A stretch of DNA of 64,000 bases from Victivallales bacterium. Its GTDB lineage: Bacteria > Verrucomicrobiota > Lentisphaeria > Victivallales > G963678815. The translations under genes were made by a program, and so were the position numbers. Position 1 is the first letter of the stretch. The number at the start of each line of letters is the position of its first letter. The notes under the pieces were generated by a model, which searched no databases, was not told where the DNA came from, and worked only from the letters and a program-made list of their open reading frames with translations. Shown one piece after another: positions 1 through 64,000 of this stretch. The stretch is from contig OY787460.1 of assembly GCA_963678815.1 (NCBI GenBank), forward strand, positions 6,394,861 to 6,458,860. The letters run 5' to 3'.

Positions 1-1053
1 TTTCCAGTTCCTGTCATTGAAATTCAGCTTGTTCCAGCCTGAATAGCAATGAAAAGATCCTTTCCAGCTTTTATTGGTATATATCCTGCGGAAGGAACCG
101 TCTTTGTATTGGATGTAAACTTCAATGCCGGTTGAACACAGTGGATCGATGCGCTGCCTGATCAGATTGATTCCAGTCCAATCGCTGAAAGCAATGACAT
201 TTTTCCCCGGACGCAGGCAGCCAGTGATATTGACAGTTTCATAATTTGTTTTGGCAAGTCCAGATGCTATTTTTTTTCCATTGATGTAAAGTTTATAATC
301 GCAAGTTGGTATAAAACACAATTCCGCTGACTTTACCGGTTTGTCAATAATGAATTCCTTACGGAAATATTGCCGCCAGACTGGTCGGACAACCTTCACC
401 CAGTCAATCTCAATTTTGTTTCCTTTCCCGGAAATATCAAAACAAAGCGAATTGCGGCGAACTCCCTTGTTGCGTCTGTCCATCGGTAACAGGAACCTGA
501 TAATCTGCCAGCCAGTGCCTTTCACCAAAATAGTTTTCTTATCCATGTACGGCGGCATACCGGCCTGATTCGCAAGCACTGTCCATTTTGATTGCGGCAG
601 CAACTGCTTAACCCTTGCCTCGACTTCCCAACCGTGCCGGAAAATCATCTGCGAATTCAACGGCCAGGTCGAACCGATATCCAAACCTTTCACGCCTGGA
701 TCGTTGAAGTGGTCTCCCCAGTAGAAAAAAGCTTTATTGCCGGTAGTAAATTTCAGTTTTCCATCTTCCATTACAGGATTGATTATTCCCGGGGAGAATC
801 TGGTGATTCCATCGAACTTGCCTTTGTCGAAATTCCAGGTTGTCAGCTTTTCTATTTCCGGACTGTCCGCGTTCGTTTTATCTTCAAGCTTCGGGTTCCC
901 CGCGGGTAAAACCAGCTGGGCGTTCCAACGATACAGGGGAGTAGCCAGCCCTTTAGAATCAACAAGTTGAGAAAGGTTTTGCCGTTCATTGCCGGCAACG
1001 GTGATGCAGGATGAAGCGATTGAAAAAAGCAAAATAAGACAGATTTTTTTCAT
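1..1053 (-). CDS. Secreted protein, partial (runs off left edge); signal peptide plus beta-sandwich region resembling the N-terminal domain of alpha-L-rhamnosidase-type glycoside hydrolases
   Basis: Not in the ORF track because it has no stop inside the window. My translation of the reverse strand is open from the ATG (1053-1051) to base 1. It reads MKKICLILLFSIASSCITVAGNERQ (signal peptide) ... YFRKEFIIDKPVKSAELCFIPTCDYKLYINGKKIASG ... NKLNFNDRNWK, a pattern I associate with rhamnosidase-N / galactose-binding-like domains. The + strand ORFs at 341-970 are antisense to it. Confidence 0.55.
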   Translation of the reverse strand, partial: MKKICLILLFSIASSCITVAGNERQNLSQLVDSKGLATPLYRWNAQLVLPAGNPKLEDKTNADSPEIEKLTTWNFDKGKFDGITRFSPGIINPVMEDGKLKFTTGNKAFFYWGDHFNDPGVKGLDIGSTWPLNSQMIFRHGWEVEARVKQLLPQSKWTVLANQAGMPPYMDKKTILVKGTGWQIIRFLLPMDRRNKGVRRNSLCFDISGKGNKIEIDWVKVVRPVWRQYFRKEFIIDKPVKSAELCFIPTCDYKLYINGKKIASGLAKTNYETVNITGCLRPGKNVIAFSDWTGINLIRQRIDPLCSTGIEVYIQYKDGSFRRIYTNKSWKGSFHCYSGWNKLNFNDRNWK

Positions 1054-1125
1054 AAAAACTCTCATGTAAATTACATTATTTAAAGTTTGTTTTTGAAAGT
1101 ATAAATTATTAAGCAGGCTGCTTGA

Positions 1126-1833
1126 TCAGTCGTTAAGGTACCAATCCCTGAATTCCGGAGATCCGACCGTCATGCGGTTCTGAGTGGTCACATGCCCGTC
1201 CACCCACAAATAATTACAATTGCCGCTGTGCCTGGTTCCAGATACGTAATATCCCGTCGAACCCTGAGCTATTTCGGCGTCATAATAACCGTCTTCATTA
1301 GAATCACCAGCCAGAATCGTTGAAGCCGGTTTCTCAATTTCATTTGTTTTGGGACAATAATGTCCACAGTAAGCGCCGCCAATTGAAAAATTCATTCCAT
1401 AGAACGACCACGACCTGGCCATATACGAATTTGAATAACTGAGCCATTTATTTTGATTTCCCGCCGGACAATAAAATAACTCTCCCTTATTCATTTCATT
1501 AACATAATGCCATTGCTTCGCACCGCCCATTTCCTCATTTATCAGCCCAATCCAGCAATTTTCCGGATGATATCTTGTGCTGCCATCGTGCCACATCGGG
1601 AAGCGGTCATCCCAATTATCCAGATACATAGTAAATCCGGTGCCGATTTGTTTAAGGTTGTTACTGCAACTTGCAGTAAGTGCGGTTTCCCTGGCCCTTT
1701 TCAATGCCGGAAGCAGCATTGCCGCAAGTATGGCAATTATCGCTATTACAACCAGCAATTCGATAAGAGTAAAATCCCCGCGATTGAGATAATGCAAAAA
1801 ACCAGTTCCTCGTATTGAGTTCCGTGACTTCAT
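1126..1833 (-). CDS. Prepilin-type N-terminal domain protein, DUF1559 / H-X9-DG family (pseudopilin-like)
   Basis: ORF 1126..1854. I prefer the ATG at 1833 because AAGGAG (rc of 1840-1845) lies 6 nt upstream. N-terminus is ...[33 protein letters not shown]; C-terminus [14 protein letters not shown] matches H-X9-DG. Confidence 0.85.
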
Positions 1834-2054
1834 TTTCTTCTCCTTCAACTTCATTGCATAATTGTCCGCTTTATCGTAATTATAAAACTATTATTCCGCA
1901 AACAACAGACTTTTTAAAGTAATTTATAGAATAATCCGTCAATTATAGTATTGTCTGATATTGCCAAGTTAAACTTGACCAAGAACAAAGATCATGCTGA
2001 CCTAATCATGAAAAACTTATGACTCTTCATGAGAGTTAGCGATATCATGTTTTT

Positions 2055-2831
2055 TTATTTTCCGTCAAAATAATTCCACATATTAACTGGTGTTGATGAG
2101 GTTCCCAGAGGCGCAAAAACTTTAACTGAACCCGTGTGACCATCGGCATACAGCACGTTCACAATACTTTCAGAGTGATTTGCCGGACATAATCCATGCT
2201 TCATGTCCGTCAAAATCCCGGTCCTGGAACTGGTTTTTGCGGCATTTATCGAGATAGTGTCGCTTGAATCACCGTTGACCAGGTAATTACCGTCAAAATG
2301 AGTCCGGTAGAAATAACCTCCCGATAAATTCGTAGTATTATGGTTATACTCGGCCTTTTCCCAAATGCTTTCCAATGTCCAGCCTGCAAAGGCGTTTGAA
2401 ACATTAAATTCATATCTGACATCAATTGGACATGGACAGTAATGGATCCTTCGTGCGCTCCCGTTATAATTGCCAAAATATCCGCTTCCGTAAAGACGCC
2501 CCAGCCCAACCCAGCGATTTGACGAATTATATAAATACCAGTAATAGCCAGTGTAACTGCTTCCGCCGCTGCCTCCGGCATAATAAAATGGATTCGGGTA
2601 GTTTCCGTTAAAATCCCCGGCATAGGAATTCAGCGCGAAACCGAATTGCTTGAGGTTCCCGGAACAACTTGCAGTTTTTGCCCGTTCCCTTGCTTTTTTC
2701 AAGGCTGGCAACAGCATTGCCGCAAGTATGGCAATTATCGCTATTACAACCAATAATTCGATAAGGGTAAAATCTTTTTGATTCAGTCGATGAAAAGTAA
2801 TTGATTTATTAACTGATCTTTTTAATTTCAT
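2055..2831 (-). CDS. Prepilin-type N-terminal domain protein, DUF1559-like (pseudopilin-like)
   Basis: [49 protein letters not shown]; C-terminal [20 protein letters not shown] (rc of 2837-2842) lies 5 nt upstream of the ATG. Confidence 0.85.
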
Positions 2832-2849
2832 TTTTTACCTCCATAAATG

Positions 2850-2879
2850 ATTATAACATACATATGCACATTAATTCAA
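2850..2879 (-). promoter_or_regulatory. Proximal sigma70-like promoter of the 2055-2831 pseudopilin gene
   Basis: Minus strand reads TTGAAT (2879-2874), an 18-nt spacer, then TGT-TATAAT (extended -10, 2858-2850). The predicted start falls just upstream of the GGAGGT Shine-Dalgarno. Confidence 0.4.
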
Positions 2880-3104
2880 ATACCTGACGTCAAACTTTCC
2901 AGCAAGTTCTTTCCGCTTGCTTAGCTCCCCGCTAATCCCTCGCCAGTAGTCACTTTCACCATTTGGTTTTCCCCTCATGGAATTGTCTTTCAGTCAGCAT
3001 AGGGAATCACATTGATTTGCAAGCTATTATGCCCGAATAGCTTCCGGATTGATTTTTCGATCTCGCTCCTTTTATTCCTGCTCGGATCCAGCACCCTAAC
3101 TTCT

Positions 3105-3149
3105 TAATCGATTATGATGTATAATACCCTATCCGGAGCGGATTGTCAA
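3105..3149 (-). promoter_or_regulatory. Distal promoter with overlapping palindromic operator TAATCGATTA
   Basis: Minus strand reads TTGACA (3149-3144), exactly 17 nt, TATTAT (3126-3121), then the palindrome TAATCGATTA (3105-3114) at the predicted transcription start. The same architecture occurs at 58301-58351. Confidence 0.5.
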
Positions 3150-3247
3150 GACGTTTTATATATATTGTTCAGCTTTTTCTTCCACAAAACCAGAAATTCA
3201 ATCAGGACAATGCTTGAAACATCAGCATTTCCCGGCACTTGTAATGC

Positions 3248-3259
3248 ATAATCGATTAT
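3248..3259. promoter_or_regulatory. Perfect 12-bp palindrome ATAATCGATTAT (auxiliary operator candidate)
   Basis: Exact palindrome. Its centre lies 144 bp from the centre of the 3105-3114 copy. I could not read a convincing promoter beside it. Confidence 0.45.
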
Positions 3260-3359
3260 GTTGCTGACGGCAACAAAGGGGATCAGTGGCAATTCCACCT
3301 CTTTCCAAGGTGAGCATTTTCAGTTATACGATATATTCCAGCATGGCCGGACAGGAGCT

Positions 3360-3632
3360 TCAATGAAGCTCAACAGAGAATTCTAATTCAATTATGCAAA
3401 TATTATCCTTCCAAACCTGGACGATCCGGAAATTCTCCCTGAGCTCAATTACCTTCTCTACGAACTCAGGATTCATTTTGTGATTAAAAAATAATCCGCC
3501 ACCGTTCCTCGGGAATTCCAACGTCCCTCCGACTTGGCTATACGCATGTCGTCTGATTTCCCCGGCGGCTTCGATATCTCACGGCAAGCCATACGCAGCC
3601 CAACGTCCACGATCATTCATTATTTCTTCCAT
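3360..3632 (-). pseudogene. Small ORF (90 codons) interrupted by a single in-frame TGA at codon 18; unknown family
   Basis: The ATG at 3632 is 2 nt after the stop of the upstream Gfo/Idh/MocA gene (operon-like spacing). Translation: MEEIMNDRGRWAAYGLP-TGA(3581-3579)-DIEAAGEIRRHAYSQVGGTLEFPRNGGGLFFNHKMNPEFVEKVIELRENFRIVQVWKDNICIIELEFSVELH, with the stop at 3362-3360. Too short after the TGA to appear in the ORF track. Confidence 0.3.
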
Positions 3633-3634
3633 GA

Positions 3635-4594
3635 TTATTGAAATGATTGAGCTTTTATCATTTCAATAATTTTCATTGTTTTCACACAATCACGGAACGA
3701 AGAACTTGTTGTTTGTTTCCGGCTTTTAACAGCATCCATAAATTCCCGGTTTTTCTCCATATATCCACCATAAATGTGAAATTCGTCACTTCCGGCAACT
3801 TGCTTCGAATCAAACTTAATTCCTTCATAATCGTTGTTTCGATAAAAAGTAGCTACCCCTTCAGGTTCCGCATCCACATATACTCCAGGAGCATGAATCT
3901 CTATTTGAAAAACCCGTCGTCCTGAAGCAAAATTATTAAAAACATATCCTGTAGAACCATTATCAAAATGTAATGTTGCACCTATACAATTAACATCCGG
4001 AGTCTGAATATGCTTGCTAAAGCTCTCTACTTTAACTATCTCGCCACCACACATCCAGCGAACAGTGTCAACGGCATGGGATCCATCATTAGTCAGATGA
4101 TCCGTTGCCATTGTCCTTGGTTTCAGGGCACATTTGAAAAATTCACAACTGGAGTAGAAAACAGGACCATGTTTTAAACATTCATCCCGCATTTTTTTCA
4201 GCAAAGGACATGAACGCCGTTGATAGCCCACCTGAGTTATGCAATCATTTTTTTCCGCCAGATATGCAAGTGATTCCGCTTGATGCAAGGTAATCCCCAT
4301 CGGTTTTTCAATGAATAAATTCATCTTCTCCTCAAGACACCATGTCCATATATCGTACATATAATGGGCCGGACCGATAACATATAATGCATCCGGAGCT
4401 GTTTTTTCTACCATTTTCCTGTAGTCATTAAACCTCTTTTCAACACTGTATTTATCAGCAGTCTGATTTAAGCGTTGTTTGTCAATATCACAAATTGCAT
4501 CGATAATGACATCATCAAAAGATGCCAGAGATGGATAATGCACCATATTGGCAAGTTCTCCGGCGCCGACAAAAGCAATTCTTATTTTACTCAT
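3635..4594 (-). CDS. Gfo/Idh/MocA family NAD(P)-dependent oxidoreductase
   Basis: N-terminal Rossmann motif KIRIAFVGAGELANMVHYP, followed by the EKP motif (LFIEKPMG) and the C-terminal alpha/beta domain typical of the family. Confidence 0.85.
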   Translation of the reverse strand: MSKIRIAFVGAGELANMVHYPSLASFDDVIIDAICDIDKQRLNQTADKYSVEKRFNDYRKMVEKTAPDALYVIGPAHYMYDIWTWCLEEKMNLFIEKPMGITLHQAESLAYLAEKNDCITQVGYQRRSCPLLKKMRDECLKHGPVFYSSCEFFKCALKPRTMATDHLTNDGSHAVDTVRWMCGGEIVKVESFSKHIQTPDVNCIGATLHFDNGSTGYVFNNFASGRRVFQIEIHAPGVYVDAEPEGVATFYRNNDYEGIKFDSKQVAGSDEFHIYGGYMEKNREFMDAVKSRKQTTSSSFRDCVKTMKIIEMIKAQSFQ

Positions 4595-4657
4595 GATTTT
4601 CCTTGGTATTTTCGTTATTTAATCACTAATGATGAAAAATGTAGCTGTTGGATATTT

Positions 4658-5614
4658 TTAATTATTTACTTTAAGAATGCTTTTTTCATTCCCAGAACGC
4701 CAAATCAAATCAAGCATTCTCATAACGCTTTCCATCCGTTTTATTGAAAGCGGTGACTTTTTATTTTCAACCATTTCGATGATTTTTGCGATAGTCTGCT
4801 GGTAGTTGTTTTTCGTTTCAAAAGGATAATGTGATGTTTCCCCTGTTATAAGACCTCCATAATAGCAATAATCCATGCCGTTCCCGAGTTGCAGTGTTGC
4901 GATAAGACCATTTTTATATTTAATATTAACGGCATGAGTATCCGCAAGGTTATCCCGTTTAAATAAATGATGATCACCATGTGTCAGTGTTGAGAAAGCA
5001 GAATAGAGCTCATCTATATCCTCAAGACCGATAATTTCATCCAGGATGTCGACGCCATGTACACCGAGATATACCAACGGACCACCGGTATTGTCAAACG
5101 ACACGTGCCATTCACTTTCCGGAGTCAGATAACTGTTAACAGTGTGATGCAACGCAATAAAGGCAAGCTGAATACTACCGAGTTTTTGTTCACGAACAAG
5201 CCGCGCGGCTTGTTGTACAGCATCGTCATATCGCATTGCCGAAGTGCTCAAAAGAGGCGTTTCTGTCATCTTTGCACATTCAAGTATTTTCGAAGTATTT
5301 TCAAGATTGTTTGCCAGCGGCTTGGATATGTAGAGAGGCACTCCACGTTTCAGCACTTCGCATGCATATTTTGCTGTATCCCGCGTTTTGACATCCATAA
5401 TAATCAACTGGACATTATCCGCCACTTCCTCCGGAGTTTCCGCTTGTTTTTCAAGTTGATATTCTTTCTGAAATTCGGCGCAATTCTGCTTATCTTCGTC
5501 CCAAGCCATTGCCAATTCCAAACGCTCGTAATTTTCACTCATACAAGATGCAAATCTTCTTGGCATTCCCGAACAACTTGTTCCGACGAATCCCACTCTT
5601 ATTTTTTTAGACAT
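4658..5614 (-). CDS. Gfo/Idh/MocA-like oxidoreductase paralog with atypical dinucleotide-binding loop
   Basis: KIRVGFVGTSCSGMPRRF replaces the usual GxGxxG/A loop. PLYISKPLA corresponds to the EKP motif with E replaced by S. Same size and layout as its neighbour. Confidence 0.65.
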   Translation of the reverse strand: MSKKIRVGFVGTSCSGMPRRFASCMSENYERLELAMAWDEDKQNCAEFQKEYQLEKQAETPEEVADNVQLIIMDVKTRDTAKYACEVLKRGVPLYISKPLANNLENTSKILECAKMTETPLLSTSAMRYDDAVQQAARLVREQKLGSIQLAFIALHHTVNSYLTPESEWHVSFDNTGGPLVYLGVHGVDILDEIIGLEDIDELYSAFSTLTHGDHHLFKRDNLADTHAVNIKYKNGLIATLQLGNGMDYCYYGGLITGETSHYPFETKNNYQQTIAKIIEMVENKKSPLSIKRMESVMRMLDLIWRSGNEKSILKVNN

Positions 5615-5641
5615 AATTACCTTTGGGGTGTTAAGTTATTG

Positions 5642-7147
5642 TTATGCATTATTTTTAATGCTTTTGCCCTTCAGGAATTCTCTCCCGAGCTGATTGAAGT
5701 CAAATTGATTATAATCCTTCATCACAATCAATCTTTCTATACTGCGATTATAGTTATAATCATGTTTTAATATTATTTTATTTGCCCGTTCTTTACCTCT
5801 TAATTTCTTCATTATTTGTTCCGGGAACCAATTATTTTGGATTTTTTGCAAAAATCCGTCAACTATTTCTTTACAATCTACATCATTATATCTGTCGACT
5901 TTTTCATGAGGATCTTCTTCAAGATTAAAAAGCTGGAAAGATTTAAATTCGTGATAATATACAAATTTCCATTCATTTGAGCGAATCATGCAAGATGGTT
6001 TTCCTCCAAGGAGACCGCAAAACTCGGAAAAAGTTTCGTTTTGCCATTTTTTCTCTATATTATTTTTTAACAGCAATGACTTAAAACTTTTCCCCGATAT
6101 ATCCGGAAGTTGTTTCGCTCCAGCCATATCCAAAATGGTAGGGCCGATATCAATTAAATTTACTACGTTCTTGTTTTTAATATTTTTTCGGGGTTTTTCA
6201 GGCCATGATATGATGAGGGGAACTTTGACGGAACCATTGTAGAAACAGCTTTTCCACCACATCCCGTGTTCATTTGCCATATCTCCATGATCAGAGCAAT
6301 AAATAATTATAGTGTTTTTAGATTTTGGATGTGAATCGACTGCCTCCAGAATTCTCCCCAGGTTTTCATCCATTTCAGTAATCAGGCCGTAATATGCAGC
6401 TAAAGCCCTACGGTTTTGTTCAACTGTCAGTTCATCAACTTTGCGCCGTTTTCGCCAAATCCTGATTGCGGGATTTATTTCAGCAATATTTTTTTCGTTT
6501 GAATCTGCTGGTTCAATTGCACTGTAGTAATATTCAAACAAGTCCCTCCTGCAAATCAAAGGATTGTGTGGAGATATCATACCTGTGACCAGACAAAAAG
6601 GAGCAGAGGAATTTTCATGGCTTTTGATATATTCACAAGCTCTGTCAGTCACTTTCCTGTCAAACAGCTGATAACCAGTTTTGCCGTAACCAGCTACTTC
6701 AACAGCATATTTTGTTTGTCCGGTTGTTCTGTTGAATCCAGAGCCTAAAATCTCAGGTGACAGAAACGAACTTGCAGGAACACAGTCATCGAATATACGT
6801 TCCTGAAAACCATGAAACTGGTCGATTCCCCGGAAATGCATTCTGCCGCAAAGTGCAGTATCATAGCCGGAATTTGTCAACGAATGTGCAAATGTGGGTT
6901 CGTCAGAAGCTAAAACACAGTCATTCGACCATACTTCAATCTCACTGGGGTATTTTGAAGCCATAAACGCCATTCTTGAGGGAACACACAAAGGAGATGG
7001 GCAATGTGCTTCAGTAAACATTATGCCATTTGCAGCCAGCCTGTCAAGATTTGGGGTTTTAATTATTTTATTTCCGGTACACCCCATTAAATTTGCATTA
7101 TGCTGATCAGACATAATTAAAACGATATTTGGTCTTTCTTCTTTCAT
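5642..7147 (-). CDS. Sulfatase (formylglycine-dependent, Cys-type), no signal peptide
   Basis: MKEERPNIVLIMSDQHN...SPLCVPSRMAFMASKYP (C-x-P-x-R) and later CSDHGD. The ATG overlaps the upstream stop (ATGA at 7144-7147). Confidence 0.9.
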   Translation of the reverse strand: MKEERPNIVLIMSDQHNANLMGCTGNKIIKTPNLDRLAANGIMFTEAHCPSPLCVPSRMAFMASKYPSEIEVWSNDCVLASDEPTFAHSLTNSGYDTALCGRMHFRGIDQFHGFQERIFDDCVPASSFLSPEILGSGFNRTTGQTKYAVEVAGYGKTGYQLFDRKVTDRACEYIKSHENSSAPFCLVTGMISPHNPLICRRDLFEYYYSAIEPADSNEKNIAEINPAIRIWRKRRKVDELTVEQNRRALAAYYGLITEMDENLGRILEAVDSHPKSKNTIIIYCSDHGDMANEHGMWWKSCFYNGSVKVPLIISWPEKPRKNIKNKNVVNLIDIGPTILDMAGAKQLPDISGKSFKSLLLKNNIEKKWQNETFSEFCGLLGGKPSCMIRSNEWKFVYYHEFKSFQLFNLEEDPHEKVDRYNDVDCKEIVDGFLQKIQNNWFPEQIMKKLRGKERANKIILKHDYNYNRSIERLIVMKDYNQFDFNQLGREFLKGKSIKNNA

Positions 7148-8466
7148 ATTATTTTATCTATTTTCACAACTTTTTTTCCCATCATGGCTTGATCCGCGGC
7201 AAATCCTATCAGATGACCATATATGGAATCTTCCAAACATGTACAAGTCAGGGGATTCTGCTTGCCTTTTATATAATTTATGAAATCCTCTACCAGGCGT
7301 TCGTCTCCGCCACCATGTCCTCCAAAAGCTCCTTCGGTGTCTCCGGCAATATTAAGACTGATATTCTTAGATTTATATCCTTCCTCTGATTTTGGGTCAA
7401 TATGATAAACACTGAAGTTGCCTTCTTTGAAAATTCCTCTTATTTCCCCCTGTGTGCCTATAATATGAATTGAACGTTCAGGTTTTGCGGTACCGCCAAT
7501 CATGTTATGGGTTGCGGTGGCTCCATCTTCAAACTCAATAATGATTGATTGATGATCTACCACATTATTGTCACATTTCCATACACAGCGACCATGTGGA
7601 TTATCATTTTTCAATGATTCGATTTTTTGTCTGATTGTTGGATTCTTTATATTTTCGATTGAGGCCCAGACATATGCGCCCCACCTTTCAGGATGATCAA
7701 TATATTGCTTGTAAGCTGAATACGGACATTCTTTCTCCATTATGCAGTCAACTAAGCATTTTGTTCCTGAATGCTTCGGGGCATTTTCAGGTTTAAAATT
7801 CATCAAAGAGCCAAAACTCGAAACATATTTTGGGAAAGCCCCACTTTTCATCCATAAAATAATATCAAGATCATGACAGCTTTTCTGCATCAACATGGAA
7901 GATCCGCATTTTTCATGATTGTTCCACTTTCCGCGGATAAAAGCGGTAGAGAAATGATGATGACATACGTGTTCGGTTGTTTGGATATTAACAATAGTTC
8001 CGATTTCACCACTAATGACCTTTTCTTTTATAGCTGTATAAAAAGGCGCATAACGCAATACGTGGCAAATCATTATTTTTCGTTCAAACTTTTTGTTTGC
8101 CTCAACCAATTTTAACATATCCCGCTTATTTGTTGCAATAGGCTTTTCCAGCAATATATCATAACCTTTTTCAATAAGCGGCAATGATGTTGGAACATGC
8201 TGACGGTCCATCGTTCCATTTATAATTACATCCGACATTTTATTCTTTTCAGCTACCTCCGTTGCCGAATAAAAACATTGTGAATCAGAAAGATTAAAGA
8301 TCTTTGCGGTCTCTTTTCGTCTGTTAGCATCAGGATCTGCAACCCCCACTATTCTAAGATTTTCCGGATATTTTTCCGAATAACGAGCGTACTGAATTGC
8401 TCTATGTCCAGCACCAATAATTATTGCTGTAATTGGGTTTTTATTTTTCATATCCATCAATTCCAT
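7144..8466 (-). CDS. Gfo/Idh/MocA family oxidoreductase (long, ~440 aa form)
   Basis: ITAIIIGAGHRAIQYARY Rossmann motif, LLEKPIA motif, and a long C-terminal extension. The start could also be one of the Met codons 3-5 codons downstream. Confidence 0.85.
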   Translation of the reverse strand: MELMDMKNKNPITAIIIGAGHRAIQYARYSEKYPENLRIVGVADPDANRRKETAKIFNLSDSQCFYSATEVAEKNKMSDVIINGTMDRQHVPTSLPLIEKGYDILLEKPIATNKRDMLKLVEANKKFERKIMICHVLRYAPFYTAIKEKVISGEIGTIVNIQTTEHVCHHHFSTAFIRGKWNNHEKCGSSMLMQKSCHDLDIILWMKSGAFPKYVSSFGSLMNFKPENAPKHSGTKCLVDCIMEKECPYSAYKQYIDHPERWGAYVWASIENIKNPTIRQKIESLKNDNPHGRCVWKCDNNVVDHQSIIIEFEDGATATHNMIGGTAKPERSIHIIGTQGEIRGIFKEGNFSVYHIDPKSEEGYKSKNISLNIAGDTEGAFGGHGGGDERLVEDFINYIKGKQNPLTCTCLEDSIYGHLIGFAADQAMMGKKVVKIDKII

Positions 8467-8560
8467 CTGTATCTTTTGAAGTTAATCTTGACCTTAAAGT
8501 AAGAATTTTTTAATTAATTATCATCCCTTTGCGCCGACGTATATATGGTCTTTTGCTAGT

Positions 8561-8749
8561 GTCGTGTTTCACTAAGAACCTTGATAATGCGTGAGCTATT
8601 TTTACCGTTTCAGTTGTGCTCGCGGCTGCAAGGTGATGCAAACCCATCTCTGCCAGCCGCGAGCGTGACTGAACGGAAAAAGAGTCACGCCGCAAGGCGG
8701 TTGCGCCCTTTCGCAGCAACATTATCCAAGGTTATTGGTGAAACACGAC
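8561..8749. ncRNA. Intercistronic GC-rich nested-hairpin element (structured RNA or ERIC/MITE-like palindromic unit); family not recognised
   Basis: Closing inverted repeat: GTCGTGTTTCAC TAAGAACCTTGATAATG (8561-8589) pairs with CATTATCCAAGGTTATTG GTGAAACACGAC (8720-8749). Inside are an 11-bp stem GCTCGCGGCTG/CAGCCGCGAGC, GTGACT/AGTCAC, and CGCC-GCAA-GGCG (a GNRA loop on the + strand). It begins 1 nt after the stop of the 8751-9989 gene. Confidence 0.35.
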
Positions 8750-8750
8750 A

Positions 8751-9989
8751 TTAGACTGTTGCAAGTTCATGCAGGCTGTGCGGGTAATATATGGAAGGGA
8801 ATTGGCGGTATTCGTTTAAGTTCACTTCCAGCCCTTCCCGACTCCACGGAACATTTCCGAGTTCTGAGGGTAACGCATTCTGGTTGAAGCACCGGAACAA
8901 TACCTCTTGCAATGATCGTATCCAGGTTGTTTTATCGCCTTTTGCGTCAACGCTTAGTTCGATAAATTCTTCGGGAAAGGATACTATTTCCGGCATTGAT
9001 TCGTGTGCTCCATTCAGGCACAAAGTCTGGGAACTAGCAGCTTTTACTCCGCAAACGGCTTTTCTTCCGTTTTTTACGGCTTCAACACAATCTTTAAATT
9101 TTTTCAACTTATTATCGTTCGGACTCCCATAATTAATTATTTTTCCATTTTTTAATTTCGCGGAAATCTGCGTACGGTCATAATAGATATGTGCATGCTC
9201 AAATTTGAATTCCCCGCATGGACCAATCACTGAGGGAACCGCATGGGAAGTATAAAACAATATATCGGTTTTGCATTCGGTCAGGCAATGAATGAAAGCA
9301 GTATCGAAATTTTCAATATCATTCGCCCGGTAAAGTTCCGCTGTAACTTTCAAAGGTTTTGCACTTGAAAAAATATCTTTACCGAGAATATAGAACATAT
9401 TGTGCAAATAATGGGCAGTGGCATTATTGACTGGACTGTCTAAAATCCAACGATTCAAAGACCTTATTTTACCTGCCCAATTATTACGGTTATAATACGA
9501 GAAAGCCCTCGGCCAGCTAATGAATGCTTTGAGCAACAACGGCTTGCCAAATATACCCTTGAGAATATCCCTCTTCAATTTCTGAATTGCATCAGAAAAA
9601 GACCATTGGTATCCAACAGCGAGAAAGCCGGGACACTTTTCCTCGGCTTTTATCAGTTTCAAGGCTTCCTGATATGTTGCGCACACTGGTTTCTCACAAA
9701 GTACGTTTGCTCCGTTTTTCAATGCTTTCATGGAAATGGGCGCATGCAGGTGAATCGGCGCTGAAATAACAACAAGATCCGCGGTTTCAGAGAGATAGAA
9801 ATCTTCCAGAGTATCAAATACCGGAATTCCTAATTCCTTCAGCTTCTGGTAATGGATGGAGTTTTTTGCATAGGGATCAATAATGCCTGAAAGGAGGATA
9901 TTTTTATTTAAATACTTGAATGCTTCTTTTAAATAAAAATCTCCATAGCCGCATATGCCAACCAGAGCAACTTTAACTTTATTATTCAT
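8751..9989 (-). CDS. Gfo/Idh/MocA family oxidoreductase
   Basis: KVKVALVGICGYGDFYLKEAF Rossmann motif and VLCEKPV motif. GAAGGA Shine-Dalgarno upstream of the ATG. Confidence 0.85.
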   Translation of the reverse strand: MNNKVKVALVGICGYGDFYLKEAFKYLNKNILLSGIIDPYAKNSIHYQKLKELGIPVFDTLEDFYLSETADLVVISAPIHLHAPISMKALKNGANVLCEKPVCATYQEALKLIKAEEKCPGFLAVGYQWSFSDAIQKLKRDILKGIFGKPLLLKAFISWPRAFSYYNRNNWAGKIRSLNRWILDSPVNNATAHYLHNMFYILGKDIFSSAKPLKVTAELYRANDIENFDTAFIHCLTECKTDILFYTSHAVPSVIGPCGEFKFEHAHIYYDRTQISAKLKNGKIINYGSPNDNKLKKFKDCVEAVKNGRKAVCGVKAASSQTLCLNGAHESMPEIVSFPEEFIELSVDAKGDKTTWIRSLQEVLFRCFNQNALPSELGNVPWSREGLEVNLNEYRQFPSIYYPHSLHELATV

Positions 9990-10008
9990 TTTAATCCTTC
10001 AATATTCA

Positions 10009-11781
10009 TTACCCGGCATATCCTTTTTTTACTTCGTGATATGCCGCTTTCGGCTTTAATTTATCCGTCAACAACCCTTTGCGGTTGAACCCTTTCTGGA
10101 AACGCGACAACTTGATGGGGGTTTCATAATCATTCAGGACGAATATCGCCATTCCCTGCAACGTTTTTTCCTGAGTCAGTATTTTAAATAATTCCTGGAG
10201 TTTCCTGTGATATACAAGCTGCCGCTCTTCTCCGAAATCATAACCTTTTTCTCCTAAAACCCCATCGATTCCCGCCTCCGCCAAAATCACCGGTTTTCCC
10301 CAGGATGACGCCTGCCGGATTTTATCATACTGCTTTGGAAATTCATCCTTTCTGCCCGGTTCCGCGCCATCATAAATTCCCCGGTAACTGTTAATGCTGA
10401 CTATATCCAATAGTTCGATCAAAGCTTCCGGGCAACTGTGCTTTAACGTTTCTTCTCCAGCGCCTTCAACACCACCGGTATAGGTTACTAACCGGCTTGG
10501 GTCGTTTTCACGGGCATAGCCAGCCGCCTCAATAAAGAAACCCAAGTTGGATTCTTCTTCATCCTGAAGAATTTTCAAGCACTCGTTTCCAATGCTCCAG
10601 ATAATAACCGAAGGTGAATTCCTATGCTCGCAAATCATGGCTTCAAGCATCTTAAGGGCTTTTCGGCTCCGGGCCGGTTTCTGCATCGTATAAATCCAAT
10701 AGGCTGGGACTTCCTGCCAAACAAGGATTCCGGTTTTATCACATGCTTTTATGAAATCCTTGCCCTGCGGACGGTGTCCCGCGCGCGCGAAATTGCAGTT
10801 GAGATCTTTAAGGATATCAATAGTTTTATTCGCACTTTCCGGGCCAAGGGAAAAAATTCCTCTTTCCGGATCTTCGATCCAGGTTGCTACTCCTTTTAAT
10901 AAAATACTTTCGCCATTGAGTAGAATATCCTTGCCACGGATTTTGATTTCCCGCAAGCCAACTTCATCATGCCATACGTCACCGCTGCTCTGCATTTCAA
11001 TTTGAAGAAGATACAAATTCGGATTATCCGGAGACCAGAGTTTCACCTTATCCACATTCAGGGAAATAATACTTGAATACCAGGAACCTGGACGAGACTT
11101 AATTGTTTCATTTAAAACAGTTTCATTATTATCGGAAGAAATCAGTTTAACATCAACTTCTTTTAAATTGTCTCTACTCCCGGCTTCGGCCAGAACCTTT
11201 ATCTCAATCTCGACTTCATCATTAGTAATCCGGGTCGATACCGCAACGTCCCTTATATATTCCTTTGGACGGTAATACAATCTTACCGGACGAATTATTC
11301 CGCCATCGTGAAACCAATCATGAATAGTTCCCGGAACATCATCTTCATGCCTTGTGGCATCCACAAAAACCATGAGGCGGTTTTCCTCTTTCAGCTCCTT
11401 TGAAACCTCAAAAGTAAAAGGAATGCAGCCGCCTTCATGTTCGCCAATAAAAATTCCATTGAGGAAAACGCTGCACCGCTCATTTACGGCTTCAAAGTAA
11501 AGAAAAACCTTCTCATCCGTTCTGCTTAAACGAGCCGGAAACCTGTTGAGATAGACAACATTTCCCTCATAATATTTCAACTCCTTATGGAGACGGGTAA
11601 ATGCGCCGGGAACTGTTGTCGGCCAAAACGCGTCATCATCGTATGAGGGAAACCAGAAATTTTCTTTCCGGATTTTCTTCCACCATTCCTGTTTTCTCGA
11701 CCTGTTCATGGGATCAGGCAATAATCCCCAGCCATCTTTCAGTTCAATATTCTCTATTTGACCAAAATTGATTCTGTACAT
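10009..11781 (-). CDS. Glycoside hydrolase family 2 (beta-glucuronidase/beta-galactosidase-like), cytoplasmic
   Basis: Sugar-binding domain FLYFEAVNERCSVFLNGIFIGEHEGGCIPFTFEV. TIM barrel with NCNFARAGHRP, acid/base motif IIWSIGNE and nucleophile region PVILAEAG. At 590 aa it is of beta-glucuronidase-like length. No signal peptide. Confidence 0.85.
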   Translation of the reverse strand: MYRINFGQIENIELKDGWGLLPDPMNRSRKQEWWKKIRKENFWFPSYDDDAFWPTTVPGAFTRLHKELKYYEGNVVYLNRFPARLSRTDEKVFLYFEAVNERCSVFLNGIFIGEHEGGCIPFTFEVSKELKEENRLMVFVDATRHEDDVPGTIHDWFHDGGIIRPVRLYYRPKEYIRDVAVSTRITNDEVEIEIKVLAEAGSRDNLKEVDVKLISSDNNETVLNETIKSRPGSWYSSIISLNVDKVKLWSPDNPNLYLLQIEMQSSGDVWHDEVGLREIKIRGKDILLNGESILLKGVATWIEDPERGIFSLGPESANKTIDILKDLNCNFARAGHRPQGKDFIKACDKTGILVWQEVPAYWIYTMQKPARSRKALKMLEAMICEHRNSPSVIIWSIGNECLKILQDEEESNLGFFIEAAGYARENDPSRLVTYTGGVEGAGEETLKHSCPEALIELLDIVSINSYRGIYDGAEPGRKDEFPKQYDKIRQASSWGKPVILAEAGIDGVLGEKGYDFGEERQLVYHRKLQELFKILTQEKTLQGMAIFVLNDYETPIKLSRFQKGFNRKGLLTDKLKPKAAYHEVKKGYAG

Positions 11782-11800
11782 TATTATTCTACTTTATTCA

Positions 11801-14026
11801 TTATTTCTGATTGTCATACAATATCTTCAAAGAAGGGTTCGCTATAGTAAAATTGTTAATTGAGGACATACTAATTGATAATACAGTTGGATACGGCATA
11901 TTACTGTCTTTAAAAAATTCAGGGGATATTGAGAATTTATAACTGTAATGCTGCCATTGTCCGTTTCCTTTCGCGGCATTTCCCCTGAATTCTCCCGTTC
12001 TGGTCCATCTTGAAGTTCCGTATGTATTCAGGCCATAGCCGCTCTTTTCTTTGCCAGTTCTGATGCTAACATGGGTTATGGTGACTTTTACGGAATCACC
12101 TTTTGCCGCATTGTAATCAAACTCCAATTTCAAAGGAATTTTCTGCTTTGAAGGATTTTCAAAATCCATAAATAAAAATGGTTTCAAGTTTAGAACATAT
12201 TTCGCCGGAATTTCAATTGCGGAGTTATCTTTTGTAACAGGATTCGTAGTTCTTTTCAGGTCTTCAATTGTAATTTTACCTTTATTCCCCCTGATTCTCC
12301 ACGGTGTGCGCTTCCCGGCAATAATGAAACCTGGATCGGAAACAAGGTTTTTTTCCTGCGCCTTCTCTTCTTTATTAAGTTCAGCAAAAGAATTCCTTAA
12401 ATAGGAATATATCAGATTGCCATCATTTTTTTTCTGTTCTGACATTGTAATATTATCGATTGCTTTTTCACCCTTTGCATTCTTAAGCTGCCAAAGATAC
12501 AAACTCCTGGGAATTGCCGGAATGCCGTAAGATATCCAGTTCCCGAAACGTGCCCGTGTAGGAGATGACCTTTTAGAACCGATGCAACCGACAGCCCAGT
12601 TGGTGTCACCGGTTTCGGGCATATCGCAAACTATCTGGGCGGCGCGGCAGTTCCAGAGAATGTGGTTAACTCCCTGCCAGGCATGACTTCCCGTACCATT
12701 TCTTAAGTCAATATTTCTTTGTGGAGCCATCACATTATCATAAAGATATCCGGTACACCATTTCATGTGGGGGCCTACTGCGTCAAACCCCTTTTCAATA
12801 AGACAGTCCAAAAAAACATTCGGTCCTGCCGCCGCTGAACTGGATACAAATGCATGGCGCGCATTATACGCATAGCACCTCTGGACAAGCACCTTTGATC
12901 CATTTACCATAAAGGCGTATCTTCTGCCGCCTCTAATCCTTGAAACCGGACGCAGGCAGGCACAGTCCTGTACTGTTATGTTTCGGGCTCCGTGCTCAAC
13001 TTCCACCGCTGACAGAAAAAAATGCAGCGCGGTCATGTTTTTTACCCAGCAGTTTTTTGCTTTATCTACATAAACGGCGCTGCGCGCATGTTCTTCCGGA
13101 TTTTTGTAATTTTCCGGATTTTTGTAATTCTTTTCCGAGAAATAACTAACCAGTCGAATATTTTCTACACCACTTTGGGAAATTCTGTTATCATTGTTTA
13201 TTTTGTAAACGACAGCTTTTTTAATAGTATCTTTATCAATATAAAAAAGCATTGGAGCATCAAGGGTTAGCTTATTGCCGTTTATTTTCATTATTTTTCT
13301 TTCACAGTAAAACCTTCCGGTGATGCCTCTCCATTTTTTCTCAAGATTAAGCTTTTTGAGCCAATTTTTGTTAGGAATAATCTGAATTCTGATCTCATCC
13401 CCAACAGACAACTTGTCAGCGTTTCCGATTGTGACGGTTTTAGTTCCGACCGGAATATTTTTATCAGTCAAAACACCAATTTCATCCAAGCTTGAATAAA
13501 ATGCCCTGGTAGGTTTTTCCGGATTTACATTTCCAAGGTAAATAAGCGAATGCTGCCTGTAACCTCTGCCATAATTATTTTTAACTTTTAAATTTTTCTT
13601 TGTGTCAATAACCGTTGTGCCGTTTGAAAACTGTCCTTCTCCACGCAACACAACTCCGCCTTTACCGATTACAAGATATCCCGCAACCCGATATGTTCCT
13701 GCTTTCAGGAGTAACGCTCCGCGTAAGCCATCCTTGTCCGGTTTCATCTTTCCGATTTTATCAAGCGCAGCCTGGATGCGTTCACGGTCATCACCGTTTT
13801 TTTGAGGCGAAAGAACAATCTTCACCGGCACTTCCGGTAACTTCACGCCTCCCCCTTTATATCCAACGCTGGAAAAATCGGGAATAACATTTCCGGCTTT
13901 GTCCGGAATGCTGATAATATCTGTAATATCTTTCGGCTTCGCGGATTTAAGAGGTTTTGAATCAGCGGCATTGATTATTGAACCACTAAGTAAAAATATA
14001 ACGATGAGATGCTTTATTAAGTTCAT
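11801..14026 (-). CDS. Secreted right-handed beta-helix (pectate-lyase-superfamily-like) protein with C-terminal beta-sandwich
   Basis: Signal peptide MNLIKHLIVIFLLSGSIINAADS. Entry motif DFSSVGYKGGGVKLPE...RIQAALDKIG...GALLLKAGTYRVAGYLVIGKGGVVLRGEG. The specific enzymatic activity cannot be read from the sequence. Confidence 0.6.
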   Translation of the reverse strand: MNLIKHLIVIFLLSGSIINAADSKPLKSAKPKDITDIISIPDKAGNVIPDFSSVGYKGGGVKLPEVPVKIVLSPQKNGDDRERIQAALDKIGKMKPDKDGLRGALLLKAGTYRVAGYLVIGKGGVVLRGEGQFSNGTTVIDTKKNLKVKNNYGRGYRQHSLIYLGNVNPEKPTRAFYSSLDEIGVLTDKNIPVGTKTVTIGNADKLSVGDEIRIQIIPNKNWLKKLNLEKKWRGITGRFYCERKIMKINGNKLTLDAPMLFYIDKDTIKKAVVYKINNDNRISQSGVENIRLVSYFSEKNYKNPENYKNPEEHARSAVYVDKAKNCWVKNMTALHFFLSAVEVEHGARNITVQDCACLRPVSRIRGGRRYAFMVNGSKVLVQRCYAYNARHAFVSSSAAAGPNVFLDCLIEKGFDAVGPHMKWCTGYLYDNVMAPQRNIDLRNGTGSHAWQGVNHILWNCRAAQIVCDMPETGDTNWAVGCIGSKRSSPTRARFGNWISYGIPAIPRSLYLWQLKNAKGEKAIDNITMSEQKKNDGNLIYSYLRNSFAELNKEEKAQEKNLVSDPGFIIAGKRTPWRIRGNKGKITIEDLKRTTNPVTKDNSAIEIPAKYVLNLKPFLFMDFENPSKQKIPLKLEFDYNAAKGDSVKVTITHVSIRTGKEKSGYGLNTYGTSRWTRTGEFRGNAAKGNGQWQHYSYKFSISPEFFKDSNMPYPTVLSISMSSINNFTIANPSLKILYDNQK
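13094..13129. repeat. Perfect 18-bp x2 tandem duplication inside the beta-helix CDS
   Basis: TTCCGGATTTTTGTAATT occurs twice back to back. On the coding strand it encodes NYKNPE-NYKNPE. Confidence 0.9.
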
Positions 14027-14043
14027 TCTTTTTTATTCCTTTT

Positions 14044-15447
14044 TTATTTTTTACCAGTTAAAAATTCCTTTTCATTATATACATGATTTTGATAGCCTGG
14101 ATCGTGCTCAGGCTGTTTAGCATCAACCTTCAGCTCATAGAAATGATCGCTTGTTTTCTCAACATGTTCAGACAGCAAAGTTCTATGTTGTTTCAGCACC
14201 TCCAGGTATTCCGGATTTTCAGCAAGATTTTTAGTTTCTCCGGGATCGTTTTCTATGTCATAAAGCTCTTCTCCGTCATTTTCCAGAAACCTTGTATATT
14301 TAAATTTATTTGTTCGAATCATACGTCCGGGAGCTACCGGCCCAAACTCGGATCCCTGCCGCCATTCCGTCAGTAAATATTCGTGAATCTGACCACTGTC
14401 TTTGTTCTGGCAAATTCCCGCAAGACTTTTTCCGGACAAACCATCCGGAGCGGAAATTCCAGCGAAATCACATAATGTGGGAAACAAGTCCAGGAGTGAA
14501 ACTAATTGCTTGCGCTTTCCGCCCGCGAACCCGGCAGGCAAAGCTCCCGCGAAAACCATAGGAACTTTTGCCGCTTCTTCATAGAAATTGCCATGAGTGC
14601 TGACAAGGCGATGAGAACACATACCATTGCCATGATCCGCCATCAGAACAATAATGGTATTATCATTTTCCGGACTGGATTTTAAGGCATCGATCACCAT
14701 TCCGATATGCCGGTCCACGACTTCAACATAGTGGCAATATGCCGCCAGATAATGTTGATAATTTTCCCTGCTCCATTTTGCGGCTTGAGCAAGCCGGCGG
14801 TTCCGGCAGCACAAACGCTGTATGGAATCAGCCCGGTTGTCAAAGTCCTCTATTTCAAAGTTGCCGGGCAAAGACGGCAAATCTTTGTTCAAAGGCAAGT
14901 TATCGTGAGGCCCGATATTGTCATCCATCCAGGGAAGAACATCATGCGGATTGAAGAAATCGGCAACACACAGGAATGGTTTTTCGTGTTCTTCTTTCAG
15001 GAATCCGGCACAAAGCTCAGCGGTCCGGCGATCCATGAAAGTACCGTAATAGTCATTCCACGGCGCTTCCTCCCCGGGCGTCACAATCCTGGTCTTATTT
15101 GAATTCCGGCAATTAAAATCTCTCAATGCATGCGCATCATGCCTTTTACCAATATGTTCAGTTTGGTATCCGGCCTTTTTGAATACTTCTCCGAGAGTCG
15201 TTATCCCCTGATCAATTTCCAATGTTCCGGAGTTCCATTCTACGCCAATTTCATGTGGATATCTGCCAGTCCAGAATGAAGACCGTGAAGGCACGCATAG
15301 CGGATAATTGCAGTACGCATTTGAAAAGGAAATCCCGCTTTCAGCAAGATTATTAATATTCGGAGCATTGACATAATCATTATTAATCATCTTTGGCGAA
15401 AGATGATCAGAGATAACAATTAAAATATTCGGTTTTTTTTCTGACAT
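14044..15447 (-). CDS. Sulfatase (Cys-type), no signal peptide
   Basis: MSEKKPNILIVISDH...YPLCVPSRSSFWTGRYP. I prefer the ATG at 15447 (AAGGAAG upstream, no overlap with the GNAT gene) over the track start at 15504. Confidence 0.9.
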   Translation of the reverse strand: MSEKKPNILIVISDHLSPKMINNDYVNAPNINNLAESGISFSNAYCNYPLCVPSRSSFWTGRYPHEIGVEWNSGTLEIDQGITTLGEVFKKAGYQTEHIGKRHDAHALRDFNCRNSNKTRIVTPGEEAPWNDYYGTFMDRRTAELCAGFLKEEHEKPFLCVADFFNPHDVLPWMDDNIGPHDNLPLNKDLPSLPGNFEIEDFDNRADSIQRLCCRNRRLAQAAKWSRENYQHYLAAYCHYVEVVDRHIGMVIDALKSSPENDNTIIVLMADHGNGMCSHRLVSTHGNFYEEAAKVPMVFAGALPAGFAGGKRKQLVSLLDLFPTLCDFAGISAPDGLSGKSLAGICQNKDSGQIHEYLLTEWRQGSEFGPVAPGRMIRTNKFKYTRFLENDGEELYDIENDPGETKNLAENPEYLEVLKQHRTLLSEHVEKTSDHFYELKVDAKQPEHDPGYQNHVYNEKEFLTGKK

Positions 15448-15475
15448 TCTGTTGTCTTCCTTATAATTGTGTTTT

Positions 15476-16327
15476 TCATCCCACTTCCGGGCCGGCAATA
15501 GCATAAATTATTTCCGGTTTACCTGGGAATTTATTTTCACCGCGAAACATGCGGGTAAGTTTTCTTTGATATTTAAATCGATATTTATTCAGTATATTTT
15601 CGGCATTAACATTTGATAACGCATCCATATAGACCGTCTCCCCATATAATTCGTCAAGAACCTTTTTCAGCAGCGCTTCAGCCGCGAAATTACTGTCCGC
15701 CACCCATGGCCCTATATACCATGCCCTTGATCCGGGACGCACAAATATGTATCCTTTCAGATCGTTTTCATCTTCAGAAAATGCATAAGCCTTCCCTGTA
15801 TCCTGAATACTTTCCAGCAGCTCCATCCTGTCTGCGCCAAAACCACGCAAATCATATCGTGCTAAACTATCCGGGGGTAATCCTCCTAAATCAACGATAC
15901 TTTCCGGTGGCATATCTATTTTGGGAGTAACAACTTGCCAGCGATTCAAAATATATTCATCCTGAAATCCAAGTTTAACATAAACAGGTTTGCCCATCGG
16001 AGTTGCATCGAGTTTAATACTTGTCACTTTCTGTTCATCCAGATATTCAAGGCATTTTTTCATTAATCCGCCGCCTACGCCTTTTCCTCTCAGGTCAGGA
16101 TGAACAAGCACCATACCTATCCAGGCAACTTTATTCCGGTAATTAATGGTTGTGGCAGTACCTGCCGGCTTTCCATCGAAAATCGCAAGGAAACATCCAT
16201 TCGGAGCAATTTCAATATATCTTTTCCAGTCATCAACAGTTTGATTCCAACCTGCGATGTTCACCAATTCCATGGCAAAATCCAAATATTGTTCATTTAA
16301 TATTTTAAATTTCAATTGCGATTTCAT
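15476..16327 (-). CDS. GNAT family N-acetyltransferase (two-domain)
   Basis: Acetyl-CoA motif A: VLVHPDLRGKGVGGGLMKKCLEY. The ATG overlaps the stop of the upstream MttB-like gene (ATGA at 16324-16327). Confidence 0.8.
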   Translation of the reverse strand: MKSQLKFKILNEQYLDFAMELVNIAGWNQTVDDWKRYIEIAPNGCFLAIFDGKPAGTATTINYRNKVAWIGMVLVHPDLRGKGVGGGLMKKCLEYLDEQKVTSIKLDATPMGKPVYVKLGFQDEYILNRWQVVTPKIDMPPESIVDLGGLPPDSLARYDLRGFGADRMELLESIQDTGKAYAFSEDENDLKGYIFVRPGSRAWYIGPWVADSNFAAEALLKKVLDELYGETVYMDALSNVNAENILNKYRFKYQRKLTRMFRGENKFPGKPEIIYAIAGPEVG

Positions 16328-17703
16328 TTTAAATTCATCTTTGCAAAATAATGCTGTTCAATTTTTAGAAGTTCTTTAATTTGCTCCGGCTTTAAAACCG
16401 GCTCCGGATATTCTTTCAGCAGGTTCGCCACTTTCTCTTTAGCCTTATCATTCAGTGACTTCGCGCCTGAATTCCGCCATAATTCCCGCGATTGCCTGCA
16501 TAATATTTCAGGCTCGAAATTTTCCCGAAAGTGCCTGAAGGTATGTTCGCATCCCAGAAATTCGCCGCCAATTCCAATTTCACGGACAACATTCAGGGCC
16601 AGTGTTTCCGGGTTTATTTCAAATCCCCGTTTAAAACGTTTTGCGTAAGCGATCAATTCGTTGTCGATCACGGCCTGCTCCATCGAAAGCGCCATTTCCG
16701 ATTCCAGCTGCCCGGCGCCCCATATCAAATTGACGCCGCCTTCAATATGGGAATGAAAACCGAACATTTTCTCCGCTATGGCTTGCCCGTCCGGGATCAT
16801 TGCCTCCGTGGAAACCCAGGAACAGGAAGGCAAATTGTAGAACCTTCCCATTGCGGCGGACGCTTGCGCCATCAAGGAATTTTCCGGACCGCCGGTAACG
16901 GCAATCATACTTTTCATATCCATAACATGCGCCAATCCAAGATTGTAGACACAAGGGCGTTCTGGTTCAAGAATCTGATTGATTACCAATCCTGCAAGGA
17001 TTTCGGCGTTCCCGACAGCAATACTTCCGGCCAGAGTCACCGGCCCGGAAGCTCCGGCCATGGGTTCGCCATTGACGGTAACGGGGATTCCCTGTCCGGC
17101 GGAAGCGGCAAATATTTCCAGGGCCAGATTTGTCCAGCGCAATGGGCCATGAGCGGTGAACCCCATTGAAAACCATGGACTGTCACTCACTACTTTTTTC
17201 ATTTCGATCAATGCTTCACATCCTGTTTTTGTGCAGGAAAGGACCCGTAAATGTTTACGCGTATTATTTGCCATGACACGTAATCCCACAAAATCCCGGG
17301 CGCCCGGTGGCACGTCATCCATGGAAACCCCAAATACTCCGTCAACATGTTCAAGGTGTTCCATCAGAAAGGAAAATTTTCCCATATCCTCCATACTAAA
17401 AGGTCTTGTTTGATTGTCTTCCACTATTCTAAGGGCGGGGGTGCTCCAGAATAATGGTTCGGATCGAGATGTCAACATCCTGGAACTTCCCGAGCGATCT
17501 GAAAAAACAACTTCAGAAGGACAGAGCTTCAAGTATTCCTCGATCATGTTTTGTTCAAGCCGGACTACCTCCGCCGCATTTCCAGGTTTCGCGCCGTTTT
17601 TCATCAACATATCGAGGATTATTGAATGCTCGATTTTGATTCCGGGATTTTCCAGAAGCGCAAGGGACGTCCGGTGAATTTCTTCACATTGTTTCTGATT
17701 CAT
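16324..17703 (-). CDS. MttB-superfamily (trimethylamine methyltransferase-like) protein, non-pyrrolysine
   Basis: N-terminus QCEEIHRTSLALLENPGIKIEHSIILDMLMKNGAK, central GASGPVTLAGSIAVGNAEILAGLVINQIL, and a length of ~460 aa all fit the family. The reading frame is uninterrupted, so there is no in-frame TAG. Confidence 0.75.
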   Translation of the reverse strand: MNQKQCEEIHRTSLALLENPGIKIEHSIILDMLMKNGAKPGNAAEVVRLEQNMIEEYLKLCPSEVVFSDRSGSSRMLTSRSEPLFWSTPALRIVEDNQTRPFSMEDMGKFSFLMEHLEHVDGVFGVSMDDVPPGARDFVGLRVMANNTRKHLRVLSCTKTGCEALIEMKKVVSDSPWFSMGFTAHGPLRWTNLALEIFAASAGQGIPVTVNGEPMAGASGPVTLAGSIAVGNAEILAGLVINQILEPERPCVYNLGLAHVMDMKSMIAVTGGPENSLMAQASAAMGRFYNLPSCSWVSTEAMIPDGQAIAEKMFGFHSHIEGGVNLIWGAGQLESEMALSMEQAVIDNELIAYAKRFKRGFEINPETLALNVVREIGIGGEFLGCEHTFRHFRENFEPEILCRQSRELWRNSGAKSLNDKAKEKVANLLKEYPEPVLKPEQIKELLKIEQHYFAKMNLK

Positions 17704-17741
17704 TTTTTTTACTGTTTTCAGGTAAGTATATTCAATATCCG

Positions 17742-18512
17742 TTACGGAACATCCGTATGGATAAAACCCCAGGCACTATCTCTGACTGCCTCAAGATAAG
17801 GTATGCTTTCCACATGATAATCCAGAAACAGAACATTTTCAGCGTTATTGTGGCGAAACGTTGAATCCTGTTCAGGTCTTCCATACATGCCATTGGAACT
17901 GCCTCCAAACAAAATCATCTGGTCACATTCATACAACAACGGCAAATTCGACATATTCTTGCCGCTTCCGGTAATGAGGTCCGGATTGTCTATGAGCATG
18001 ACCGGGGCCCAAAGATCGAGACAGCCAATTACTTGGTTTTGCATATAAGTCCGGTTCTTTATGACGTTGTCGGGCGCGGGAGTGGCAGGACACCAAAAGA
18101 CGGTATTTGGCTTTTCCTGAGTATCATCATTGGCCTCCATACCTATATATGAACATATCTGTGCATCCCAGCAATTGAATGCAGGGGTTTTCGTTGATTT
18201 TGTGTATGCAGGATACCGCCCATTATACTCCTGGGTATACAGCGAGTATGCCAGTCCAAGTTGTTTCATGTTATTAACGCATGTCGATTGCAACGCAACC
18301 TCCCTTGCTTTTTTTAAAGCCGGAAGCAGCATAGCGGCTAATATAGAAATTATCGCTATCACCACAAGTAACTCGATTAAAGTAAACGATATAAACCGGC
18401 GGCAACCCCGGTTTGCCGTTCCAGCAGGCACAACGTTACTCTCTGTCCGTACAAGGCCGGGAACCTTGCGGCCCGAGACCGTTCCGAAATGTTTTTTTCC
18501 ATCACCGTACAT
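17742..18512 (-). CDS. Prepilin-type N-terminal domain protein, DUF1559-like, with 46-aa leader
   Basis: ...[38 protein letters not shown]-terminal [14 protein letters not shown] is a degenerate H-X9-DG (DG replaced by DY). GGAGGA Shine-Dalgarno precedes the ATG at 18512. Confidence 0.85.
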
Positions 18513-18585
18513 ACGTCATCCTCCGTTTTGTTTTATTTTATACTTGTGAATATCCGCCGTTTTAGCTTTATTTGAATATGCATAA

Positions 18586-19872
18586 TCAATACTCAAATGA
18601 TTTTATTTTTTCCCTTACGCCGACGCCTTCCAATGCGCCGGGACAAATCTGTTTATTCACGCACATGGCAGCGGCAATGCCTGCTGCCGTTCCGGTAAAC
18701 ATACAGGTGGGTTGCCCTCGCAAGGACGCCAGCGCCCCGCGGTCGGAAGAAATGCACCGTCCCGCTACGAGAATTCCCCTGGTATGCTTTGGAACCAGGC
18801 ACCGGTACGGAATTTCATACCAGTCACCTTCTTCAGGCCGGTTTGCCCGGATATACTCCAACGAATACGGAATGGTTGTACCCGGCGGAGAATCATGAAA
18901 ATCTATCCAGAAGTTGGCTTCAGCAACGCCGTCGTCGAATTTTTTCGCGTTCAGAACGTCCTCCCCGGTTAGAATGTAATGACCGGCAATGCGGCGGGAC
19001 TCCCGGGTTCCCAGCAATTCATGGAAACGTGATATCCGCATATTTTCGTGTCCGGGAAGGTGCTTCCGGCAAAACCTTAACAACCTGATTGCGGCAATTT
19101 GACAGTCAAGCAGAGTGTTGCTTACCTGTTCGGCTTCGGAACAGTCCACCCCTTCGACTTCCCATTGCCTGAATATGGGCTGATCATCCTTGATGGGAAA
19201 CGTTTCGGCGGGAGGGCTGAAAATTCCGTTTGGCACACTTAACTCGCCGCTTTTCCGCCCATCCTTGAATAATTGCCGCAATTTCTCCGCGCCGTATAAT
19301 TTACACAAAGATTGAATATCGACATTCTCAACATCCATCCTGAAATTCACATGCTGCAAGCGTTTATCCTCCGGGTCACCCTTCATGAATTCCGCCCCGG
19401 CATCCACTGCCAATTGCCCGTCAGCGGTGGCGTCGACAACCACGCTGGAACGGATCAGTTTTCTTCCGTTTTTATTGGCGGAATAAATACCTCGCGCCTG
19501 ATTCCCCGATTGATAGACTGATTCCGCAACCGTTCCATAAAGGATTTCACAGCCAAGCTCATGCAGTTTTTCGGCGACAATCGCTTTAAATGCCTCCTGA
19601 TCAAAACGCAACCGTCCCGGTTCATGGAACCGTTGCTTATTTTCAATTACCTCCGCAAAGCCGTCCCTGAGCATGATTTTTTTCAGATAGCTGCCGAAAG
19701 GCCCAAGCCTGGTATCAACCCAGCACGAAACCCGGCAACCGGTCCCCATGCCGCCCAGGGAATTACAGTATTCCACCAATAGCGTTTTCGCGCCACTGTA
19801 CGCGGAAGCCGCGGCTGCCCCGATTCCCGCCGGACCGCCGCCACACACTATGACATCATACTCTTTTGACAT
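18586..19872 (-). CDS. FAD-dependent oxidoreductase (GIDA/FAD_oxidored-like)
   Basis: YDVIVCGGGPAGIGAAAASAYSGAKTLLVE dinucleotide fold, DATADGQLA, and C-terminal GRCISSD...TGTAAGIAAA. I prefer the ATG at 19872 (MSKEYD...), 2 nt after the regulator's stop. Confidence 0.8.
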   Translation of the reverse strand: MSKEYDVIVCGGGPAGIGAAAASAYSGAKTLLVEYCNSLGGMGTGCRVSCWVDTRLGPFGSYLKKIMLRDGFAEVIENKQRFHEPGRLRFDQEAFKAIVAEKLHELGCEILYGTVAESVYQSGNQARGIYSANKNGRKLIRSSVVVDATADGQLAVDAGAEFMKGDPEDKRLQHVNFRMDVENVDIQSLCKLYGAEKLRQLFKDGRKSGELSVPNGIFSPPAETFPIKDDQPIFRQWEVEGVDCSEAEQVSNTLLDCQIAAIRLLRFCRKHLPGHENMRISRFHELLGTRESRRIAGHYILTGEDVLNAKKFDDGVAEANFWIDFHDSPPGTTIPYSLEYIRANRPEEGDWYEIPYRCLVPKHTRGILVAGRCISSDRGALASLRGQPTCMFTGTAAGIAAAMCVNKQICPGALEGVGVREKIKSFEY

Positions 19873-19874
19873 TT

Positions 19875-21257
19875 TTATATCACTTCTTCCCACTTTAAAT
19901 GCTGTTCAAAACTGTCATGGATGCTTGATGTTATGTCCGATTGGAGTTTTTGCGCAAAATCTTCCGGGCTGATCATTTCGGACCACAGCAGAGGAGTCAG
20001 TGCCTGGATCTGATCAAAAATCTCAAATTGGTGCGAATTCCGCATGCTTATTCTGGAATTTGGCAATTCTTTGATAAATTTCCATTTTATTGATTTTTGG
20101 GGAATTACGCTTTTCCTTATGGGAATTCCGCAATTATCCTGTTCCAGTTTCATCTGGTATTCAGCTGAAATTACCGTTTTAATAAAATCCACTGCAAGTT
20201 TTTCATGTTTTGTTTCTTTATTAATGCCAAATCCTGTAGCAAGTAAACCTGAAGGATACTTTCCCGGCCCCGGAACGGGAATGACATCAAAAGGGAAATT
20301 TGCTGAATCGATAAATCGAGGCAGAGTATAGCAACAATCCAAAAGCATTGCGACCTTGCCTTCACAAAAGAGTTTTATGACTTGTGACACCGGAGACGGT
20401 GATATTTTTGCTGAAGTCACATAATCACGGAAAAACTTCAGCGCTTTAACCGTTTCAGGAGAATCCAACTTGCATTTACCATTGTCGTCAAGAATGGAAC
20501 CGCCTTTCTTTGTAATCAAAACCGGCCAGCGGTTTTTATGGTCGCGAAATGCAAAACCGTACTGGTTTATTCCCGGGACGGTCAACTGCTTCGCAAGAAT
20601 GGAAAATTCTTTCCAGCTTAGATTTTTTCCGGGAATGGAAACTCCGCTTTTCCGGTAAATATCCTTGTTGCAAAAAATCATCACTGGAGAGAAAAGACAA
20701 GGAACGGCATACCGCCGGTTATCTCTTACATACGGGGAGTCAGGCAAGCGAATAATATCATCATTAAAAAATGCTGATTCATATTCGGAAATATCCTTTA
20801 ACAATTGATGCTGGAGTAAAGCGTCAAGGGTATTTCCATAGGTTAAAATGACGTCGAACTTTTTATTTTTCGGTCCATTTTCCGTTTCCATTCCAAAGTT
20901 GTATTCAAATTCCCGTAAAGAAAAATAAGTATAATCTACTTTTACCTGAGGGTGGGTTTTCTCAAATAAACCGGTGAGTTTCTCCATATCCATTTTAGGA
21001 TTGTGGGCAAGATATACGGAGAGCTTTGTCCTTTGCGACTCGCTTACATACGTGCCACGGTTCAAATCCCGGAACAATACCCCTTCAGCAACAAGACTCG
21101 ACAGAATTTTATTGATAGTAAGGCGGCTGATATGGTATTTTTCGGATAAAACCCTCTCCGACGGGATTTTATCGCCAGGTTTGTATATTCCGTCCCTGAT
21201 TTGTTTTTTCAGAAATTTGGTGAATTTTTCCGTTGTTGTAACTCGATCAAAACGCAT
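19875..21257 (-). CDS. Transcriptional regulator: GntR-type winged HTH fused to an ABC-type (MalE-like, family 1) solute-binding-protein fold
   Basis: N-terminus IRDGIYKPGDKIPSERVLSEKYHISRLTINKILSSLVAEGVL (GntR HTH). The remaining ~380 aa follow the SBP pattern (YAVPCLFSPVMIFCNKDIYRKSGVSIPGKNLSWKEF...LFCEGKVAML). Confidence 0.8.
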   Translation of the reverse strand: MRFDRVTTTEKFTKFLKKQIRDGIYKPGDKIPSERVLSEKYHISRLTINKILSSLVAEGVLFRDLNRGTYVSESQRTKLSVYLAHNPKMDMEKLTGLFEKTHPQVKVDYTYFSLREFEYNFGMETENGPKNKKFDVILTYGNTLDALLQHQLLKDISEYESAFFNDDIIRLPDSPYVRDNRRYAVPCLFSPVMIFCNKDIYRKSGVSIPGKNLSWKEFSILAKQLTVPGINQYGFAFRDHKNRWPVLITKKGGSILDDNGKCKLDSPETVKALKFFRDYVTSAKISPSPVSQVIKLFCEGKVAMLLDCCYTLPRFIDSANFPFDVIPVPGPGKYPSGLLATGFGINKETKHEKLAVDFIKTVISAEYQMKLEQDNCGIPIRKSVIPQKSIKWKFIKELPNSRISMRNSHQFEIFDQIQALTPLLWSEMISPEDFAQKLQSDITSSIHDSFEQHLKWEEVI

Positions 21258-21288
21258 CTTATTATTCCTATGGCTATTCCTGGATTAT

Positions 21289-21330
21289 TGGTTTAACCAT
21301 CATTATATCTTATATCCCGGAAATTGTCAA
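21289..21330 (-). promoter_or_regulatory. Promoter-operator cassette 1 upstream of the GntR-SBP regulator
   Basis: Minus strand reads TATTGACAATT (-35 TTGACA = 21330-21325), 17 nt, TATAAT (21307-21302), then GATGGTTAAACCAATAATCC (palindrome TGGTT-N-AACCA, 21289-21299). Confidence 0.6.
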
Positions 21331-21402
21331 TAGCTTAATATTTATCCATAACCCCGCAACTGAAATGGAATATATTTACAGTTCAGCCCTTTTTTGGATT
21401 AA

Positions 21403-21444
21403 TGGTTTAACCACTATTGTAACCTGAAAACATTAAATTGTCAA
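21403..21444 (-). promoter_or_regulatory. Promoter-operator cassette 2 (tandem duplicate, 114 bp upstream of cassette 1)
   Basis: Minus strand reads TATTGACAATT (21444-21439), 17 nt, TACAAT (21421-21416), then AGTGGTTAAACCATTAATCC (21403-21413). Confidence 0.55.
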
Positions 21445-21521
21445 TAGCTTTCGTAAAATTTTGCCAGGAAAATATATTTATTTCATCTTATACCGGTTTA
21501 CGATCTAAAAGCAATTCGGTA

Positions 21522-23009
21522 TTACTCATACCAGACAGGGCTGATCCATGCGGTTTGACCATCAGTCTGGACGGCCCTGGCATATATAAATCCCTTTTCC
21601 TCCGATGGCTTGAACAATCCATCATACGTGAATCTGAATTCTCTTTCGGGAATTGCGCGATGGATTTTTACCGCCGGGGAACAAAAACCTGAAACAGCCT
21701 GTCCGATAGAGCCTTTTATAAGCTCACTTACATTTTCTTTCATCCGGACATTGTCAACTTGCAATTCAAGTTCAGTGCGATGCGTTGCTTCAAGTTCCAG
21801 AACCACTGCCTGAGTTCCGCCGGCCGCGAAATGAGTTCCGCCGATAAGTCCCGCGGGATTGGGCTTTGTCCGGCACTGCCAATGGATCCGGCTTTTTTCC
21901 ACATGCAGCTTTTCACTTGACTGTTCTTCACTCATATCATAAGAACTGAATCGATAATAAGGCGTAACATCAATCAAGTTTCCATTTTTCACATTTATAT
22001 CAAAATCCCAATCCTTGATAATTCCCTTGCTTCCCCAACCGCATTCGATTTTTATCTTATATTTTCCCGGCACAAATTCCGTTGATATTATTTTCGTAGG
22101 TAATCCGTGAACTTTGCAATTATCCCCGGATCCTTCAATTAATTCAACCCTTTCCAGTGGCGCCGTTCCAGTCAATTCAATCATTAAATTCATTTCAGGT
22201 TCCGAGCAAACCGTTTCTCCAATAAAACAATCATTCAGATAAAACCTAGCATCAAAACGTGCCCCGGTGGAAGCAATAGTACGCCGGTTCCACATGCCAT
22301 CCCAGATATGTTTTCTATCGAGTTTATCAGCAATTACGCCAAAACGTCCATGCCCGTAATGTCCGGGATATCCGTCATGGGTGTCAGTTGATGCATAAAA
22401 ACCGAATTTATTGCCCCTTAAAAGCCCAGACCTGACTGAAGTTGCCTTTACCCTTGGTCCCATTGTATGGTAATAATCGTAATATGAATCATCGCTTTCA
22501 CCGCAGCCGTGATTGGAAAATATTTCTACCAAAGGAGATACTTTATTATTGAATTTTTTCCAGCTTGTTCCGCGGAAACCTTGAAGATACGAACAGTGAT
22601 GCGGAAGCAGCATCGGGCATGATTTTTCAGTTCTTTTGATTAATTCCGGCAATGTCGGGGCATCCAGGAGGGGAAGACTGCCGGATGCGGAATAAACATT
22701 ATAATCGCCATACTCCATGGAGTGCCATTCGTAACTCGGAAACGTAACAAATGATCCCGCCTTATCAGCATCATTTATATCATTTAAAAGGTCTTCCCAG
22801 AAATGCTTTAATTTTTCGAATCCTCCAAAATGAGTAATAAGTACTTCATTCTGGGTTTTGATGTCCATAGGCATGTCCGGCCAGAAAGCGTGTCCGGTAA
22901 TACTGCAGAAATCAAGGTGCGGCCTGGCGTTGTCAAGCGCTCGTTTCGGGGTCCCGAACCCGTAACTTACGGCACAATGACTGTGGATGTCCCCCCAATA
23001 AGTATTCAT
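21522..23009 (-). CDS. PHP-superfamily metal-dependent hydrolase-like protein (DUF3604 / CehA-McbA-like), cytoplasmic
   Basis: MNTYWGDIHSHCAVSYGFG...CSITGHAF (His-rich PHP-type N-terminus), a C-terminal beta-sandwich, and the terminal motif QTAWISPVWYE. The ATG overlaps the upstream stop (ATGA at 23006-23009). Confidence 0.6.
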   Translation of the reverse strand: MNTYWGDIHSHCAVSYGFGTPKRALDNARPHLDFCSITGHAFWPDMPMDIKTQNEVLITHFGGFEKLKHFWEDLLNDINDADKAGSFVTFPSYEWHSMEYGDYNVYSASGSLPLLDAPTLPELIKRTEKSCPMLLPHHCSYLQGFRGTSWKKFNNKVSPLVEIFSNHGCGESDDSYYDYYHTMGPRVKATSVRSGLLRGNKFGFYASTDTHDGYPGHYGHGRFGVIADKLDRKHIWDGMWNRRTIASTGARFDARFYLNDCFIGETVCSEPEMNLMIELTGTAPLERVELIEGSGDNCKVHGLPTKIISTEFVPGKYKIKIECGWGSKGIIKDWDFDINVKNGNLIDVTPYYRFSSYDMSEEQSSEKLHVEKSRIHWQCRTKPNPAGLIGGTHFAAGGTQAVVLELEATHRTELELQVDNVRMKENVSELIKGSIGQAVSGFCSPAVKIHRAIPEREFRFTYDGLFKPSEEKGFIYARAVQTDGQTAWISPVWYE

Positions 23010-24232
23010 ATTTTATACACCTTGCCGGTTTCGCATGATTCCGTGGCAAGAAACGACATTTTTGAAGCAAGGTAACCGTCGTAAACATCCGCCGGTGGCT
23101 TACTTCCCTTATTGGCGAAATCATCAATGGTTTTAACAATTACAAGGTCAGCGCCGCAATGTCCCACGGTTTCATGATTCTCATCCCTGGCGTCAATTAC
23201 CATGTTTTCCTTGCCGAAATTATAATCCACTTTTATGGTTCCGGAATGTCTTTCCAGCAGAAGTTTTCCGGAATCACCAACCACTTCCAAAGTTTCCTGA
23301 TCATGGGTTCTATAGCCGAAAATCGACAGGAAAAGCTGGGCTTTAACTCCGGTCTCATAACCGACATTTACAATTGCATGATCCACGGTATCAATCTCCG
23401 GTGAATAAACGCATTTGTCTTTTGCCAGAAGTACATCCTCTGAATCGACAGCGGTATTAAAACGGACCGGCCGCGGATGATTTTTTTGTTTTTCCAGTTC
23501 CTCTTTATATGAAAACCGGTAGTTGCAGTCCCGGTTACAGTCTTTACACCATTTCGGATAATTTTCCTTTGGCGTGTAAACAATTCTGTTCCCCATTGCC
23601 GATATCATTTCCGGCTTTGCTCCGGCAAACCAGTTAAGGACATCGAAATGATGAGCGCATTTTTCATTAAGTACGCCACCGGAATATTCCTTTTGGCTGA
23701 ACCATTTATGAAAGTAGGAATCGAATGGAATAATTGATCTGAGCAGGATCATTTTAACATTTCCGATCCGCCCTGAATCAATAACTTCCTTTGCCCGCCT
23801 CCAGGAATTTTCATAACGCCGGGTAAATCCTATCATCGCATTTTTTCCGCCGAGCTCATTCCACGCATTGTACATATTTTCAATTGATTCCATGGAATGC
23901 GCCAGAGGTTTTTCACAAAATACCAGCTTATCTTTGTCAAGGGCATACTTGAACGGTTCCTCATGGAAATACTGCGGAGCGGTAATCATGATAAGATCAA
24001 GATCACCGTTATCAATAAGTTCCTTGTAATCCGCGTACAATTTGATATCCAGATTCTTATCATCCTGGGCGGTAATGTTTTCCAGGGCTTCTTCAGTTTC
24101 CTTCATCCGCTTCGGGTATTTGTCGCATAGTGCTGTAATCCGCAACTTGCAGCCCGATTTGATTATATTAGCTCCGAGTGAAAACGCCCTGGAACCAGCT
24201 CCGATTATTCCGATATTTTTTTTGATTTTCAT
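23006..24232 (-). CDS. Gfo/Idh/MocA family oxidoreductase
   Basis: MKIKKNIGIIGAGSRAFSLGANI Rossmann motif and VFCEKPLA motif. I prefer the ATG at 24232 (GGGGAGG 8 nt upstream) over the track start at 24283. Confidence 0.85.
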   Translation of the reverse strand: MKIKKNIGIIGAGSRAFSLGANIIKSGCKLRITALCDKYPKRMKETEEALENITAQDDKNLDIKLYADYKELIDNGDLDLIMITAPQYFHEEPFKYALDKDKLVFCEKPLAHSMESIENMYNAWNELGGKNAMIGFTRRYENSWRRAKEVIDSGRIGNVKMILLRSIIPFDSYFHKWFSQKEYSGGVLNEKCAHHFDVLNWFAGAKPEMISAMGNRIVYTPKENYPKWCKDCNRDCNYRFSYKEELEKQKNHPRPVRFNTAVDSEDVLLAKDKCVYSPEIDTVDHAIVNVGYETGVKAQLFLSIFGYRTHDQETLEVVGDSGKLLLERHSGTIKVDYNFGKENMVIDARDENHETVGHCGADLVIVKTIDDFANKGSKPPADVYDGYLASKMSFLATESCETGKVYKI

Positions 24233-24257
24233 ATAAAACCTCCCCTGACAGTAAAAT

Positions 24258-25370
24258 TTAATCCGCTTCCTCTTTATGAACATTGTCGGCTCCGGGACGC
24301 CACTTGCAATGAACCCGGCCTTTGAAATCTAGCCCCGCTTCAAGCAGTTCGTCTATCCGGTGTTCAGGGATACCGATCAGATTTATTCCTCTGTTTACGG
24401 TATGCTCCAGAATTTTACGCATATCGTTATACGCCGGCTGTGACATATCAACAGTATAGAGTTTTTCAATATCTGTTGCCTGGTCTATGTAATGGTCTCC
24501 TTTCCCGCAAAAGTGCATCATTCCGCCACCGAGCTGATCGTATATTTCCGAGTCGTACGGTCTGCCGAATTCGCGATACATTTCCGGGGAAAGATTCATC
24601 GCCGAATCATTCCTGATGATCACCGTTCCCCGATAAAGCGTTCCCCAGTAAATACCATAACCATCTCTTTTTACCGGAAATATCTCATGCCATTTTTTTA
24701 TGAATTTAATATAAGTTTGAGTAATAAGCGCAAGAAAATCCTTTATCAGTTCCGGTTGGTCGAACAAGTCCAGGAAAAACCCGCTTCCCCATAAAAGTTC
24801 ACATACGTCCAGCGGTCCCTGTAAATCAGGATGATAGATGCGGGTATTTTTTTTTACCTTCGGATATTTCTCAAGCTTTTCCCTGATATAACCACCCGTA
24901 TCGAAAACACGCCCGCCAAGCCCGGAGTTAAGGTCAGGAACCCCGGCGTCAAGCATTTTTTTCGCGGAATCACCCGGGTTATCGGACGGCAGGGAAATCG
25001 GCATGGTGTTCAGTTCTTCATCCATGTAAAAAATTTCCGCGCCAAAAAGCGACGGCAGGATTGCGGTTCCGTAATTTGCCCCCGCGCAAAGAATGAATCC
25101 ATCGCCTTCCCGAAGATGCTTAAGGCAAGTACAAAATTCATTAACCGTCATGGTTTCAATATCAGCAAGGGTTTGGTTTATCGATATTCGCGGAATTTCA
25201 AATTTAATATCTTTTGCTTTTTCGCGCCGTGAAGGTCTGAAAACGTCTCCTGTGAATTTGCCCTCATGGAATCCGACCCACTCGGAATACAGTTTTTCTT
25301 CCGTTTCCGGAGCAATAAGACGTTCGAGTTCTTCCAAGCAAACCGATGAAGTTTTCACAGTATTTCTCAA
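24258..25370 (-). CDS. Uroporphyrinogen-decarboxylase (URO-D)/MtaA-like TIM-barrel family protein
   Basis: Family-typical C-terminal half: RNDSAMNLSPEMYREFGRPYDSEIYDQLGGGMMHFCGKGDHYI. The N-terminal part is divergent. The annotated start is a TTG, so the start is uncertain. Confidence 0.7.
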   Translation of the reverse strand: MRNTVKTSSVCLEELERLIAPETEEKLYSEWVGFHEGKFTGDVFRPSRREKAKDIKFEIPRISINQTLADIETMTVNEFCTCLKHLREGDGFILCAGANYGTAILPSLFGAEIFYMDEELNTMPISLPSDNPGDSAKKMLDAGVPDLNSGLGGRVFDTGGYIREKLEKYPKVKKNTRIYHPDLQGPLDVCELLWGSGFFLDLFDQPELIKDFLALITQTYIKFIKKWHEIFPVKRDGYGIYWGTLYRGTVIIRNDSAMNLSPEMYREFGRPYDSEIYDQLGGGMMHFCGKGDHYIDQATDIEKLYTVDMSQPAYNDMRKILEHTVNRGINLIGIPEHRIDELLEAGLDFKGRVHCKWRPGADNVHKEEAD

Positions 25371-25408
25371 GTTTTTATCATTTCGTAACAGGAATTACCA
25401 TGACTAAT

Positions 25409-27439
25409 CTAATCGATCCATACCGGACTTGCCCAGGCAATGTGTTTATCCTTCTGGATTACTCTTATATAATAAAAAGTGAACGGCTTTTCACAATATT
25501 TCACGGGAGGCAAATTGATATCTTCCAGCTCTTGATGGTCCGTCCATTCAAGCGAAAAGTCTTTCTCCAGGTTATTAAATGTTTTTACCGATTCGCCATT
25601 TCTAATGATATCAACTTTGCTAACATCTGAAGTGCCGTTGTAATCAATTGAAATTCGTCTTTTCCGGCTAACTTCCGGGAACTGACGCGAATTGATTTCC
25701 GTCCCCATTAGAAACTCATTTAATTTATAGTCAAGAATTACACGCGGCCCGGTTGTCGCCACTACCCGGCGGTTCCACATTCCTTCCCATAAGGATTTTT
25801 TTGTCAATTCTTTAGCAAATACACACATCATTCCGGCGCTCCTCTCCCTCTTCTCCATTCCCACTTTGTATGAGTGTTCATCCCCGCCGGAAGTAAATCC
25901 AACCCGCCAGCCCATTTTCAAAGCCTCACTTACATAGCCGGCCGGATTCGGGTTATACGGCGGTATGGTATTGCCTTCTTCTTCGGGACATTCCTGGCTG
26001 CCCCGGGTTTGGAATATTTCGACAAGACGTTCATGTTCAGGATCATGGTCAAGCCAATTACAGAAACTTCCGGAACATGTGGTATGATGAGGAATAATAA
26101 TGCATTTTTCATTCGCGACTGCTTTAAAAAGGTCATTAGGCCAGGGATAATGACCAAAGTCAGAACGGTACATCGGCCGGCCATTTTCAAGGTAGTATAC
26201 GTTGCGGTCTCCCTCTCCCTCCTTTCTCCATTTGGCGAATTCATAGCCAAGAAAAGTCACGAAATGCCCCGGTGAATTATATTTTCTCACACGTTCACAA
26301 GTGTGCCGCCAGAATTCATCGGAAGTTTCGGCAAGATGATCATGGTCTCCCGGAGCCCCGAAATCCATTCCGCAAACGTCCCGAAACTGCCGGAAATAAT
26401 GATCCATCGTACAGCTTCCATCCGAAATCTCGCTGTGACCGTGAATCATGCCCCAATAGGGAACAAGCGCGCTTTTTTCTGACACAATACGAATGGGGTT
26501 GGTATTCGTTGCCAAATTGTGATTTTTATCCTTGATAATGATTCTGTGGATGCCGGGTTCAGACAATGTAACAGTGATTTTTACTGTTGGCGTATTTTTT
26601 ACATTTCCTATCTTTGCATTAAGTTTGTGTTCCTCCAGCCACACCTCGAGATTCCGCAGGCCGGACATGGAAAGATTATCAAACTGGTCCTGTGGGGTAA
26701 CAGTGATTTCAAATGGTTTGCCCGCAATGGATTCCGATGGAGAATAAGCGCACAAACGTTCGACTTTACCGCCAAGAATATGTATCAATGCATAGTCAAG
26801 AATCTGGCCGTGATTTGCTTTAGTCCAGTATACCCCCTCCAGAGGTTTTTCCGCCACCTTACTGCCCCAGTCTTTTTCCCAACCGATATCGTTTTCAAAC
26901 TTATCGTCAGACACATAAAGCACAAAAAACTTGTTTAATCTCCAAAGATTACCGGGATCCGCACCCTTTTCCGTTTCACCGCGATCACCCATGACAAAAG
27001 TAAGAACAGCCCCCTTTTCAAGCGTATTGTCACCCGGATCAATCTCGAAAGTTCCTTTATTCACTTTTTGTCCGGGGAGGTCCAGCTCCGTTAATTTTAG
27101 CGGCGTGGATTCTTTTCCCTGCAAATAGCAGCTAATGTAATTGTCTTCGGATGGATTGTCTGACTGAAGAGAATTAAATCCAACTTTGTTGTTGCGGCCG
27201 CCCGAAGCTTGTAAGCGCAATTTTTCTTGCTTCCCGATACTCCTTGGCAGGATAAATGTTAATTTCCAGGAACCCTTTGTGCCGGCTATTGCATAGGGAG
27301 GATCGGCAAGGTTCATTCTGATGTTGCCGGGAAGTCTTAACGGAATGGAAAATTCGGGGATACACATCCCTGCGTCATCACATTTTTTTTGTGAACTATC
27401 ACTGCATAAATTTTTCTCAGTCATTTTTTTTCCTATCAT
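25409..27439 (-). CDS. PHP-superfamily metal-dependent hydrolase-like protein (DUF3604/CehA-McbA-like) with ~320-aa N-terminal beta-sandwich extension
   Basis: VPYWGMIHGHSEISDGSCTMDHYF...FGAPGDHDH...IIPHHT, and the terminal motif KHIAWASPVWID matches the 21522-23009 paralog. No signal peptide. Confidence 0.6.
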   Translation of the reverse strand: MIGKKMTEKNLCSDSSQKKCDDAGMCIPEFSIPLRLPGNIRMNLADPPYAIAGTKGSWKLTFILPRSIGKQEKLRLQASGGRNNKVGFNSLQSDNPSEDNYISCYLQGKESTPLKLTELDLPGQKVNKGTFEIDPGDNTLEKGAVLTFVMGDRGETEKGADPGNLWRLNKFFVLYVSDDKFENDIGWEKDWGSKVAEKPLEGVYWTKANHGQILDYALIHILGGKVERLCAYSPSESIAGKPFEITVTPQDQFDNLSMSGLRNLEVWLEEHKLNAKIGNVKNTPTVKITVTLSEPGIHRIIIKDKNHNLATNTNPIRIVSEKSALVPYWGMIHGHSEISDGSCTMDHYFRQFRDVCGMDFGAPGDHDHLAETSDEFWRHTCERVRKYNSPGHFVTFLGYEFAKWRKEGEGDRNVYYLENGRPMYRSDFGHYPWPNDLFKAVANEKCIIIPHHTTCSGSFCNWLDHDPEHERLVEIFQTRGSQECPEEEGNTIPPYNPNPAGYVSEALKMGWRVGFTSGGDEHSYKVGMEKRERSAGMMCVFAKELTKKSLWEGMWNRRVVATTGPRVILDYKLNEFLMGTEINSRQFPEVSRKRRISIDYNGTSDVSKVDIIRNGESVKTFNNLEKDFSLEWTDHQELEDINLPPVKYCEKPFTFYYIRVIQKDKHIAWASPVWID

Positions 27440-27454
27440 TAACGGGGATTCTTA

Positions 27455-28876
27455 TTATAGATTTTTCCTGCTCTTTTTTGTTTTTTCCGGACCGCCCAGA
27501 TATACTGGAAGTTTGTCGTATTCACCTTTTCTCAGATACTCGATAAAGTTATTTGCACGCAAATGAGTATGGTCGACGGAACGGAATCGCCAGAGCAGCA
27601 TTGCCTGCCTGAGCTCATTCAGAACCTGTTGGCAGTCTGGATATTCGGAAAGATTGTTCCATTCCCAGGTATCCGACGGGAGATGATACAATTCCTCGTT
27701 CCCGGTGGACGACAAAATATATTTATACTCCTTATTTCGAGCGGAAAAGAAAAACGGGCCTTGTCCATAAAATTCTTCACTGAAAGAAAATTCACGTTCC
27801 GTTTCCGCCGTTCCTGAAGCCAGCGGGATCAAACTTTCCCCTTGGAGTCCGGCCGGTTTCTCCAAACCGGCAAGTTCCGCCAAGGTCGGAAAAACATCAA
27901 TCGATTCTACCAGGCTTTCCACTTCGCGCAGTTGAAATTTTGCCGGACAATTCACGATCAGCGGCACATGGATCAGCGCTTCATCAAGGGACATTCCCTT
28001 GCCGACACAATTGTGGTTGCCCATGAAATCTCCGTGATCGGAAAGGAAGATAATAATGGTGTTGTCACGTTGTCCTGATTCGTCCAGGGCCGCCAGCAGT
28101 TTGCCCACGTTGCGGTCCATCAGCGTCACCATGGAATAGTACATGCTGAGCGCGAATTTTAAAGTCTCGTCACTCTTCGCAAGTCTTCCGCGCGCCTGCA
28201 TGTAGAGTTTGCGTTCGAAAGGTTTGGAGTCAAGCGAATTTTCCGGGGCTTTCGGCAACTCGATTTCCGCCGGGTCATAAAGCTTGGATTCGTCCCGGGG
28301 ATATGTTACCGGGCCGTGCGGGGCCTCAAAGCTCATCATCAACAGGAACGGATTTTCCTCCTGTTCACGTTTTCGGATGTAGTTTCCGCCGAGATTACCC
28401 AACACGTTCGTAGCCCAATCTTTAGAGGGAATGTCGGAGTACCCGTGACAGAGGTCTTTCAGCGGCGGCTGTTCCGGATATCTTACTGAAATATTCCGGG
28501 ATTCCAGATAATGATTGTAATCCGGGTAGAGGTCGAAAATTTCATCCCAGTCATCCCGGTTTACCGAGTGGGTTTTGCCGAAATATGCCCGGTGGTAGCC
28601 ATGTCCGCCCAGAAAACGCGCAAAAGTCAACTGATCTTCCGGATAGTACCCGGTGCTGTTGTCGAGCACTCCATGACCGCTGACATATTTTCCGGTATGA
28701 AGCGACATCCGTGAGGGCATGCAAACCGGATTCTGTGACGTACAGTTGTTGAACTTTATCCCGGTTTCCGCAAGTTTATCGATGTTCGGGGTTTTAACTG
28801 TCGGGTTGCCGTAACAGCCCACGGCCCGCGCGCCCAGCGTATCCGGATATATTATCAGAAAATTCGGTCTGATCAT
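27455..28876 (-). CDS. Sulfatase (Cys-type), no signal peptide
   Basis: MIRPNFLIIYPDT...NPVCMPSRMSLHTGKY...LSDHGD. I prefer the ATG at 28876, which forms an ATGA overlap with the lyase stop and has GGAAGG upstream. Confidence 0.9.
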   Translation of the reverse strand: MIRPNFLIIYPDTLGARAVGCYGNPTVKTPNIDKLAETGIKFNNCTSQNPVCMPSRMSLHTGKYVSGHGVLDNSTGYYPEDQLTFARFLGGHGYHRAYFGKTHSVNRDDWDEIFDLYPDYNHYLESRNISVRYPEQPPLKDLCHGYSDIPSKDWATNVLGNLGGNYIRKREQEENPFLLMMSFEAPHGPVTYPRDESKLYDPAEIELPKAPENSLDSKPFERKLYMQARGRLAKSDETLKFALSMYYSMVTLMDRNVGKLLAALDESGQRDNTIIIFLSDHGDFMGNHNCVGKGMSLDEALIHVPLIVNCPAKFQLREVESLVESIDVFPTLAELAGLEKPAGLQGESLIPLASGTAETEREFSFSEEFYGQGPFFFSARNKEYKYILSSTGNEELYHLPSDTWEWNNLSEYPDCQQVLNELRQAMLLWRFRSVDHTHLRANNFIEYLRKGEYDKLPVYLGGPEKTKKSRKNL

Positions 28877-30720
28877 ATTAAATTTACCTTCCATGATTTT
28901 TCACAATATTCAATAATATACTCATTTTGAGATTTTTTGAATACCGGCAGTTTTTCCACTTTTTCATTTACCGGAAAGATCAAAGTATCGATGACGCATG
29001 GCCCGGTTTGCCACGCAGCCAGCTCATACGCCGGAACCTTTCGGGAATATTCCGGACAATGCCATCCCCGGATCGGATCATCAGAACCTTTAAACAAACT
29101 GTAATCACAATTTTGCCCCGCCAGCGTCATTATGATCAGATTGGCGTCGGGATTCCTGGTTACCGCGCAATTATTTTCCGGCAGCAGTTCTACGTCATTT
29201 TCCGGGGCAAAGTGCCAAAGTTGCTCAATGGGAACAGCCTCGTCACTTTCTATTATATCACGGACAATCCAGAAATTCGGTTTATTAAAATAGATAACCC
29301 GGCGATGCTCCATTTTTACAGACTTTTCCCCGTCAGAATAACCGGCATTGAAGATTCCCTTGGCAATATCATGATCAGTTGCAATTTCCATGCCGCCTTC
29401 CGCATCGGCAATCACCTGGGTATACCCGGCGGGAAACACCGTATTGCAGGAAGCGGAAGATTTGAAGTATCCGGCTTGGCGCATCCATCCCAAATTCTTG
29501 TCACTGGTGGTGTAACGCCAGCGACCGCCATTAACAAGGAACTTGCGGCCATACGCGGAAACCTCAACCGACAACTGGTCACCAATGCAATGTCTGCCTT
29601 TCTTACCCACATCGAAGCTCATATACAAGGCTTTTTCCGACCAGTCTGACCTCATGACGGCAAATCCGGCGTCTGGATAAAAATAAGAGGCCCCGGATGG
29701 TTCATTCCCATCCGCGCCCCGGCTCAACACGTATTGAATTTCGCTATCTTCAAATGCGCCGAGAATACGCTCTAACTGCCTTTTTCGGATGGTCCCCGAA
29801 TTGGATTCATTTGTAACCGGAACCGAAAAATCCGGTTTTAGCTGGTATAGTTCAGCTTTGCAGATATTCCTAAGCCAATCAGGAAAACCGGCAGGAAAAA
29901 TATCGCCCATTCCATTCATTTCAGCAACACAATACAGATTAAAATAACCCCGCACCATAACCCAGCGGTAACCCCCTGAGTTTTCCCGGCTATAGCCATC
30001 GGGATAAAACTCACGATCACGTGCCGACATCAAAAACCGCACACCTTCTTCCAGCCATTCTTTAGCATCGGAAAACTCCCGGAAAACAATGCCGCAAACC
30101 GCCAAAAACGAAGTTTCCATTATTGAATGGTTGCCTATAAGCCAGTAACTTTGATGCAAATGTTGAGCCTGCTGATGAATCGAATTCAGGATTTTCGTAA
30201 ATACTTCCGGAGTCATCGACGGACTTTTAATCAGATGCTTCAACGCCAGCGGCCAGGTTTCGCCAATCCTAAAACCGGTTTCCAGGACCCGCCAGTTACT
30301 TCTCTTGACCTTAAGGTAACGTTCACCCCACATTTCCCGGAAATCCGCTTCAGGCAGATCAGGTTTTGGAACGCGGTCAATCCAGTCCGTCATCTGGAAA
30401 ATCGCGGCTTCAGCAAACTTTTCATCACCTGTATCACGGTATTTCCAGGCAAGTTGCTCCAAGTGATGATGATGGGCCAGTGTGCAAGTCCATTCCAGAT
30501 CTCCTTCAGGGGCGCAAGTCCAGTCTGGAGAAGCGCAAAACTCCATACAATGTTCTCCAAGGCAAAAAATATTTCGCGCATATTTTTCCGACAGGCCGGC
30601 ACGTTTCTGTTGCATCACCGGCCCCAACTCTTCGGCAATCTCGTCCGGAATCCGGCTGTCAAGTTCATGCCGGTAAAACTCCAAGGTTTCCGTGGCGTCG
30701 GTAAAAGGTAAATTGTTCAT
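28873..30720 (-). CDS. Heparinase II/III-family (alginate-lyase-fold) polysaccharide/oligosaccharide lyase, cytoplasmic
   Basis: N-terminal toroid: DLEWTCTLAHHHHLEQLAWKYRDTGDEKFAEAAIFQMTDWI. Also WLIGNHSIMETSFLAVCG (N-H catalytic-type motif) and a C-terminal beta-sandwich. No signal peptide. Confidence 0.75.
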   Translation of the reverse strand: MNNLPFTDATETLEFYRHELDSRIPDEIAEELGPVMQQKRAGLSEKYARNIFCLGEHCMEFCASPDWTCAPEGDLEWTCTLAHHHHLEQLAWKYRDTGDEKFAEAAIFQMTDWIDRVPKPDLPEADFREMWGERYLKVKRSNWRVLETGFRIGETWPLALKHLIKSPSMTPEVFTKILNSIHQQAQHLHQSYWLIGNHSIMETSFLAVCGIVFREFSDAKEWLEEGVRFLMSARDREFYPDGYSRENSGGYRWVMVRGYFNLYCVAEMNGMGDIFPAGFPDWLRNICKAELYQLKPDFSVPVTNESNSGTIRKRQLERILGAFEDSEIQYVLSRGADGNEPSGASYFYPDAGFAVMRSDWSEKALYMSFDVGKKGRHCIGDQLSVEVSAYGRKFLVNGGRWRYTTSDKNLGWMRQAGYFKSSASCNTVFPAGYTQVIADAEGGMEIATDHDIAKGIFNAGYSDGEKSVKMEHRRVIYFNKPNFWIVRDIIESDEAVPIEQLWHFAPENDVELLPENNCAVTRNPDANLIIMTLAGQNCDYSLFKGSDDPIRGWHCPEYSRKVPAYELAAWQTGPCVIDTLIFPVNEKVEKLPVFKKSQNEYIIEYCEKSWKVNLI

Positions 30721-30754
30721 GGAATTTTCAGTCCTTTTTTAGCTTTTAATATTG

Positions 30755-30783
30755 ACAATAGTATTTTTTCATGAAAATGTAAA
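30755..30783 (-). promoter_or_regulatory. Candidate promoter of the lyase-sulfatase-PHP operon
   Basis: Minus strand reads TTTACA (30783-30778), 17 nt, TATTGT (30760-30755). It directly abuts the ATGGCATAAT repeats. Confidence 0.4.
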
Positions 30784-30813
30784 TGGCATAATTAATAATT
30801 AATATGGCATAAT
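30783..30813. promoter_or_regulatory. Two 10-bp direct repeats ATGGCATAAT spaced 21 bp (AraC-type half-site arrangement)
   Basis: Exact copies at 30783-30792 and 30804-30813, between the divergent AraC gene (ATG at 30816) and the lyase operon promoter. Confidence 0.45.
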
Positions 30814-30815
30814 CA

Positions 30816-31622
30816 ATGATAAACAAACAAATGCATAACATTGACAGCCAAGGAGTGATTTGTCATTTTAAATTACATCAGCGGCGAAAATCAAAATCAA
30901 AAAAAACAACGGTTGCACATGTTCACGGAAGCTGGCAACTAGAATTGATTCTTGATGGAATCCAAAAAGCGGAAATCAACAACTGCGTCTATGAGCTGTC
31001 CGCGGGAACAGTAGTTCTAATTCCGCCCCAAATTCCACATGGCTTTACTTACGCCACTCCTACCTCCTGGCTTTCAATTAAATTCAATGCAACGGGCAAC
31101 GTTCCTCATCAGGTTGAAATCCAAGGCATAAATCAGAACCCGGTTTTAAAATCGCTGCTCGACACCTTGGATGCGGCCCTTCCCGACTTCAATCCCGGAG
31201 CGAAAACCGTGGCAATCGTGAACCATCTGCTGGCCGCTTTGATGACTCATTTTTATTTTAGCGGGGCTCCGACTCAACAGATCAGTTCGCAACTTGACAA
31301 AATTTCGCTCATCGTCAGTCAACGCCGCGGAAAGCCTGTAACTGTAGCGGAAATCGCAAAATCCCTTGGATACTCCACCTCACATCTTTCCGCCTGGTAC
31401 CGGCGTCATACCGGCATCCCGATCAAACAATTTATCGACCATGAACGAATGAATTTCGCCCGGGAATTGCTGCTTTACTCAGATTTGAATATCGGTGAAA
31501 TCGCGGATCAGCTCGAGTTTCCCGACCTTTTTGCCTTTTCCCGGTTCTTCCACCGTCACCAGCAACAAGGCCCCCTGAAATACCGTCAAGAGCACACCTT
31601 TCAAAAAATTAAGGGTTCCTAG
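30816..31622 (+). CDS. AraC family transcriptional regulator (cupin sensor + HTH)
   Basis: Cupin region: YELSAGTVVLIPPQIPHGF. C-terminal region: VAEIAKSLGYSTSHLSAWYRRHTGIPIKQFIDHERMNFARELLLYSDLNIGEIADQLEFPDLFAFSRFF. Confidence 0.9.
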   Translation: MINKQMHNIDSQGVICHFKLHQRRKSKSKKTTVAHVHGSWQLELILDGIQKAEINNCVYELSAGTVVLIPPQIPHGFTYATPTSWLSIKFNATGNVPHQVEIQGINQNPVLKSLLDTLDAALPDFNPGAKTVAIVNHLLAALMTHFYFSGAPTQQISSQLDKISLIVSQRRGKPVTVAEIAKSLGYSTSHLSAWYRRHTGIPIKQFIDHERMNFARELLLYSDLNIGEIADQLEFPDLFAFSRFFHRHQQQGPLKYRQEHTFQKIKGS

Positions 31623-31634
31623 TATTTAGATAAA

Positions 31635-31753
31635 GGACACCTCTAATAATTGCAGTTTCGGCTCCGGACGGTTTTTTTTATTCCTGCTTTGTCGCGAAAA
31701 GAATGAAAAATTTTTCCGTCCTCGCTATGAAAGTCAATTTCTAGAAATACCCT
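31635..31753. repeat. Intergenic repeat element, copy A (inverted-repeat bounded)
   Basis: Shares the blocks CTCTAATAAT-GCA-TTTCGGCTCCGG-C-GTT, CCTGCTTTGTCGCG and GAAAGTCAATTT-TAGA with 39212-39348. The ends are mutually complementary (TCTAATAATTG / CAATTTCTAGA, 9 of 11). Confidence 0.6.
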
Positions 31754-31759
31754 ACATTG

Positions 31760-32569
31760 TTAAATATTGTTACATAAGTAAGCCCCATCTATTGGCATTG
31801 TCGCGCCGCTGACAAAACTTGCGCCATCAGCACATAAAAATATGGCTGGAGCACAAAGTTCCCCGGGATTGCCAAAACGATTGAACGGAGTATGGGCCAA
31901 AATATTTTTTCCTCTCTCTGTAAGAGTCCCGTCTTCATTTTTAAGCAGCCGCTTGTTTTGTTTGCCGATAAAAAATCCGGGAGCTATTGCGTTTACGCGT
32001 ATTCCGTAATCCGCCAACTCCCTGGCTTGGGCCATCGTTTGATTTACTACCGCGGCTTTTGCCGCGGAATATGCCCAGCCCCCGGATAGAGGATTGTATG
32101 AAGCCATGGAAGCAATGTTAAGTATGGTTCCCTGGATATCGTTTTTTATCCAATAAGCGGCAATTCTTTTAGTTGGCATAAAACATCCCGCAAGCAAATT
32201 AAGCTTGACGATTTCTTCAAATTCTTCGACGTCAGCGTCCACCAATGGACACCTGACACTGCTGCCGCCAACACCATTTACCAATATGTCCAACTTGCCC
32301 ATGCATGATATTGTTTTTTCCAATGCCAGGTCTATCTGACTTTCATAAAGCAAATTTGCTTCGACCGGGTAAATGTTTGATACATCGCATCCTTTTCTAC
32401 ATAAATCTTTTTGCTTATCGGTGAGGGTTTTAATGTTCCTTCCCCATAAAGCGACCTTTGCTCCCGCTTTCAGGAAACCTTCGGCGATAGCGCCGCAAAG
32501 AGTTCCGCCCCCACCCGTTATGACGGCATTTTTTCCTTTGAGTGAAAAATGTTTTTCAATATACGGCAT
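31760..32569 (-). CDS. Short-chain dehydrogenase/reductase (KduD/gluconate-5-dehydrogenase-like)
   Basis: KNAVITGGGGTLCGAIAEGF cofactor loop, catalytic YSAAKAAV, and IRVNAIAPGFF. Confidence 0.9.
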   Translation of the reverse strand: MPYIEKHFSLKGKNAVITGGGGTLCGAIAEGFLKAGAKVALWGRNIKTLTDKQKDLCRKGCDVSNIYPVEANLLYESQIDLALEKTISCMGKLDILVNGVGGSSVRCPLVDADVEEFEEIVKLNLLAGCFMPTKRIAAYWIKNDIQGTILNIASMASYNPLSGGWAYSAAKAAVVNQTMAQARELADYGIRVNAIAPGFFIGKQNKRLLKNEDGTLTERGKNILAHTPFNRFGNPGELCAPAIFLCADGASFVSGATMPIDGAYLCNNI

Positions 32570-32571
32570 AA

Positions 32572-33666
32572 TTATTTTTCCTTCAGGTTGGGTAAATTGA
32601 ATTCATTGGCTATCGTTTTCAGATTCGCATAAGTTGTTTTTGAAACAGGAATACCGTTTTTTCCCGCCTGCTCTTTAAATTCAAATTCTTTCTGTCCGGC
32701 AAACCAAACTTGTCCGCAACCTTCCGCCACGGGGGTTTTCCTTAACCGTTGCAGCATTTCATCCATATCATTTCTGAAATTCTCCGGGTTTCTGAACCGG
32801 TCAATTTTCACGGCGCCGAAAAAATGGCTGACCCTGGCAGACGAATTCGCCGTATCACATATATCTGAACCAAAAGGGGCGCCGCACAATACCGCGCAGA
32901 GAATATCAACCATGACGGCCAATCCGTAACCTTTGTAACCGCCGTATCTTTCCCCCTCCCCTCCCAATGGAAGAATGCCACCTCCATATCGGTGAAACAT
33001 ATCACTCAGGATTCCGGTCGCGTCTTTCGCGGATTTGCCCGTTTTGTCAACGGCCCAATTAAGCGGCAATTCCTTTTTTTCCCGTTCGTAAACTTCTATT
33101 TTCCCTCGCGATACAACTGTTGTCGACATATCCAGGACAAAAGCTTTTTCATGATTTGCCGGCGCGCAGAAAGCCAACGGATTAGTGCCGAACATAACTT
33201 GTCTCCCAAAAGTCGGCACTCCTAAAGCCGCCGTGTTTGTCATTGCAATTCCCAGCATATCATGATTGAGCGGCATCATTGCGTAATATCCCGCAATGCC
33301 AAAATGATTCGAATTTTTCACACATCCGAATGCGGCCCCGCTTTTTTCAGCCTTCTTTATCACTTCCCGCATGGTTTTAATGCTTACCGGAGCGCCCATT
33401 CCGCCATTTGCATCAACAACAATTGATGAATCAGTATCCTTCAAAACAAAACTTTTGGCGTCAGCCAGCATTTGCCCGGTCTGCAAGCCGTTGATATAGC
33501 GCTTCAAACGGCCTACTCCATGTGATGCAATCCCCCGGATGTCCGCTTCAACCAGAACCTCCGCGGCATGCCCTGCGTCAGCACTTGATAATTTCATTTT
33601 CCGGAAAGCTCTTTCGCAAAATTCTTTTAACTCTCCGCAATTGATATAAACACAATTATTTTTCAT
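32572..33666 (-). CDS. Ldh_2 family (malate/L-lactate/sulfolactate/diketogulonate-type) dehydrogenase
   Basis: EADIRGIASHGVGRLKRYINGLQTG and SNHFGIAGYYA are characteristic of the Ldh_2 family. Substrate cannot be assigned from sequence. Confidence 0.8.
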   Translation of the reverse strand: MKNNCVYINCGELKEFCERAFRKMKLSSADAGHAAEVLVEADIRGIASHGVGRLKRYINGLQTGQMLADAKSFVLKDTDSSIVVDANGGMGAPVSIKTMREVIKKAEKSGAAFGCVKNSNHFGIAGYYAMMPLNHDMLGIAMTNTAALGVPTFGRQVMFGTNPLAFCAPANHEKAFVLDMSTTVVSRGKIEVYEREKKELPLNWAVDKTGKSAKDATGILSDMFHRYGGGILPLGGEGERYGGYKGYGLAVMVDILCAVLCGAPFGSDICDTANSSARVSHFFGAVKIDRFRNPENFRNDMDEMLQRLRKTPVAEGCGQVWFAGQKEFEFKEQAGKNGIPVSKTTYANLKTIANEFNLPNLKEK

Positions 33667-33804
33667 TTTTATCGCCGAATTTAATAATTTTAAGCTCAGA
33701 CCGTTTTAGCCTGAACGAATTTTAAAAAAATATGGTATGCCTTGTGCCAAGACCAATAACCGCAATTTCACTTTGTCCCTTTAATTACCACGTCTTGTGG
33801 TTAT

Positions 33805-33847
33805 ATGGTTTAACCATTACCATACGCGCTGTTTTCAGAATTGTCAA
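33805..33847 (-). promoter_or_regulatory. Promoter-operator cassette 3 (same design as 21289-21444) upstream of the Ldh_2-SDR pair
   Basis: Minus strand reads TATTGACAATT (-35 = 33847-33842), 17 nt, TATGGT (33824-33819), then AATGGTTAAACCAT (33805-33817). Confidence 0.55.
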
Positions 33848-33884
33848 TAACCTTTTCACTTTTTAAACGGCATGTCCAGCTGCG

Positions 33885-35321
33885 TTATCTTCCGGTAATC
33901 TCGGAGTTGAGCTTTTCATCGAAATTACGTTTGCCTGGAATGACCCCGAGTTTTTGTGCAAGTTCATCGCAACTTTTTTTCCAGTTAATAATTTCTTGTT
34001 TCAGTAGCCGAGCTTCTTGTGGCAGTTCCGAATTACCGTCAATCAGATTGTGTAATTCATTGGGATCATTTTCCAGGTCATAGGCTTCGTCGCCGTAATC
34101 AGGATCAATAATATATGAATATTGCTTTGACCTTGCGGCCATAACCAGTCCAGGATGACGGCCGGAATACGGCAGTCCCCAGGGCATCGTGGTTTTCAAG
34201 TGTCCGTGATATTCCCCCACTGCGCTGAACACCGTCTCGCGGAGCGGTTCGCGGCAACCTTTTTCGAGCCATGCTTTCAGGTCGTGTCCCTGCGCCTGCT
34301 CTGGAATTTCGCAACCGCCAATCCCGAGGATGGTTGAAAACAAATCAGTCAACTCCACCAGCTCGCCAGTTCTGAATCCCGCCAGTTTTGCCTGCTTTGG
34401 AGCCCGGATCACCAGCGGCACGTGAGTCAGGCATTCGTAAAGGGTTTCGCATTTGGTAAAAAATCCTTTTTCACCGGTGAAATCGCCGTGATCTGAAGTC
34501 AAAATGATCCAGGAATTTTCAGCCAGCCCTTTTTTGTCGAGATAATCAAGGAACCTGCCGATTTCATGATCGACATACGAAATCAGGCCGTAATATGCCG
34601 CAACCAGCTTTTTGATGTCATCAACATCAGCGTCAGCGGTTTTGTAATCTTCGAGCATCTGTTTATGCCATGCAGGAGCTTGCCCCGGTTCAGCTCTGGG
34701 TGGTAACGGAATGTCGTTAAAATCCACGGTATTGCCGAAATCGCTTGGCGCAAAATAAGGTGGATGCGGTTCGATGTAGGCCAGATGGACAAACAAAGGT
34801 TCATCATCCGCCGCGTTTTTTTCGATCAGGTCGATGGCGGTGTCCGTCAGGAGAGCAGCGTGTGCCTTTTCTCCCGCAATGTCCTGAGTGCCTGATGACC
34901 AACCGCATACCCGCGAACCGTGCTTATACAGCTCCTGCACGGCATGTTTTAGTTCGGGAGTTTCCATCATATCAACATGTTCATCCCAACCCTTGGTCAG
35001 GTTGCGCTCTGACTCGTAATGTCCGGCGGCAAAACAACGGTAACCCATTTCTCTCAGATATTCCGGAAGCTGCTTCAAATTGCCGGGGGCGTGGTTCTGG
35101 TGGCAAAACACCTGATGTACCGGCGGGTAAGTCCCGGTCATCAGCGTCACCCGGCTCGGGGTGCAGATCGGACTTGCCGAATAAGCGTTATCGAACACCG
35201 CGCCCTGTGCCGCCACCCGTTCCCAAGTGGGGGTTTGCACCTGTTTGTTGCCGTAAATGCTGGTTGCGGAAGCCTTTTGCTGATCGGTCATGATCAGAAA
35301 AATATTTGGTTTTTCAGGCAT
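33885..35321 (-). CDS. Sulfatase (Cys-type), no signal peptide
   Basis: MPEKPNIFLIMTDQQ...SPICTPSRVTLMTGTYP...TSDHGD. The ATG at 35321 has GGAGGTGAA upstream. The 32-codon extension in the track (to 35417) would contain the promoter. Confidence 0.9.
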   Translation of the reverse strand: MPEKPNIFLIMTDQQKASATSIYGNKQVQTPTWERVAAQGAVFDNAYSASPICTPSRVTLMTGTYPPVHQVFCHQNHAPGNLKQLPEYLREMGYRCFAAGHYESERNLTKGWDEHVDMMETPELKHAVQELYKHGSRVCGWSSGTQDIAGEKAHAALLTDTAIDLIEKNAADDEPLFVHLAYIEPHPPYFAPSDFGNTVDFNDIPLPPRAEPGQAPAWHKQMLEDYKTADADVDDIKKLVAAYYGLISYVDHEIGRFLDYLDKKGLAENSWIILTSDHGDFTGEKGFFTKCETLYECLTHVPLVIRAPKQAKLAGFRTGELVELTDLFSTILGIGGCEIPEQAQGHDLKAWLEKGCREPLRETVFSAVGEYHGHLKTTMPWGLPYSGRHPGLVMAARSKQYSYIIDPDYGDEAYDLENDPNELHNLIDGNSELPQEARLLKQEIINWKKSCDELAQKLGVIPGKRNFDEKLNSEITGR

Positions 35322-35367
35322 GATATTATATTCACCTCCAACGTTTCTGCATATAAATTTCAGATGT

Positions 35368-35396
35368 ATAATAATAATGTAAAAACACAATGTCAA
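35368..35396 (-). promoter_or_regulatory. Promoter of the 33885-35321 sulfatase
   Basis: Minus strand reads TTGACA (35396-35391), 17 nt, TATTAT (35373-35368). Confidence 0.5.
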
Positions 35397-35444
35397 AGTT
35401 CCTGGCACAGAAATCAATCAACTTTTCAATTCGGCATTTATTCC

Positions 35445-35472
35445 CATAATTTTATATGTCATAATTTTATAT
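35445..35472. repeat. Direct repeat CATAATTTTATAT x2 (15-bp period) between divergent promoters
   Basis: Exact 13-nt copies at 35445-35457 and 35460-35472. Confidence 0.5.
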
Positions 35473-35496
35473 TTACATATATTCATACTTCAATAG

Positions 35497-35525
35497 TTGA
35501 TTATAATATATTAGTTTAATATAAA
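35497..35525 (+). promoter_or_regulatory. Candidate promoter of the URO-D-like gene at 35623
   Basis: TTGATT (35497-35502), 17 nt, TATAAA (35520-35525). Confidence 0.35.
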
Positions 35526-35622
35526 TGCTGCAATATGCATGTCTTGAAAATAAGCGGATGGGGTTTTTCTAATATTACATGATCTGAAGAAAATTAATAA
35601 ACCTTAAACATTAAAGGATATT

Positions 35623-36726
35623 ATGAATTCAAAAGCGAGGATGAAAGCGGTATTTACCGGTCAACGGCCTGACAAAGTTCCATTTTGCCCGACCATATAT
35701 CTGGATCATGCGGCGCTGGTCAGCGGCAGACAGTTTGAAGATGTGATTGCCAATCCCGCGTTGTACGGGGAAGTGTTGGCTGGGGCCGCCGCAACATATA
35801 AAACCGACGCGGCAAGATTCATCATGGGGCCGGAAGCTTCCTGGTATGAAAAAAAGGAAGTCAGGAAAGAACAGGATAAACTTATCCAGTACGACAGGAT
35901 CTCCGGAAAGGCGGAAGGATATTTTGATATCGAAGGCGGCGGCGGTTTTATTCCCTATAATGAGCCGACCCCGGTCACTTCAAAAAGCGATGTTGACGCC
36001 ATCGAAGTTATCACCTGCGATGAATATCTGGAACGAGGAAATTTCAAGGACACCAAAACCTGGATAGCCAAAGCCGATGAGCAGGAATTTTTCACCGTCG
36101 GGCTGTCCGGCGCGCAAACCCTGAATTTCATGGTTGAAAAAATGGGCTCGACAGAGGCGGCGCTCCTATGCTTTTACGACGATCCCGAGCTTGCCCTTGC
36201 CCTTATCAATAAAGGAACAGCAATCAGTCTCGAGAAAGGCAAAGCTTTCATCAAATGCGGAATCGACTGTCTTTACATCGGGGATTCTTATGCTTCCGGA
36301 AGTGTAATATCTCCCGATATTTACGAACGGTTCTGCGCTCCGGCTTACAAGGAAGCGGCTGAAGAATTTCACCGTCTCGGGGTATTCTGCTACAAACACT
36401 GCTGCGGAAATTACAATCCGCTGTTGCGAAGTCTGCCCGAAACCGGCGTCGACGGCATGGACGGCATCGATCCAACCAGCGGGATGAGCGTAAAGCATAC
36501 CAAGGAACAGATTGGCGATAAAATTACGCTGATGGGCGGAATAAGCTGTCTGACTTTGCTGAATGGCTCCCCCGGGGATGTTTACGAGGAAGCACGGCAA
36601 TGTATCGAAGCCGGGAAACCCGGCGGCGGATACGTGTTGGGCAGCGCTTGCGCGGTACCGAAATTATCGCCGTTTGAAAACCTGCACACAGTATTTCAGG
36701 CAAGGGAAGACTTCGGAGTTTATTGA
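35623..36726 (+). CDS. URO-D/MtaA-like (uroporphyrinogen decarboxylase family) TIM-barrel protein
   Basis: N-terminus ARMKAVFTGQRPDKVPFCP. Core: CLYIGDSYASGSVISPDIYERFCAPAYKEAAEEFHRLGVFCYKHCCGNYNPLL. C-terminus: GGYVLGSACAVPKLSPFENLHTVFQA. All three are family hallmarks. Confidence 0.8.
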   Translation: MNSKARMKAVFTGQRPDKVPFCPTIYLDHAALVSGRQFEDVIANPALYGEVLAGAAATYKTDAARFIMGPEASWYEKKEVRKEQDKLIQYDRISGKAEGYFDIEGGGGFIPYNEPTPVTSKSDVDAIEVITCDEYLERGNFKDTKTWIAKADEQEFFTVGLSGAQTLNFMVEKMGSTEAALLCFYDDPELALALINKGTAISLEKGKAFIKCGIDCLYIGDSYASGSVISPDIYERFCAPAYKEAAEEFHRLGVFCYKHCCGNYNPLLRSLPETGVDGMDGIDPTSGMSVKHTKEQIGDKITLMGGISCLTLLNGSPGDVYEEARQCIEAGKPGGGYVLGSACAVPKLSPFENLHTVFQAREDFGVY

Positions 36727-36730
36727 TAGG

Positions 36731-38206
36731 TTACTGTCCGCTTTGCCGACTTACCTGGCAAGTGTCGGGGCCGAAAATAGCGGTTCCGAGCGCAGTGACC
36801 GTCAATGCGGAAAGAAATGCCGTTGGCGACACCCATAGCACCATAATCTCGAAATAAAATCTTGCTAACCAGGCGATTGCACAGCCGGCAACCATTCCGG
36901 CGATCAGCGAGGCGCGATGTACTTTCCTGTTGGACACCGCAACCAGCATGCACAGAAGTAACGGGCCAAGAAACGCACCCAAAAGCGTCATGGTAATCTG
37001 GAAAATAGAACCAAGCTTGTTGACCAGACCGGCGCTGATAGTGCTGAGCAACCCAATTATTATGCTGCATATTTTTCCGAACCGGACCTGTTGCCGAGGC
37101 GTCAATCCGCCCCAGCAACGCTGTTGGAAATCCAAGGTTATCACCGCCGACAAAGTATTGACGCCGCTGGTAATACTGCTGACCGTGGCGGAAAGCAGCG
37201 CCGCCAGCATCAATCCGGCGATTCCGGCCGGAAGCTGGCTGGCAATGAAATACGGCAGAATTTTATCGGGTTTCACCGGGAGATTCGGATCCGGAACGAA
37301 CATGAACCAGGCGCGGAGCGACAGTCCGATGCCAACCAGTAGCACAATCACGCAAATTACCCCGGACAACGACACCATCATGGAGCGGGAAGTGGCTTTT
37401 ATATTGGCGGTGGTAAGATAACGCTGGAGCGACATCTGGTCAGCCATCCAGGAGGATGAACTGGAAACCAGGAACCCTAATGCCGACCAGAACGTAAAAG
37501 GAATTGTCAGGCTCAACGTAAGTCCGGGCGGTTTCAATAACCCTTCCCTGGCAAGTTTCGGGAACGCTTCGGATAAACCTGCCGGCAGGTTCCAGAGAAT
37601 GTACCCTATCGTGAAAATCACGCCGCCGCCCATGATCAAAAACTGGATTGCATCGGTAATTATCACCCCGCGCACTCCTCCAATTGCCGTGTAAATCGTG
37701 GCGCTTAACCCTATCAGCAACGCCAGCGGCCAGAACCAGCCGGAGCTGAGATCCATAGTTGCCATCACCGCCATCACCGGAGCATAGATCAATGCCGACA
37801 TCCAGCCGATCCGCAACAGCACATACATGCTGGCGGCAACGGTCCGGACCCGCGATCCAAGCCGGTCTTCAATTACTTGATATGGATGCTGGTTACCAGT
37901 CCGGAGGTAACGCTTCAGGAACCAGAAACGCGTGATCAGCCAGGTCCCCGGAAGGCTGATCAGGCAGATCAGCACTTTGACCCCATTCTGCCAGGAAACA
38001 CTTGGATAAGCCAGAAAACTAATGCCGCTGAAAAAAGTTGCGGCGATACTCAATCCCACCAGGATCGAGCCCATCATGTTTCCCATGCCGCCGCGGGTAG
38101 TGAAATAATCGTTGACGTCGTCCTGTTTGCCGCGGCAGGCAATCCCAACCACCACCATTGTGCATAAATAAACGATGATCAGGAGTATATCAATCCAGTA
38201 CAGCAT
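36731..38206 (-). CDS. Sodium:solute symporter family (SSS/SLC5) transporter
   Basis: Polytopic and hydrophobic throughout. N-terminus DYFTTRGGMGNMMGSILVGLSIAATFFSGISFLAYPS is typical of SSS. Its stop lies only 4 bp from the convergent URO-D-like gene stop. Confidence 0.85.
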   Translation of the reverse strand: MLYWIDILLIIVYLCTMVVVGIACRGKQDDVNDYFTTRGGMGNMMGSILVGLSIAATFFSGISFLAYPSVSWQNGVKVLICLISLPGTWLITRFWFLKRYLRTGNQHPYQVIEDRLGSRVRTVAASMYVLLRIGWMSALIYAPVMAVMATMDLSSGWFWPLALLIGLSATIYTAIGGVRGVIITDAIQFLIMGGGVIFTIGYILWNLPAGLSEAFPKLAREGLLKPPGLTLSLTIPFTFWSALGFLVSSSSSWMADQMSLQRYLTTANIKATSRSMMVSLSGVICVIVLLVGIGLSLRAWFMFVPDPNLPVKPDKILPYFIASQLPAGIAGLMLAALLSATVSSITSGVNTLSAVITLDFQQRCWGGLTPRQQVRFGKICSIIIGLLSTISAGLVNKLGSIFQITMTLLGAFLGPLLLCMLVAVSNRKVHRASLIAGMVAGCAIAWLARFYFEIMVLWVSPTAFLSALTVTALGTAIFGPDTCQVSRQSGQ

Positions 38207-38371
38207 ATTACCTTTTTTTAAATTATCTTCCGGATTTATAATAAATATACCAAATGCAGTTCCCCCATCCTATATATAAAAAGGTAAATAATTTGTCTGA
38301 TCAGGTATAGGAGGGAAAAGTATGCGGCTGGCGCTTTATTAAGGCTATATCGCAGGGATAAAAATACCTAT

Positions 38372-38428
38372 TTTTATAAATATTATACCTTTTTGAATAT
38401 ACCAAGTTTCTATCATAATGTGTATAAT
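38372..38428 (+). promoter_or_regulatory. Conserved upstream block, copy 1, ending in a TATAAT -10
   Basis: TTTTATAAATATTATACCTTTTTGAATATACCAAG...TGTGTATAAT is shared with 39412-39478. The -35 position is non-canonical (TACCAA). Confidence 0.4.
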
Positions 38429-38479
38429 TAACTTAGAGGTATCTGAAAATTCTGCCGAATTAATGCATGGAGTGGAAAA

Positions 38480-39193
38480 ATGAGGGCAGACAAACGGGAT
38501 TTCACACTAATCGAGCTATTGGTTGTAATAGCGATAATTGCCATACTGGCGTCAATGCTGATGCCTGCACTTCAAAAAGCCAGGGAACAAGCAAAAAAAT
38601 CTGACTGTGCAAGTAAGCTCAAACAGCTCGGAACCGCTTTCATGCTTTATGCCGATGATGTCGGCGGTTACCTGCCGGTGGCATATATTGACGACACCTG
38701 GACCAGATCATACGGCAACTGGGCGTATCTTTTCCATCGCGACAAATATGTTACGGGTCACGAGATATTCATGTGTGAAAGCGCCGACAACCTGGGTTAT
38801 TACGGCATACACAGAGACGTTACCGGAACCAACCTGGTGGGCTGGGATTATGTCTGTTACGGCTATAACGTGCTTCACCTTGGGAGTAGCCGGTATCTGG
38901 ATTTAGCGAACACCGACTATTATCACAAGACCGCCAAACTTTCCGAATTGCAGAAACCCTCGATAACAATGCTTGCCGTAGACGCCTGGCACGAAGGCGA
39001 CAACCGGACAACCAGTAAAATTTTCGATAATTCCGGCGGTTCAACCCGTGATTATAAACTCCATGCGCGGCATTTAGGCACGTGCAACATCCTCCATGCA
39101 GACGGACACGTTCAGAATTACCCACAGGCTTTTATTGATGCTGAAATCTGGATTAGGAACAATCCGAACATGTATTTTAAACGCCGCGAATAA
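38480..39193 (+). CDS. Prepilin-type N-terminal domain protein, DUF1559 / H-X9-DG family
   Basis: [43 protein letters not shown]; C-terminal [14 protein letters not shown]. Confidence 0.85.
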
Positions 39194-39211
39194 TCAATTT
39201 CCGCCCTTTTA

Positions 39212-39348
39212 GGGTAGCTCTAATAATAGCATTTTCGGCTCCGGGCAGTTCTCTTTCGTCCTTGCTTTGTCGCGGGAACTCGACATAGCTTGAGGCTATG
39301 CCTCCGATACCGGCTTCTCGTCAGGAAAGTCAATTTTTAGATTTCCCC
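39212..39348. repeat. Intergenic repeat element, copy B
   Basis: Same conserved 5' and 3' blocks as 31635-31753. The variable middle contains the hairpin CATAGC-ttgag-GCTATG. Confidence 0.6.
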
Positions 39349-39411
39349 TTTTATTTATAATTCCACTGCTTCTACCGTGTTGCCTGAACAAACAATGCCA
39401 TCTATACCATA

Positions 39412-39478
39412 TTTTATAAATTATATACCTTTTTAAGTATACAAAAACTATATCATAGTAAGTATAATTATAACAAAT
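39412..39478 (+). promoter_or_regulatory. Conserved upstream block, copy 2, ending in a TATAAT -10
   Basis: TTTTATAAATTATATACCTTTTTAAGTATACAAAAAC...AGTATAAT, with TATAAT at 39473-39478. Confidence 0.4.
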
Positions 39479-39522
39479 GGAACAAATTTTATAACCGCCA
39501 AATAATATAAGGGGTAGTCAGA

Positions 39523-40242
39523 ATGAAAATCTGGAAAAAACACTTCACGTTGATTGAACTGTTAGTTGTAATAGCAATAATTGCAATATTAGCGTCCATG
39601 CTGCTCCCCGCTCTCCGGCAAGCCAGGGAGCAGGCAAAAAAATCCGACTGCGCTAGCAAACTCAAACAGATCGGCACCGGTTTTATGGTGTATACCGATG
39701 ATTTCGGAGGATTCCTCCCGGTCCCAAATCCCGAACTGAAAGCCAACGGGTCCTGGGACGCGTCCAAAGGCAACTGGGCTTATGTAATGGAACGGGACAA
39801 CTATATCAAGGGCAAGAAAATGTTTCTGTGCGAAAACGCGGACAACCTGAATTATTACGGTACGCACCTGAATATAACCGGAACCAATCTTGCCGCTTGG
39901 CAATACATTTGTTACGGTTATAACGTGCTTCATCTGGGGAGCAGCCGCTACCTCGACCTGGCTTCGGGATTTCATGACAGCGCGAAACTATCCCAGCTCC
40001 AGAAGCCCTCGATCACAATCATGGCCGCCGATGCCTGGCATGAAGGGACCAGCCGGACTTCCGACACGCTGTTCGACAACTCAAGCGGTGTAACCCGGGA
40101 CTATAAACTCCATGCGCGGCATATGGGCACGTGCAACATCCTCCATGCCGACGGGCACGTTCAGAATTACCCGCAAGCTTTTATTGATGCTGAAATCTGG
40201 ATACGAAATAACCCGAACATGTATTTCAAGCGGAAAGAGTAA
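39523..40242 (+). CDS. Prepilin-type N-terminal domain protein, DUF1559 / H-X9-DG family (tandem paralog)
   Basis: [43 protein letters not shown]. The last 49 aa are identical to the 38480 paralog at 47 positions. Confidence 0.85.
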
Positions 40243-40313
40243 TCCTTCAGACATTTTTATGGGTTCTTTACTTTTACCGAGGATATGGCATTGTTCAGTT
40301 ATGACCAAAAATG

Positions 40314-40342
40314 TTTAATAATTCACACTTATGATTTATAAT
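40314..40342 (+). promoter_or_regulatory. Candidate promoter of the 40373-52180 six-gene operon
   Basis: TTTAAT (40314-40319), 17 nt, TATAAT (40337-40342). AGAGGTG Shine-Dalgarno precedes the ATG at 40373. Confidence 0.4.
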
Positions 40343-40372
40343 AAGATGAACCTGATAAGAAAGAGGTGAAAG

Positions 40373-41905
40373 ATGAAATCAAATTTTCTTAAGTTTGCGT
40401 TGTTATTGGGAGTTGTATACAATTTTAACGTTGTGAATCTGACGGCTGTCGACGCACTGCCCCGGGAACCGGTGGAAATCGGCTCGGCGCCACAATTTTT
40501 TGTCGACGACTACATGGTTTTCAACCGCTGGGCGGTAAGGCCCAAGTATAGCGTGGTCAGGAAGTTTCACCAACCCGTTAAACATCCGAAAAATCCCATG
40601 CTTGAAGACGTCGGATACATCAATGTCATTTATGACGCCGATAAAAATATCTTCCGCTGCTGGTATCAGACCGCCTGCATGGTAAAAGAAACCAAACCAC
40701 GTAAAGCCCGTTATGGAATTGCATATGCCAAATCGAAAGACGGTATCACCTGGACCAAGCCGGAACTCAAACTGGTTGAATGGCAAGGAAGCAAAAAAAA
40801 TAATCTTGTAATGGCGGATTTATCCGGATGCTTTCTGCTGGACATTCCCAAAGAATATCGGCGGGGCTACAAATACCTGATGCTGGTAAATGAAAAAGGT
40901 TTCCACCTGATCGGCAGTCACGACGGTATTAACTGGGATACCGAAAAGGCCGCATATCTCGGTTCACACCTTCGCAGCGACAGCCAGAACAGTATCGTAT
41001 ACGATTCTTTGCGCAAGGAGTTTGTGATGTCCTGCCGTCCGCGCCCGCCGTTCTGGGGCGGCGGCAATCGGATGATCGCGGGCGCTTCCCGGCGCGTTGC
41101 CCGGTTGAGCAATTCAAAATTATGGACCGAATGGCCGGGAACTCCGCAAACCATCTTGATTCCGGATAAAATCGACACGGAAAAACGTTTCAACTTTTTC
41201 TACGGTATGCCCTTAACTTACAAATACGGTATTTACTGGGGATGTTTGTGGCCTTTCAAACTGAACACCGACATTTACACGGAAATGGTTTACAGCCGGA
41301 ACGGAATCAATTATACACGCCTGCCGGGACGCCCCCCGCTGATACCTCTCGGCAAGAACGGCGAATTTGACGACGGCATGACTTTCGCAACAGGCTGGGT
41401 CGAATACAAAGACGAATGGCGCTTTTACTACTGCGGACACGATGGGCCTCATGGCGCTGGAGCAAATAAACGGACGGCCCGAATGGGCATGGCCTCGGTG
41501 AAAAGGGGACGCCTGGTTTCCCTGTACGGCCCTGAAAGCAAAGGCGGAGTTGTCTGCACCCGCATGGTAAAGTGGCCCGGAGGTAAGCTGTTGCTGAATG
41601 TGAAGGCACTGAATGGCGTCGTTAAAGTAAGAATCATCGACCGCAATCGCAAGGACATTCCCGGATTCACTTACAAGGACAGTGTCTCATTCACTGGTGA
41701 TGCTCTCGATCACGAAGTTCGCTGGGAAAAAGCCTCAATTGAATCAATGAAAGGCAAATGTTTTTATATTGAAATTTTTCTGCGGGATGCCGACCTGTTT
41801 TCTTTCCGGGCAACTGGCGGTTCACCTGATACGGTTTCCAAACAACAACAGCCTGGGAAAGAATCGTTCGCGCCGGAATACGATAAATTCAAACGTAAAC
41901 ATTAA
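40373..41905 (+). CDS. Secreted beta-propeller GH-like protein (GH43/GH32-clan-like; family not assigned)
   Basis: Signal peptide MKSNFLKFALLLGVVYNFNVVNLTAVDA. PQFFVDDYMV...KNPML...IFRCWYQ...GIAYAKSKDGITWTKPEL are blade-like motifs common in five-bladed propeller hydrolases. Assigned by eye only. Confidence 0.5.
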   Translation: MKSNFLKFALLLGVVYNFNVVNLTAVDALPREPVEIGSAPQFFVDDYMVFNRWAVRPKYSVVRKFHQPVKHPKNPMLEDVGYINVIYDADKNIFRCWYQTACMVKETKPRKARYGIAYAKSKDGITWTKPELKLVEWQGSKKNNLVMADLSGCFLLDIPKEYRRGYKYLMLVNEKGFHLIGSHDGINWDTEKAAYLGSHLRSDSQNSIVYDSLRKEFVMSCRPRPPFWGGGNRMIAGASRRVARLSNSKLWTEWPGTPQTILIPDKIDTEKRFNFFYGMPLTYKYGIYWGCLWPFKLNTDIYTEMVYSRNGINYTRLPGRPPLIPLGKNGEFDDGMTFATGWVEYKDEWRFYYCGHDGPHGAGANKRTARMGMASVKRGRLVSLYGPESKGGVVCTRMVKWPGGKLLLNVKALNGVVKVRIIDRNRKDIPGFTYKDSVSFTGDALDHEVRWEKASIESMKGKCFYIEIFLRDADLFSFRATGGSPDTVSKQQQPGKESFAPEYDKFKRKH

Positions 41906-41919
41906 AGGATAGGATAATT

Positions 41920-43311
41920 ATGAAATTGACTATTTTTATATGGGGCTGTATGGCGCTTTTTACCGGCCAATTAATATGTAAAGGTGTAACCATAAAGGTT
42001 AAATACATCGAAGACAGCCCAACAAAAGGTATTCAGGAAGCAGCAGACATGCTGCATGCAAAAGGCGGCGGCAAACTGATCATACCCTCAGGGCGTTACG
42101 TCATCAGGCAACCGGTTTTCGTTTACGACAACATGCTGATTAGTGGCGAAGGTTCTAAAACTATAATCCAATCCGATGCGGAATATGAGAGCCCTCTGGC
42201 GCAGGACGCGAAAAAGGGAACGGATTATATTGTCGTGAAAGATCCCGCCAGGTTCCGGGTTAACGACGCCATCTGCGTAACCAGCCGGAAAGCAAAAACC
42301 GGATACTCCGCCGCCTTCGGCGTCATCACGAAAATCAACGGCAATAAAATTTATCTTGAACTATGTAAATACAGCAAATTCAGGAGAGACTATCCGGTCA
42401 GTCTTCAGGCCAGGGCCGTTCACACCCACTGTATATTCCGGACCTTTACCAAGAAATTTCGAAATCACGGAAAAAACGGCGTCGACAACCTGACTATTCG
42501 CGACTTGACCGTACTCGGCAGCGCCAAGCCCCTGAAATATACTAATTGGTTCGCCAACAGCGGACTGTTTCTCGGCGGAACCAACATCACCCTGGAAAAT
42601 CTTGCCATCAGCAATGTTGCCGGAGACGGCATTACTATCGGGGGACACATGAAAGGACGTTACCTGATTCGCGGTAACCGTATCTCCCACACCGGATACC
42701 GGGCTATTCATTTCGGGGACAACGCCCAGGAAATAATTGTCACTAACAACATTATCAACGATACCGGCAATGACGGCATCTATTTTTGCTGGGGATGTCA
42801 ACGTGTGATTGTTTCTAATAACCTGATTACCAAAACAAAACTTTCCGGCATTGGCGGAGTCGGCGGTGGAGGCAATATGGACCGTTATGACATCATTGCC
42901 AGCAACGTTATCCAGGACTGCGGCAAACACGGCATCGAATTCAAACGTCAGAAACTCGACAAGACCCGGTGCGGCAAGTTTATATCGATTAACGCCAATG
43001 TCATTAAGAATACAAAGGAAGCGGGATTATACCTGTACGATGCCGAATGTATTAACTTTACCGGCAACACCATAACCAGATGTGCCGCCGGTGTTGATAT
43101 CCGTAACTGCGCCGGATGCCTGATCGCAAACAATCTTATTGTTGATACCGGTGTTGCCGTAATAATTTCAGCGGAATCCAAGTTCAGAAAACCGGATGAG
43201 TTCACGGAAAATAATTATATTCACGGAAATTCATTTTTGAAGAACAAAAAGAATATTGTGAATTCAGTGAAAGATAAAGAAAATATTATCAAGAATAATT
43301 TAACAAAATAA
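41920..43311 (+). CDS. Secreted right-handed parallel beta-helix repeat protein
   Basis: Signal peptide MKLTIFIWGCMALFTGQLIC. GGGKLIIPSGRYVIRQPVFVYDNMLISGEG, followed by repeated NN-I/L-I..-G..GI coils (for example IVTNNIINDTGNDGIYF, VSNNLITKTKLSGIG, IASNVIQDCGKHGIEF). Confidence 0.75.
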   Translation: MKLTIFIWGCMALFTGQLICKGVTIKVKYIEDSPTKGIQEAADMLHAKGGGKLIIPSGRYVIRQPVFVYDNMLISGEGSKTIIQSDAEYESPLAQDAKKGTDYIVVKDPARFRVNDAICVTSRKAKTGYSAAFGVITKINGNKIYLELCKYSKFRRDYPVSLQARAVHTHCIFRTFTKKFRNHGKNGVDNLTIRDLTVLGSAKPLKYTNWFANSGLFLGGTNITLENLAISNVAGDGITIGGHMKGRYLIRGNRISHTGYRAIHFGDNAQEIIVTNNIINDTGNDGIYFCWGCQRVIVSNNLITKTKLSGIGGVGGGGNMDRYDIIASNVIQDCGKHGIEFKRQKLDKTRCGKFISINANVIKNTKEAGLYLYDAECINFTGNTITRCAAGVDIRNCAGCLIANNLIVDTGVAVIISAESKFRKPDEFTENNYIHGNSFLKNKKNIVNSVKDKENIIKNNLTK

Positions 43312-43323
43312 TTAAGGACAATA

Positions 43324-45537
43324 ATGAAAGCTTATTTTATCTTCACTTCTATTTTTATGATTTTAACAGCTTCAGCAAGTGGACAGAAGGCCGGATTGAA
43401 GAATGGCCGGATTGAAAATATTTTCACCGGGAAAATCCGGCTGACCGCCGAAAAAAACACGTTGCCCGCCGGAGTGGTGGAACTCGAAGATCCTGATGGT
43501 AAAATCACGGTAATCAATTCAACCCGGAAACAGGCAGGCGATTACCATATTGCGGAAAACCTTCAAAATTCCGGGGCACTCTACACCGTCACCCGCAACG
43601 GAAAAAAAGTTCTGCAATTTGAATTGAAAACAAGAGTGGGTAAAGACGCGGCAGGATTCAAATGCTCGATCCCGTTTATTGCCGCAAAATACCGGATAGC
43701 CAAGTTGAAATATCCCTGTTTCGCACTGGCTAAAATCGGCAAAACCGATAACTTGCTTGTCCCGATTTCATACGGGCAGGTTTTTGCCGATCCCCATCAT
43801 AAAAAAGAAGTCCGTTCGGGTAAAGGCAGCGCTAAAGTCAAGGCTGTGTATTACGGACGTTATCCTTCGAAAACCTGCAACCTGCAAATGGTTTATTACT
43901 ATCCTGACAACGGATCGGGAATCCTGTTCATGGTTCCTGATCCCACCCGTTGCGTGAAAGAATTCATCTACGACCGGAACAGTAACAAACAACTCTGTTT
44001 TTCCATGGTCAATTATCCGTCTGACCCGCAACCGGAAAGAGACCGCAAACTCGATTTCCCCTACATCCTGAAAACCGTCGAAATAAACGGCTCCTGGTAT
44101 GATGCCGCTCAGGTTTACCGGAGATGGGCGTTGAAGCAGTCCTGGGCAGGAGAACCCCTGAATAAAAAACCGACAACACCTGAATGGTTCGCAAGCCTTT
44201 CCCAGTTTGTGAGAATTCCGCGTGACCCCGGTGTGGCCAAGAAAGTTAAAAATGAGTATCCGATAAAATGGCGGAAACGAACCGGCGCGTCCGTTGCCGT
44301 CCACTGGTACGGCTGGGATGTGGAGAACTGTCCCGGCAACACCACTTTCATGGCCTGGCGGAAACCATCCCAGGAAACCGTGGAATACATAAAGAAATAC
44401 CATAAACTCGGGATCAAGGTTTTTCCGTTCATCAATGCCCGGGTGGTGGCATTCGTGGACCCGATGTGGGATAAATATAAGGACGCGACCGTGCGTGACC
44501 GCGACAATGATTTCGAAGGTCTGGAATCCTGGAAAAATTATGTTTCCAAAGAAGAATATAAAAAGGGAATTGCCGAAGGCCGGAGAGGGGTGAAACGCAG
44601 AAAAACCCAAAGTCTTTATTATAAATTCGCGGTCGGGTGTTTCGCCACTCCCGAATGGCAAAAACGAGTTGTCAATAACGTTATATCCAGTATCAAGGAT
44701 TATAATTTCGACGGTGTTTACCAGGACCAGATAATTTCATTCGCCATGATCTGTTTCGCGAAAAATCACGGTCATGTACCCGGCTCCCCAGACGCCTGGC
44801 TCAATGGTTTCCGGAAAGCCTACGGGGAAATCCGGAAATGGCTGAAAGAACACAACAAAAAGGCGGCCATCATCAGCGAATACCTGGGAGAATGGAACAT
44901 TCCATGGCTCGACGGCGGCCTTACTATCTCGGGCTACACCTGCGTGGGACATCGCCCGTTGCCTCTATTTCCCGCCGTGTATCACGAGAGGCAGGCCGGA
45001 ATCGGTTGGCCAACGTCCTCAAAAGACCTGAATGACAACCTCCAAAATTATTGTTTTTCCCTGATGATGCCGTTTATTTACGGCAGCAAAATGGGTTGGC
45101 TCTCTTACGGTGTCGACCGACTGTCAAGGAAAAAATATGCTGCGATTACCGACTGCTATGCCCAAGGCGCGCAACTTCGGGACAAGTATCCGCAAATGCT
45201 CGGTTACGGCAAGATGCTGCGTCCGCCGGTTGTCAGCGGCGTGGAAATTCTCAAAGCCCCAACCGAAAATCCCAAGCAAGCCATTTATGCCCATCCTTTC
45301 CCGGCAGTGCTTTCCAGTGTCTTTGCAGCTGAAAACCTTAAGTCCGCGCTGGCGGTAATGTGCAACTGGACTCCACAGGAGCGCAGCGGAAAGATCACGC
45401 TCGATCTTTCAGAACTCAAAGGTGTTTCAAAAATCCGTTTTGTTGACGGCGGTCAGGAAATTAAAGTCAAAGGAAACTCTGTTTCCATTCCGTTTAAAAT
45501 TGCGCCATACAGCGTCAGGGCGCTCCTTATCAACTGA
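43324..45537 (+). CDS. Secreted protein of an uncharacterised GH-like (predicted TIM-barrel) family; paralog of 50027-52180
   Basis: Signal peptide MKAYFIFTSIFMILTASASG. Motifs shared with the paralog: YPSK..LQM.YY...G..FM.PDP, W(Y/F)DAAQVYR(R/K)WA, VH.YGWD, (F/Y).N.RV, D.VYQDQ, GH.PG.P.AW, ISEY. Confidence 0.5.
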   Translation: MKAYFIFTSIFMILTASASGQKAGLKNGRIENIFTGKIRLTAEKNTLPAGVVELEDPDGKITVINSTRKQAGDYHIAENLQNSGALYTVTRNGKKVLQFELKTRVGKDAAGFKCSIPFIAAKYRIAKLKYPCFALAKIGKTDNLLVPISYGQVFADPHHKKEVRSGKGSAKVKAVYYGRYPSKTCNLQMVYYYPDNGSGILFMVPDPTRCVKEFIYDRNSNKQLCFSMVNYPSDPQPERDRKLDFPYILKTVEINGSWYDAAQVYRRWALKQSWAGEPLNKKPTTPEWFASLSQFVRIPRDPGVAKKVKNEYPIKWRKRTGASVAVHWYGWDVENCPGNTTFMAWRKPSQETVEYIKKYHKLGIKVFPFINARVVAFVDPMWDKYKDATVRDRDNDFEGLESWKNYVSKEEYKKGIAEGRRGVKRRKTQSLYYKFAVGCFATPEWQKRVVNNVISSIKDYNFDGVYQDQIISFAMICFAKNHGHVPGSPDAWLNGFRKAYGEIRKWLKEHNKKAAIISEYLGEWNIPWLDGGLTISGYTCVGHRPLPLFPAVYHERQAGIGWPTSSKDLNDNLQNYCFSLMMPFIYGSKMGWLSYGVDRLSRKKYAAITDCYAQGAQLRDKYPQMLGYGKMLRPPVVSGVEILKAPTENPKQAIYAHPFPAVLSSVFAAENLKSALAVMCNWTPQERSGKITLDLSELKGVSKIRFVDGGQEIKVKGNSVSIPFKIAPYSVRALLIN

Positions 45538-45545
45538 AGGAAATT

Positions 45546-47030
45546 ATGATTTCGACAACCCCCAAACCTAATGTGCTGGTGATCCTTGCCGATCAGCACC
45601 GCTGGGACTGTATCGGCGCTAACGGCAATCCCGATATCAAGACCCCGAATCTGGATAAACTCGCCACGGAAGGAACTTCGTACCATAACAGTTTTACGGT
45701 ATTCCCGGTATGCACCCCGTCGCGCTATTCCCTGCTCTGCGGGAAATTCGTCCGGAATCACTGCTGCTGGACGAATCACGCCACTTTGCGCCAGGAATTT
45801 CCGACTTTCGCCCGAACCATGCGCAACAACGGTTACTCTACCGCGGCGGTTGGAAAGATGCATTTCAGCCCCACATACATCGACGTCGGTTTCGAGCGGA
45901 TGAAACTCTGTGAACAGCACGGCGACGGGCGCTGGGACGATGATTATCACCGTGAGTTGCGGAAACTCGACCTTGTTGACCGTCTTGACCTGCTCGACCA
46001 GCGTGACGAATATTTTGAAAACGCTCCGCCGGTGTATCACGAATCCTGCGGTTCCGAGCCAACCAACCTCCCCGAACACCTTTATTCAACCGAGTGGATA
46101 GCCGATAAAGCGTTGGAGGAGATCGACAATTGGAATCAGGATGGAAACTTATTGATGGTAGGGTTCGTCAAACCGCATCACCCGTTCGATCCTCCGCAAA
46201 AATGGTGGGACATGTACGATCCCGAGGAGCTTTCCCTGTTGCCCGGCTGGACAGAACAACCCCTTTCCGTGGATATGGACCGCGACCAAGGGCGTTTCCC
46301 GCATCCTGGAATCACTCCCGAACGCTGCCGGAATGTCATGGCGCGATATTATGCGGCTATCAGCGAAATCGATGAAAAAGTCGGCGAATTGGTTGGCCGG
46401 CTCAAACAGAAAAACATGCTCGATAATACCATTATAATCTACACCAGCGACCACGGCGATTACATGGGTTTCCATCACATGATCTTGAAATCCAATCATT
46501 TGTATGATCCTTTGATTAAAGTACCGCTGATTATCAGATACCCGGAAGCATTCAAGCCGTCGGTAAGTGACAGAATGGTTAGCAATATCGATATTTTTCC
46601 AACGTTGGTAGAACTTGCCGGATTACCGGAACCGGAAAACCTGCCGGGCATTTCAGTCCTTAACAAACAGGAGGAACATGAATTGATTTTCAGTGAAGTG
46701 GACCGGGGATATTACTCATTGGTCAGGTCGCGCCGGTATAAATTTATCCGGGACCGGAGAAATAACCTGGAATTGCTGTTCGATCTGGAAACCGATCCAT
46801 TCGAGGAACACAATGTTGCGGACAATCCTGAATATGCTGACACAAAAAAGCAATTAGCTGCCGCTCTGGACAACTGGGAAAAACAATTGGTTTGCAAAGA
46901 GAACCATCTCGATGAAAACGCCCCAGCCATTACTGCGCCAAATGTGCCGGAGAATATTTCCGGGCATCGAATAAGTATCGGCAAATGGTACAATGAAAAG
47001 ATGAAAAAGGAAATCCAGGTATATGGGTAA
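45546..47030 (+). CDS. Sulfatase (Cys-type), no signal peptide
   Basis: PKPNVLVILADQHRWD...FPVCTPSRYSLLCGKF...TSDHGD. Confidence 0.9.
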   Translation: MISTTPKPNVLVILADQHRWDCIGANGNPDIKTPNLDKLATEGTSYHNSFTVFPVCTPSRYSLLCGKFVRNHCCWTNHATLRQEFPTFARTMRNNGYSTAAVGKMHFSPTYIDVGFERMKLCEQHGDGRWDDDYHRELRKLDLVDRLDLLDQRDEYFENAPPVYHESCGSEPTNLPEHLYSTEWIADKALEEIDNWNQDGNLLMVGFVKPHHPFDPPQKWWDMYDPEELSLLPGWTEQPLSVDMDRDQGRFPHPGITPERCRNVMARYYAAISEIDEKVGELVGRLKQKNMLDNTIIIYTSDHGDYMGFHHMILKSNHLYDPLIKVPLIIRYPEAFKPSVSDRMVSNIDIFPTLVELAGLPEPENLPGISVLNKQEEHELIFSEVDRGYYSLVRSRRYKFIRDRRNNLELLFDLETDPFEEHNVADNPEYADTKKQLAAALDNWEKQLVCKENHLDENAPAITAPNVPENISGHRISIGKWYNEKMKKEIQVYG

Positions 47031-50025
47031 ACTTGCTGAAATCCTTGGTTTGCTGATTGCTCGTGAACAGGCTTTGCTGAATGGAATCGAGATTAATTGG
47101 CGTTATCCTGAAATTGCTCCGAAAAACCCTCTGGATTTCCGGATTACCCCGGGAATGCAGGTACTCGATCCACAAAAATCCGGCCCCTGGAAAGCGAATT
47201 GCGACAACTGGTTTTACGCCGAAATCGAGTTTCCGGAAAGCTTTGAAGGCCATCACCTTGACAACAGCAGTGCGTTGCTTTATATCGGCGGCTGGATGCC
47301 GTTTCAACTCTGGATCGACGGGAAGGAGTTTTTCCGAGAAAATCAAGCATGGCACGCCACCGGCCCGATTGTTCAGCCACTGTCGGTTCCGGTTGTTTCC
47401 GGGAAAAAATGCCGGCTGGTCTTGAAGGTACGCCCTACCTCTATTCCCGGAAATATAATTAATTTGCGTTTCAAGGTAGTTTTTGAATACTGTGAATTTT
47501 TGGCAATGGAACTTGCCTCTACAACCGCGCAAATTCAATATTCCCTGGTTCTGGCAAAGACAGATAATCAAAGAAATATTGTTGAACAGGCTACCGATAA
47601 TCTAGATATTTCCGCATTGAAAGAAAATCGTTGGCAGGATTTCCTTGAATCGATTTTCTTAATGGAAAATAAGCTCGAATGCTTCCGGGAAGAAGCGCGA
47701 AAAATGACTGTGCACCTTGCCGGACACGCTCATCTCGATATGGACTGGCTGTGGACCTGGGAAGATACGGTTTCCTGTATCAGGCGGGATTTTAAAGCAG
47801 TGGTTGATGTCCAGAAAGAATATCCGGAAGTAACATTCACTCACAGTCAGGTTCCGACTTATAAGGTGGTGGAAAAATCGGATCCTGAAATTTTCCAGCA
47901 GGTTAAAGACGCAATTAAAAAAGGTACATGGGAACCGGTAACAGGGTTGTGGGTGGAAGGTGATTTTTATCTGTCCGATGGTGAAGCATTTGCCCGTCAT
48001 GCGGAATTTGCACGGGAATGGTCGGATAAAAATCTAGGCACTTGTTCTCCGGTCCTCTGGGCCCCGGACACTTTCGGGCATCCGGCAAATATGCCGCAGC
48101 TGGCGAAACTTGCCGGATTCGATGCGTATTACCACTGGCGTTCAAATCCATCCGGTGAAGACCGATTTGCCCCGCATTTTGCCCAGGCTACGCAAAATAT
48201 TACCGGAAAAATCACGGAATCCACTCCTTGGCCAGCCAGGATATGGCAGGGATGCGACGGTTCGGAAATTCTGGCGCTGTCGCAATGCTACAACGGAACG
48301 CTGTATCCACGAAATATCATGGAAAATGTTATTAATCATTACCGTTTCGGACTGCATGACACATTAAGCATCTGGGGCTTGGGAGATCATGGCGGCGCAC
48401 TTAATTTACGTCAGCTTAAAATTCTAGATAAATATAAAAATAAACCGGTAATGCCTAAGTTTAATTTTGCAACAGTATCAGAATATTGTAAAATAATTCA
48501 TAAACAAAAAGAAAATCTACCGCGTAATCAGGGAGAGTCTTTTCACGTTTTTGAAGGCTGTTTCACCACAAATGCAAAAATAAAAAGTTACAACCGCCAG
48601 TGTGAACAGGCGTTACTGGAAGCGGAAACGCTGGCGGCAATCGCGGGGCTTGATGCTTCCGGGGAATTGCGGGACGCCTGGAAAAACGTGTTGTTTAATC
48701 AATTTCATGACATTATTGCCGGAACCAGCGTTGCGGAAGCTTATGAAAATGCTTATTCCCGTGCCGGGAATGCCCTTGCCGCCGCCAAGATCATCAGAAC
48801 GGAAGCTTGCAGGATAATCACGGAACCAGTGACCGGAAAAAAAAGTATTATTAATACGTTAGGGGTTGCTTACACTGGCCCGGTGGATGGATCATGGGTG
48901 GAAAACGTTCCGCCGTTTTCAGTTGTCGAGATGGATTGCCGGAAAACTGATAAAAAATTGAATATTGCGGAAGAAAGCGGATATTTCCTGCTTGAAACAG
49001 ATTACGTAAAATTGCGGATCCAAAAAGAGTCAGGAGTAATTGTAGAATATTTCAGCAAAAAACTGAAACGGGATTTACTGGTTAAAAATAAAAATGCGCC
49101 TGAACTTGGTCTTGTTGAACGTCCTGACTTTGGCTTGAATGTATTGAGTTTTGCCGATGAAACGCCAAATTCCATGACCGCATGGCTGAACTCCGGGCTT
49201 TACCGTAAGGAACCGCTTATCAGGGATGCGGAAACAAAACTGGTCTCGGCTGACTCGGTATGCGCGGTATTTAAAACCGTTTATAATCACCGTAACAGTA
49301 ATATTATTCAAACCATGATAGTATACGGATATTGTGAAAGAATCGATTTTATTATTGATGCCGACTGGCATGAAAAAGGATCTGATAAAGTCGGGGTTCC
49401 GCAACTGCGGATGCAGTTCAACAGCATAACCAGCAATCCGGTTCTGACCACCGACACTATCTTCGGATGGAATAGGTACAATCCTGACGGTAAAACCAAA
49501 CCACAGCAGAAATGGGCTGATTTATCAGGCACGGATTGGGGTTTCACAATTTTCAACGACTCTGTTTACGCCTGCGAAACAATTGGAACCGCGCTGGAAA
49601 TCCCACTGCTCCGCAACGCTTATTTCCCGGCGGCGGATTTAGATTCCGGAAGTCACCGTTTCAGGTTGTCTTATGTCCCTCATCTCGGACCATGCGATCC
49701 TGGAGCAGCCGTAAAGATAGGACTTTGTTTTCAGCGTCGGCCACTTGCCTTGAAAGGTGCAGATTCTCATAATTGCAATCTTCCTTTTAAATTTGATATT
49801 GACAGTCCGGTTATCTGTACGTCACTGACTAAAATTGACAGCGGTTTCAGAATAAGATTATTCAATCCGTATGAGAAAGAGAAAGCAACTTCTATTGATT
49901 TAAATGGTTCGATAACAGGTATTGAACTGATTGATTTTACCGGAAAGAAAATCGCGGATTTGCCTGACTGCCGGAAATTGCATTTTGCTCCTTTTGAAAT
50001 AAAAACCTTGTTATTTAAGAAATAA
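47023..50025 (+). CDS. Glycoside hydrolase family 38 alpha-mannosidase, cytoplasmic
   Basis: HLAGHAHLDMDWLWTWEDTV (metal-site motif), LWAPDTFGHP (nucleophile Asp region), and NQFHDIIAGTSV. 1000 aa, no signal peptide. The start overlaps the sulfatase stop by 8 nt. Confidence 0.9.
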   Translation: MGKLAEILGLLIAREQALLNGIEINWRYPEIAPKNPLDFRITPGMQVLDPQKSGPWKANCDNWFYAEIEFPESFEGHHLDNSSALLYIGGWMPFQLWIDGKEFFRENQAWHATGPIVQPLSVPVVSGKKCRLVLKVRPTSIPGNIINLRFKVVFEYCEFLAMELASTTAQIQYSLVLAKTDNQRNIVEQATDNLDISALKENRWQDFLESIFLMENKLECFREEARKMTVHLAGHAHLDMDWLWTWEDTVSCIRRDFKAVVDVQKEYPEVTFTHSQVPTYKVVEKSDPEIFQQVKDAIKKGTWEPVTGLWVEGDFYLSDGEAFARHAEFAREWSDKNLGTCSPVLWAPDTFGHPANMPQLAKLAGFDAYYHWRSNPSGEDRFAPHFAQATQNITGKITESTPWPARIWQGCDGSEILALSQCYNGTLYPRNIMENVINHYRFGLHDTLSIWGLGDHGGALNLRQLKILDKYKNKPVMPKFNFATVSEYCKIIHKQKENLPRNQGESFHVFEGCFTTNAKIKSYNRQCEQALLEAETLAAIAGLDASGELRDAWKNVLFNQFHDIIAGTSVAEAYENAYSRAGNALAAAKIIRTEACRIITEPVTGKKSIINTLGVAYTGPVDGSWVENVPPFSVVEMDCRKTDKKLNIAEESGYFLLETDYVKLRIQKESGVIVEYFSKKLKRDLLVKNKNAPELGLVERPDFGLNVLSFADETPNSMTAWLNSGLYRKEPLIRDAETKLVSADSVCAVFKTVYNHRNSNIIQTMIVYGYCERIDFIIDADWHEKGSDKVGVPQLRMQFNSITSNPVLTTDTIFGWNRYNPDGKTKPQQKWADLSGTDWGFTIFNDSVYACETIGTALEIPLLRNAYFPAADLDSGSHRFRLSYVPHLGPCDPGAAVKIGLCFQRRPLALKGADSHNCNLPFKFDIDSPVICTSLTKIDSGFRIRLFNPYEKEKATSIDLNGSITGIELIDFTGKKIADLPDCRKLHFAPFEIKTLLFKK

Positions 50026-50026
50026 T

Positions 50027-52180
50027 ATGATTAAGCGAAAAAATGACGGAATCACTATCAAGAGCGGTATTATTAAATCGCTTTACCTGAATGGCAATGA
50101 ATTAGTCGTGCCCGGTTCCGGAGAATCCTTGTGGAAAATGGAGTTAAGAAACCGGGAAACTTTAGAGACATGTTGTATATCCGCAACTGAATGTAAAGAT
50201 TGGAAACGGACTGAAGAAATCTTTCGTGAATCCGAAAAAATCACCTTAAAATATGTAATAAATGATAATAAAAAAGACATTATTTCCTTTAAAATTCAAG
50301 TAATTTTACGTGACGGCAAAGCGGAATTTAATTTTTTCATTAAAAGCATATTTGCTGATTGGCAATTGTCAAGGGTATGGTGTCCGGTGATACCCCTTGA
50401 ACGGCTTCCCGCCGGAAAAACTGACGGCAAACTTTTAATTCCGCATTACTGCGGACAGGTTATCCAAGATCTGCATAATGAACCGGAGAGAATTGTAGAT
50501 TACGGAGACGACGCTTTGATGGCAATTGCCCGTTGCCGGTATCCATCGAAACACGCAACTTTACAGATGGCTTTTTACTTTGGCGACGCAGGCGGAGCAT
50601 TGTTTATGACTCCAGATCCGCAACGCAAACTCAAGGAATTTTTATTCGACCGCAATCCGGAAACAAATGGAGTACGCGCAAGTTTTCTGCATTATTTCAA
50701 CAATCCGGAAACAGAAATAACTGATTTGAGTCCCGGTTGTCCCTCGGTAGTTGAGTGGGTTGACGGCGACTGGTTCGACGCCGCCCAGGTTTACCGGAAA
50801 TGGGCCGAACAGCAAACCTGGACGGAGAAAACCATTCCGGAGCGCGAAGATATTCCGGATTGGCTGAAGACTCTTCCGCACTGGCTCAGGACCCCGAAAG
50901 ACATCAATGTTCCCTGGGAAAATTTCATGGACTGGCCGCTGAAATGGGCCGAGGCCACAGGAAAACCGATGGGAGTGCATGTTTACGGCTGGGATGCTCC
51001 GGGCGGACCGGTAAATACCAATTATCCGAAAATGGGAAAGCCGCGCGCGGAGTTTGCGGAAATGGTGAAATGCTTTCATGACTCCGGGATTTTTGTTATG
51101 CCTTATACCAACACCAGAGTGACCTGCACCGACAGTCCGGCTTGGGATGATTTTAATGATACTCCGGTCCTGGACCGTAAGGGAAATATTGCTTCAGTTG
51201 AAAGTTGGGGCAGCAATACAACGGACCAGAAAGAGTTCAATCTGGCGATTAAAGGCGGCAGGAAAGTTAAATACGAAAATTACGCCGGTTTGCCTGCCAT
51301 GATGATATTTCATAATTTCGCGGTGAGTTGTGCCGGTGCGGAAAAATGGCAGGAAAATATTCGCGAAAACACCATGAGTCTGCTTATTGATGAAAAGGTT
51401 GACGCGGTTTATCAGGACCAGCTGGGAAGCATTCCGCTGATTTGCTACGACTCCCGGCACGGACATTATCCCGGAGATCCGGAAGCCTGGCAACGGGGAA
51501 CCGAAAAAACCTATCGCGAAATCCGTGAATCCATGCGCCGGGAAAATATCAAAGGGGCGCTGATTTCCGAATATATTTGCGAAGCGCAATTGCCGTATAT
51601 TCACGGCGCACTGACGATAAGCCCGGCAATGGCGTTCCATTCGGCACTGCCGCTTTTTCAGGCGATTTATCATCCTTATTTCATTTCTCTAGGCTGGATC
51701 GAAGCAAAACCGGCAAGTTTGAAGCGTGATAAACATGAGTATCTGCGTCAGCTCATGCAGCCGTTTTTTTACGGCAACCAGCTGGGCTGGTTTTTCTATA
51801 CTGTTGAGGAACTGATCGAGAATCATCCCGACTTGGTTTCGTGTTACCGGAAAATGGTTGATCTGCGGAAAAAATATCCGGAGATGCTTTGTTACGGAAG
51901 GCTGTTACGCCCTCCCCAAACCACCGGTTTCAAACAGGATGTTTTCGGAGCAATGTTTTCTGATTTGTCCGGGAAACGGATGCTGGCGGTGTTCGGAAAC
52001 TTTACGGAAAGGACGCAGAGCGGCAAAGCGGCATTGGATATTTCCACTGAAAAAGGACCGGCTGTGATTGATCTGGAGCTGCCCCCATGCTCAGTGCGGG
52101 AATTCGTGTTCACCAAGTCAGGTGTTAAACTTACAAATCTTTCCGGTACTGCAACGGAGAAACTCCGGTCTTCCGTTTAA
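50027..52180 (+). CDS. Cytoplasmic paralog of the 43324-45537 GH-like protein
   Basis: Same motif set (WFDAAQVYRKWA, VHVYGWD, MPYTNTRV, DAVYQDQL, GHYPGDPEAW, ISEY) but no signal peptide (MIKRKNDGITIKSG). Confidence 0.5.
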   Translation: MIKRKNDGITIKSGIIKSLYLNGNELVVPGSGESLWKMELRNRETLETCCISATECKDWKRTEEIFRESEKITLKYVINDNKKDIISFKIQVILRDGKAEFNFFIKSIFADWQLSRVWCPVIPLERLPAGKTDGKLLIPHYCGQVIQDLHNEPERIVDYGDDALMAIARCRYPSKHATLQMAFYFGDAGGALFMTPDPQRKLKEFLFDRNPETNGVRASFLHYFNNPETEITDLSPGCPSVVEWVDGDWFDAAQVYRKWAEQQTWTEKTIPEREDIPDWLKTLPHWLRTPKDINVPWENFMDWPLKWAEATGKPMGVHVYGWDAPGGPVNTNYPKMGKPRAEFAEMVKCFHDSGIFVMPYTNTRVTCTDSPAWDDFNDTPVLDRKGNIASVESWGSNTTDQKEFNLAIKGGRKVKYENYAGLPAMMIFHNFAVSCAGAEKWQENIRENTMSLLIDEKVDAVYQDQLGSIPLICYDSRHGHYPGDPEAWQRGTEKTYREIRESMRRENIKGALISEYICEAQLPYIHGALTISPAMAFHSALPLFQAIYHPYFISLGWIEAKPASLKRDKHEYLRQLMQPFFYGNQLGWFFYTVEELIENHPDLVSCYRKMVDLRKKYPEMLCYGRLLRPPQTTGFKQDVFGAMFSDLSGKRMLAVFGNFTERTQSGKAALDISTEKGPAVIDLELPPCSVREFVFTKSGVKLTNLSGTATEKLRSSV

Positions 52181-52961
52181 AGAACGAGGAAAAGACGTAA
52201 ACGTTGGCGAAGTTGAGCGATTCCGCGATTTCCGAGATGTTCCGTTCGGAGTTTTCGAGCATGTTCTGAGCCATGGAAAGTTTGCGGTTCAACCAGTATG
52301 AATAAGGATACATGCCAGTAACCGCTTTAAATTTTTTCCGGAAACTTTCATATCCCACTTTTTCCATTTTCAGAAACTTCTTGACATCGAAATGGCGCTC
52401 CCGGGTATTCTCATCGACATATTTCCGAAATTTTTCAATGATATTCAAGGATTCCTCATCGGAAAGGAATTCGTTGTGATATGTGCTGGTGATTTCCGCG
52501 AGCAGCGAACACAGTTCCCCGGACGCCTGGGCCGCCGCGATTCCAGTGTTTTTTTTGCTCATTTCAAGAATATACTCAAAAGAATAGCGGAATTTTCGCG
52601 GATTTTCCGGTTTTAAAACAATCGGTTTACCGGGGGAGATCATGTTCATCATGGTTTCCGCGAGTTTACCGTTAAATCTGATCCAGATGTGTTTGAAAAA
52701 CGCCCCGGGAACCGGCTTATAACTGTACCAGTGGCCCTGGAAGGCCAGAATCAAACAGTCCTTTTTAAAAAACATCGGCTTACCGCTGGCCCGGCTCAGG
52801 TATCCGGAGCCATCAAGCACGTAATCAAGCCCGTAAGCCCTTGGCATATAGCCGCCGGCCTTTTCATGGCGATTGTCGTCAATGACTGTTTCCGCCAGTT
52901 TGGTTATCTCAAGCACCGAGGAGAAAGCGTTTTCCGGAGGATAATAAATAACTTCTTCCAT
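52131..52961 (-). CDS. AraC family transcriptional regulator
   Basis: Cupin-like N-terminus. C-terminal HTH: ISEIAESLNFANVYVFSSFFKRKTGVSPLQYRKDL. The 3' end overlaps the convergent 50027-52180 gene by 50 bp. Confidence 0.9.
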   Translation of the reverse strand: MEEVIYYPPENAFSSVLEITKLAETVIDDNRHEKAGGYMPRAYGLDYVLDGSGYLSRASGKPMFFKKDCLILAFQGHWYSYKPVPGAFFKHIWIRFNGKLAETMMNMISPGKPIVLKPENPRKFRYSFEYILEMSKKNTGIAAAQASGELCSLLAEITSTYHNEFLSDEESLNIIEKFRKYVDENTRERHFDVKKFLKMEKVGYESFRKKFKAVTGMYPYSYWLNRKLSMAQNMLENSERNISEIAESLNFANVYVFSSFFKRKTGVSPLQYRKDL

Positions 52962-53075
52962 ATTGTACCTTTTTTAATAAAATATATACCTGTTCTTATA
53001 TTCCATTATCATACTTTATTGCATAACTTAATACAAGAGACTTAAGATGTAAAACTACTTTTGCGGGAATTTGAG

Positions 53076-54548
53076 ATGTTTGAATTCGATGCGGATAAAA
53101 TAGCCTTGAAAGGCAAAAAGATTTATGAAACGGCAGTGGGCTTGCTCAGACAGCACGGCATGCTGGTGCAGGATGAATTTTGTCGTGAAAGGATACTTCA
53201 GCATGACGGAACCCGGATTGAAGGAGAGCGGATTTGCTATTCCGGGGAATTGATCCGGAAGCTGGTTCCGTTTGACGGCAAAAATCAAGAGCAGCTCTGC
53301 GATACGGATGGAATGTCCTTTCATTTCCGTGGCAATTGCGAAGACGAAGCAGGATACCGTTTCCGCGCCGGTGGATTTGCCATGGCGGTTTACGATGCCG
53401 GGTTGAAAAAAACGCGTCCGTCAACCATGAAAGACCTTGAAGAAGCTTTAATGCTATGTGACGTAATGGGTTTTGGGGGACATTATCCCTGTACTGCCAC
53501 GGACTGCAATCCGGAGCTGAGAAATGTGGCTTCGCATTACATGAACTTCAGTAAATCCAGGTTTAACTGTACACATGTTTGTATCGGTACGGAGCAGGCG
53601 GAATTCATTTACCGGCTGCACGAAGTAATGGGACCTGAAGCCCGGATGCCTATCACCATGACCATTGTTACACCGTTCCGGATCGAGGAAACCAACCTGA
53701 AAGTTATCAGGTATTTCATGGAAAAAGAAGTGCCGTCGGAGTCAATCCGGATAGTTCCGGTAGCATATGGTCTGGGAGGAATGAATTACCCGATCACCCT
53801 GGGCGGTTCCTGGGCCTTGAGCATTGCCGAACACATGGGATTGAAAACAACCGCAACACTGCTGGACAGCGGATTTAAAATCGAACCGGGGATCGGCCCG
53901 GCCGGAATTGGCCCGATAGATTTCAACAACATGTGTCTGGCGCTGGGAAATCCGAACCAGTTTTTTTATCATTTCGCGAATAATATCCTGGCGCATGCCG
54001 TGTTCGGTCGCGACTGGCGGGAATACCCGGTAATTCCCCAGGAACTCTGGACCGGAAGCCCGGTTCCGGATTCCCAGGCCGCGGCCCAGAAACTCGCCGC
54101 CGCGATTTTCGGTCATTTGCACGGCTGTAAAAGATTCAGCACCCTGGGCAATCTTTGCGTCGACGATGTCTTCTCCTGTGAACAGATGCTTTTGGACACG
54201 GAAATGATAAAATACGCCGGACAGGTGGTAACACAGTTCGGCAAAGCTGATGATTTCATGGACCTGGCGAGTTTAGAGCAGGAGGTAAACGACTTTGTTA
54301 TAAACGGCACAAATTTCATGATGGCGGATTCCACCCTGAGACATCTTCGAAACCTGTGTCCGGAACCCGGAATATTCGTTCACAAAAAGCTTCCCGCTAT
54401 TTCCAATACCGGCAGTGACCGGTTGCTGAAAAAACTTACGGCACGGAAAGAAAAGTTGTTGAAACAATATGATTTCGCTTTGCCGGAATCACAGCAGCGT
54501 GAACTTGATAAAATTTTCGCGGAAGCCCAAAAGAAACTAACAGAATAA
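53076..54548 (+). CDS. MttB-superfamily (trimethylamine methyltransferase-like) protein, divergent, non-pyrrolysine
   Basis: N-terminus KGKKIYETAVGLLRQHGMLVQDEFCRERILQHDGTRIEGERICYSGELIRKLV follows the family's N-terminal pattern. Central YPITLGGSWALSIAEHMG corresponds to the PVTLAG region. The track start at 53061 is a TTG; I prefer the ATG at 53076. Confidence 0.65.
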   Translation: MFEFDADKIALKGKKIYETAVGLLRQHGMLVQDEFCRERILQHDGTRIEGERICYSGELIRKLVPFDGKNQEQLCDTDGMSFHFRGNCEDEAGYRFRAGGFAMAVYDAGLKKTRPSTMKDLEEALMLCDVMGFGGHYPCTATDCNPELRNVASHYMNFSKSRFNCTHVCIGTEQAEFIYRLHEVMGPEARMPITMTIVTPFRIEETNLKVIRYFMEKEVPSESIRIVPVAYGLGGMNYPITLGGSWALSIAEHMGLKTTATLLDSGFKIEPGIGPAGIGPIDFNNMCLALGNPNQFFYHFANNILAHAVFGRDWREYPVIPQELWTGSPVPDSQAAAQKLAAAIFGHLHGCKRFSTLGNLCVDDVFSCEQMLLDTEMIKYAGQVVTQFGKADDFMDLASLEQEVNDFVINGTNFMMADSTLRHLRNLCPEPGIFVHKKLPAISNTGSDRLLKKLTARKEKLLKQYDFALPESQQRELDKIFAEAQKKLTE

Positions 54549-54563
54549 TAGCAAAACAAGAAA

Positions 54564-55994
54564 ATGAAAAAACCCAATATTCTCTACATAATGACCGACC
54601 AGCACCGGTTCGACTCGTTGAGTTGCACCGGTAATCGCGGGGTGCGTACCCCAAATATCGACAGCATTGCAGAGTCCGGGGCGAATTTCCGAAACGCCTG
54701 TACGCCGTCGCCGGTTTGCGCACCCGCCCGGGCCGCGATTTTCAGCGGACAGTATCCGCCTGGCTGCGGGGTCACGGGCAACTGGCTTCCCTTCAACGGC
54801 AATCAGGTATTGATGACCGATCAACTGAAACGCGCCGGATACGATACCGCATGTGTAGGAAAACTGCATTTTGTTCCGCACGTCTGCAGTTGGGGATTCG
54901 ATCACAAAGAACTTCATGACTGCCCGTGCAGCATCTACGCTGACGATGACAAATATTCCGCATACATTGATTACCTTAAGGAAGTCTACGGCGAAAAAGC
55001 GGGCGCGGAGCTTGTAAAAATGTTCGACGAGGATGAATTGTGCTATCCGAAGGGCATGAAGCAGTTTATTCTCGGCCGCAATTTCATTCCAGAGGAACAC
55101 CACATGGTTACCTGGACCGCAAACCGTTCGGTGGAATATCTGAAAAATCGTGAAAAATCAAATCCGTTTTTCATGCACGTGTCTTTCATGGGACCGCACC
55201 AGCCCTGGGACGTGCCGGAAAACTGGCGGAGAATAAAACCGGAAGACATAAAGGTTCCCGAATTCGACGACGATTATTCCGATAAACCGATCATTCTGAA
55301 AACCAAGCAGAACAACTTCAGGGAATTCAAGAAACAGCTTACTAAAGATGATTACCGCTTTCTGATCTCTCAATATTTGAACCACGTGGAAATGATCGAC
55401 CATTATATCGGTAAACTCTTTGAACAACTTAAGCAGTCCGGGGAATGGGACAACACCATGATTATCTTTACCTCCGATCATGGCGACCACAACGGTCAGT
55501 ACGGTTTATTTTTCAAAGGGACGATGCTGGAAACCTCGGTAAAAGTGCCCCTGATAATCAAACCTCCCGGCGGAATTGCGGAAAAAGAAGTAGTTGATCC
55601 GGTGTCTTTGCTGGACCTTTACGGGTCCATTCTGGACACTGCCGGAATATCGGACTGGAAATATGAGCAGATTGAATCCGGTTCACTAAACAATTATCTT
55701 AAAATGCCCTCGACCACCGGACCAGGCAAATGCTTTTCATATCACCGCAACAATGGAGCAACGGTTCTTACCATGTACCGCGACGGCAAGTTCAAACTTG
55801 TCAGGTGTGAAAAAAATGACGCCCCAATCCTTTATGAATTCTATGAACTCAAAGCTGGCCGGCTGGATGGCGGAAACCTGTTCGATTTTCCCGCTTATCA
55901 ATCAAAAATCCGCGATATGAAAAAAATTCTGGATGATTGGTCGGAACAGCAGAAAACCCCGGCAGCCCATAACTGGCGCAAAAGTAAGCCGTAG
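54564..55994 (+). CDS. Sulfatase (Cys-type, CAPAR variant), no signal peptide
   Basis: MKKPNILYIMTDQHRFD...SPVCAPARAAIFSGQYP...TSDHGD. It lies 15 nt downstream of the MttB-like gene. Confidence 0.9.
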   Translation: MKKPNILYIMTDQHRFDSLSCTGNRGVRTPNIDSIAESGANFRNACTPSPVCAPARAAIFSGQYPPGCGVTGNWLPFNGNQVLMTDQLKRAGYDTACVGKLHFVPHVCSWGFDHKELHDCPCSIYADDDKYSAYIDYLKEVYGEKAGAELVKMFDEDELCYPKGMKQFILGRNFIPEEHHMVTWTANRSVEYLKNREKSNPFFMHVSFMGPHQPWDVPENWRRIKPEDIKVPEFDDDYSDKPIILKTKQNNFREFKKQLTKDDYRFLISQYLNHVEMIDHYIGKLFEQLKQSGEWDNTMIIFTSDHGDHNGQYGLFFKGTMLETSVKVPLIIKPPGGIAEKEVVDPVSLLDLYGSILDTAGISDWKYEQIESGSLNNYLKMPSTTGPGKCFSYHRNNGATVLTMYRDGKFKLVRCEKNDAPILYEFYELKAGRLDGGNLFDFPAYQSKIRDMKKILDDWSEQQKTPAAHNWRKSKP

Positions 55995-56032
55995 TCTGAT
56001 ATTTTCTCAGAATTGACCTGACGCAGCAAGTT

Positions 56033-58261
56033 TTAAATGGACAATTCCGCTAAAATTCTGTTTTCTTCCGTGGCGTTTTCTCCCGGGCCCCATTCGTAAC
56101 TTCCGCCAGGTTTGAGCATAAGATTCTTAACAATACCTGGAGCCGTGAGGTTAATTTTTTTGAATTCCATATTTTTATTTTGAACTTTTAATTCAATCAT
56201 TTTACCATCGTTCATCTTTGCGGAAACAGCGATACCGTCATGAGTTATAATATTTTTGATTTCAATATTTTTCCATCTTGCCGGGAGCATATCAAAAATC
56301 ATTAATTTTTTTCCCTGGCGGTTAATCAGCAGTGAATTTACCGCAAGAATAAAACTTGCATGCGAAGTAAAAAACCAGTTTAGGACCAGTTCCCCATGAT
56401 AAAATACTCTTTCAGGAATCCCTCCGTAATAATTAGTGAATTTAGCGCATTTTATCAATCTGTCCCAAGCTTCAGGAATACGTTTCTCAGCTAGAATACG
56501 GGAAATCCAATATTCAGTCCAGGTAAAAATCCGGTCTTTGTACGAAATTACGTTGTGAGAGTGATAGCTATCCAGTTCCGCATCGTAAAAAGACATTTCA
56601 TCGATGGTTTTCCTCCAAGCCGGATGCTCCGGGAACAGATTAAATATAAGTGACCCCCAATGTGGCAGCGCGCCGCCGACGAACGACTGCAAAACACCGT
56701 TCTCATCGATATTATCGTTCATGGCCATTAAAACCATATTTTCAACAATATCCAGGTTTTCCCGATATGGCGATTTCTTAAGCTTATTGCATGTATTTAG
56801 ATAGTAAGCAATAGCTTTCGCGGTAACCGCCGCCGTCCATGTATCGGTTCTTTTCAGTTCGCTTTCCGATTCATCAATCCCGGAACATTCACGAAGATAA
56901 GCCTTGCCATTTTCAACTTTTACTAATGCTTCTATGAGAAATATCAAAGCGTTTTCCATGGTTTCGAACATCTCGCTGAGAAATTTTATATCTCCTGAAT
57001 TCTCAAAGCACTGCCATATCTGAATAACGATTATACCGTTGTTATGATACTGGCGGCATTGTTCAGGGCGCAAGTTAAAATTCTTGCGGTTGGTTGTCCA
57101 GGCAAACCTTGCGCCGGGAATCCCCATTTTTTTTGCAAGCGCTTTGGCTTCCGGCAGTTTATCCTTCCAGAAATATGAAATCTTTCTTGAATAATCCGCA
57201 TGGTCAGATCTTAGCCACGCCATTGACGCAAACCACGAATCCCAGAACATTGCGTTTTCAAACATGTAGGGAAGTATCCCCATTGGCAAGAATCCGGTGT
57301 CCCATTCGATATTGCTTTTCATAAGATAGAGACTGCAATTATAAATGAATTCCAGTTTTTTATCGGGAAGGTTAATCGAAGATTTTGAAAAATATTTCTC
57401 CATTTCCAATTCGTGGTTTTTCACAATATGATTGTAACCGAAGCTGTTTACACTTTTTATCAATTCATCCATATACTGTTGCGGATTTGATAAATCAGTA
57501 TCATCAATGATTGCGGTATAATTGGTAATGGTATCGCCTTTATTAAGCTTCCGGGTCACCAATTTATGCGGCGAATAATTTTTTTTGTCATAAATAAGAT
57601 TTTCAGGAAATTCGCAAACGGATGCCGGACAGTCCGTCCAGGTTGCGGCAACTCCCGAAAATTTTTTAAACTGGTATGAAAACTGAAATCCGTTTGAGTT
57701 TTTCATATTGGAAAATTCAACTTTTTCCGGTCTTATGCAAAGATCATATTGAGACGGGCGCACTGCCGGCCCCATCAGGAATTCAATAGTAAAATCCACT
57801 TCAGGAACTTCCAGGACTTCATAATGTTTAACCAGAATATGGCTGCCGGTCAGAAATGTTTTTACCTTTATCTTGAGGATTCCGCGGCTGCGATGGCAAC
57901 GCTGAGAAAAAACCGTGGTTACGATTCCTTTTTTCGGATCAAAAAACTGTTCCGTCCGCGATATGCCAATCGCCTGTATTCCCAATTTCAAGATAACGTT
58001 CATGTCGGCCAGACAAACACTGTGCCCATACGACATGTTGGAAAATTCATAATCTTTACGCCCGGTTTTATACCAGCCGAATGAACAGCCCCGTGAAAGT
58101 TGAGGAGAATATTCCAGTGACCCGTGCGAATCAGTTGAGCCGATCATGTTAATCATCATTGCGTCAATACCATTTGCGAGTATCACCGGGAAGTAAGGAC
58201 GTCCGGGAAAATATCCCCCGTCCTCCGTAAGTATCATATTATTATTTTTCTGATCAAGCAT
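56033..58261 (-). CDS. (alpha/alpha)6 six-hairpin glycoside hydrolase/phosphorylase-like protein (GH65/GH15/GH63-like)
   Basis: NAMFWDSWFASMAWL and GIPGARFAWTTN resemble the FWDTE / G-A-x-(F/Y)-P-W motifs of GH65-type enzymes. It has an N-terminal beta-sandwich plus C-terminal beta domain, and no signal peptide. Confidence 0.6.
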   Translation of the reverse strand: MLDQKNNNMILTEDGGYFPGRPYFPVILANGIDAMMINMIGSTDSHGSLEYSPQLSRGCSFGWYKTGRKDYEFSNMSYGHSVCLADMNVILKLGIQAIGISRTEQFFDPKKGIVTTVFSQRCHRSRGILKIKVKTFLTGSHILVKHYEVLEVPEVDFTIEFLMGPAVRPSQYDLCIRPEKVEFSNMKNSNGFQFSYQFKKFSGVAATWTDCPASVCEFPENLIYDKKNYSPHKLVTRKLNKGDTITNYTAIIDDTDLSNPQQYMDELIKSVNSFGYNHIVKNHELEMEKYFSKSSINLPDKKLEFIYNCSLYLMKSNIEWDTGFLPMGILPYMFENAMFWDSWFASMAWLRSDHADYSRKISYFWKDKLPEAKALAKKMGIPGARFAWTTNRKNFNLRPEQCRQYHNNGIIVIQIWQCFENSGDIKFLSEMFETMENALIFLIEALVKVENGKAYLRECSGIDESESELKRTDTWTAAVTAKAIAYYLNTCNKLKKSPYRENLDIVENMVLMAMNDNIDENGVLQSFVGGALPHWGSLIFNLFPEHPAWRKTIDEMSFYDAELDSYHSHNVISYKDRIFTWTEYWISRILAEKRIPEAWDRLIKCAKFTNYYGGIPERVFYHGELVLNWFFTSHASFILAVNSLLINRQGKKLMIFDMLPARWKNIEIKNIITHDGIAVSAKMNDGKMIELKVQNKNMEFKKINLTAPGIVKNLMLKPGGSYEWGPGENATEENRILAELSI

Positions 58262-58300
58262 CTACGTATCCTGTTAATGTTCACCCTCATCATAATTTCT

Positions 58301-58351
58301 TAATCGATTATGCAATGGTGTTATTATACCTCAATACCGGAATTACGTCAA
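58301..58351 (-). promoter_or_regulatory. Promoter of the six-hairpin GH with TAATCGATTA operator
   Basis: Minus strand reads TTGACG (58351-58346), 17 nt, TATAAT (58328-58323), with the palindrome TAATCGATTA (58301-58310) about 13 nt downstream. Confidence 0.55.
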
Positions 58352-58539
58352 GTATTTTTACTTGAATATTACGATTTTCAGTCAATGAATTAAGTCTGCA
58401 CTTACAGATAATTACAAGTCCGGGCCACATAAGCGCCGCGATATTGCTGCTTAATTGTCAGGAAAATTGGCACTTGTCATTGCGATTTGGAGAATCCATG
58501 ACAATATTATAAAGTAAACGGAAGGTATCCGGATCGATT

Positions 58540-59640
58540 ATGAAAAATGAGTTACTGCCAAAATACTACGTCATCAAGGAAAAGTTAAAAAAACAAATCC
58601 TTGACGGGGAATATGCTCCCGGTGATCTTCTTCCTTCCCAGAACGAGTTGATGAAATCCGAACAGGCCAGCTACTCTACTATTTCACGGGTACTGACGGA
58701 ATTAAAAAACGAGAACCTCATTTACCGGGTTGGCGGCAAAGGCACTTACGTCCAGAAAAGAGCGGTTTTCGTTAAAGAAAAAATGAAGATATGGATAGCA
58801 TTATTAGAACAAGATGATTCAGATTCCACCGAAAAAGACAATTTGGGGTTCCCTCATGTTGAACTGATGCACAGCATTATTGCTTATTGCGCATCAATCG
58901 GAATGCAGGTGAAACCGGTATATCACGACGATAACGATTTTATAAACCAGGAAGTATATGATTCAAATTCAGGAATCATCTTCCTTGCCTCATCCGGCAA
59001 ACAGCATCTTTTTGAACGCCTGAACAGCCTCAATGTCCCTTATGCCGCACATGCCCCAATGGATTGCATTTATGGCAATTACAACGCCGTGACCGTGAAT
59101 GTCAACCACGGGGCCTACCTGGCAACAAAGGCGTTAATCGATGCAGGACACAGAAACATTGCATTTTTTCATACCCCCAGTAAAAATGATTTCTGGGCCT
59201 TGCCCAAATTCGACGGATATAAAAAAGCATTGCGGGAAGCCGATATAGAATTTCGCGAGGAATTAATACTAAGATCAAAATGTGTTACGCAAGATTGCAC
59301 AAAAGAAGCCGAACATTTTTTCAGCAGGAACGGTTCCGCTGAAAAGGTTACCGCCCTGTTCGCGATAAATGATACCAGGGCCCTGGCCGCAATGAAAGTC
59401 ATGACCGGACTGGGAATCAAAATCCCGGACGATATAGCGGTTGTCGGCTATGATGACTTACCGCAATCCAGAAACTGTCAAATTCCGCTGACAACGGTTA
59501 AATTACCATGTGAAGAAATGGGAAAAGCGACAGTCAAGCTACTGCTTTTACTCGCTCAGAAACCGGAGTTCGCGCCTCTCATTAAAGTAATGAAATCAGA
59601 AATGATTTATCGAGAATCTTTTCCGGATCCAGGTGTTTGA
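58540..59640 (+). CDS. AraR-type regulator: GntR winged HTH + LacI/GalR-type (PBP1) sugar-binding domain
   Basis: HTH: YAPGDLLPSQNELMKSEQASYSTISRVLTELKNENLIYRVGGKGTYV. Effector domain: GHRNIAFF...FDGYKKAL...ALFAINDTRALAAMKVM...IPDDIAVVGYDDLP...PLTTVKLP. Confidence 0.85.
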   Translation: MKNELLPKYYVIKEKLKKQILDGEYAPGDLLPSQNELMKSEQASYSTISRVLTELKNENLIYRVGGKGTYVQKRAVFVKEKMKIWIALLEQDDSDSTEKDNLGFPHVELMHSIIAYCASIGMQVKPVYHDDNDFINQEVYDSNSGIIFLASSGKQHLFERLNSLNVPYAAHAPMDCIYGNYNAVTVNVNHGAYLATKALIDAGHRNIAFFHTPSKNDFWALPKFDGYKKALREADIEFREELILRSKCVTQDCTKEAEHFFSRNGSAEKVTALFAINDTRALAAMKVMTGLGIKIPDDIAVVGYDDLPQSRNCQIPLTTVKLPCEEMGKATVKLLLLLAQKPEFAPLIKVMKSEMIYRESFPDPGV

Positions 59641-59688
59641 GATAATTTTCCAGTAAAATAGAAATTCAGATAAAGCATCATTTTTGCC

Positions 59689-60546
59689 ATGAACACATCA
59701 TTCAAACCGTGCTTATGGTCACCGTATCCCCGGCTGGTTCACGATTTCAAAAATCCGGCCACCGGGGAATATGTTTACTTTAAATCCCAACTCACCGACC
59801 ACGCGCTGCATTATTTTCTATCTGGTTCCGGGAAGTACAACCTTGAAGGAAAAACCTACCGAATCGAACCGCATATGCTGTTTGCGGTGCGCCCCGACAC
59901 CGGCTACAGTTTCAATCTTTTCCCCAATACAAAACCGCGCATGCTGAACATCCATTTTGACCCGATCGAACAGGAGGATTCCAATTACCCGTTTCCGTAT
60001 CCCCCCGGCAAGCGAACAGTGCCTCCGGTGGTCATGCCGCGCGACTTTCCCTCGGCAATGCGGATGCACAATCATCAAAACTACGAACAACTTTTTTATC
60101 AGTTGCACGCTATCTGGCAGCTGCCGGGAATGAATTGGCGGCTCAAAAGCAAAAGCCTTATGCTGGAAATCCTGGGATTGCTTTACACGAATACCGGGGA
60201 AAATCCGCCGGGAACGGAAGCATTTCACCGCGAAACTGTAAAAAAAGCATTGGAACATATTCAACAAAACCTCCACCGGAAAATCCCCCTGGACGAACTT
60301 GTCGCGGCAAGTGGAGTATGCCGCGCATTGTTCATCAGGATATTCAAGGAAGAGTGCGGAATGCCCCCGGCAAGATACATAAGCAAACTGAAAATCGACA
60401 AGGCCAAAAATGAACTCGCCTATCATGACACCCCAATCAAGGAGCTGGCCGACAATCTGGGGTTTGTCAATGTCCATCATTTCACCCGGATATTCCGGGA
60501 GTTCGCCGGCATTCCTCCCGGACAATACAAAAAACACATAAAATAG
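59689..60546 (+). CDS. AraC family transcriptional regulator
   Basis: Cupin-like N-terminus (YRIEPHMLFAVRPDTGYSF). C-terminal HTH: PPARYISKLKIDKAKNELAYHDTPIKELADNLGFVNVHHFTRIFREFAGIPPGQYKK. Confidence 0.9.
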   Translation: MNTSFKPCLWSPYPRLVHDFKNPATGEYVYFKSQLTDHALHYFLSGSGKYNLEGKTYRIEPHMLFAVRPDTGYSFNLFPNTKPRMLNIHFDPIEQEDSNYPFPYPPGKRTVPPVVMPRDFPSAMRMHNHQNYEQLFYQLHAIWQLPGMNWRLKSKSLMLEILGLLYTNTGENPPGTEAFHRETVKKALEHIQQNLHRKIPLDELVAASGVCRALFIRIFKEECGMPPARYISKLKIDKAKNELAYHDTPIKELADNLGFVNVHHFTRIFREFAGIPPGQYKKHIK

Positions 60547-60577
60547 ACATTTAGACAAATATTTATACTTCCCGGCA

Positions 60578-60606
60578 AAGACATTTTTCCTTTTCCGCCG
60601 TATTAT
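60578..60606 (+). promoter_or_regulatory. Candidate promoter placing the transcription start at or next to the GRE start codon
   Basis: AAGACA (60578-60583), 17 nt, TATTAT (60601-60606). The ATG at 60614 is 7 nt after the -10, and no Shine-Dalgarno is visible. Confidence 0.3.
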
Positions 60607-60613
60607 TTACGAC

Positions 60614-62947
60614 ATGAATAATACACGAAAATCAAAGTTGGAACTTCTGAAACAGGATGTTACGGAGCGGCACGGTTCGTTTGTTCCTGAAATGAATATT
60701 TTCCGCCGTGACCTGGCGTTATGGAACTCGGCGGTTAATTACGGGCAATCGATCATTACCACCAAGGGGGGACTGCTCCTTGAACTGGTTAAAACCGTGA
60801 CAATAAAAATCTTCCCGCACTGGACACTCGCCGGGGAACACCTGATATATTCTAGTGAAAAGCATTCCCAAAATGCTTTTTTCGGGTTCAAGCATGCAGT
60901 TGTGGAAGAACATCTGGAAGAACTCGAGGCCATGAATTTTTCGGAGGAACAGGCTGTAGCGATCCCGGAACTGGTGAAAAAAATAACTCAACTCAGGGGA
61001 AATCTTGTCGGGCATCCCAAACCTGAATCCGGCAAAGAACCGTATGAAGACGCATACCATCAGAAAAATCTGGAAATTCTTTTGGCCCGGGGCTGGATGG
61101 AAAATCATTCGATCCGCGACTTCGCAAAACTGGTCAAAATTGGATTTTCCGGACTAAAAAAAGAAGTGCGAAATGAGCTGTCCGGGCTTGATATCGCTTC
61201 CCCCGAGTACGCGGAAAAAGAAAATTTCCTTACTGCCGTTTCACTGGTCTGCGACGCCGGAATCCTGCTGGGAAAACGCTATGCGGAACTGGCAAGGGAA
61301 ATGGCCGGCAAAGCCGATAATCCGGAAGAAAAACGGCGGCTGTCAATGATGGCCGAAACCTGTGAAAAAGTGCCGGGGAACGGCGCGCAAACCTTCCGTG
61401 AAGCAGTCCAGGCGCTCTGGTTCGGACATATCATGACCTGCGCCGAAGACGGCATTAACGCCAACTCCATCGGCAGACTCGACCAGATATTGTATCCATA
61501 TTATGAAAAAGATCTTGCCAGCGGACGCATCACCCGGCAGGAAGCACTGGAACTGATGGAGGAACTCGCCTGCAAGCTATATCTGGATTATGACGTCCAG
61601 GCGATCACTCTCGGCGGTGTGGACAGAAACGGCAAGTGCGCCGTGAATGAACTCAGCTACATAATCCTGGAAGCCACCGAAAACTTCGGGCTGATCCGGG
61701 ACCTGTCGGTTAGGATCAATGATGACACCCCGGAAGAGTTTATCGATGCATGTTCGCGGCTGATTGTCAGGGGCGGAGGCATTCCGTTTATTTTCAATGA
61801 CGATTCTTTTATCAAGGCGCTGACCGACCGGGGAATCAGTCCGGAAGACGCCACCGACTACGCTCCAATCGGCTGTGTTGAACTCACGATTCCCGGCAAA
61901 GCCAATCCCCATGCGGTATCGGGCTGGTTCAATTCAACCAAATGCCTGGAGCTGGCGCTGTTCAATGGCGTCGACCATCGTAGCGGTTGCCAGTTCGGGC
62001 CGAAAACCGGCGAGCTTTCTACGTTCAAAAGCTTCGATGAGCTGTATAAAGCATACTGCGCCCAGGTTAAGTTCTTTGCCGACCGGATGGTTTACCGCTG
62101 CAACGCCGGGGAGCTTAAACAGCGCGACTTCGGCCCCATGCCTTGCTGGTCACTCCTGACCGACGACTGCATCAAGCGCGGAAAAGACATTACCAACGGC
62201 GGTCCGCTTTACAACTATCATTCAATCTGCTTTCTCGGCGCTCCCGACACCGCCGACTCGCTCTTCGCCATGAAAAAATGTCTGTTTGAAGAAAAAAACG
62301 TTGATCCCGAAACTTTGCTGGAAGCGCTCCGCAATGACTTTTCCGGATTCGAGATTCTGCAAAAACAGCTACGGAAACTGCCGAAATACGGCAACGACAT
62401 CAGTGAAGTTGATTTACTGACAAAACAGGTTTGCGACGACTTTATCAGCCTGATGGACACCATGCGCAGTCCCCTCGACGGCAGATACTTTGTGCATCTG
62501 TTTACGTTCATCCTGAACCTTTCTTTCGGGAGAGCGGTCGGGGCGATGCCGGACGGACGGAACGCCGAAACCCCGCTGGCATATTCGCTCTCGGCCCATC
62601 AGGGACGCGATGAAAAAGGTCTCACCGCCATGCTGAACAGCCTGGCGAAACAGCCTCACGATAAAGCTGCCGGAGGATCGGCGGCGATCATTGATATTAA
62701 TCCGTCACTTCTGCAGGGGAGCGGCAAGGAGAAGCTGATGAGCAATATTATCAGGACCGGACTGAAAATGGGCATCGGCCAGATGCAGTGGAACATTACC
62801 ACGGTTGAACAACTGGAAAAGGCCCGGAAAGATCCTGACCGGTATGGCAATACCCCTGTGCGGGTGGCCGGATACTCCCAGATGTTCAAACTGATCACCC
62901 CGGAACTCCAGGACCATATTATTGCCCGGACAAAACACCAATCCTGA
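60614..62947 (+). CDS. Glycyl radical enzyme (PFL-fold; GCVE-type 1,2-eliminase/dehydratase-like)
   Basis: C-terminal glycyl radical motif TPVRVAGYSQMFKLITPELQDHIIARTKH (Gly codon at 62870-62872). Cys loop YAPIGCVELTIPGK (Cys codon at 61874-61876). 777 aa. Confidence 0.9.
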   Translation: MNNTRKSKLELLKQDVTERHGSFVPEMNIFRRDLALWNSAVNYGQSIITTKGGLLLELVKTVTIKIFPHWTLAGEHLIYSSEKHSQNAFFGFKHAVVEEHLEELEAMNFSEEQAVAIPELVKKITQLRGNLVGHPKPESGKEPYEDAYHQKNLEILLARGWMENHSIRDFAKLVKIGFSGLKKEVRNELSGLDIASPEYAEKENFLTAVSLVCDAGILLGKRYAELAREMAGKADNPEEKRRLSMMAETCEKVPGNGAQTFREAVQALWFGHIMTCAEDGINANSIGRLDQILYPYYEKDLASGRITRQEALELMEELACKLYLDYDVQAITLGGVDRNGKCAVNELSYIILEATENFGLIRDLSVRINDDTPEEFIDACSRLIVRGGGIPFIFNDDSFIKALTDRGISPEDATDYAPIGCVELTIPGKANPHAVSGWFNSTKCLELALFNGVDHRSGCQFGPKTGELSTFKSFDELYKAYCAQVKFFADRMVYRCNAGELKQRDFGPMPCWSLLTDDCIKRGKDITNGGPLYNYHSICFLGAPDTADSLFAMKKCLFEEKNVDPETLLEALRNDFSGFEILQKQLRKLPKYGNDISEVDLLTKQVCDDFISLMDTMRSPLDGRYFVHLFTFILNLSFGRAVGAMPDGRNAETPLAYSLSAHQGRDEKGLTAMLNSLAKQPHDKAAGGSAAIIDINPSLLQGSGKEKLMSNIIRTGLKMGIGQMQWNITTVEQLEKARKDPDRYGNTPVRVAGYSQMFKLITPELQDHIIARTKHQS

Positions 62948-62985
62948 TCAGGATTGCGTCAGCAAAGTTCCGGTTCAAAATCTGC

Positions 62986-64000
62986 TTAAACCGTTAAATC
63001 GCAACCTTCCGGCAGTCCCTGGAGAAACATCAGGATATCAGCCTGCATGAATGCGCATTCAGTGATGCCATTAGTATTGTCGCGCATTTCCGGCAGTCCG
63101 TCCCGTCCGACCCGGCGGCAGGCATGGTTAAGCAGCTTCGCGGCGGCGGCGGAATTTTCTTCCCCGCCCTTGCGCAACAATACGTTGATAGTGATGAAAT
63201 AAGTCCACAGGTTGAATTTTGCGGATGAAGTTTCAAACTCCTCCCAGTTCAGTGTACCATCCGGATTTATGCTGCCGCGCAGAAATTCACATCCCTTGGC
63301 AAGCGACGACTTACATTTGTCCATATCCTGCTGAGTAAAAGGACTGACCACCATTTGCGACGCATGCTCCATCACGTTTAAAAGACACCACAATACCAGC
63401 GAGGTGTAATTGATAGTTGTCCAACCGTAATCCCGGTACGGCATACAACCGTTTTCCCATTGCAGTCCGAGGGTATGACTTACCGCCCGTTTCACCCCCT
63501 GGGAAAAAATGTTCAGCCTTTTGCTGTAAATCTGATCAAGAACGCGTCCGATCAGGAATAAAGCGTCGGCAGTATGCATGTTGGCGTTCAAGGTGTCGTA
63601 AGGAGAGCGTTCATGGTGTGGAAAAATGCCGGAACCCGGTGGAAATTCAATGCCTAGAAACCAGTGACCGGCATTTTGCAGACAGTCCATGTAGCTTTTT
63701 TTCGGTGGCAGGCCATTGAGCAATGCTTCCGCCATTCCGTGAATGGCAAATCCGGTGGAGATTGTCGACAATTCCTCCCGCCCGGTTTTTTCCCAGTCGG
63801 AAGGTTTTTCATGATTCTGAATCTCGAACCAGCCCCCCCGCGAATGCTGACGGCTGACCAGCCAATCGAAAGCAAGTTCCGCGCGATGTTGAATATCTTT
63901 ATCACCGGTCATCCACAGCGCAAGCGCTCCACTCCCGCAACCGCGGTGATGATGGGCGCCCCCAGCGTTCCAGTCGAGCAACGGACCGTGATAAGCCTTT
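62986..64000 (-). CDS. alpha/alpha-toroid protein with prenyltransferase/terpene-cyclase-like (QW-type) repeats, partial (N-terminus beyond right edge)
   Basis: The frame stays open upstream of the TTG at 63981 to the window edge (KAYHGP-LLDWNAGG...). It contains LVSRQHSRGGWFEI and INPDGTLNWEE, which are QxxxGGW/DGxW-like repeats. Function unknown. Confidence 0.4.
   Translation of the reverse strand, partial: KAYHGPLLDWNAGGAHHHRGCGSGALALWMTGDKDIQHRAELAFDWLVSRQHSRGGWFEIQNHEKPSDWEKTGREELSTISTGFAIHGMAEALLNGLPPKKSYMDCLQNAGHWFLGIEFPPGSGIFPHHERSPYDTLNANMHTADALFLIGRVLDQIYSKRLNIFSQGVKRAVSHTLGLQWENGCMPYRDYGWTTINYTSLVLWCLLNVMEHASQMVVSPFTQQDMDKCKSSLAKGCEFLRGSINPDGTLNWEEFETSSAKFNLWTYFITINVLLRKGGEENSAAAAKLLNHACRRVGRDGLPEMRDNTNGITECAFMQADILMFLQGLPEGCDLTV

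Follow-up and report, generated by a model that had tools for sequence, protein, structure and literature searches.

A palindrome shared by a glycoside hydrolase promoter and a distant DUF1559 promoter, a candidate operator of a local GntR/PBP1-type repressor

How transcription is regulated in the Lentisphaerae-like glycan degraders that are rich in sulfatases and DUF1559 proteins appears to be almost entirely uncharted. The 64-kb stretch of Victivallales DNA analysed here (hereafter the window) is rich in sulfatases, glycosidases and DUF1559 genes, and a short palindrome recurs in it at two promoters that lie 55 kb apart. One stands before a glycoside hydrolase gene and the other before pilin-like genes. 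Which protein would read this palindrome, and does the palindrome tie the two loci into one regulon? A sequence-only reading of the window had assigned it to an AraR-type regulator encoded beside the hydrolase, and we examined that proposal in the window itself, in the regulator protein and at related loci in other genomes.

The palindrome, the promoters and the genes downstream

The 10-mer TAATCGATTA is found exactly at 3105-3114, 3249-3258 and 58301-58310 and has no further copy in the 64-kb window, where 0.10 copies are expected; at least three copies were reached in 0/100 dinucleotide-preserving shuffles. All three full copies are intergenic, and intergenic DNA makes up 4.7 kb of the 64 kb (7%). 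Taken at 14 bp, the copies follow the form C(A/T)TAATCGATTATG and are called s1 (3103-3116, CTTAATCGATTATG, matching 13/14 of the palindrome), s2 (3247-3260, CATAATCGATTATG, a perfect palindrome) and s3 (58299-58312, CTTAATCGATTATG). The perfect copy had been described as 12 bp long at 3248-3259; its perfection stands, while its length grows to 14 bp. Its centre is 144 bp upstream of that of s1, the same value as given before, and it stands at about -140 relative to the predicted transcription start. An exact 16-mer is common to s1 and s3 (TTCTTAATCGATTATG on the plus strand, CATAATCGATTAAGAA on the minus strand), so that 58297-58312 repeats s1 together with its flank, and 4 nt of this identity belong to the non-palindromic flank. 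The earlier remark that the flanks of the two copies match was thus correct, and by simple arithmetic about 0.005 shared 16-mers would be expected in 4.7 kb of intergenic sequence. When all intergenic regions were compared with one another, s2 and s3 also proved to have a 14-mer in common.

A second 10-mer, ATCGATTATG, occurs at four loci only, with an expectation of 0.29 and a count that was again reached in 0/100 shuffles. The fourth locus, 58533-58542, falls on the ATG at 58540 of the regulator gene, where a half-copy had been reported. It is part of half-site s4 (58529-58542, CCGGATCGATTATG), which consists of one perfect arm and the central CG, overlaps the regulator's start codon and lies 230 bp from s3. 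The bare 8-mer core AATCGATT showed no enrichment in the 64-kb window (six copies, three of them coding, where 3.8 are expected), and therefore the statistical signal sits in the 10- to 16-mers. Two 11/14 matches, at 2842-2855 and 30808-30821, were judged to reflect chance or AT-richness, as both lack the central CG. A 45-aa plus-strand ORF (3114-3251) that runs from a start in s1 to a stop in s2 was dismissed because it has no ribosome-binding site. The contig of a near-identical strain (L001, 99.68% identical) carries one intergenic substitution, outside the sites, which makes the comparison uninformative.

As the sequence-only reading had stated, the core sits at the predicted start of two minus-strand promoters. 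Site s1 covers the predicted transcription start of a sigma-70-like promoter, TTGACA-17-TATTAT (3149 to 3121, minus strand, 11/12), which reads toward the DUF1559 genes, and it begins 5 nt 3' of the -10 hexamer. Site s3 begins about 10-11 nt 3' of the -10 hexamer of the hydrolase promoter, TTGACG-17-TATAAT (58351 to 58323, minus strand, 11/12), and would span about +4 to +17. Seven promoter matches of at least 11/12 were found in the window; four of the seven fall in the 7% intergenic share, each 5' of a correctly oriented gene, and this concentration indicates that the 11/12 consensus is meaningful in the source organism. Simple duplication of a promoter fragment was rejected as the origin of the two copies, since their likeness is confined to the hexamers and the site and the spacing from -10 to site differs by 6 nt.

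The genes behind the promoter at 3149 confirm the pseudopilin locus recognized at 2-3 kb. The first gene (2831 to 2055, minus strand) encodes a pilin-like protein with N_methyl and DUF1559 domains and a SBP_bac_10 match, and the second (1854 to 1126, minus strand) carries N_methyl and DUF1559 domains as well. A probable third member of the unit is the 5' part of a gene that runs from 1065 off the window (1065 to <1, minus strand); its product has a signal-peptide-like N-terminus and resembles the alpha-L-rhamnosidase N-terminal domain weakly, below threshold. Upstream of s2, a weak intrinsic-terminator-like hairpin (3432 to 3408, minus strand) would stop a long minus-strand operon coming from 3635 before it reaches this site.

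Between the promoter and the first DUF1559 start codon lies a leader of 290 nt, which contains no terminator-like hairpin. A riboswitch or other structured RNA in this leader was rejected, as Rfam gave no match at E <= 1 and the folding z-score was -0.16, that is, without excess folding energy. A hidden pseudogene in the 803-bp intergenic region was likewise rejected after tblastn with all window proteins returned nothing significant. A second promoter-like site, the TG-extended TTGAAT-18-TATAAT (2850-2879, minus strand, 10/12), stands 19 nt before the DUF1559 start and overlaps the degenerate 11/14 copy of the palindrome at 2842-2855. Because the gene starts 290 nt from the first promoter and has this second site directly before it, control of the DUF1559 genes through s1 could be partial.

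At the other locus, the hydrolase gene (58261 to 56033, minus strand) is divergent from the regulator gene, and the six-hairpin glycoside hydrolase that had been placed there is borne out by a match to the GH65 central domain, weak though above the Pfam cut-off (E = 3e-9), with distant PDB matches. The GH65-like protein has no signal peptide and is predicted to be cytoplasmic; as the following gene is convergent, its own gene is monocistronic. The protein is 100% identical to P0083, and its close relatives are annotated as Lentisphaerae or Kiritimatiellae, which points to a Lentisphaerae-like source organism.

The same all-against-all comparison brought out a second recurrent palindrome, ATGGTTTAACCAT, which starts 2 nt 3' of the -10 hexamer of three strong promoters (21444 to 21416, 21330 to 21302 and 33847 to 33819). 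The promoters at 21444 and 21330 form a tandem duplication before a GntR-type regulator gene (19875-21257, GntR and SBP_bac_1 domains), whose product retains the canonical S-R-x-T helix and whose box is the canonical GntR TGGT...ACCA. The window thus holds two GntR-type regulators, each with its own motif adjoining. Since ATGGTTTAACCAT repeats the layout at three promoters, a strong promoter followed by a palindrome at the start site appears to be the normal design for local repressors in this genome.

The regulator and its recognition helix

The candidate reader of the first palindrome is encoded at 58540-59640 on the plus strand. Profile searches found both of the domains that had been claimed for it: a GntR winged helix at the N-terminus (PF00392, residues 10-71, E = 1.5e-14) and a LacI/PBP1-type sugar-binding domain at the C-terminus (PF13377, Peripla_BP_3, E = 1.5e-26; PF00532, Peripla_BP_1, E = 1.3e-12). 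The GntR domain aligns without gaps to the N-terminal domain of AraR (4egy, E = 1.9e-9) and to NagR, and the C-terminal PDB matches are LacI-family cores and the AraR C-terminal domain (3tb6, E = 1.9e-11). No match to the LacI HTH (PF00356) was obtained for the protein, which on this basis falls outside the LacI family, and it reached no NCBIfam equivalog threshold. Full-length identity to family members other than the paralogs in the source genome is about 30% or less.

It has been reported that AraR of Bacillus subtilis binds the 16-bp consensus ATTTGTACGTACAAAT with the signature TNG...CNA (PMC1950556, PMC3592433) and that the guanine of this GntR signature is read by residues R41, R45, E30 and Q61 (PMC3592433). 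In the gap-free alignment, AraR R41, H42, R45, E30 and Q61 correspond to Y45, S46, S49, Q34 and G65 of the window regulator, whereas the equivalents of AraR K4 and M34 are kept. The recognition helix reads ASYSTISRVL, with Tyr at the position of AraR R41, and because this guanine-reading residue is a Tyr here (R45, E30, H42 and Q61 being changed as well), a site without the GntR signature is to be expected. The operator proposed here, CATAATCGATTATG, shares with ATTTGTACGTACAAAT only the central CG and the A/T-rich arms. No ara genes are present in the 64-kb window, unlike the arabinose genes of the AraR system; the neighbours of the regulator are the GH65-like gene and genes for an AraC-type regulator and a glycyl-radical enzyme. 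An AraR orthologue was rejected on these three grounds, namely the replaced contact residues, the operator without TNG...CNA and the window without ara genes. The earlier label "AraR-type" thus stands for the two-domain architecture and fails for the DNA-contact residues, the operator signature and the gene context.

The likeness to AraR is one of architecture and logic. Both proteins join a GntR-HTH to a LacI/GalR-type domain, and in both systems one type of palindromic operator with a central CG lies on several promoters. In AraR, pairs of operators give tight, cooperative and looped repression, whereas the regulator's own gene has one weaker operator that leaves basal expression (PMC1950556, PMC3592433); the pair s1 and s2 and the half-site s4 would parallel this arrangement, although pairs lie 123-230 bp apart here and 42-43 bp apart in AraR. 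The system is thus AraR-like in architecture and logic, yet its regulator is neither an AraR orthologue nor a member of the LacI family, and the kind of mechanism is not new. The FadR/HutC-like TGGT-N-ACCA repressors, with the 19875-21257 regulator as the example in the window, have the same order of a TTGACA-17-TATAAT promoter and a palindrome, at several promoters; however, the 19875-21257 protein keeps the S-R-x-T helix and the GT...AC box, and 58540-59640 has neither.

We then asked how common this helix is. A HMMER search with the 81-residue DNA-binding domain against 1.84 billion representatives yielded only about ten clusters with an S-Y/F-x-T helix. In this S-Y-[S/A]-T subfamily, Tyr or Phe replaces the conserved Arg and P-S-Q-x-E-L-M-K precedes it; its members are the window regulator, P0001, P0002, P0121, P0129, P0145, P0165, P0172, P0173, P0223, P0231 and P0258. 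So far they come from DUF1559-rich bacteria, apparently Lentisphaerae-like (PVC group). Among 40 further GntR/PBP1 homologues (24-32% identity), none had this type of helix. A word-indexed protein search with the 81-aa domain gave no match, a profile search of genome and metagenome contigs with the regulator alignment gave distant or irrelevant loci only (L002-L006), and we found no description of the subfamily or of its operator in the literature searched. The Arg-to-Tyr change may offer a handle for studying shifts in the DNA specificity of GntR domains.

The palindrome at loci of homologous regulators

If the palindrome belongs to this helix, it should accompany the helix elsewhere. Three subfamily members were read in their genomic context, two on unrelated metagenome contigs (L011 with P0129 and L012 with P0172) and one on a short contig (L013 with P0145). 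At L011, whose regulator has the helix VSYSTIARTL, three sites (TTAATCGATTAA at 246-257, CTAATCGATTAA at 327-338 and TTAATCTATTAA at 350-361) lie within 120 bp just 5' of the regulator's TTGACA-17-TATTAT promoter, and they are the sole matches at <=1 mismatch in the 9.5-kb locus. At L012 (helix VSYATVMRVF), a perfect 16-bp palindrome, ACTGAATCGATTCAGT, at 7854-7869 lies about 110 bp 5' of the start predicted for a TTGACA-16-TATTAT promoter. A second, half-degenerate copy, GTGAATCGATGGAG, at 7978-7991 sits between the -10 hexamer and the regulator's start codon, at the ribosome-binding site, and the pair is thus composed of a perfect distal and an imperfect proximal site spaced by 123 bp; the half-site at the ribosome-binding site recalls s4. 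On the 3.9-kb contig of L013, no palindrome with the AATCGATT core was found.

Four regulator-upstream regions, about 1.2 kb together, contain four exact AATCGATT 8-mers against about 0.02-0.04 expected by arithmetic, and about 150 kb of unrelated DNA at control loci contains a single match. Judged from these loci, the AATCGATT-core motif travels with the S-Y-[S/A]-T subfamily. The sites upstream of the L011 and L012 homologues give the strongest backing to the earlier suggestion that the 58540-59640 protein would bind the palindrome, and nothing found here contradicted an inference of that reading. An annotation rule follows: an S-Y-S-T helix appears to predict an operator with the AATCGATT core, which could be used to call regulons of the subfamily in metagenomes. 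A side observation concerns base +/-5, which is T with SYSTI(S/A)R helices and G with SYATVMR, in three cases only.

DUF1559 genes reappear at these loci. In L012 a DUF1559 gene begins 15 bp after the regulator gene, and GDSL-like and GH2 genes come next. In L011 the cluster runs from the regulator to a CBM/laminin-G protein, GH2 and a DUF1559-type pilin-like protein, the last identified by its FTLIELL...prepilin N-terminus and a C-terminal H-x9-D-S-H motif. Because DUF1559 genes are common (five in the 64 kb of the window), finding them beside the regulators of L011 and L012 counts as weak, supportive evidence; together with the exact 16-nt site that s1 shares with the hydrolase promoter, it speaks for the link to the pseudopilin locus that had been suggested. 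If this link is true, DUF1559 pilin-like genes, a family hugely expanded here and of unassigned function, would be tied to a sugar-responsive circuit with a GH65-like hydrolase. The motif is missing at the GH65-like homologues of other species (L007-L010), whose regulators differ, and in one of them, the Lentisphaerae-like genome of L009, the homologue is clustered with a DUF1559 gene.

A model of repression and its alternatives

We consider it probable that CATAATCGATTATG serves as operator for a sugar-responsive repressor that acts locally and combines a GntR winged helix with a LacI/PBP1-type domain, namely the 58540-59640 protein, alone or with close paralogs. When the inducer is absent, a repressor dimer on the site that overlaps the start would block initiation or promoter escape at two strong sigma-70-type promoters, that of the divergent GH65-like gene (58261 to 56033) and, 55 kb away, that of the two DUF1559 genes and the secreted rhamnosidase-like enzyme (2831 to <1). 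At the DUF1559 promoter, cooperative binding that involves the perfect site s2, 144 bp upstream of s1, and possibly a DNA loop would raise occupancy, and the distal site of L012 would do likewise; through half-site s4 on its start codon, the regulator gene would be weakly autoregulated. Repression would be lifted by a sugar that the pathway produces. The model amounts to a testable regulon, since it names an operator, a putative repressor and the promoters on which this repressor would act. A broader proposal, for which we see the balance as even, holds that the Arg-to-Tyr domain of the subfamily would read a CG-centred AATCGATT palindrome without the GntR signature, in a distinct recognition mode, and that DUF1559 proteins would be sugar-inducible parts of glycoside hydrolase regulons for glycan utilisation.

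The alternative that fares best accepts the sites as true S-Y-S-T operators and lets a paralog, P0121 or P0002, serve the pair at 3.1 and 3.25 kb, so that the two loci would be separate or merely cross-talking regulons. The 8.6-Mb source genome indeed encodes three paralogous regulators whose recognition helices are almost the same: that of P0121 (ASYSTISRVL) is identical to the helix of the window protein and that of P0002 is ASYSTILRVL. Both paralogs are encoded on the 8,611,128-bp contig that carries the window hydrolase, where the hydrolase itself also has paralogs (72% and 45% identical). However, the 64-kb window holds no paralog gene of the regulator, s2 and s3 share their 14-mer, and the 16 nt over which s1 and s3 agree include non-palindromic flank, which favours a single protein on both as the simplest arrangement. 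A paralog acting at the 3-kb locus therefore seems unlikely to us.

We regard as more doubtful still that an unrelated factor, such as a LacI-family protein or a global carbon regulator whose gene lies beyond the window, binds the palindrome and that the adjacent GntR/PBP1 gene is a coincidence. The site itself gives this idea some footing, as an even, CG-centred palindrome with the AATCGATT core is typical of the LacI family, in which 1173 of 1303 transcription factor motifs have a central CG (PMC4052901), and the GntR signature (PMC1950556, PMC3592433) is missing from it. A literature search for the 10-mer TAATCGATTA returned only primers and one CcpA cre site, ATTGTAATCGATTACATT, a verified site that contains TAATCGATTA and whose core is as in LacI-family operators (PMC9598941). 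Moreover, the GH65-like cluster of L009 is headed by a LacI-HTH regulator. The likeness to the LacI/GalR group (CcpA/cre, Cra, GalR) thus extends from the homologous effector domain to the operator, whose core is identical to part of the CcpA site. The outer bases, on the other hand, are CAT...ATG and not the TG...CA of the cre type, and the window contains no LacI-HTH gene. Above all, the core recurs 5' of two more S-Y-x-T regulators, at L011 and L012, on contigs where no LacI-HTH genes were called, and the fact that the motif accompanies subfamily regulators there argues against an unrelated LacI-type factor. Since the window regulator binds DNA through a predicted GntR winged helix and not through a LacI HTH with hinge helix, the resemblance of its operator to those of the LacI family would be convergent. 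That the repeats are non-regulatory, whether by chance likeness of AT-rich promoter regions or as remnants of duplicated promoters or small mobile elements, is very improbable: the half-site CATAAT does resemble a -10 hexamer, the intergenic regions are rich in A and T and the aligned promoter regions are somewhat similar beyond the site, at -35 and -10, but there is little similarity besides the hexamers and the site, neither the TAATCGATTA nor the ATCGATTATG count was matched by any shuffle, s2 is perfectly palindromic and the core is conserved beside homologous regulators elsewhere.

Returning to repression by the 58540-59640 protein, looping between s1 and s2 is plausible. Two operator-like sites are placed around one promoter at a loop-compatible distance in two cases, s1 and s2 (144 bp) and the L012 pair (123 bp). 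The gal and lac loops are formed by pairs of distal and proximal operators, and the spacings of about 100-150 bp seen here recall them. Multiples of 21 bp separate the spacings of 81, 123 and 144 bp from one another, but a pattern picked out post hoc from three values is a lead and not evidence.

A candidate second regulon

At three strong promoters in the window, the -10 element is followed after 2 nt by the palindrome ATGGTTTAACCAT, a GntR box of canonical form (TGGT...ACCA); these sites with their promoters constitute a candidate second regulon. Two of the three, at 21288-21300 (promoter 21330->21302) and 21402-21414 (promoter 21444->21416), belong to a 114-bp tandem duplication that copied promoter and operator together before the regulator gene 19875-21257; the 16-mer AAATTGTCAATAGCTT is present at both 21321 and 21435. 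The remaining site, at 33805-33817 (promoter 33847->33819), is found upstream of the Ldh_2/SDR genes (33666->31760). The regulator encoded at 19875-21257 (-) has an unusual architecture, in which a GntR winged helix is joined to an extracellular-solute-binding-protein domain (SBP_bac_1/SBP_bac_8) that stands where a PBP1, UTRA or FCD domain would be.

Regulator and glycoside hydrolase paralogs

The window's GH65-like protein (100% identical to P0083) is encoded on a contig of 8,611,128 bp, which also codes for two further regulators with the odd recognition helix of the main GntR/PBP1 regulator: P0002, with 63% full-length identity to it, and P0121, with 63% identity in the DNA-binding domain. 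Two paralogs of the GH (72% and 45% identity; entries P0084 and P0085) are located on the same contig. This co-occurrence of regulator and GH paralogs on one contig suggests that regulator/GH modules have been duplicated into a small family in the source genome.

Another GntR+Peripla_BP_3 regulator was seen about 2.5 kb past the right window end, at 16392-17453 of L001, a contig from a strain 99.68% identical. The helix of this protein, IAPMTVRRAF, is canonical; its gene adjoins that of an IclR-type regulator, and no CATAATCGATTATG-like site was found at this locus.

Gene content and the left edge

The window has an unusual gene mix: sulfatase, heparinase II/III, GH2 and GH38 genes are interleaved with genes for MttB-like proteins of the trimethylamine-methyltransferase superfamily (16324-17703 and 53061-54548), URO-D/methyltransferase-like proteins (24258-25370 and 35623-36726) and a PFL-like glycyl radical enzyme (60614-62947). 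This combination is a hint that glycans carrying modifications (methylation or sulfation) are processed anaerobically.

The gene at 1-1065 (-) encodes a secreted protein beginning MRVFMKKICLILLF, and is missing from the ORF list because it runs off the left window edge. Similarity of its product to the N-terminal domains of alpha-L-rhamnosidases is weak and sub-threshold. Those ORFs that the list places on the plus strand within 341-970 are probably spurious. We also judged coincidental a 45-codon ORF at 3114-3251 (+), which lacks a ribosome-binding site and whose ATG and TAA fall inside the operator-like palindrome copies s1 and s2, respectively.

Other intergenic repeats

Two intergenic regions of the window have three colinear conserved blocks in common (31641-31667 and 39218-39244; 31685-31696 and 39263-39274; 31729-31745 and 39325-39341), the longest of which, CTCTAATAATTGCAGTTTCGGCTCCGG, is identical at 25/27 positions. 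The first region (with the blocks at 31641-31745) comes after the AraC-type gene 30816-31622, and the second (with those at 39218-39341) sits between the DUF1559 genes 38480-39193 and 39523-40242. These blocks may represent a repeated terminator or small element. Elsewhere, a 24-nt inverted repeat with arms at 8560-8583 (TGTCGTGTTTCACTAAGAACCTTG) and 8727-8750 (CAAGGTTATTGGTGAAACACGACA), complementary at 22 of 24 positions and separated by about 143 nt, occupies an intergenic region flanked by two GFO/IDH/MocA genes.

Follow-up and report, generated by a model that had tools for sequence, protein, structure and literature searches.

Gene context of the element

The element analyzed here sits in a long minus strand cluster of genes for sulfated-glycan breakdown, within a 64-kb window (the whole stretch of DNA that was analyzed). 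The genes of the cluster encode heparinase II/III, several sulfatases, GH2, many Gfo/Idh/MocA oxidoreductases, MttB-family proteins, GNAT and a GntR-SBP regulator, and DUF1559/prepilin-type proteins are also encoded in the window. Since DUF1559/prepilin-type proteins combined with many sulfatases are taken to point to the PVC group, the gene content suggests that the DNA derives from a member of this group. The cistron upstream of the element (8751-9989, minus strand) codes for a 412-aa Gfo/Idh/MocA oxidoreductase and ends in a TAA stop codon (8753-8751) that lies in the foot of the closing helix of the element, hereafter P1. The downstream cistron (7144-8466, minus strand) codes for a 440-aa Gfo/Idh/MocA oxidoreductase, which is 100% identical to protein P0126 from a contig of 8,611,128 bp; a 73% paralog (P0127) encoded on this contig is absent from the window.

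Both cistrons belong to a 13-gene run (3635-21257), in which the spacer that holds the element measures 284 nt and all other spacers range from -29 to 73 nt. Subtraction of 195 nt from this spacer leaves 89 nt, close to the length of the next largest spacers in the run (63-73 nt), and the AT-rich rest of the spacer outside the palindrome (8467-8555, minus strand) is itself 89 nt long with a GC content of 0.30. The GC content was 0.50 over the whole element (8556-8754) and 0.57 in its core (8590-8719), compared with 37-38% in the arms of P1, 30% in the remainder of the spacer and 38-40% in the flanking genes. A sequence-only reading made earlier on the same DNA had likewise described the element as more GC-rich than its flanks.

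A scan of 40 large ORFs from the window revealed no transposase, reverse transcriptase, relaxase or integrase. A 70-aa ORF reaching into the element (8510-8722, minus strand) matched no protein family, and a search of 5.8 billion protein clusters at E ≤ 10 gave no homolog; we do not regard it as a gene but as a by-product of the element, in keeping with its earlier description as a probable artifact. A 57-aa plus strand ORF within the element matched only long repeat adhesins via the word 'SRLxGDANPxL', which is repeated many times in those proteins, and these matches are due to chance. The Rfam search of the whole window yielded no match at gathering thresholds, consistent with the earlier statement that no RNA family could be recognized, and at E ≤ 10 the locus was matched only by microRNA-precursor hairpin models, with 11-22 bits against thresholds of 40-90. 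A tRNA or tmRNA was rejected using ARAGORN, which found none at the element. An intrinsic terminator was also rejected, the scan of 8467-8760 being empty and no T run following P1 or the long hairpin enclosed by it (P2) on either strand, nor any other helix of the element. The plus strand promoter proposed in the sequence-only reading (TTGACC-17-TAATTA) exists as a sequence, but its second hexamer, TAATTA, matches TATAAT at 2/6 positions and the proposed promoter is not listed by the promoter scan, in which the region did not exceed shuffled sequences in its number of sites; this promoter was rejected.

Structure and strand asymmetry of the palindrome

The element is a nested palindrome of 199 nt (8556-8754, without strand assignment), counted with its C-TA and TA-G flanks, in which a closing helix of 33 bp (P1) encloses one long hairpin (P2) and two short hairpins (P3 and P4). 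Because P2 is off-centre relative to the axis of P1, the predicted fold is a four-way junction and not a single long hairpin. P1 pairs a left arm (8556-8589, GC 0.38) with a right arm (8720-8754) in which the upstream gene has its stop codon, and both arms are read here as putative terminal inverted repeats, and it is interrupted by a single G/A mismatch (8576/8734) and a single bulge (C8726). The stretch 8561-8572 is perfectly complementary to 8738-8749 over 12 bp, and on the sense strand P1 comprises about 32 bp, broken by single-base mismatches. The perfect outer 12 bp had been recognized in the sequence-only reading; the length given there for the closing helix (about 29 bp) is extended to 33 bp, and the placement of the element 1 nt past the upstream stop codon is replaced by an overlap of P1 with that codon.

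The long imperfect hairpin P2 (8591-8688, without strand assignment) has pair probabilities of mostly about 0.6-1.0. Its upper part is a perfect 11-bp GC stem, GCTCGCGGCTG/CAGCCGCGAGC (8618-8628/8654-8664), which surrounds an apical region at 8629-8653, and its lower stem is formed by the pairing TTTTTCCGTTCAG/CTGAAACGGTAAAAA. The latter had been described as an alternative long-range pairing; it is the lower half of P2 and part of the minimum-energy structure. P3 (8689-8698) consists of GCC-GCAA-GGC with a GNRA-type loop on the plus strand, and for a fourth pair, C8688-G8699, it has to compete with the base of P2. P4 (8700-8717, plus strand) has 6 bp and the loop CCCTTT, and carries TGCGCCCTT (8702-8710). 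All inner hairpins named earlier are present in the sequence, namely the 11-bp GC stem, GTGACT...AGTCAC (8665-8686) and CGCC-GCAA-GGCG (8688-8699). The GTGACT/AGTCAC hairpin, which had been thought to compete with the long-range pairing in mutually exclusive, switch-like structures, has an ensemble probability of 0.0 on both strands, and a riboswitch-like switch was rejected on these grounds.

Folding with RNA parameters gave -100.6 kcal/mol (z -10.9) for the minus strand and -109.6 kcal/mol (z -12.6) for the plus strand, and folding with DNA parameters gave -60.8 kcal/mol (z -9.9) and -66.2 kcal/mol (z -12.8), respectively; in each of the four cases 0 of 200 shuffled sequences folded as well. 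The presence of a GC-rich nested-hairpin element between the two cistrons, the central claim of the sequence-only reading, is thereby substantiated on both strands (z -9.9 to -12.8). The fold was kept when 500 nt of mRNA context were folded together with the element. As both strands fold nearly equally well, as RNA and as DNA, the element behaves like a palindrome at the DNA level. On the minus strand, the order of the closing helix, the two short hairpins and the one long hairpin resembles that of a retron msr-msd. A retron msr-msd ncRNA was rejected, given that no reverse transcriptase domain was found in the 40 large ORFs and that the downstream gene encodes a Gfo/Idh/MocA oxidoreductase.

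The advantage of the plus strand of about 9 kcal/mol results from the transition-type mismatches in P1 and P2, of which there are five (8559/8751, 8573/8737 and 8615-8617/8665-8667), each being G.U on the plus strand and C.A on the sense strand. If the positions are treated as independent, a five-of-five bias has P = 1/16 (two-sided), and since three of the five are adjacent, the bias is counted as a weak hint only. As such, it argues against selection acting on the operon mRNA and leaves some room for a function of the plus strand as RNA or as single-stranded DNA. It also weakly hints at strand-specific selection, which would be unexpected for a decaying DNA palindrome. Three leads for a plus strand function, the five wobble-type positions, the GNRA loop and a 9-mer resembling a MOBQ nick core, all lie on the same strand. 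It is quite unlikely, in our estimation, that the element is not a decaying relic of a transposon but a functional structure specific to the plus strand and thus antisense to the operon, either a new four-way-junction ncRNA or a single-stranded-DNA site (orphan oriT-like or replication-priming) on a mobile palindromic cassette.

Two narrower explanations also concern the plus strand. An independent plus strand transcript, whether an antisense sRNA or a member of a new family of structured ncRNAs, would profit from the better fold of this strand (-109.6 versus -100.6 kcal/mol as RNA and -66.2 versus -60.8 kcal/mol as DNA), from the G.U pairs at each of the five wobble-type positions in P1 and P2 and from the GCAA loop of P3, which is of GNRA type on this strand. 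Such a transcript appears very unlikely in view of the proposed promoter, with its 2/6 second hexamer and its absence from the scan, the absence of a plus strand terminator, the Rfam result (none, with generic microRNA-hairpin noise below threshold) and the value of 1/16 for a bias that includes three adjacent positions. The element could also be the relic of a site acting as single-stranded DNA on the plus strand, such as an orphan oriT, a single-strand replication origin or an attC-like site. This explanation draws on TGCGCCCTT in P4, which equals the core of the MOBQ oriT consensus NWACCNNTAAGTGCGCCCTYNN (PMC3832669) and is located directly 3' of hairpin P3 on the strand that also carries the G.T wobbles. 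The match covers 9 of the 15 specified consensus positions, with the conserved TAAG and WACC missing, and the motif was singled out post hoc from among many that could be checked; it is probably a chance match to the nick core. A MOBQ origin of transfer was rejected, as only TGCGCCCTT matches the consensus and the window holds no relaxase, and no Rep or integron integrase was found in the window either. Integron attC sites have RYYYAAC...GTTRRRY core sites at the ends of an imperfect palindrome of 57-141 bp and form cassette arrays beside an integrase. The ends of the element, CTAGTGTCG...CGACATTAG, lack these cores, its 199 nt exceed the length of attC sites and the window has no integrase, so that attC was rejected as well and a single-stranded-DNA site of any of these kinds is extremely unlikely.

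A palindrome can also be made locally, by template-switch or inverted-duplication errors, and would then have neither mobility nor function. The element is single-copy as far as visible in the window and the searched collections, which speaks for such an origin. Against it, P1 and P2 are non-concentric and accompanied by two short hairpins, so that several independent events would be needed, and the composition of the core is unlike that of all neighboring sequence, so that the core is not a copy of local DNA. We consider a local origin very unlikely.

Ends, relatives and putative origin of the element

The flanks of the element read C-TA-[GTGTCGTG...CACGACAT]-TA-G, and in wider view its ends, which are of the TGTCGTGTTTCAC type, read ...TTTTG C-TA-[GTGTCGTGTTTCAC ... 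GTGAAACACGACAT]-TA-G ACTGTTG.... The left TA (8557-8558, inside CTAG at 8556-8559) and the right TA (8752-8753, inside TTAG at 8751-8754 and part of the minus strand TAA stop codon) form a putative target-site duplication, to which no strand is assigned. The window holds 15 CTAG sites versus 244 expected from base composition, a 16-fold depletion that makes the occurrence of one exactly at the edge of the palindrome unlikely by chance. The arrangement C-TA...TA-G is the product expected from an IS630/Tc1-mariner-type insertion into 5'-CTAG-3' with duplication of TA. IS630-family elements duplicate TA (PMC2170065), and a preference of IS630 for TA within CTAG is stated there with reference to Tenzen & Ohtsubo 1991. 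When the flanks are joined, the minus strand reads ...GCA ACA GTC TAG CAAAAG..., with the upstream frame and a stop codon preserved, and the predicted empty site is ...GTCTAGCAAAAG..., or 5'-AACTTGCAACAGTCTAGCAAAAGACCATATATAC-3' in its minus strand form. CTAG is itself palindromic, and a TA/CTAG duplication is for this reason indistinguishable from a 4-bp extension of the inverted repeats with one G.T mismatch. Moreover, a duplication of 3 bp (TAG/TAG) or 4 bp (CTAG/TTAG) instead of TA would fit the flanks equally well. The IS5 group is characterized by the duplication YTAR, with which CTAG/TTAG would be compatible.

Relatives of the element were searched in several collections. Within the 64-kb window it is present in one copy. 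Using blastn with 11-base words, the whole element had no match in 5,426 E. coli genomes, and nothing was found with blastn against plasmids or against phages; the left arm alone gave only chance 18-mers against plasmids at E ≤ 10. The end sequence, searched with two different patterns, matched none of 185,579 species genomes exactly, but the scans of these genomes missed the window's own copy too, and the negative results from the collections thus say little about the source genome. In metagenome contigs the end sequence had two matches that shared only the 21-mer, and both are due to chance. It had no match in viral contigs, and the two matches of the GC stem in these contigs were unrelated GC-rich phage hairpins. 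A parent IS with matching ends was found neither in the window nor in the collections of species genomes, metagenome contigs, viral contigs and plasmids. The best homologs of the 440-aa protein outside the source genome were 61% identical and those of the 412-aa protein 52%. Three homologs of the 412-aa protein whose contigs were read sit in unrelated gene neighborhoods, and no syntenic operon with the same gene pair was found around these three.

These results bear on the possibility that the element is native to the operon, namely a selected cis-acting RNA element of the minus strand mRNA that acts between the cistrons in the processing or stabilization of the transcript (for instance as an RNase III site or a barrier to exonucleases) and sets unequal expression of the flanking genes. 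Such a role would agree with the placement of the element exactly between two cistrons, where it begins at a stop codon, with the extreme stability of the sense strand fold (-100.6 kcal/mol, z -10.9), which is retained in 500 nt of mRNA context, and with the lack of a U tract, which would make read-through transcription possible. On the other hand, the fold of the sense strand is inferior to that of the antisense strand, the five mismatches being C.A on the former and G.U on the latter, the composition of the element looks foreign, its flanks resemble a TA/CTAG target duplication and no Rfam family was matched; in addition the homologs of the 412-aa protein that were read (best 52%) lie outside a syntenic operon and give no sign of conservation. 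We regard a native regulatory element as unlikely. Of the three readings put forward on the sequence alone, the ERIC/MITE-like unit is favored over the processing or stability element and the antisense sRNA by the composition, the spacer, the 33-bp ends and the C-TA...TA-G flanks.

The best explanation, the case for which we judge to be about evenly balanced with the case against it, is that the element is an orphan non-coding MITE-like relic of mobile DNA. With equally balanced confidence, the body of this relic would comprise about 193 bp (8559-8751) with terminal inverted repeats of 31-33 bp and a GC-rich self-complementary core. From the sequence features described above we infer a transposon origin and the following mechanism of insertion. 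The element would have inserted into the TA of a CTAG whose TAG was then the stop codon of the gene for the 412-aa oxidoreductase, and TA would have been duplicated in the process, as by transposases of the IS630/Tc1-mariner type. The stop codon would have been rebuilt as TAA from the duplicated TA and the terminal A of the element, leaving both neighboring genes intact.

Following its insertion the element would be co-transcribed into the polycistronic mRNA; co-transcription with the operon is to be expected since neither strand has a terminator-like U tract. A branched hairpin of about -100 kcal/mol would then form between the two cistrons and, by analogy to Correia, ERIC and REP elements, might act as a substrate of RNase III or as a barrier to 3'-to-5' exonucleases. 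In this way the upstream half of the operon mRNA might become independent of the downstream half in its stability, and any such effect of the element on the operon mRNA is inferred from these analogous systems. With a ribosome terminating at UAA, the outer portion of the 5' arm in P1 would be occluded, so that the foot of P1 could presumably form only in the absence of translation to the end of the upstream cistron.

If the interpretation as a MITE-like relic is correct, the element would belong to a MITE-like family that has not been described before, in a bacterium that degrades sulfated glycans. To our knowledge, no small mobile elements have been described for the PVC group. The element would moreover be an example of an insertion precisely into a stop codon that left the neighbor genes undamaged, and the presence of a hairpin of about -100 kcal/mol midway along a catabolic operon of 13 genes would offer a natural test of how insertions affect the decay of polycistronic mRNA. 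The element would belong to a known class and to no new class of mechanism, and its value is local, concerning the annotation (the 70-aa ORF is not to be called) and the expression of the operon in this organism.

Comparison with known systems

MITEs are characterized by terminal inverted repeats, target duplications, the lack of a transposase and transcripts with stable stem-loops (PMC3184786; PMC10969869), and they are often located at the 3' ends of genes, co-transcribed and present in as little as one copy per genome (PMC3184786; PMC10969869). The element has terminal inverted repeats, a length of 199 nt (below about 400 bp), no transposase gene and a predicted transcript with a stable stem-loop fold. 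It has TA at both ends, yet the same bases extend the palindrome, and its single copy within the 64-kb window counts against a MITE, as does the failure to find a transposase in the window or a parent IS there or in the searched collections. Whereas MITEs are typically AT-rich (PMC10969869), the element is more GC-rich than its surroundings, and its interior, with a non-concentric multi-hairpin fold, is more elaborate than that of most MITEs.

The element and the Correia repeat-enclosed elements (CREE) of Neisseria are both non-coding, together cover a range of about 100-160 to 200 bp in length, are bounded by inverted repeats of about 26-33 bp and are flanked by TA. CREE are often located beside or between genes and co-transcribed, as would hold for the element. 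In Correia RNA, RNase III cleaves where the inverted repeats pair (PMC2649163; PMC10969869). On reading, the element bears no sequence resemblance to CREE, and it differs from them in its GC-rich multi-hairpin interior, in which no IHF site or outward promoter was identified, and in that CREE have many copies per genome and one copy was seen here in the window.

ERIC and ERIC-like MITEs of Enterobacteriaceae share with the element an imperfect palindrome over most of their length, 5'-TA-3' flanks and an intergenic location at the 3' end of a gene, in a region that would be transcribed in the case of the element too, and ERIC can change the decay of upstream mRNA (PMC3184786). The element is longer than ERIC (199 versus about 127 bp) and stems from a different phylum, and ERIC itself was rejected as no similarity was found by blastn in the 5,426 E. 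coli genomes. In common with REP/BIME, which can affect mRNA stability through their hairpins (PMC3184786), the element would place a GC-rich hairpin within a polycistronic transcript. REP are about 35 bp long, highly repeated and without long terminal inverted repeats, whereas the element is branched and has 199 nt.

Unlike IS630 and Tc1-mariner elements the element has no transposase gene, and the assignment to this group is drawn from the ambiguous flanks only. With these elements and their MITE derivatives it shares the flanks C-TA-[element]-TA-G and inverted repeats of similar length (24 bp in ISY100).

Gene content of the surrounding clusters

The sulfatase and glycoside-hydrolase genes of the glycan-degradation clusters were interspersed with MttB-family (trimethylamine methyltransferase-like) and URO-D-like genes, located at 16324-17703 (-), 53061-54548 (+), and 35623-36726 (+). 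The same URO-D and Gfo/Idh/MocA neighbourhood was found at a distant locus, L005 (5873-9212). For four large proteins encoded in these clusters no Pfam match was obtained at E <= 1e-5, namely those of 741 aa (11801-14026), 495 aa (21522-23009), and 370 aa (24258-25370) on the - strand and of 510 aa (40373-41905) on the + strand.

The DUF1559/prepilin-type gene at 38480-39193 is bordered on both sides by the arms (38271-38310 and 39402-39441) of an AT-rich 40-nt inverted repeat that is 78% complementary. The next gene in order, at 39523-40242, is a tandem paralogue with 72% identity, and three further DUF1559 genes are located at 1126-1854, 2055-2831, and 17742-18512. Within the - strand gene cluster, the 803 nt at 2832-3634 are devoid of any ORF of at least 60 aa and include only short, fragmentary ORFs on the - strand. 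This stretch is not a decayed duplicate of the DUF1559 genes next to it, and neither an Rfam match nor a long inverted repeat was found in it; it may be the remains of a gene or may serve in regulation.

A tRNA-Val (GAC) was called by ARAGORN at 59065-59132 (-), inside and antisense to a 366-aa ORF (58540-59640). Since Rfam at the gathering score identified no tRNA across the whole window, this call is probably a false positive.

Oxidoreductases flanking the palindromic element

The downstream 440-aa oxidoreductase (7144-8466, -) has a 100% identical entry in the public protein collection, on a contig of 8,611,128 bp that also encodes a 73% paralogue. For the upstream 412-aa oxidoreductase (8751-9989, -) no match above 52% was retrieved from this collection, and the protein therefore seems to be absent from it. 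Its C-terminal tail (…IYYPHSLHELATV), encoded outside the element at 8754-8792 (-), extends up to ~13 residues beyond seven aligned homologs.

Strand bias and sequence motifs of the element

The tetranucleotide CTAG is ~16-fold depleted in the window (15 observed vs 244 expected from base composition; 1-64000), and one of these 15 sites lies at the left edge of the nested palindrome (8556-8559). At all five transition-type mismatches of its two long helices (8559/8751, 8573/8737, and 8615-8617/8665-8667), the + strand, which is antisense to the operon, has G.U where the mRNA strand has C.A, and because of this the + strand fold is more stable by ~9 kcal/mol. There is no relaxase gene in the window, and the flanking positions of the MOBQ consensus have no match around 8702-8710 (+). 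The sequence TGCGCCCTT at 8702-8710 (+), directly 3' of the short CGCC-GCAA-GGCG hairpin, is identical to the core of the nick-region consensus of MOBQ origins of transfer (oriT), NWACCNNTAAGTGCGCCCTYNN.

Follow-up and report, generated by a model that had tools for sequence, protein, structure and literature searches.

Genes of the operon and the surrounding window

The window, i.e. the whole 64-kb stretch of DNA that was analysed, comes from a PVC-type bacterium, which we take to be an anaerobe because the window encodes a glycyl radical enzyme. A long operon runs on the minus strand from about 21.3 kb down to 3.6 kb. Upstream of its first gene lies a perfect TTGACA-17-TATAAT sequence (21302–21330, minus strand), a putative sigma-70-like promoter recognised by its consensus match alone, and no terminator inside the operon stood out against the expectation from shuffled sequences. 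The operon encodes a regulator in which a GntR helix-turn-helix is fused to a family-1 solute-binding domain (19875–21257; Pfam GntR and SBP_bac_1/8), an FAD-dependent oxidoreductase of family PF12831 (18586–19893; E = 6e-83), and a DUF1559 protein with prepilin-type N-terminal methylation (17742–18512), a hallmark of PVC bacteria.

These genes are followed by the three minus-strand open reading frames on which the sequence-only reading had focused, and they lie where it placed them. They encode MttB1, a non-pyrrolysine TIM-barrel protein of the MttB superfamily (16324–17703; 459 aa), a two-domain GNAT acetyltransferase (15476–16327; 283 aa; Acetyltransf_1 and Acetyltransf_18), and a Cys-type sulfatase (14044–15447). 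As described earlier, the GNAT start codon overlaps the MttB1 stop codon as ATGA, and 28 nt separate the GNAT stop codon from the sulfatase ATG at 15447. The public gene call for the GNAT (P0128) is 265 aa; the longer start is supported by homologues that align over the first 18 residues.

Further downstream, all on the minus strand, are a 741-aa protein (11801–14026), a GH2 enzyme closest to beta-glucuronidase (10009–11781; Pfam GH2 N-terminal, middle and C-terminal domains; NF007538, 194 bits), four Gfo/Idh/MocA proteins (8751–9989, 7144–8466, 4658–5614 and 3635–4594) and another sulfatase (5642–7147). SDR and Ldh_2 genes also occur in the neighbourhood of the trio's sulfatase. The 741-aa protein has an N-terminus, MNLIKHLIVIFLLSG, that by eye is hydrophobic and resembles a signal peptide. 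It matched nothing in Pfam or the PDB, and its AlphaFold (AF2) model was unusable (pLDDT 32). Hence, the earlier description of a glycan operon stands for the GH2 and Gfo/Idh/MocA genes, which belong to the same strand run, but not for its "beta-helix protein".

Elsewhere in the window, an upstream minus-strand operon contains a heparinase II/III-like polysaccharide lyase (28873–30720; Hepar_II_III_N, E = 8e-48, and Hepar_II_III_C in Pfam). Two genes encode MtaA/CmuA-like proteins of the URO-D family, one at 35623–36726 (plus strand; Pfam URO-D, E = 3e-38) and a weaker one at 24258–25370. A second MttB-like gene, MttB2 (53076–54548, plus strand; 490 aa), lies divergently from an AraC-type regulator (52131–52961, minus strand) and is followed after 15 nt by a Cys-type sulfatase without signal peptide (54564–55994, plus strand). 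The sequence-only reading had overlooked this second pair of an MttB-like gene and a sulfatase (53076–55994). In total, six of the about 44 genes in the window encode sulfatases, so that chance alone should place a sulfatase no more than two genes away from a given gene in about 25% of cases. The lyase, the beta-glucuronidase-like GH2 and the sulfatase of the trio bear out the earlier view that the locus targets a sulfated, uronate-containing glycan.

The trio is best explained as two separate units that adjoin each other in the long minus-strand operon: a sulfatase of the glycan pathway, and an MttB1–GNAT module with a probable methyl-transfer function of its own. We assign this reading as a whole a probability of roughly one half. 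What had been observed from the sequence was confirmed in part, whereas most of its interpretation found no support.

The sulfatase of the trio

The sulfatase carries the Cys-type motif C-V-P-S-R. Its sulfatase domain begins at residue 6, which leaves no room for a signal peptide. The earlier term "leaderless" therefore applies to the protein but not to the mRNA, as a Shine-Dalgarno-like AAGGAAG precedes the ATG. Compared with BT1596, a "2-O glycosaminoglycan sulfatase" (3b5q/5g2t), it is 42% identical over 446 positions (396 bits, E = 1e-117). All positions printed as 100% conserved for family S1_9 are present (D52, P194, P204, H205, H310, G311, K418, Y419, E430, D438 and E441 in PB2SF numbering; PMC6460246). 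The match to BT1596 and these S1_9 signatures, as far as printed in that source, indicate a delta4,5-hexuronate-2-O-sulfatase, and thus an O-sulfatase rather than a sulfamidase. A sulfamidase was considered and rejected on the strength of this homology, as human sulfamidase SGSH (4mhx) matched only weakly (E = 6e-12) and only over residues 9–105 of the N-terminal core. Each of the six sulfatases in the window has an SGSH_C domain, which is therefore not diagnostic of a sulfamidase.

These results bear on the earlier proposal that the trio forms one functional unit, in which a sulfamidase frees the amine of GlcN, the GNAT re-acetylates it, as SGSH and HGSNAT do in lysosomes, and the MttB barrel has acquired a new reaction on glycans. 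The lyase, the GH2 enzyme and the several sulfatases of the locus agree with this proposal, as do the tight gene packing and the ATGA overlap. However, the sulfatase is of the 2-O type, and its position next to MttB or the GNAT is not conserved: of 80 MttB loci, only 4 had a sulfatase at a distance of up to 10 kb, and in none was it the immediate neighbour of MttB, while homologues of the trio's sulfatase, used as query, were absent from all 80 GNAT loci. The relatives of the GNAT, sampled in 80 metagenome loci, are accompanied on most longer contigs by MFS, epimerase-like and/or DHDPS-like genes rather than glycosidases. HGSNAT belongs to an unrelated membrane-protein family, and no Pfam match of the HGSNAT type was found. 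By the standards that the sequence-only reading had set for itself, the sulfatase type and the unconserved adjacency refute the proposal, and we consider it very improbable. Within the operon, the sulfatase goes with the glycan genes and not with the MttB1–GNAT module.

Within the glycan pathway, a sulfatase of the S1_9 type would strip the 2-O-sulfate from the unsaturated uronate end left by a polysaccharide lyase. The heparinase II/III-like protein is the obvious candidate to supply such ends. Without a signal peptide, the sulfatase probably acts inside the cell, where the GH2 and Gfo/Idh/MocA enzymes may subsequently take over.

The MttB1–GNAT module and its possible partners

MttB1 matched Pfam family MTTB over residues 2–446 (E = 8.4e-71), i.e. 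over its full length. Its best NCBIfam model was TIGR02369, with 310 bits, below the cutoff of 525, and its best solved structures were MttB (7xcl, 162 bits) and MtgB (9yce, 146 bits). Its non-pyrrolysine status was correctly recognised from the sequence: the gene has no internal stop, and Ser298 aligns to the pyrrolysine of MttB (X334 in 7xcl). The residues Y97, R312, H348 and F356 of MtgB are replaced by P89, C294, W328 and E336. At the R312 position the clade consensus is Ala, and the aromatic pair of MtgB is not conserved either, whereas this Arg is conserved throughout the characterised quaternary-amine members (PMC13080624). Because these substrate-binding residues are replaced, MttB1 is not a betaine enzyme of the MtgB type.

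MttB1 and the GNAT form a separate module that recurs across phyla. Among 80 genome loci of the MttB1 clade, the two genes were directly adjacent in six (L020, L037, L063, L080, L087 and L089), compared with an expectation of about 0.04 for a single-copy GNAT at a random position. The adjacency was also found in L096, and both closest sampled homologues of the GNAT, P0129 (L177/L178) and P0133 (L179/L180), show the order MttB-then-GNAT. Only 1 of the 80 randomly retrieved GNAT loci had an MttB gene alongside. The pairs span GNAT identities of 28–45% and MttB identities of 37–55%, and thus two MttB subclades. This recurrence in at least seven lineages and two subclades implies a real two-gene module. 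Of the adjacencies within the trio, that of MttB and GNAT is therefore conserved, but that with the sulfatase is not. Among the other operon genes, the PF12831 family recurs close to MttB1-clade genes in 6 of the 80 loci, and in L021, L044 and L076 it is the direct neighbour. The GntR regulator had a weak, distant match (34 bits) in L086, where some 9 kb separate it from MttB.

As had been claimed, the window lacks a B12-binding protein and a reductive activator: no Pfam domain of the B12-binding or RamA type was matched in any open reading frame of at least 150 aa, and the DxHxxG..SxL..GG motif is absent from all six frames. Likewise, the 80 related loci yielded no corrinoid-binding protein of the methyltransferase type within 10 kb; their sole B12-binding match was one mutase-like domain (L059). 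Even the loci with both MttB and URO-D genes lack a corrinoid-binding gene. In contrast, the implied absence of a second methyltransferase did not hold. The MtaA/CmuA-like protein at 35623–36726 has an H-C-C zinc-type motif (H259-C260-C261, with C343), scored 109 bits with TIGR01463 versus 28 bits with HemE, and is a candidate for this role. URO-D/MtaA-like genes were present in 12 of the 80 MttB1-clade loci, directly after MttB in L018, L023, L069, L073 and the L005–L010 group.

Characterised MttB systems do not usually lack a nearby corrinoid gene, and its absence makes chemistry without a corrinoid conceivable. The clade might accordingly consist not of corrinoid methyltransferases but of TIM-barrel enzymes with another, cofactor-independent activity on an amine or amino-sugar, whose product is handled by the GNAT. 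The systematic lack of corrinoid-protein genes around the 80 loci and in the window suits this idea, as do the loss of MtgB's substrate-binding Arg and aromatics and the Ser at the pyrrolysine position. Yet without methyl-corrinoid chemistry there is no easy explanation for the recurrence of an MtaA/CmuA-type URO-D gene immediately 3' of MttB, the sequence is strongly conserved with MttB and MtgB over the full length, and corrinoid modules serving more than one pathway are known (PMC12478193). We regard this alternative as unlikely. Because such shared modules exist, the absent corrinoid gene is also weak evidence for the earlier view that the MttB barrel was recruited for a glycan reaction, which is possible at most.

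Many relatives of MttB1 occur in amine or amino-acid rather than glycan contexts and in non-PVC phyla, among amino-acid-type ABC transporters, aminotransferases, a creatininase, OYE-type flavoproteins, MR/MLE enzymes and DHDPS-like genes. Judged from sequence and gene context, MttB1 is most likely a methyl-amine methyltransferase with corrinoid partners encoded elsewhere and with the GNAT modifying its substrate. It would demethylate a methylated amine other than glycine betaine or free trimethylamine, and hand the methyl group to a corrinoid carrier in the Co(I) state whose gene lies outside the window; the MtaA/CmuA-like protein at 35623–36726 is a possible downstream methyltransferase. The GNAT may acetylate a free amino group of the substrate or product. 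The operon around the module also includes glycan genes and a sugar-type regulator, and L020 and L037 have the pair inside a cluster for sugar acids (GH88-like, PfkB and Eda-like genes); these settings are compatible with a sugar-derived substrate.

MttB2 is a highly divergent and rare member of the superfamily. It matched Pfam MTTB with E = 9e-15, is 23% identical to MttB1 and reached an hhalign probability of 99.1% along its full length, and its top 10 Foldseek matches were all MttB-superfamily structures. Among 1.84 billion representatives, only three clusters shared at least 45% identity with it. A sulfatase directly 3' of MttB2 was found in one other lineage (L091, L093–L095), whereas the third lineage (L176) has none. 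Beside the pair stands an AraC gene, both here and in L091, where it follows the pair; L091 further contains an aldose epimerase, two URO-D genes, two sulfatases and a MetH-activation-domain-like protein.

The AraC–MttB2–sulfatase genes could thus serve a sulfated quaternary amine such as choline-O-sulfate, with the sulfate ester in the part of the phosphate of phosphocholine and the sulfatase acting before or after demethylation. MthB requires an anionic choline ester (PMC12155760), and the sulfatase at 54564–55994 has full-length PDB matches that include choline sulfatases. However, a choline sulfatase is not its best match, the sulfatases following MttB2 are not mutually orthologous (27–30% identity), the pairing occurs in only two independent lineages, and the neighbours include sugar enzymes (aldose epimerase, DegT, Gfo and GH-like genes). 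These results make a choline-O-sulfate pathway quite improbable.

The gene content of L091 also fits with oxygen-independent demethylation, in which sugars released from sulfated glycans would lose O- or N-methyl groups through MttB1, MttB2 and the MtaA/CmuA-like proteins, in place of the P450 route of aerobes. The glycyl radical enzyme points to an anaerobe, for which the P450 route is unusable; glycan loci enclose the two MttB-like genes and one or two of the URO-D/MtaA-like type; Gfo/Idh/MocA genes occur in 22 of the 80 MttB1-clade loci; and no description of such a route was found in the literature. Against it, no corrinoid protein is nearby, the characterised substrates of the superfamily are all amines (PMC13080624), many clade members have amine or amino-acid contexts in non-PVC phyla, and proximity to Gfo/Idh/MocA and sulfatase genes is expected by chance from their abundance in PVC genomes. 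We consider this route rather unlikely.

Comparison with known systems

The likeness to lysosomal SGSH and HGSNAT is limited to the general idea of coupling desulfation with N-acetylation in the breakdown of a sulfated amino-sugar polymer. The trio has a sulfatase of the uronate 2-O type and a soluble two-domain GNAT unrelated to the membrane protein HGSNAT, and their adjacency is not conserved. The sulfatase is much closer to the delta4,5-hexuronate-2-O-sulfatases BT1596 (42% full-length identity), PB2SF and Phep_2825 (SulfAtlas S1_9; PMC6460246), with which it shares the printed signature motifs of the family and a neighbouring polysaccharide lyase. In contrast to the Cys-type sulfatase of the trio, which has no signal peptide, BT1596 is Ser-type, and PB2SF is described in that source with a signal peptide; the alignment with BT1596 starts at about its residue 20.

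Trimethylamine methyltransferase MttB of Methanosarcina barkeri (7xcl/7xcn) is the best solved-structure match of MttB1, which differs by its lack of UAG/pyrrolysine, the absence of an MttC neighbour and its sub-cutoff TIGR02369 score. The glycine betaine:corrinoid methyltransferase MtgB (PDB 2qne/9yce; PMC13080624) shares the fold, the full-length alignment and the non-pyrrolysine status with MttB1, but not the four residues given above. Other non-pyrrolysine relatives outside methanogens and acetogens are MtgBCD of Ruegeria pomeroyi (PMC12478193) and the MttB clade linked to split MetH (PMC9324843). According to these sources, they lie together with genes for corrinoid-binding proteins and homocysteine methyltransferases, unlike the MttB1 clade. 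The corrinoid module of R. pomeroyi also serves methionine synthesis (PMC12478193), so that an MttB gene need not have a corrinoid gene of its own beside it.

A close parallel to the proposed module is MthK-MthB-MthC-MthA of Eubacterium limosum, in which MthK must phosphorylate choline before MthB acts (PMC12155760). Unlike the window, where no corrinoid protein is nearby, that cluster also encodes a corrinoid protein (MthC) and a methyl-THF methyltransferase (MthA); the partner enzyme there is a kinase instead of a GNAT, and the substrate is known. In both cases, however, a gene of the MttB superfamily adjoins that of an enzyme which modifies the substrate or, for the GNAT, may do so, and MthK thereby offers a model for the GNAT, or a sulfatase, as a tailoring partner.

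Gene layout and identity of MttB1

The genes of MttB1 (16324-17703), of a two-domain GNAT (15476-16327) and of a Cys-type sulfatase (14044-15447) belong to a series of closely spaced genes that runs without a break on the minus strand. The sequence-only reading had described this trio accurately: the coordinates were recovered, the stop codon of MttB1 and the start codon of the GNAT overlap in ATGA, and the sulfatase gene starts 28 nt past the GNAT stop. The ATG of the sulfatase at 15447 is preceded by a Shine-Dalgarno-like sequence, AAGGAAG. In the public call of the GNAT (P0128) the protein is 18 residues shorter than in the window. The ATGA-overlapping start is the better one, because 32 homologues align over these first 18 residues. 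A perfect sigma-70-type consensus is found at 21302-21330, upstream of a GntR-SBP regulator gene, and the region has no more terminator-like matches than shuffled sequence does; together, these features make a single operon from ~21.3 kb to ~3.6 kb probable.

MttB1 (459 aa) matches the Pfam family MTTB (PF06253) over residues 2-446 with an E-value of 8.4e-71 and aligns over its full length with the structures 7xcl and 9yce in the PDB, which places it in the MttB superfamily of TIM-barrel proteins. The best NCBIfam model was TIGR02369, the pyrrolysine trimethylamine methyltransferase, with 310 bits versus a curated cutoff of 525. The ORF has no internal stop, and hence no in-frame UAG for pyrrolysine. 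The pyrrolysine position (X334 of 7xcl, the MttB of M. barkeri) is occupied by Ser298, which is invariant across the clade. Glycine betaine is bound in MtgB by Y97, R312, H348 and F356, of which R312 is shared by every characterised member (PMC13080624). When the two proteins are aligned pairwise with HMMER, at ~30% identity, these residues correspond in MttB1 to P89, C294 (Ala in the clade consensus), W328 and E336, respectively. Thus, with Ser298 and the replaced MtgB residues, MttB1 is predicted not to be a trimethylamine enzyme, and not a betaine enzyme of the MtgB type either.

Relatives of MttB1 (55-60% identical, from many phyla) were aligned, and the neighbouring genes were scored in 80 loci from species-representative genomes. 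An FAD-dependent oxidoreductase gene (PF12831), which in the window (18586-19893) is separated from MttB1 by only one DUF1559 gene, is a direct or close neighbour of MttB1-clade genes in 6 of the 80 loci, including Lentisphaerae MAGs (among the cases are L021, L044 and L076).

The sulfatases and the surrounding glycan genes

The trio sulfatase carries the formylglycine motif C-V-P-S-R. Its Pfam domain starts at residue 6, and therefore it has no signal peptide. Over its full length it matches BT1596 of Bacteroides thetaiotaomicron, a '2-O glycosaminoglycan sulfatase', with 396 bits, an E-value of 1e-117 and 42% identity over 446 positions. In the signatures of delta4,5-hexuronate-2-O-sulfatases taken from PMC6460246, a comparison that covers the motifs other than the second N-terminal one, all of the 100%-conserved positions given there are kept (PNILIVISD, PFLCVADFFNPH, NTIIVLMADHGNG, KYTRFLENDGEELYDIENDPGETKNLA), and departures are confined to some positions of lower frequency. 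The C/S-x-P-x-R motif, the full-length similarity and these signature motifs, as far as they are set out in that source, are those of the S1_9 sulfatases. Hence, we annotate the protein, with good confidence, as a putative uronate 2-O-sulfatase.

The sequence-only reading had proposed a different role, in which a sulfamidase and the GNAT would follow the logic of heparan sulfate breakdown, with re-acetylation of the amine. Human sulfamidase SGSH (4mhx) matched only residues 9-105 of the trio sulfatase, i.e. the N-terminal catalytic core, with an E-value of 6e-12 and as the last among the 60 matches listed, and a specific full-length similarity of the SGSH type was not found. The SGSH_C Pfam domain carries no information on N-sulfatase activity, because each of the six window sulfatases has it. 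As far as the sequence indicates, the enzyme is strictly an O-sulfatase, the outcome that the proposal had itself named as speaking against it. The heparan sulfate analogy is not supported and should not be carried into the annotation. Because of its S1_9 assignment, the sulfatase fits the surrounding glycan genes, which encode a heparinase II/III-like lyase, a GH2 protein closest to beta-glucuronidase and a pair of SDR and Ldh_2 proteins; its predicted targets are the unsaturated, 2-O-sulfated uronate ends left by a lyase. The 741-aa protein at 11801-14026, a beta-helix protein according to the sequence-only reading, had no Pfam match even at an E-value of 0.1 and no PDB match at an E-value of 1. 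Its single-sequence AlphaFold model reached a pLDDT of 32, and no similarity was detected to the true Beta_helix protein of the window (41920-43311) or to the DUF5060 proteins encoded in two loci with GNAT relatives (L177 and L179).

Five of the six sulfatases in the window (5642-7147, 14044-15447, 27455-28894, 45546-47030 and 54564-55994) lack a signal peptide and begin with the catalytic domain, the exception being the sulfatase at 33885-35417 with its N-terminal extension. This organism therefore appears to desulfate inside the cell. An anaerobic sulfatase-maturating enzyme was not found in the window. A sulfatase gene followed directly by a DUF3604 gene occurs in the window (25409-28894) and in two Spirochaetales MAGs (L079:3-2712 and L080:5915-9149), with an MttB1-clade gene nearby in all three cases. 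Two DUF6259 paralogues (43324-45537 and 50027-52180; 36% identical) flank a stretch of two genes, one for the sulfatase at 45546-47030 and one for a GH38 alpha-mannosidase-like protein (47023-50025). Where the glycan region ends, a PFL-like glycyl radical enzyme of 777 aa (60614-62947) adjoins regulators of the AraC and GntR/LacI types, with no activase seen between it and the window end. This enzyme and five DUF1559 pseudopilin-like proteins in the window point to an anaerobic organism of the PVC type.

The MttB-GNAT pair and the corrinoid genes

The GNAT belongs to PF00583 (E 8.9e-15) and, in its C-terminal part, to PF18014 (Acetyltransf_18; E 1.1e-19). Its acetyl-CoA-binding loop reads R-G-K-G-V-G-G, and its closest structure is 3ddd, a putative acetyltransferase. 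A two-domain GNAT gene lies directly beside the MttB gene in six of the 80 MttB1-clade loci (L020, L037, L063, L080, L087, L089), in varying gene order, where ~0.04 adjacencies would be expected for a single-copy GNAT gene placed at random. In L087 and L089, the MttB gene lies between an MFS gene and the GNAT gene. Peripla_BP_2 genes beside the GNAT-MttB pairs of L063 and L080 were considered as BtuF-like, a reading rejected for lack of a B12-specific NCBIfam match. The two closest GNAT relatives looked up (45% identity) both have an MttB gene immediately upstream, which is the gene order of the window. These MttB proteins are 65-71% identical among one another and 37-41% identical to MttB1, and represent a different subclade. 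At L177:2180-5128 and L179:8089-11031, the pairs are followed by a gene for a DUF5060 protein of ~980 aa and sit among housekeeping genes (valyl-tRNA synthetase, YbeY).

In the reciprocal sample of 80 metagenome loci with GNAT relatives, an adjacent MttB gene was found in one (L096), and a homologue of the trio sulfatase in none. In this sample (L096-L175, with soil and peat metagenomes), most of the longer contigs carried genes for an MFS transporter, NAD-epimerase-like and/or DHDPS-like partners (e.g. L106, L107 and L108). Together with the GNAT gene, this set has the look of a conserved module for small molecules. Among the MttB1-clade loci, a sulfatase gene occurred within 10 kb of MttB in 4 of 80, which is at chance level because of the density of sulfatase genes in PVC genomes, and as the immediate neighbour in none. 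Of the adjacency put forward for the trio, the MttB-GNAT part thus held, in at least seven lineages and two subclades, and the sulfatase part did not. Given the deep divergence of both families and the number of lineages, the MttB-GNAT pairing is taken as a real functional link, with the sulfatase outside this module.

Many MttB1-clade genes neighbour genes for amino-acid-type ABC transporters, class-III aminotransferases, creatininase, OYE-type flavoproteins, MR/MLE enzymes and DHDPS-like proteins. In most lineages, the neighbours favour small nitrogen compounds as candidate substrates of the clade. In contrast, the PVC loci as well as L020 and L037 have sugar or sugar-acid genes as neighbours instead. 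Recruitment of the MttB-like barrel to glycan chemistry, as proposed in the sequence-only reading, is retained as a minority reading.

The window contains no corrinoid-binding or RamA-like protein, as was originally reported; this was confirmed by a Pfam search of all ORFs of at least 150 aa and a six-frame motif scan of the 64 kb. In particular, a PF02310/PF02607 corrinoid gene, which the characterised quaternary-amine members have nearby, is absent near MttB1 throughout this stretch. An Rfam scan of the window gave no cobalamin riboswitch and no other RNA. The classical B12-binding motif occurred once, in a mutase-like protein of locus L059, among the window, the 80 genome loci and the other fetched loci (1.99 Mb), and precomputed Pfam lists for 16 further loci contained no B12-binding domain. 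When 109 neighbour proteins of 12 loci, URO-D-bearing ones included, were searched against Pfam, 13 belonged to URO-D, and no B12-binding family recurred.

URO-D/MtaA-like genes are present in 12 of the 80 MttB1-clade loci, often immediately behind MttB. In several phyla the MttB1-clade gene is followed directly by the URO-D gene (L005-L010, L018, L023, L069, L073), and in these loci a corrinoid-binding protein was not found within 10 kb. The L005 group has NuoF-like, GltD-like and ferredoxin genes upstream. An MttB-URO-D fusion in L018 was rejected, as the genes use separate reading frames and the URO-D start lies past the MttB stop. The window itself holds a candidate second methyltransferase that had been overlooked, an MtaA/CmuA-like URO-D protein with an H-C-C...C zinc-type motif (HxC..C), encoded at 35623-36726 on the strand opposite to MttB1 and 18 kb away. 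It scored 109 bits to the MtaA/CmuA family versus 28 bits to HemE, and its score lies below the family cutoffs. Its gene diverges from a sulfatase gene, converges with that of a sodium:solute symporter, and is one of two URO-D family genes in the glycan operons of the window (the other at 24258-25370).

MT1-like and MT2-like genes without a nearby corrinoid protein are an unusual combination. Two readings are possible: the corrinoid carrier may be shared or encoded elsewhere, or the proteins may perform a different chemistry. In Ruegeria pomeroyi, betaine demethylation and methionine synthesis are served by one corrinoid module (PMC12478193).

The MttB2 module and the proposed role of the MttB-GNAT pair

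A second MttB-like gene, MttB2 (53076-54548, plus strand), with a sulfatase gene (54564-55994) directly behind it, had also escaped notice. The protein (490 aa) matches Pfam MTTB with an E-value of 9e-15, shares 23% identity with MttB1 (hhalign probability 99.1%) and had no match in the PDB by sequence. At the pyrrolysine position it has a two-residue gap. The AlphaFold model, built from six sequences, is of low confidence (pLDDT 59) and was used for a fold-level match only; its top ten Foldseek matches were all MttB-superfamily structures. Sequence and model thus describe MttB2 as a full-length superfamily member, though a very distant one. Such proteins are also rare: a search of 5.8 billion gave six, of which three are paralogues in this genome, and among 1.84 billion representatives no more than three clusters reach 45% identity. 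Two paralogues, P0123 (66%) and P0125 (53%), are encoded elsewhere in the genome, and only three other relatives with at least 45% were found in public data.

The AraC, MttB2 and sulfatase genes form a compact unit at 52131-55994, in which the AraC gene is divergent. A sulfatase gene directly follows MttB2 in the window, L091 and L093-L095 and is absent in L176, and an AraC gene accompanies MttB2 in the window and L091. The MttB2-sulfatase pairing remains a lead rather than a finding, because only two independent lineages are represented, and the same holds for the unit with AraC. Co-evolution of the paired sulfatases was rejected, since they are not orthologous (27-30% identity). In L091:8964-20749, the order is aldose epimerase, MttB2, sulfatase, AraC, epimerase, DegT, URO-D, sulfatase, URO-D and, last, a 226-aa protein similar to the B12-activation domain of MetH; a GH123_N/DUF6259 protein is also present. 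The URO-D pair and the MetH-activation-domain-like protein hint at corrinoid chemistry inside a glycan locus, and no B12-binding domain was found in the 21 kb of L091.

For the MttB-GNAT pair, we propose that the GNAT acts by N-acetylation, either tailoring the substrate of MttB1 or trapping its product, and that MttB1 would methylate a corrinoid carrier whose gene lies beyond the window. Taken jointly and by analogy, we give these two steps a probability of about one half. A wider role appears unlikely to us: MttB-superfamily and MtaA-like methyltransferases could be working parts of sulfated-glycan loci in anaerobic PVC degraders, in the form of the MttB-GNAT and AraC/MttB2/sulfatase modules, and remove methyl groups, without O2, from methylated sugars, amino sugars or sulfated quaternary amines, with a corrinoid carrier that is shared or encoded elsewhere, or with no dedicated corrinoid protein. 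If true, this would extend the substrate range of the superfamily beyond small betaines.

MttB-superfamily genes are very common in genomes, and the few known substrates are all small methylated amines, with a dedicated corrinoid protein. The GNAT partnership that recurs across phyla offers a handle on a new class of MttB substrates. Furthermore, matches to 'mttB' in metagenomes are now often taken as potential for methylamine or betaine demethylation, and would need rereading if the clade works with no corrinoid protein of its own or is directed at glycan-derived compounds. We found no description in the literature of MttB linked with sulfatases, GNATs, glycan loci, URO-D proteins or methylated sugars. 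The recurrent MttB-GNAT module, the lack of nearby corrinoid genes across the MttB1 clade and the rare MttB2/sulfatase/AraC module are new.

The characterised quaternary-amine members of the superfamily (MtgB, MtcB, MtpB, MtyB, MthB) have a conserved Arg for binding of the acidic group, which MttB1 lacks at the aligned position. Likewise, an aromatic pair and a His bind the substrate in MtgB, whereas MttB1 does not have these residues at the aligned positions. The closest precedent for the proposed pair is the choline system of Eubacterium limosum, in which a kinase makes phosphocholine as a prerequisite for demethylation by the MttB member MthB (PMC12155760). The substrate-modifying partner is a kinase there, and by analogy would be the GNAT here.

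Follow-up and report, generated by a model that had tools for sequence, protein, structure and literature searches.

A GntR-family regulator with a MalE-like solute-binding effector domain and three promoter-operator cassettes in a Victivallales bacterium

Results

A regulator gene heads a run of sulfatase- and glycan-related genes

The window, by which we mean the whole 64-kb stretch of DNA that was analysed, carries on its minus strand a gene for a 460-residue regulator (19875..21257, ATG start). This gene is the first of 13 same-strand genes that extend from 21257 down to 3635, and the list of open reading frames bears out the number given in the original prediction. The 12 genes downstream of the regulator (3635..19893, minus strand) were described from their reading frames, gaps and Pfam matches. 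The first part of the run encodes a FAD_oxidored protein, a DUF1559/N-methyl pseudopilin-like protein, an MTTB-like protein, a GNAT protein and a sulfatase; the remainder encodes a 741-residue protein with no Pfam match, a GH2 protein, two GFO/IDH/MocA proteins, a sulfatase and two further GFO/IDH/MocA proteins. The largest gap in the run is, as had been predicted, 284 bp long; it lies at 8467-8750 and contains a very stable hairpin (8561-8749). A simple scan of the intergenic gaps in the run revealed no terminator-like sites, and the gene spacing makes it plausible that the 13 genes form one operon. The gene upstream of the regulator (21522..23009) is on the same strand and has no predicted terminator, so read-through from it could add to expression.

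The regulator joins a GntR helix-turn-helix to a solute-binding fold

As shown by the domain matches and the structural model, the regulator consists of a GntR helix-turn-helix (HTH) with a solute-binding fold of family 1, MalE-like, fused directly behind it. The winged helix-turn-helix occupies residues 16-71 (21045..21212, minus strand) and matches PF00392 with an E-value of 1.7e-14 and a score of 53.7 bits, against a Pfam cut-off of 27. It is followed by a type II, MalE-like effector domain at about residues 75-455 (19893..21035, minus strand), located by a phmmer search of the PDB and by Foldseek. Pfam assigns residues 96-369 of this domain to SBP_bac_1 (PF01547; E 3e-24) and also matches SBP_bac_8 (PF13416). 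The phmmer search returned 5f7v (Lmo0181; E 4.3e-22 over residues 75-376), with carbohydrate solute-binding proteins (SBPs) and YvoA among the matches.

AlphaFold run on the single regulator sequence gave a model of no use (pLDDT 38); the AF2 model used here has a mean pLDDT of 88.7. In this model, residues 8-71 adopt an H-H-H-strand-strand topology and the C-terminal part, of ~385 residues, is an alpha/beta structure with two lobes and a C-terminal helix at 431-459. The best Foldseek match of the model was again 5f7v (E 3.6e-28, TM(target) 0.82), followed by TMBP, MalE3, AbnE and GacH, and family-1 SBPs of carbohydrate type made up nearly all of the best 50, the highest TM(target) being 0.83. 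The identity between the domain and the solved SBPs is just 14-21%. Together, Pfam, the PDB sequence search, and the AlphaFold model with Foldseek agree on the pairing of a GntR HTH with a family-1 MalE-like effector that had been proposed from the sequence.

The further proposal, that the regulator lacks the usual FadR, HutC, MocR or AraR effector domains, is upheld by Pfam and NCBIfam. Pfam found no FCD domain (PF07729) in the regulator at E<=0.01, and no UTRA (PF07702), Aminotran_1_2, type I Peripla_BP (LacI/GalR-type) or LysR match. Among the NCBIfam models, the FadR equivalog reached 20 bits where its cut-off is 249, HutC-type models covered only residues about 10-80 with scores far under their cut-offs, and MocR-like models covered the HTH alone. 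The C-terminal part is also far from the ~50 residues in two helices that define the YtrA type. Within the HTH itself, the nearest solved relative is of HutC type (YvoA/NagR; phmmer against the PDB, E 7e-10), as is the nearest curated model (HutC TIGR02018; E 1.3e-15, under its own cut-off).

No hydrophobic leader is visible at the N-terminus of the regulator, which the HTH occupies, and since the HTH precedes the SBP domain, a signal peptide or lipobox is impossible on this protein. No ABC permease or ATPase (BPD_transp_1, ABC_tran) was matched by Pfam in any scanned gene of the 64-kb window. Given the N-terminal HTH and that no ABC permease or ATPase was found in the window, the regulator is therefore cytoplasmic and regulatory rather than part of a transport system.

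Three cassettes share one promoter-palindrome geometry

Two cassettes lie in tandem ahead of the regulator gene on the minus strand. The distal one, C1 (21395..21446), contains promoter P1 (promoter match 11/12) and a putative operator; it consists of the block TATTGACAATT (21446..21436) with the -35 hexamer TTGACA (21444..21439), the -10 hexamer TACAAT (21421..21416), the palindrome TGGTTAAACCA (21413..21403) and the tail TTAATCCA (21402..21395). The proximal one, C2 (21281..21332), has the same layout, with promoter P2 (promoter match 12/12) and a putative operator: TATTGACAATT at 21332..21322, TTGACA at 21330..21325, TATAAT at 21307..21302, TGGTTAAACCA at 21299..21289 and the tail ATAATCCA at 21288..21281, with 31 nt from the end of the palindrome to the regulator ATG. 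Both promoters have a 17-nt spacer, and no other sigma-70-like match between positions 3000 and 22000 of the window scores as well as P1 and P2.

A third cassette, C3 (33798..33849, minus strand), had not been recorded in the original prediction. It comprises TATTGACAATT (33849..33839), a -10 hexamer TATGGT (33824..33819), the palindrome TGGTTAAACCA (33816..33806) and the tail TATAACCA, and lies ahead of two minus-strand genes identified by Pfam, for an Ldh_2-family dehydrogenase (32572..33666) and an SDR related to mannonate/KduD-type oxidoreductases (31760..32569); the NCBIfam matches of both proteins are all under the curated cut-offs. C3 makes the system look, from sequence, like a small regulon and not like autoregulation only.

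All three cassettes share the arrangement TTGACA-17-TAxxxT-2-TGGTTAAACCA. Within the 64 kb there are three exact copies of the 11-mer palindrome, all intergenic and in the same orientation, and every copy (3/3) lies 2 nt past a -10 hexamer. The two tandem cassettes had been described as ~45 bp long and 114 bp apart; the start-to-start spacing is indeed 114 bp, and the size is about 52 bp. Likewise, the 17-nt element holds as the hexamer-to-hexamer spacer, the distance from the 11-mer block to the -10 being 14 nt, and the former end coordinate of 21444 leaves out 2 nt of C1.

Comparison of C1 with C2 shows identity in 12/12 positions of the -35 block, 11/11 of the palindrome and 7/8 of the tail, as against 5/14 in the 14-nt spacer and 20/56 in the remainder of the 114-bp unit. 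The spacers of C1, C2 and C3 are unrelated, and the cassettes are therefore not the product of a recent block duplication. The asymmetric tail, TAAYCCA, is conserved and places a third CCA half-site 8 bp beyond the CCA of the palindrome, which suggests that the site is more complex than the operator of a simple dimer.

A second palindrome at the -35, ATTGNCAAT, had also been put forward. This 9-mer is real in the sequence but is not specific to the cassettes, as it recurs at 30751-30759 in the promoter region of an AraC gene that has no GntR-type palindrome. We accordingly rejected ATTGNCAAT as a cassette-specific second operator of the regulator; more probably it belongs to the context of the promoter or is bound by another factor that these promoters share. 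We also rejected an attenuator lying between the two cassettes: the leader from P1 to the ATG folds no better than its shuffles (z = -0.02), and Rfam matched nothing across the 64-kb window.

The palindrome is conserved at related regulator genes

To find related loci, genome contigs were scanned with a 3-sequence alignment, which gave two loci, and a metagenome scan gave L008 and L009; a scan of genome contigs with the single regulator protein found nothing. In the metagenomic relative L008, with 53% identity, the promoter is followed by the very same palindrome, in the arrangement TATTGACAA-17-TATAAT-7-TGGTTAAACCA, and again there are 31 nt from palindrome to ATG. Relatives with 31-36% identity (L002, L001 and L003) carry GTGGCATAGCCAC, GTGGTTTAGCCAC and GTGGCCTAGCCAC, respectively, just upstream of their regulator genes. 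These share the pattern TGGY-N3-RCCA at the same place, a pattern expected about once per 13 kb, and members at 25-27% identity carry other palindromes. This conservation favours the earlier reading of TGGTT-N-AACCA as a probable GntR-type operator. The palindrome TGGTTAAACCA also matches, as a predicted site, the published GntR consensus NyGTNxACNy (PMC4494728).

In the protein, the HTH does not vary across the close clade at the positions that contact DNA, and S33, E34, R35, R45, T47, K50, G68 and T69 are invariant there; the wing residues differ between the group with TGGTTAAACCA and the group with TGGY-NTA-GCCA.

The tandem arrangement, in contrast to the palindrome, is not shared. A single operator is present in all four closest-clade relatives (L008, L001, L002 and L003) and no tandem pair occurs among the relatives examined, so the absence of one cassette from close relatives, named beforehand as a refuting outcome, formally holds for the duplication (4/4), although the nearest of these relatives is only 53% identical. 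On the sequences compared, the pair is specific to the locus in this window. Because no relative has it, the second promoter may be dispensable, and a single cassette could be active here, the other being the leftover of an old local duplication without a role. We regard this as unlikely. The single operators of the four relatives would fit it, but both copies in the window retain a perfect -35, a -10-like hexamer and the palindrome, with near-random identity in the spacer core and flanks. Elements that are kept while spacer and flanks diverge are the pattern expected from purifying selection, and therefore point to selection on both copies.

The architecture is common in databases under transport names

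An exhaustive HMMER search was used to survey the family. Among the best 150 representative clusters, at least 100 have the GntR HTH plus SBP_bac_1 architecture, with a median length of 465 aa. We define this GntR-SBP group as single chains of about 450-490 aa with a GntR HTH, a short linker and an SBP_bac_1 fold. Its conserved motifs are FSPVVxFYNK and NRWPVFxLQNGG; the regulator aligns with the homologues over its full length and has these motifs as FSPVMIFCNK and NRWPVLITKKGG. Homologues occur in Verrucomicrobiia, Paenibacillus and metagenomes, and lie within sulfatase, glycoside-hydrolase and DUF1559 clusters.

Names were present for 9 of the 20 clusters looked up, and all nine were of the solute-binding or transporter substrate-binding type ('extracellular solute-binding protein', 'transporter substrate-binding protein', 'sugar transport system substrate-binding protein'). 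The GntR-SBP type is thus common in databases yet labelled as a transport protein. A word-indexed homologue search with the single protein returned the query alone, and with the family profile it returned one other GntR plus SBP_bac_1 protein (P0017), the rest being one plain SBP and HutC-type regulators; this kind of search is unsuited to so divergent a family. In the literature searched we found no description of a GntR plus SBP_bac_1 regulator, an absence that is no proof, and a review of SBP signalling contains no GntR fusion.

Discussion

These data allow us to propose a mechanism, which we consider probable, in which the regulator is an autoregulated, sugar-released repressor of its own 13-gene operon for sulfated-sugar degradation and of a second operon 12 kb away. 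The protein is a one-component cytoplasmic regulator, with a complete MalE-like fold recruited as its effector from the binding proteins of ABC transporters. A regulator dimer would bind the 11-bp palindrome through its GT-N3-AC core. The palindrome spans the predicted transcription start, from about -5 to +6, and binding there would repress three promoters. P1 and P2, both presumed active in tandem, would bring under this control the regulator itself and, behind it, 12 genes related to glycans and sulfatases, and the promoter in C3 would drive the Ldh_2 and SDR pair. The ligand would be a sugar or oligosaccharide from the sulfated glycan that the region degrades, bound in the cleft between the lobes; the enzymes of the locus include a heparinase II/III-like lyase, GH2 and sulfatases. 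As the lobes close, the two DNA-reading heads would change in spacing or orientation, and the DNA would be released. The operators of C1 and C2 are 114 bp apart from centre to centre, or about 10.9 helical turns, which puts them almost on one face of the helix and would allow them to be bound cooperatively or through a loop. A point against a simple dimer on the palindrome is that SBPs of family 1 are as a rule monomeric.

The same protein at the same site might instead be an activator or dual regulator that recruits or stabilises RNA polymerase when ligand-bound. The unusual conservation of the -35 blocks (12/12) and the poor -10 of C3, which could require activation, would be in keeping with such a role. 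P1 and P2, however, are near-consensus sigma-70 promoters (11/12 and 12/12) that should need no activator, the palindrome occupies the classical position of a repressor site, and in L008 it is even further downstream of the -10, so that we consider activation quite improbable.

It is very improbable that the SBP domain binds no small ligand and serves only for dimerisation or as a scaffold, or senses a partner protein. Such a role could be read from the low identity to solved SBPs (14-21%) and from the lack of ABC-transporter genes among the scanned genes of the window, but the entire two-lobe fold is kept in a high-confidence model, the family as a whole strongly conserves both motifs, and the consistent linkage to glycan-utilisation loci fits a substrate sensor.

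It is highly improbable that the cassette lies beside the GntR-SBP gene by coincidence, as a promoter module that another transcription factor recognises or as a promoter element that is repeated or mobile: the extended -35 ATTGACAAT does recur at the AraC promoter at 30751-30759, where the palindrome is absent, and the window encodes three AraC regulators and one AraR-type GntR, but the palindrome tracks the GntR-SBP gene over unrelated contigs and alters in sequence as the protein diverges, its GT-N3-AC core is of GntR type (PMC4494728), and the cassettes are flanked neither by target-site duplications nor by extended repeats, similarity stopping at 56 nt.

Beyond the sugar-released repressor proposed for this locus, we tentatively suggest that the GntR-SBP proteins may be an unrecognised, sizeable GntR subfamily with an eighth type of effector, a cytoplasmic MalE-like domain. 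They would serve as substrate sensors at loci for the use of sulfated and complex glycans in the PVC group and Paenibacillus, mislabelled as extracellular transport proteins. The member in this genome would control a small regulon through a start-site palindrome, with two in-phase operators 114 bp apart at its own operon allowing cooperative or looped repression. To our knowledge, how the PVC group (Verrucomicrobiota, Kiritimatiellota, Lentisphaerota, Planctomycetota) senses sulfated polysaccharides and induces its very large sets of sulfatases and glycosidases is largely unknown. A readable operator together with a sugar-binding fold would give a direct route into this sensing, as regulons could be predicted from the palindrome and inducing oligosaccharides found by ligand screening of the soluble domain. 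The transport-protein labels inflate transporter counts and hide regulators, and protein engineers building biosensors would find a ready template in a MalE-like fold that is naturally coupled to a DNA-binding head.

The HTH sequence of the regulator is closest to HutC-type regulators (NagR/YvoA, DasR), and the half-sites of the DasR/NagR dre site TGGTCTAGACCA resemble TGGT/ACCA. HutC-type regulators differ in having a UTRA (chorismate-lyase-like) domain, which is missing here, and most of their sites have 4 nt between GT and AC, compared with 3 nt in the palindrome (PMC4494728). In this spacing, TGGT-N3-ACCA agrees with the FadR-type consensus GTM-N0-1-KAC (PMC4494728). FadR itself has an all-helical FCD domain that the regulator lacks. 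With the family-1 (cluster B) carbohydrate SBPs (Lmo0181, MalE, AbnE, GacH) the regulator shares the fold (TM(target) 0.75-0.83) and the Pfam families, whereas those proteins have an export signal and ABC partners where the regulator has an N-terminal HTH. LysR-type regulators share the design of a wHTH with a type II periplasmic-binding-protein-like effector, but their HTH is of another family and their effector, much smaller at ~200 residues, follows a long linker helix.

A parallel in design is AraR of B. subtilis, in which a GntR wHTH is likewise fused to a binding-protein fold from sugar transport. AraR represses genes for the utilisation of glycans and sugars until a sugar releases it, as we propose for the regulator, and is autoregulated with pairs of in-phase operators. 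Its effector, however, is a type I, LacI/GalR-type domain (Peripla_BP_1/3), whereas that of the regulator is a type II, family-1 SBP_bac_1 domain of ~380 residues with another topology and evolutionary origin. The AraR-type GntR of the window is a true example of the former, a protein encoded at 58540-59640 that Pfam resolves into GntR and Peripla_BP_3.

A GntR regulator with a family-1 solute-binding effector domain

We evaluated the 460-aa regulator (19875..21257, minus strand) by sequence and structure searches. Pfam assigned residues 16-71 to a GntR winged helix-turn-helix (HTH; E 1.7e-14) and residues 96-369 to SBP_bac_1 (E 3e-24), with SBP_bac_8 also matched; domains of the FCD, UTRA, aminotransferase and LacI types were all absent. 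A PDB sequence search gave the same two-part division: residues 14-76 resemble the HutC-type repressor YvoA/NagR, and residues 75-376 the cycloalternan-binding protein Lmo0181 (4.3e-22), followed by weaker matches to AbnE, GacH, MalE3 and E. coli MalE. No NCBIfam model reached its cut-off, the top matches being HutC-type and covering the HTH only. The AlphaFold model, built from a 23-sequence family alignment (A1), had a mean pLDDT of 88.7, and nearly all of its Foldseek matches in the PDB were carbohydrate-type family-1 binding proteins, led by 5f7v (E 3.6e-28, TM 0.82 on the target, 393 aligned columns). Together these data confirm the GntR HTH and MalE-like domain of the original prediction. 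Because its N-terminus is taken up by the HTH, the regulator is not exportable; a scan of genes throughout the 64-kb window met no ABC-transporter component.

Accepted GntR classes are FadR, HutC, MocR and YtrA, plus AraR and PlmA (PMC4494728). None of them has a family-1 solute-binding protein (SBP) as effector domain. Nor does DevA, which is also reckoned among the GntR subfamilies. The nearest parallel is AraR, in which a GntR head is joined to a type I sugar-binding fold; this regulator is its type II counterpart. No description of a GntR regulator with a family-1 SBP was found in the literature searched, and a review on the signalling roles of solute-binding proteins mentions neither GntR nor a transcription-factor fusion. 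This type of effector domain appears not to have been described before for the GntR family.

The architecture is nonetheless present in databases, where an exhaustive HMMER search returned 9,861 relatives at E<=1e-3. HTH and SBP were both present in at least 100 of the best 150 representative clusters (50% identity level; median 465 aa). Nine of 20 clusters looked up were named in NCBI or IMG (names were taken for proteins P0002, P0005-P0009, P0015, P0025, P0152 and P0182), and all nine were called transport proteins despite the N-terminal GntR HTH: 'extracellular solute-binding protein', 'transporter substrate-binding protein', or sugar or glycerol-3-phosphate 'transport system substrate-binding protein'. 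The finding lays bare an annotation error in which regulators are named as transport proteins. The family is multi-copy in this organism, since at least one GntR-SBP paralogue (P0013; 454 aa, 26% identity) lies outside the window on the same 8,611,128-bp contig.

Promoter-operator cassettes

Both predicted cassettes ahead of the regulator gene, distal C1 (21395..21446) and proximal C2 (21281..21332), were found on the minus strand at the expected spacing of 114 bp, and are the two best sigma-70-like matches within window positions 3000-22000. Searching the whole window for two cassette signature words added a third, C3 (33849..33798, minus strand), which is flanked by a sulfatase gene and the gene for an Ldh_2-family dehydrogenase (32572..33666, minus strand). 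The latter is followed by an SDR gene related to mannonate/KduD-type oxidoreductases (31760..32569, minus strand). C3 may drive this pair, in which case the putative regulon reaches beyond the regulator's own operon.

On the transcribed strand all three cassettes read TATTGACAATT, a -10 hexamer (TACAAT, TATAAT and TATGGT in C1, C2 and C3) 17 nt past TTGACA, 2 nt, the palindrome TGGTTAAACCA, and a tail (T/A)(T/A)(A/T)A(T/A)CCA. The palindrome thus begins 2 nt past the -10 and spans the predicted start site, where it had been placed. Allowing up to two mismatches, the window has a single further intergenic copy, at 904-914, which differs at two positions and has no adjoining promoter cassette. 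The second palindrome proposed around the -35 is present but not cassette-specific: the same extended -35 (TATTGACAAT) occurs in an AraC-gene promoter region (30750-30815, plus strand), from which the GntR palindrome is absent. Directly 5' of the ATG, that region carries two copies of a direct repeat, ATGGCATAAT, 13 nt apart, which could be an AraC-type site.

C1 and C2 are identical in the -35 block (12/12) and palindrome (11/11) and nearly so in the tail (7/8), but share only 5/14 spacer positions and 20/56 of the other nucleotides of each 114-bp unit. This pattern rules out a recent block duplication; either both cassettes are held by selection or the module was put together twice. A structured RNA leader between the distal promoter and the start codon was also rejected, as it folded no better than shuffled sequence; Rfam had no match anywhere in the window.

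Conservation of the palindrome among relatives

The motif agrees with the published GntR consensus operator NyGTNxACNy, with a FadR-like GT-to-AC distance of 3 nt, whereas 4 nt is typical of HutC sites (PMC4494728). At metagenomic locus L008, whose protein is 53% identical over its full length, a single cassette reads TATTGACAA, 17 nt, TATAAT, 7 nt and an identical TGGTTAAACCA, ending 31 nt from the ATG. Two paralogues in one Verrucomicrobiia MAG carry GTGGCATAGCCAC (L002, 36% identity) and GTGGTTTAGCCAC (L001, 31%) directly 5' of the start codon, each palindrome followed by an additional (A/G)CCAC half-site, and L003 (33%) has GTGGCCTAGCCAC directly past a TATAAT. TGGYNNNRCCA, expected by chance about once per 13 kb, therefore lies no more than ~100 bp upstream in all four close relatives, by our own estimate very unlikely to be coincidence. 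The original interpretation is supported, with qualifications on three points: the -35 palindrome, the tandem arrangement and the extent of the operon, which is putative. The tandem arrangement is seen here and at no other locus among the relatives read, so the second cassette of the original prediction is present at this locus but missing from those relatives.

In the 25-27% identity class, other candidate operators adjoin the promoter, GGTATACC-GC-GGTATAC in L004 (385-425) and ATAGTTAACTAT in L006 (3585-3600), which suggests a separate recognition code for each clade. HTH positions S33, E34, R35, R45, T47, K50, G68 and T69 are invariant in the close clade, and in this small sample the wing residues split by operator type (RDLNRGT/RNSNKGT versus RK(Q/L/H)G(Q/C)GT), the pattern expected if the regulator reads the palindrome.

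Proposed mode of regulation

The simplest reading is that the regulator, bound to the palindromes of the two near-consensus promoters ahead of its gene, would occlude the start site and repress transcription, and that a ligand would relieve repression by bringing the two lobes of its effector domain together. The protein is probably a one-component, autoregulated sugar sensor. The 114 bp between operators is about 10.9 turns, roughly in phase, and cooperative or looped binding of the kind known for AraR and LacI is possible. The effector fold is normally monomeric. The tail, conserved and asymmetric, points to a site more complex than that of a simple dimer. The proposed mechanism stays inside the familiar repressor-operator scheme, and the finding offers a way to test how PVC bacteria sense glycans.

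Operon and genomic context

The gene count and largest gap of the putative 13-gene operon agree with the prediction: 13 minus-strand genes run from 21257 down to 3635 with gaps of at most 73 bp except one of 284 bp. Behind the regulator follow a PF12831 FAD oxidoreductase (Pfam), a DUF1559/N-methyl pseudopilin-like protein (17742-18512), an MTTB-like protein (16324-17703), a GNAT acetyltransferase, a sulfatase, a 741-aa protein lacking any Pfam match, a GH2 glycosidase, two GFO/IDH/MocA oxidoreductases, a second sulfatase and two further GFO/IDH/MocA oxidoreductases. With its listed GTG start (19893, minus strand), the FAD-oxidoreductase ORF overlaps the regulator stop by 19 nt. Translation more likely begins at the ATG at 19871 (minus strand), 3 nt past that stop codon, a position that suggests translational coupling. 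The 284-bp gap (8467-8750) holds a near-perfect hairpin of ~190 nt (8561-8749, minus strand; MFE -103.6 kcal/mol, z = -8 versus shuffles), unique in the window and with neither U-tract nor Rfam match. It may act in RNA processing or stability, bind a protein, or be a foldback element.

Elsewhere the window encodes further sulfatases, a heparinase II/III-like lyase, GH38, a GH65-like protein, DUF6259 proteins, an SSF transporter, three AraC regulators, one AraR-type regulator (GntR + Peripla_BP_3; 58540-59640, plus strand) and, behind an AraC regulator, a glycyl-radical enzyme (PFL-like + Gly_radical; 60614-62947, plus strand), which points to an anaerobic lifestyle. The gene content resembles that of a region used by an anaerobe for sulfated-glycan utilisation. 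Homologues of the regulator lie in similar clusters elsewhere: with heparinase-like and GFO genes, with rhamnosidase and sulfatase genes, with GH42 and DUF1559 genes, with sulfatase and BNR genes in Paenibacillus koleovorans, and with URO-D and GH123 genes in a Verrucomicrobiia-type contig.

Both here and in three of the four closest relatives (L001 7409-8149, L002 9168-9914, L008 5620-6294), a DUF1559/N-terminal-methylation gene lies within one or two genes of the regulator; in L003, the remaining one, it belongs to the same cluster (6162-6878). This pseudopilin-like gene is a recurring module. The window has four further DUF1559-type genes (1126-1854, 2055-2831, 38480-39193 and 39523-40242). 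MTTB-like (trimethylamine-methyltransferase superfamily) and URO-D/MtaA-like genes also stand amid the sulfatase genes (16324-17703, minus; 53061-54548, plus; 24258-25370, minus; 35623-36726, plus), and a URO-D gene lies downstream of the homologous regulator at locus L011. We speculate that they serve corrinoid-dependent demethylation of methylated sugars in an anaerobe.
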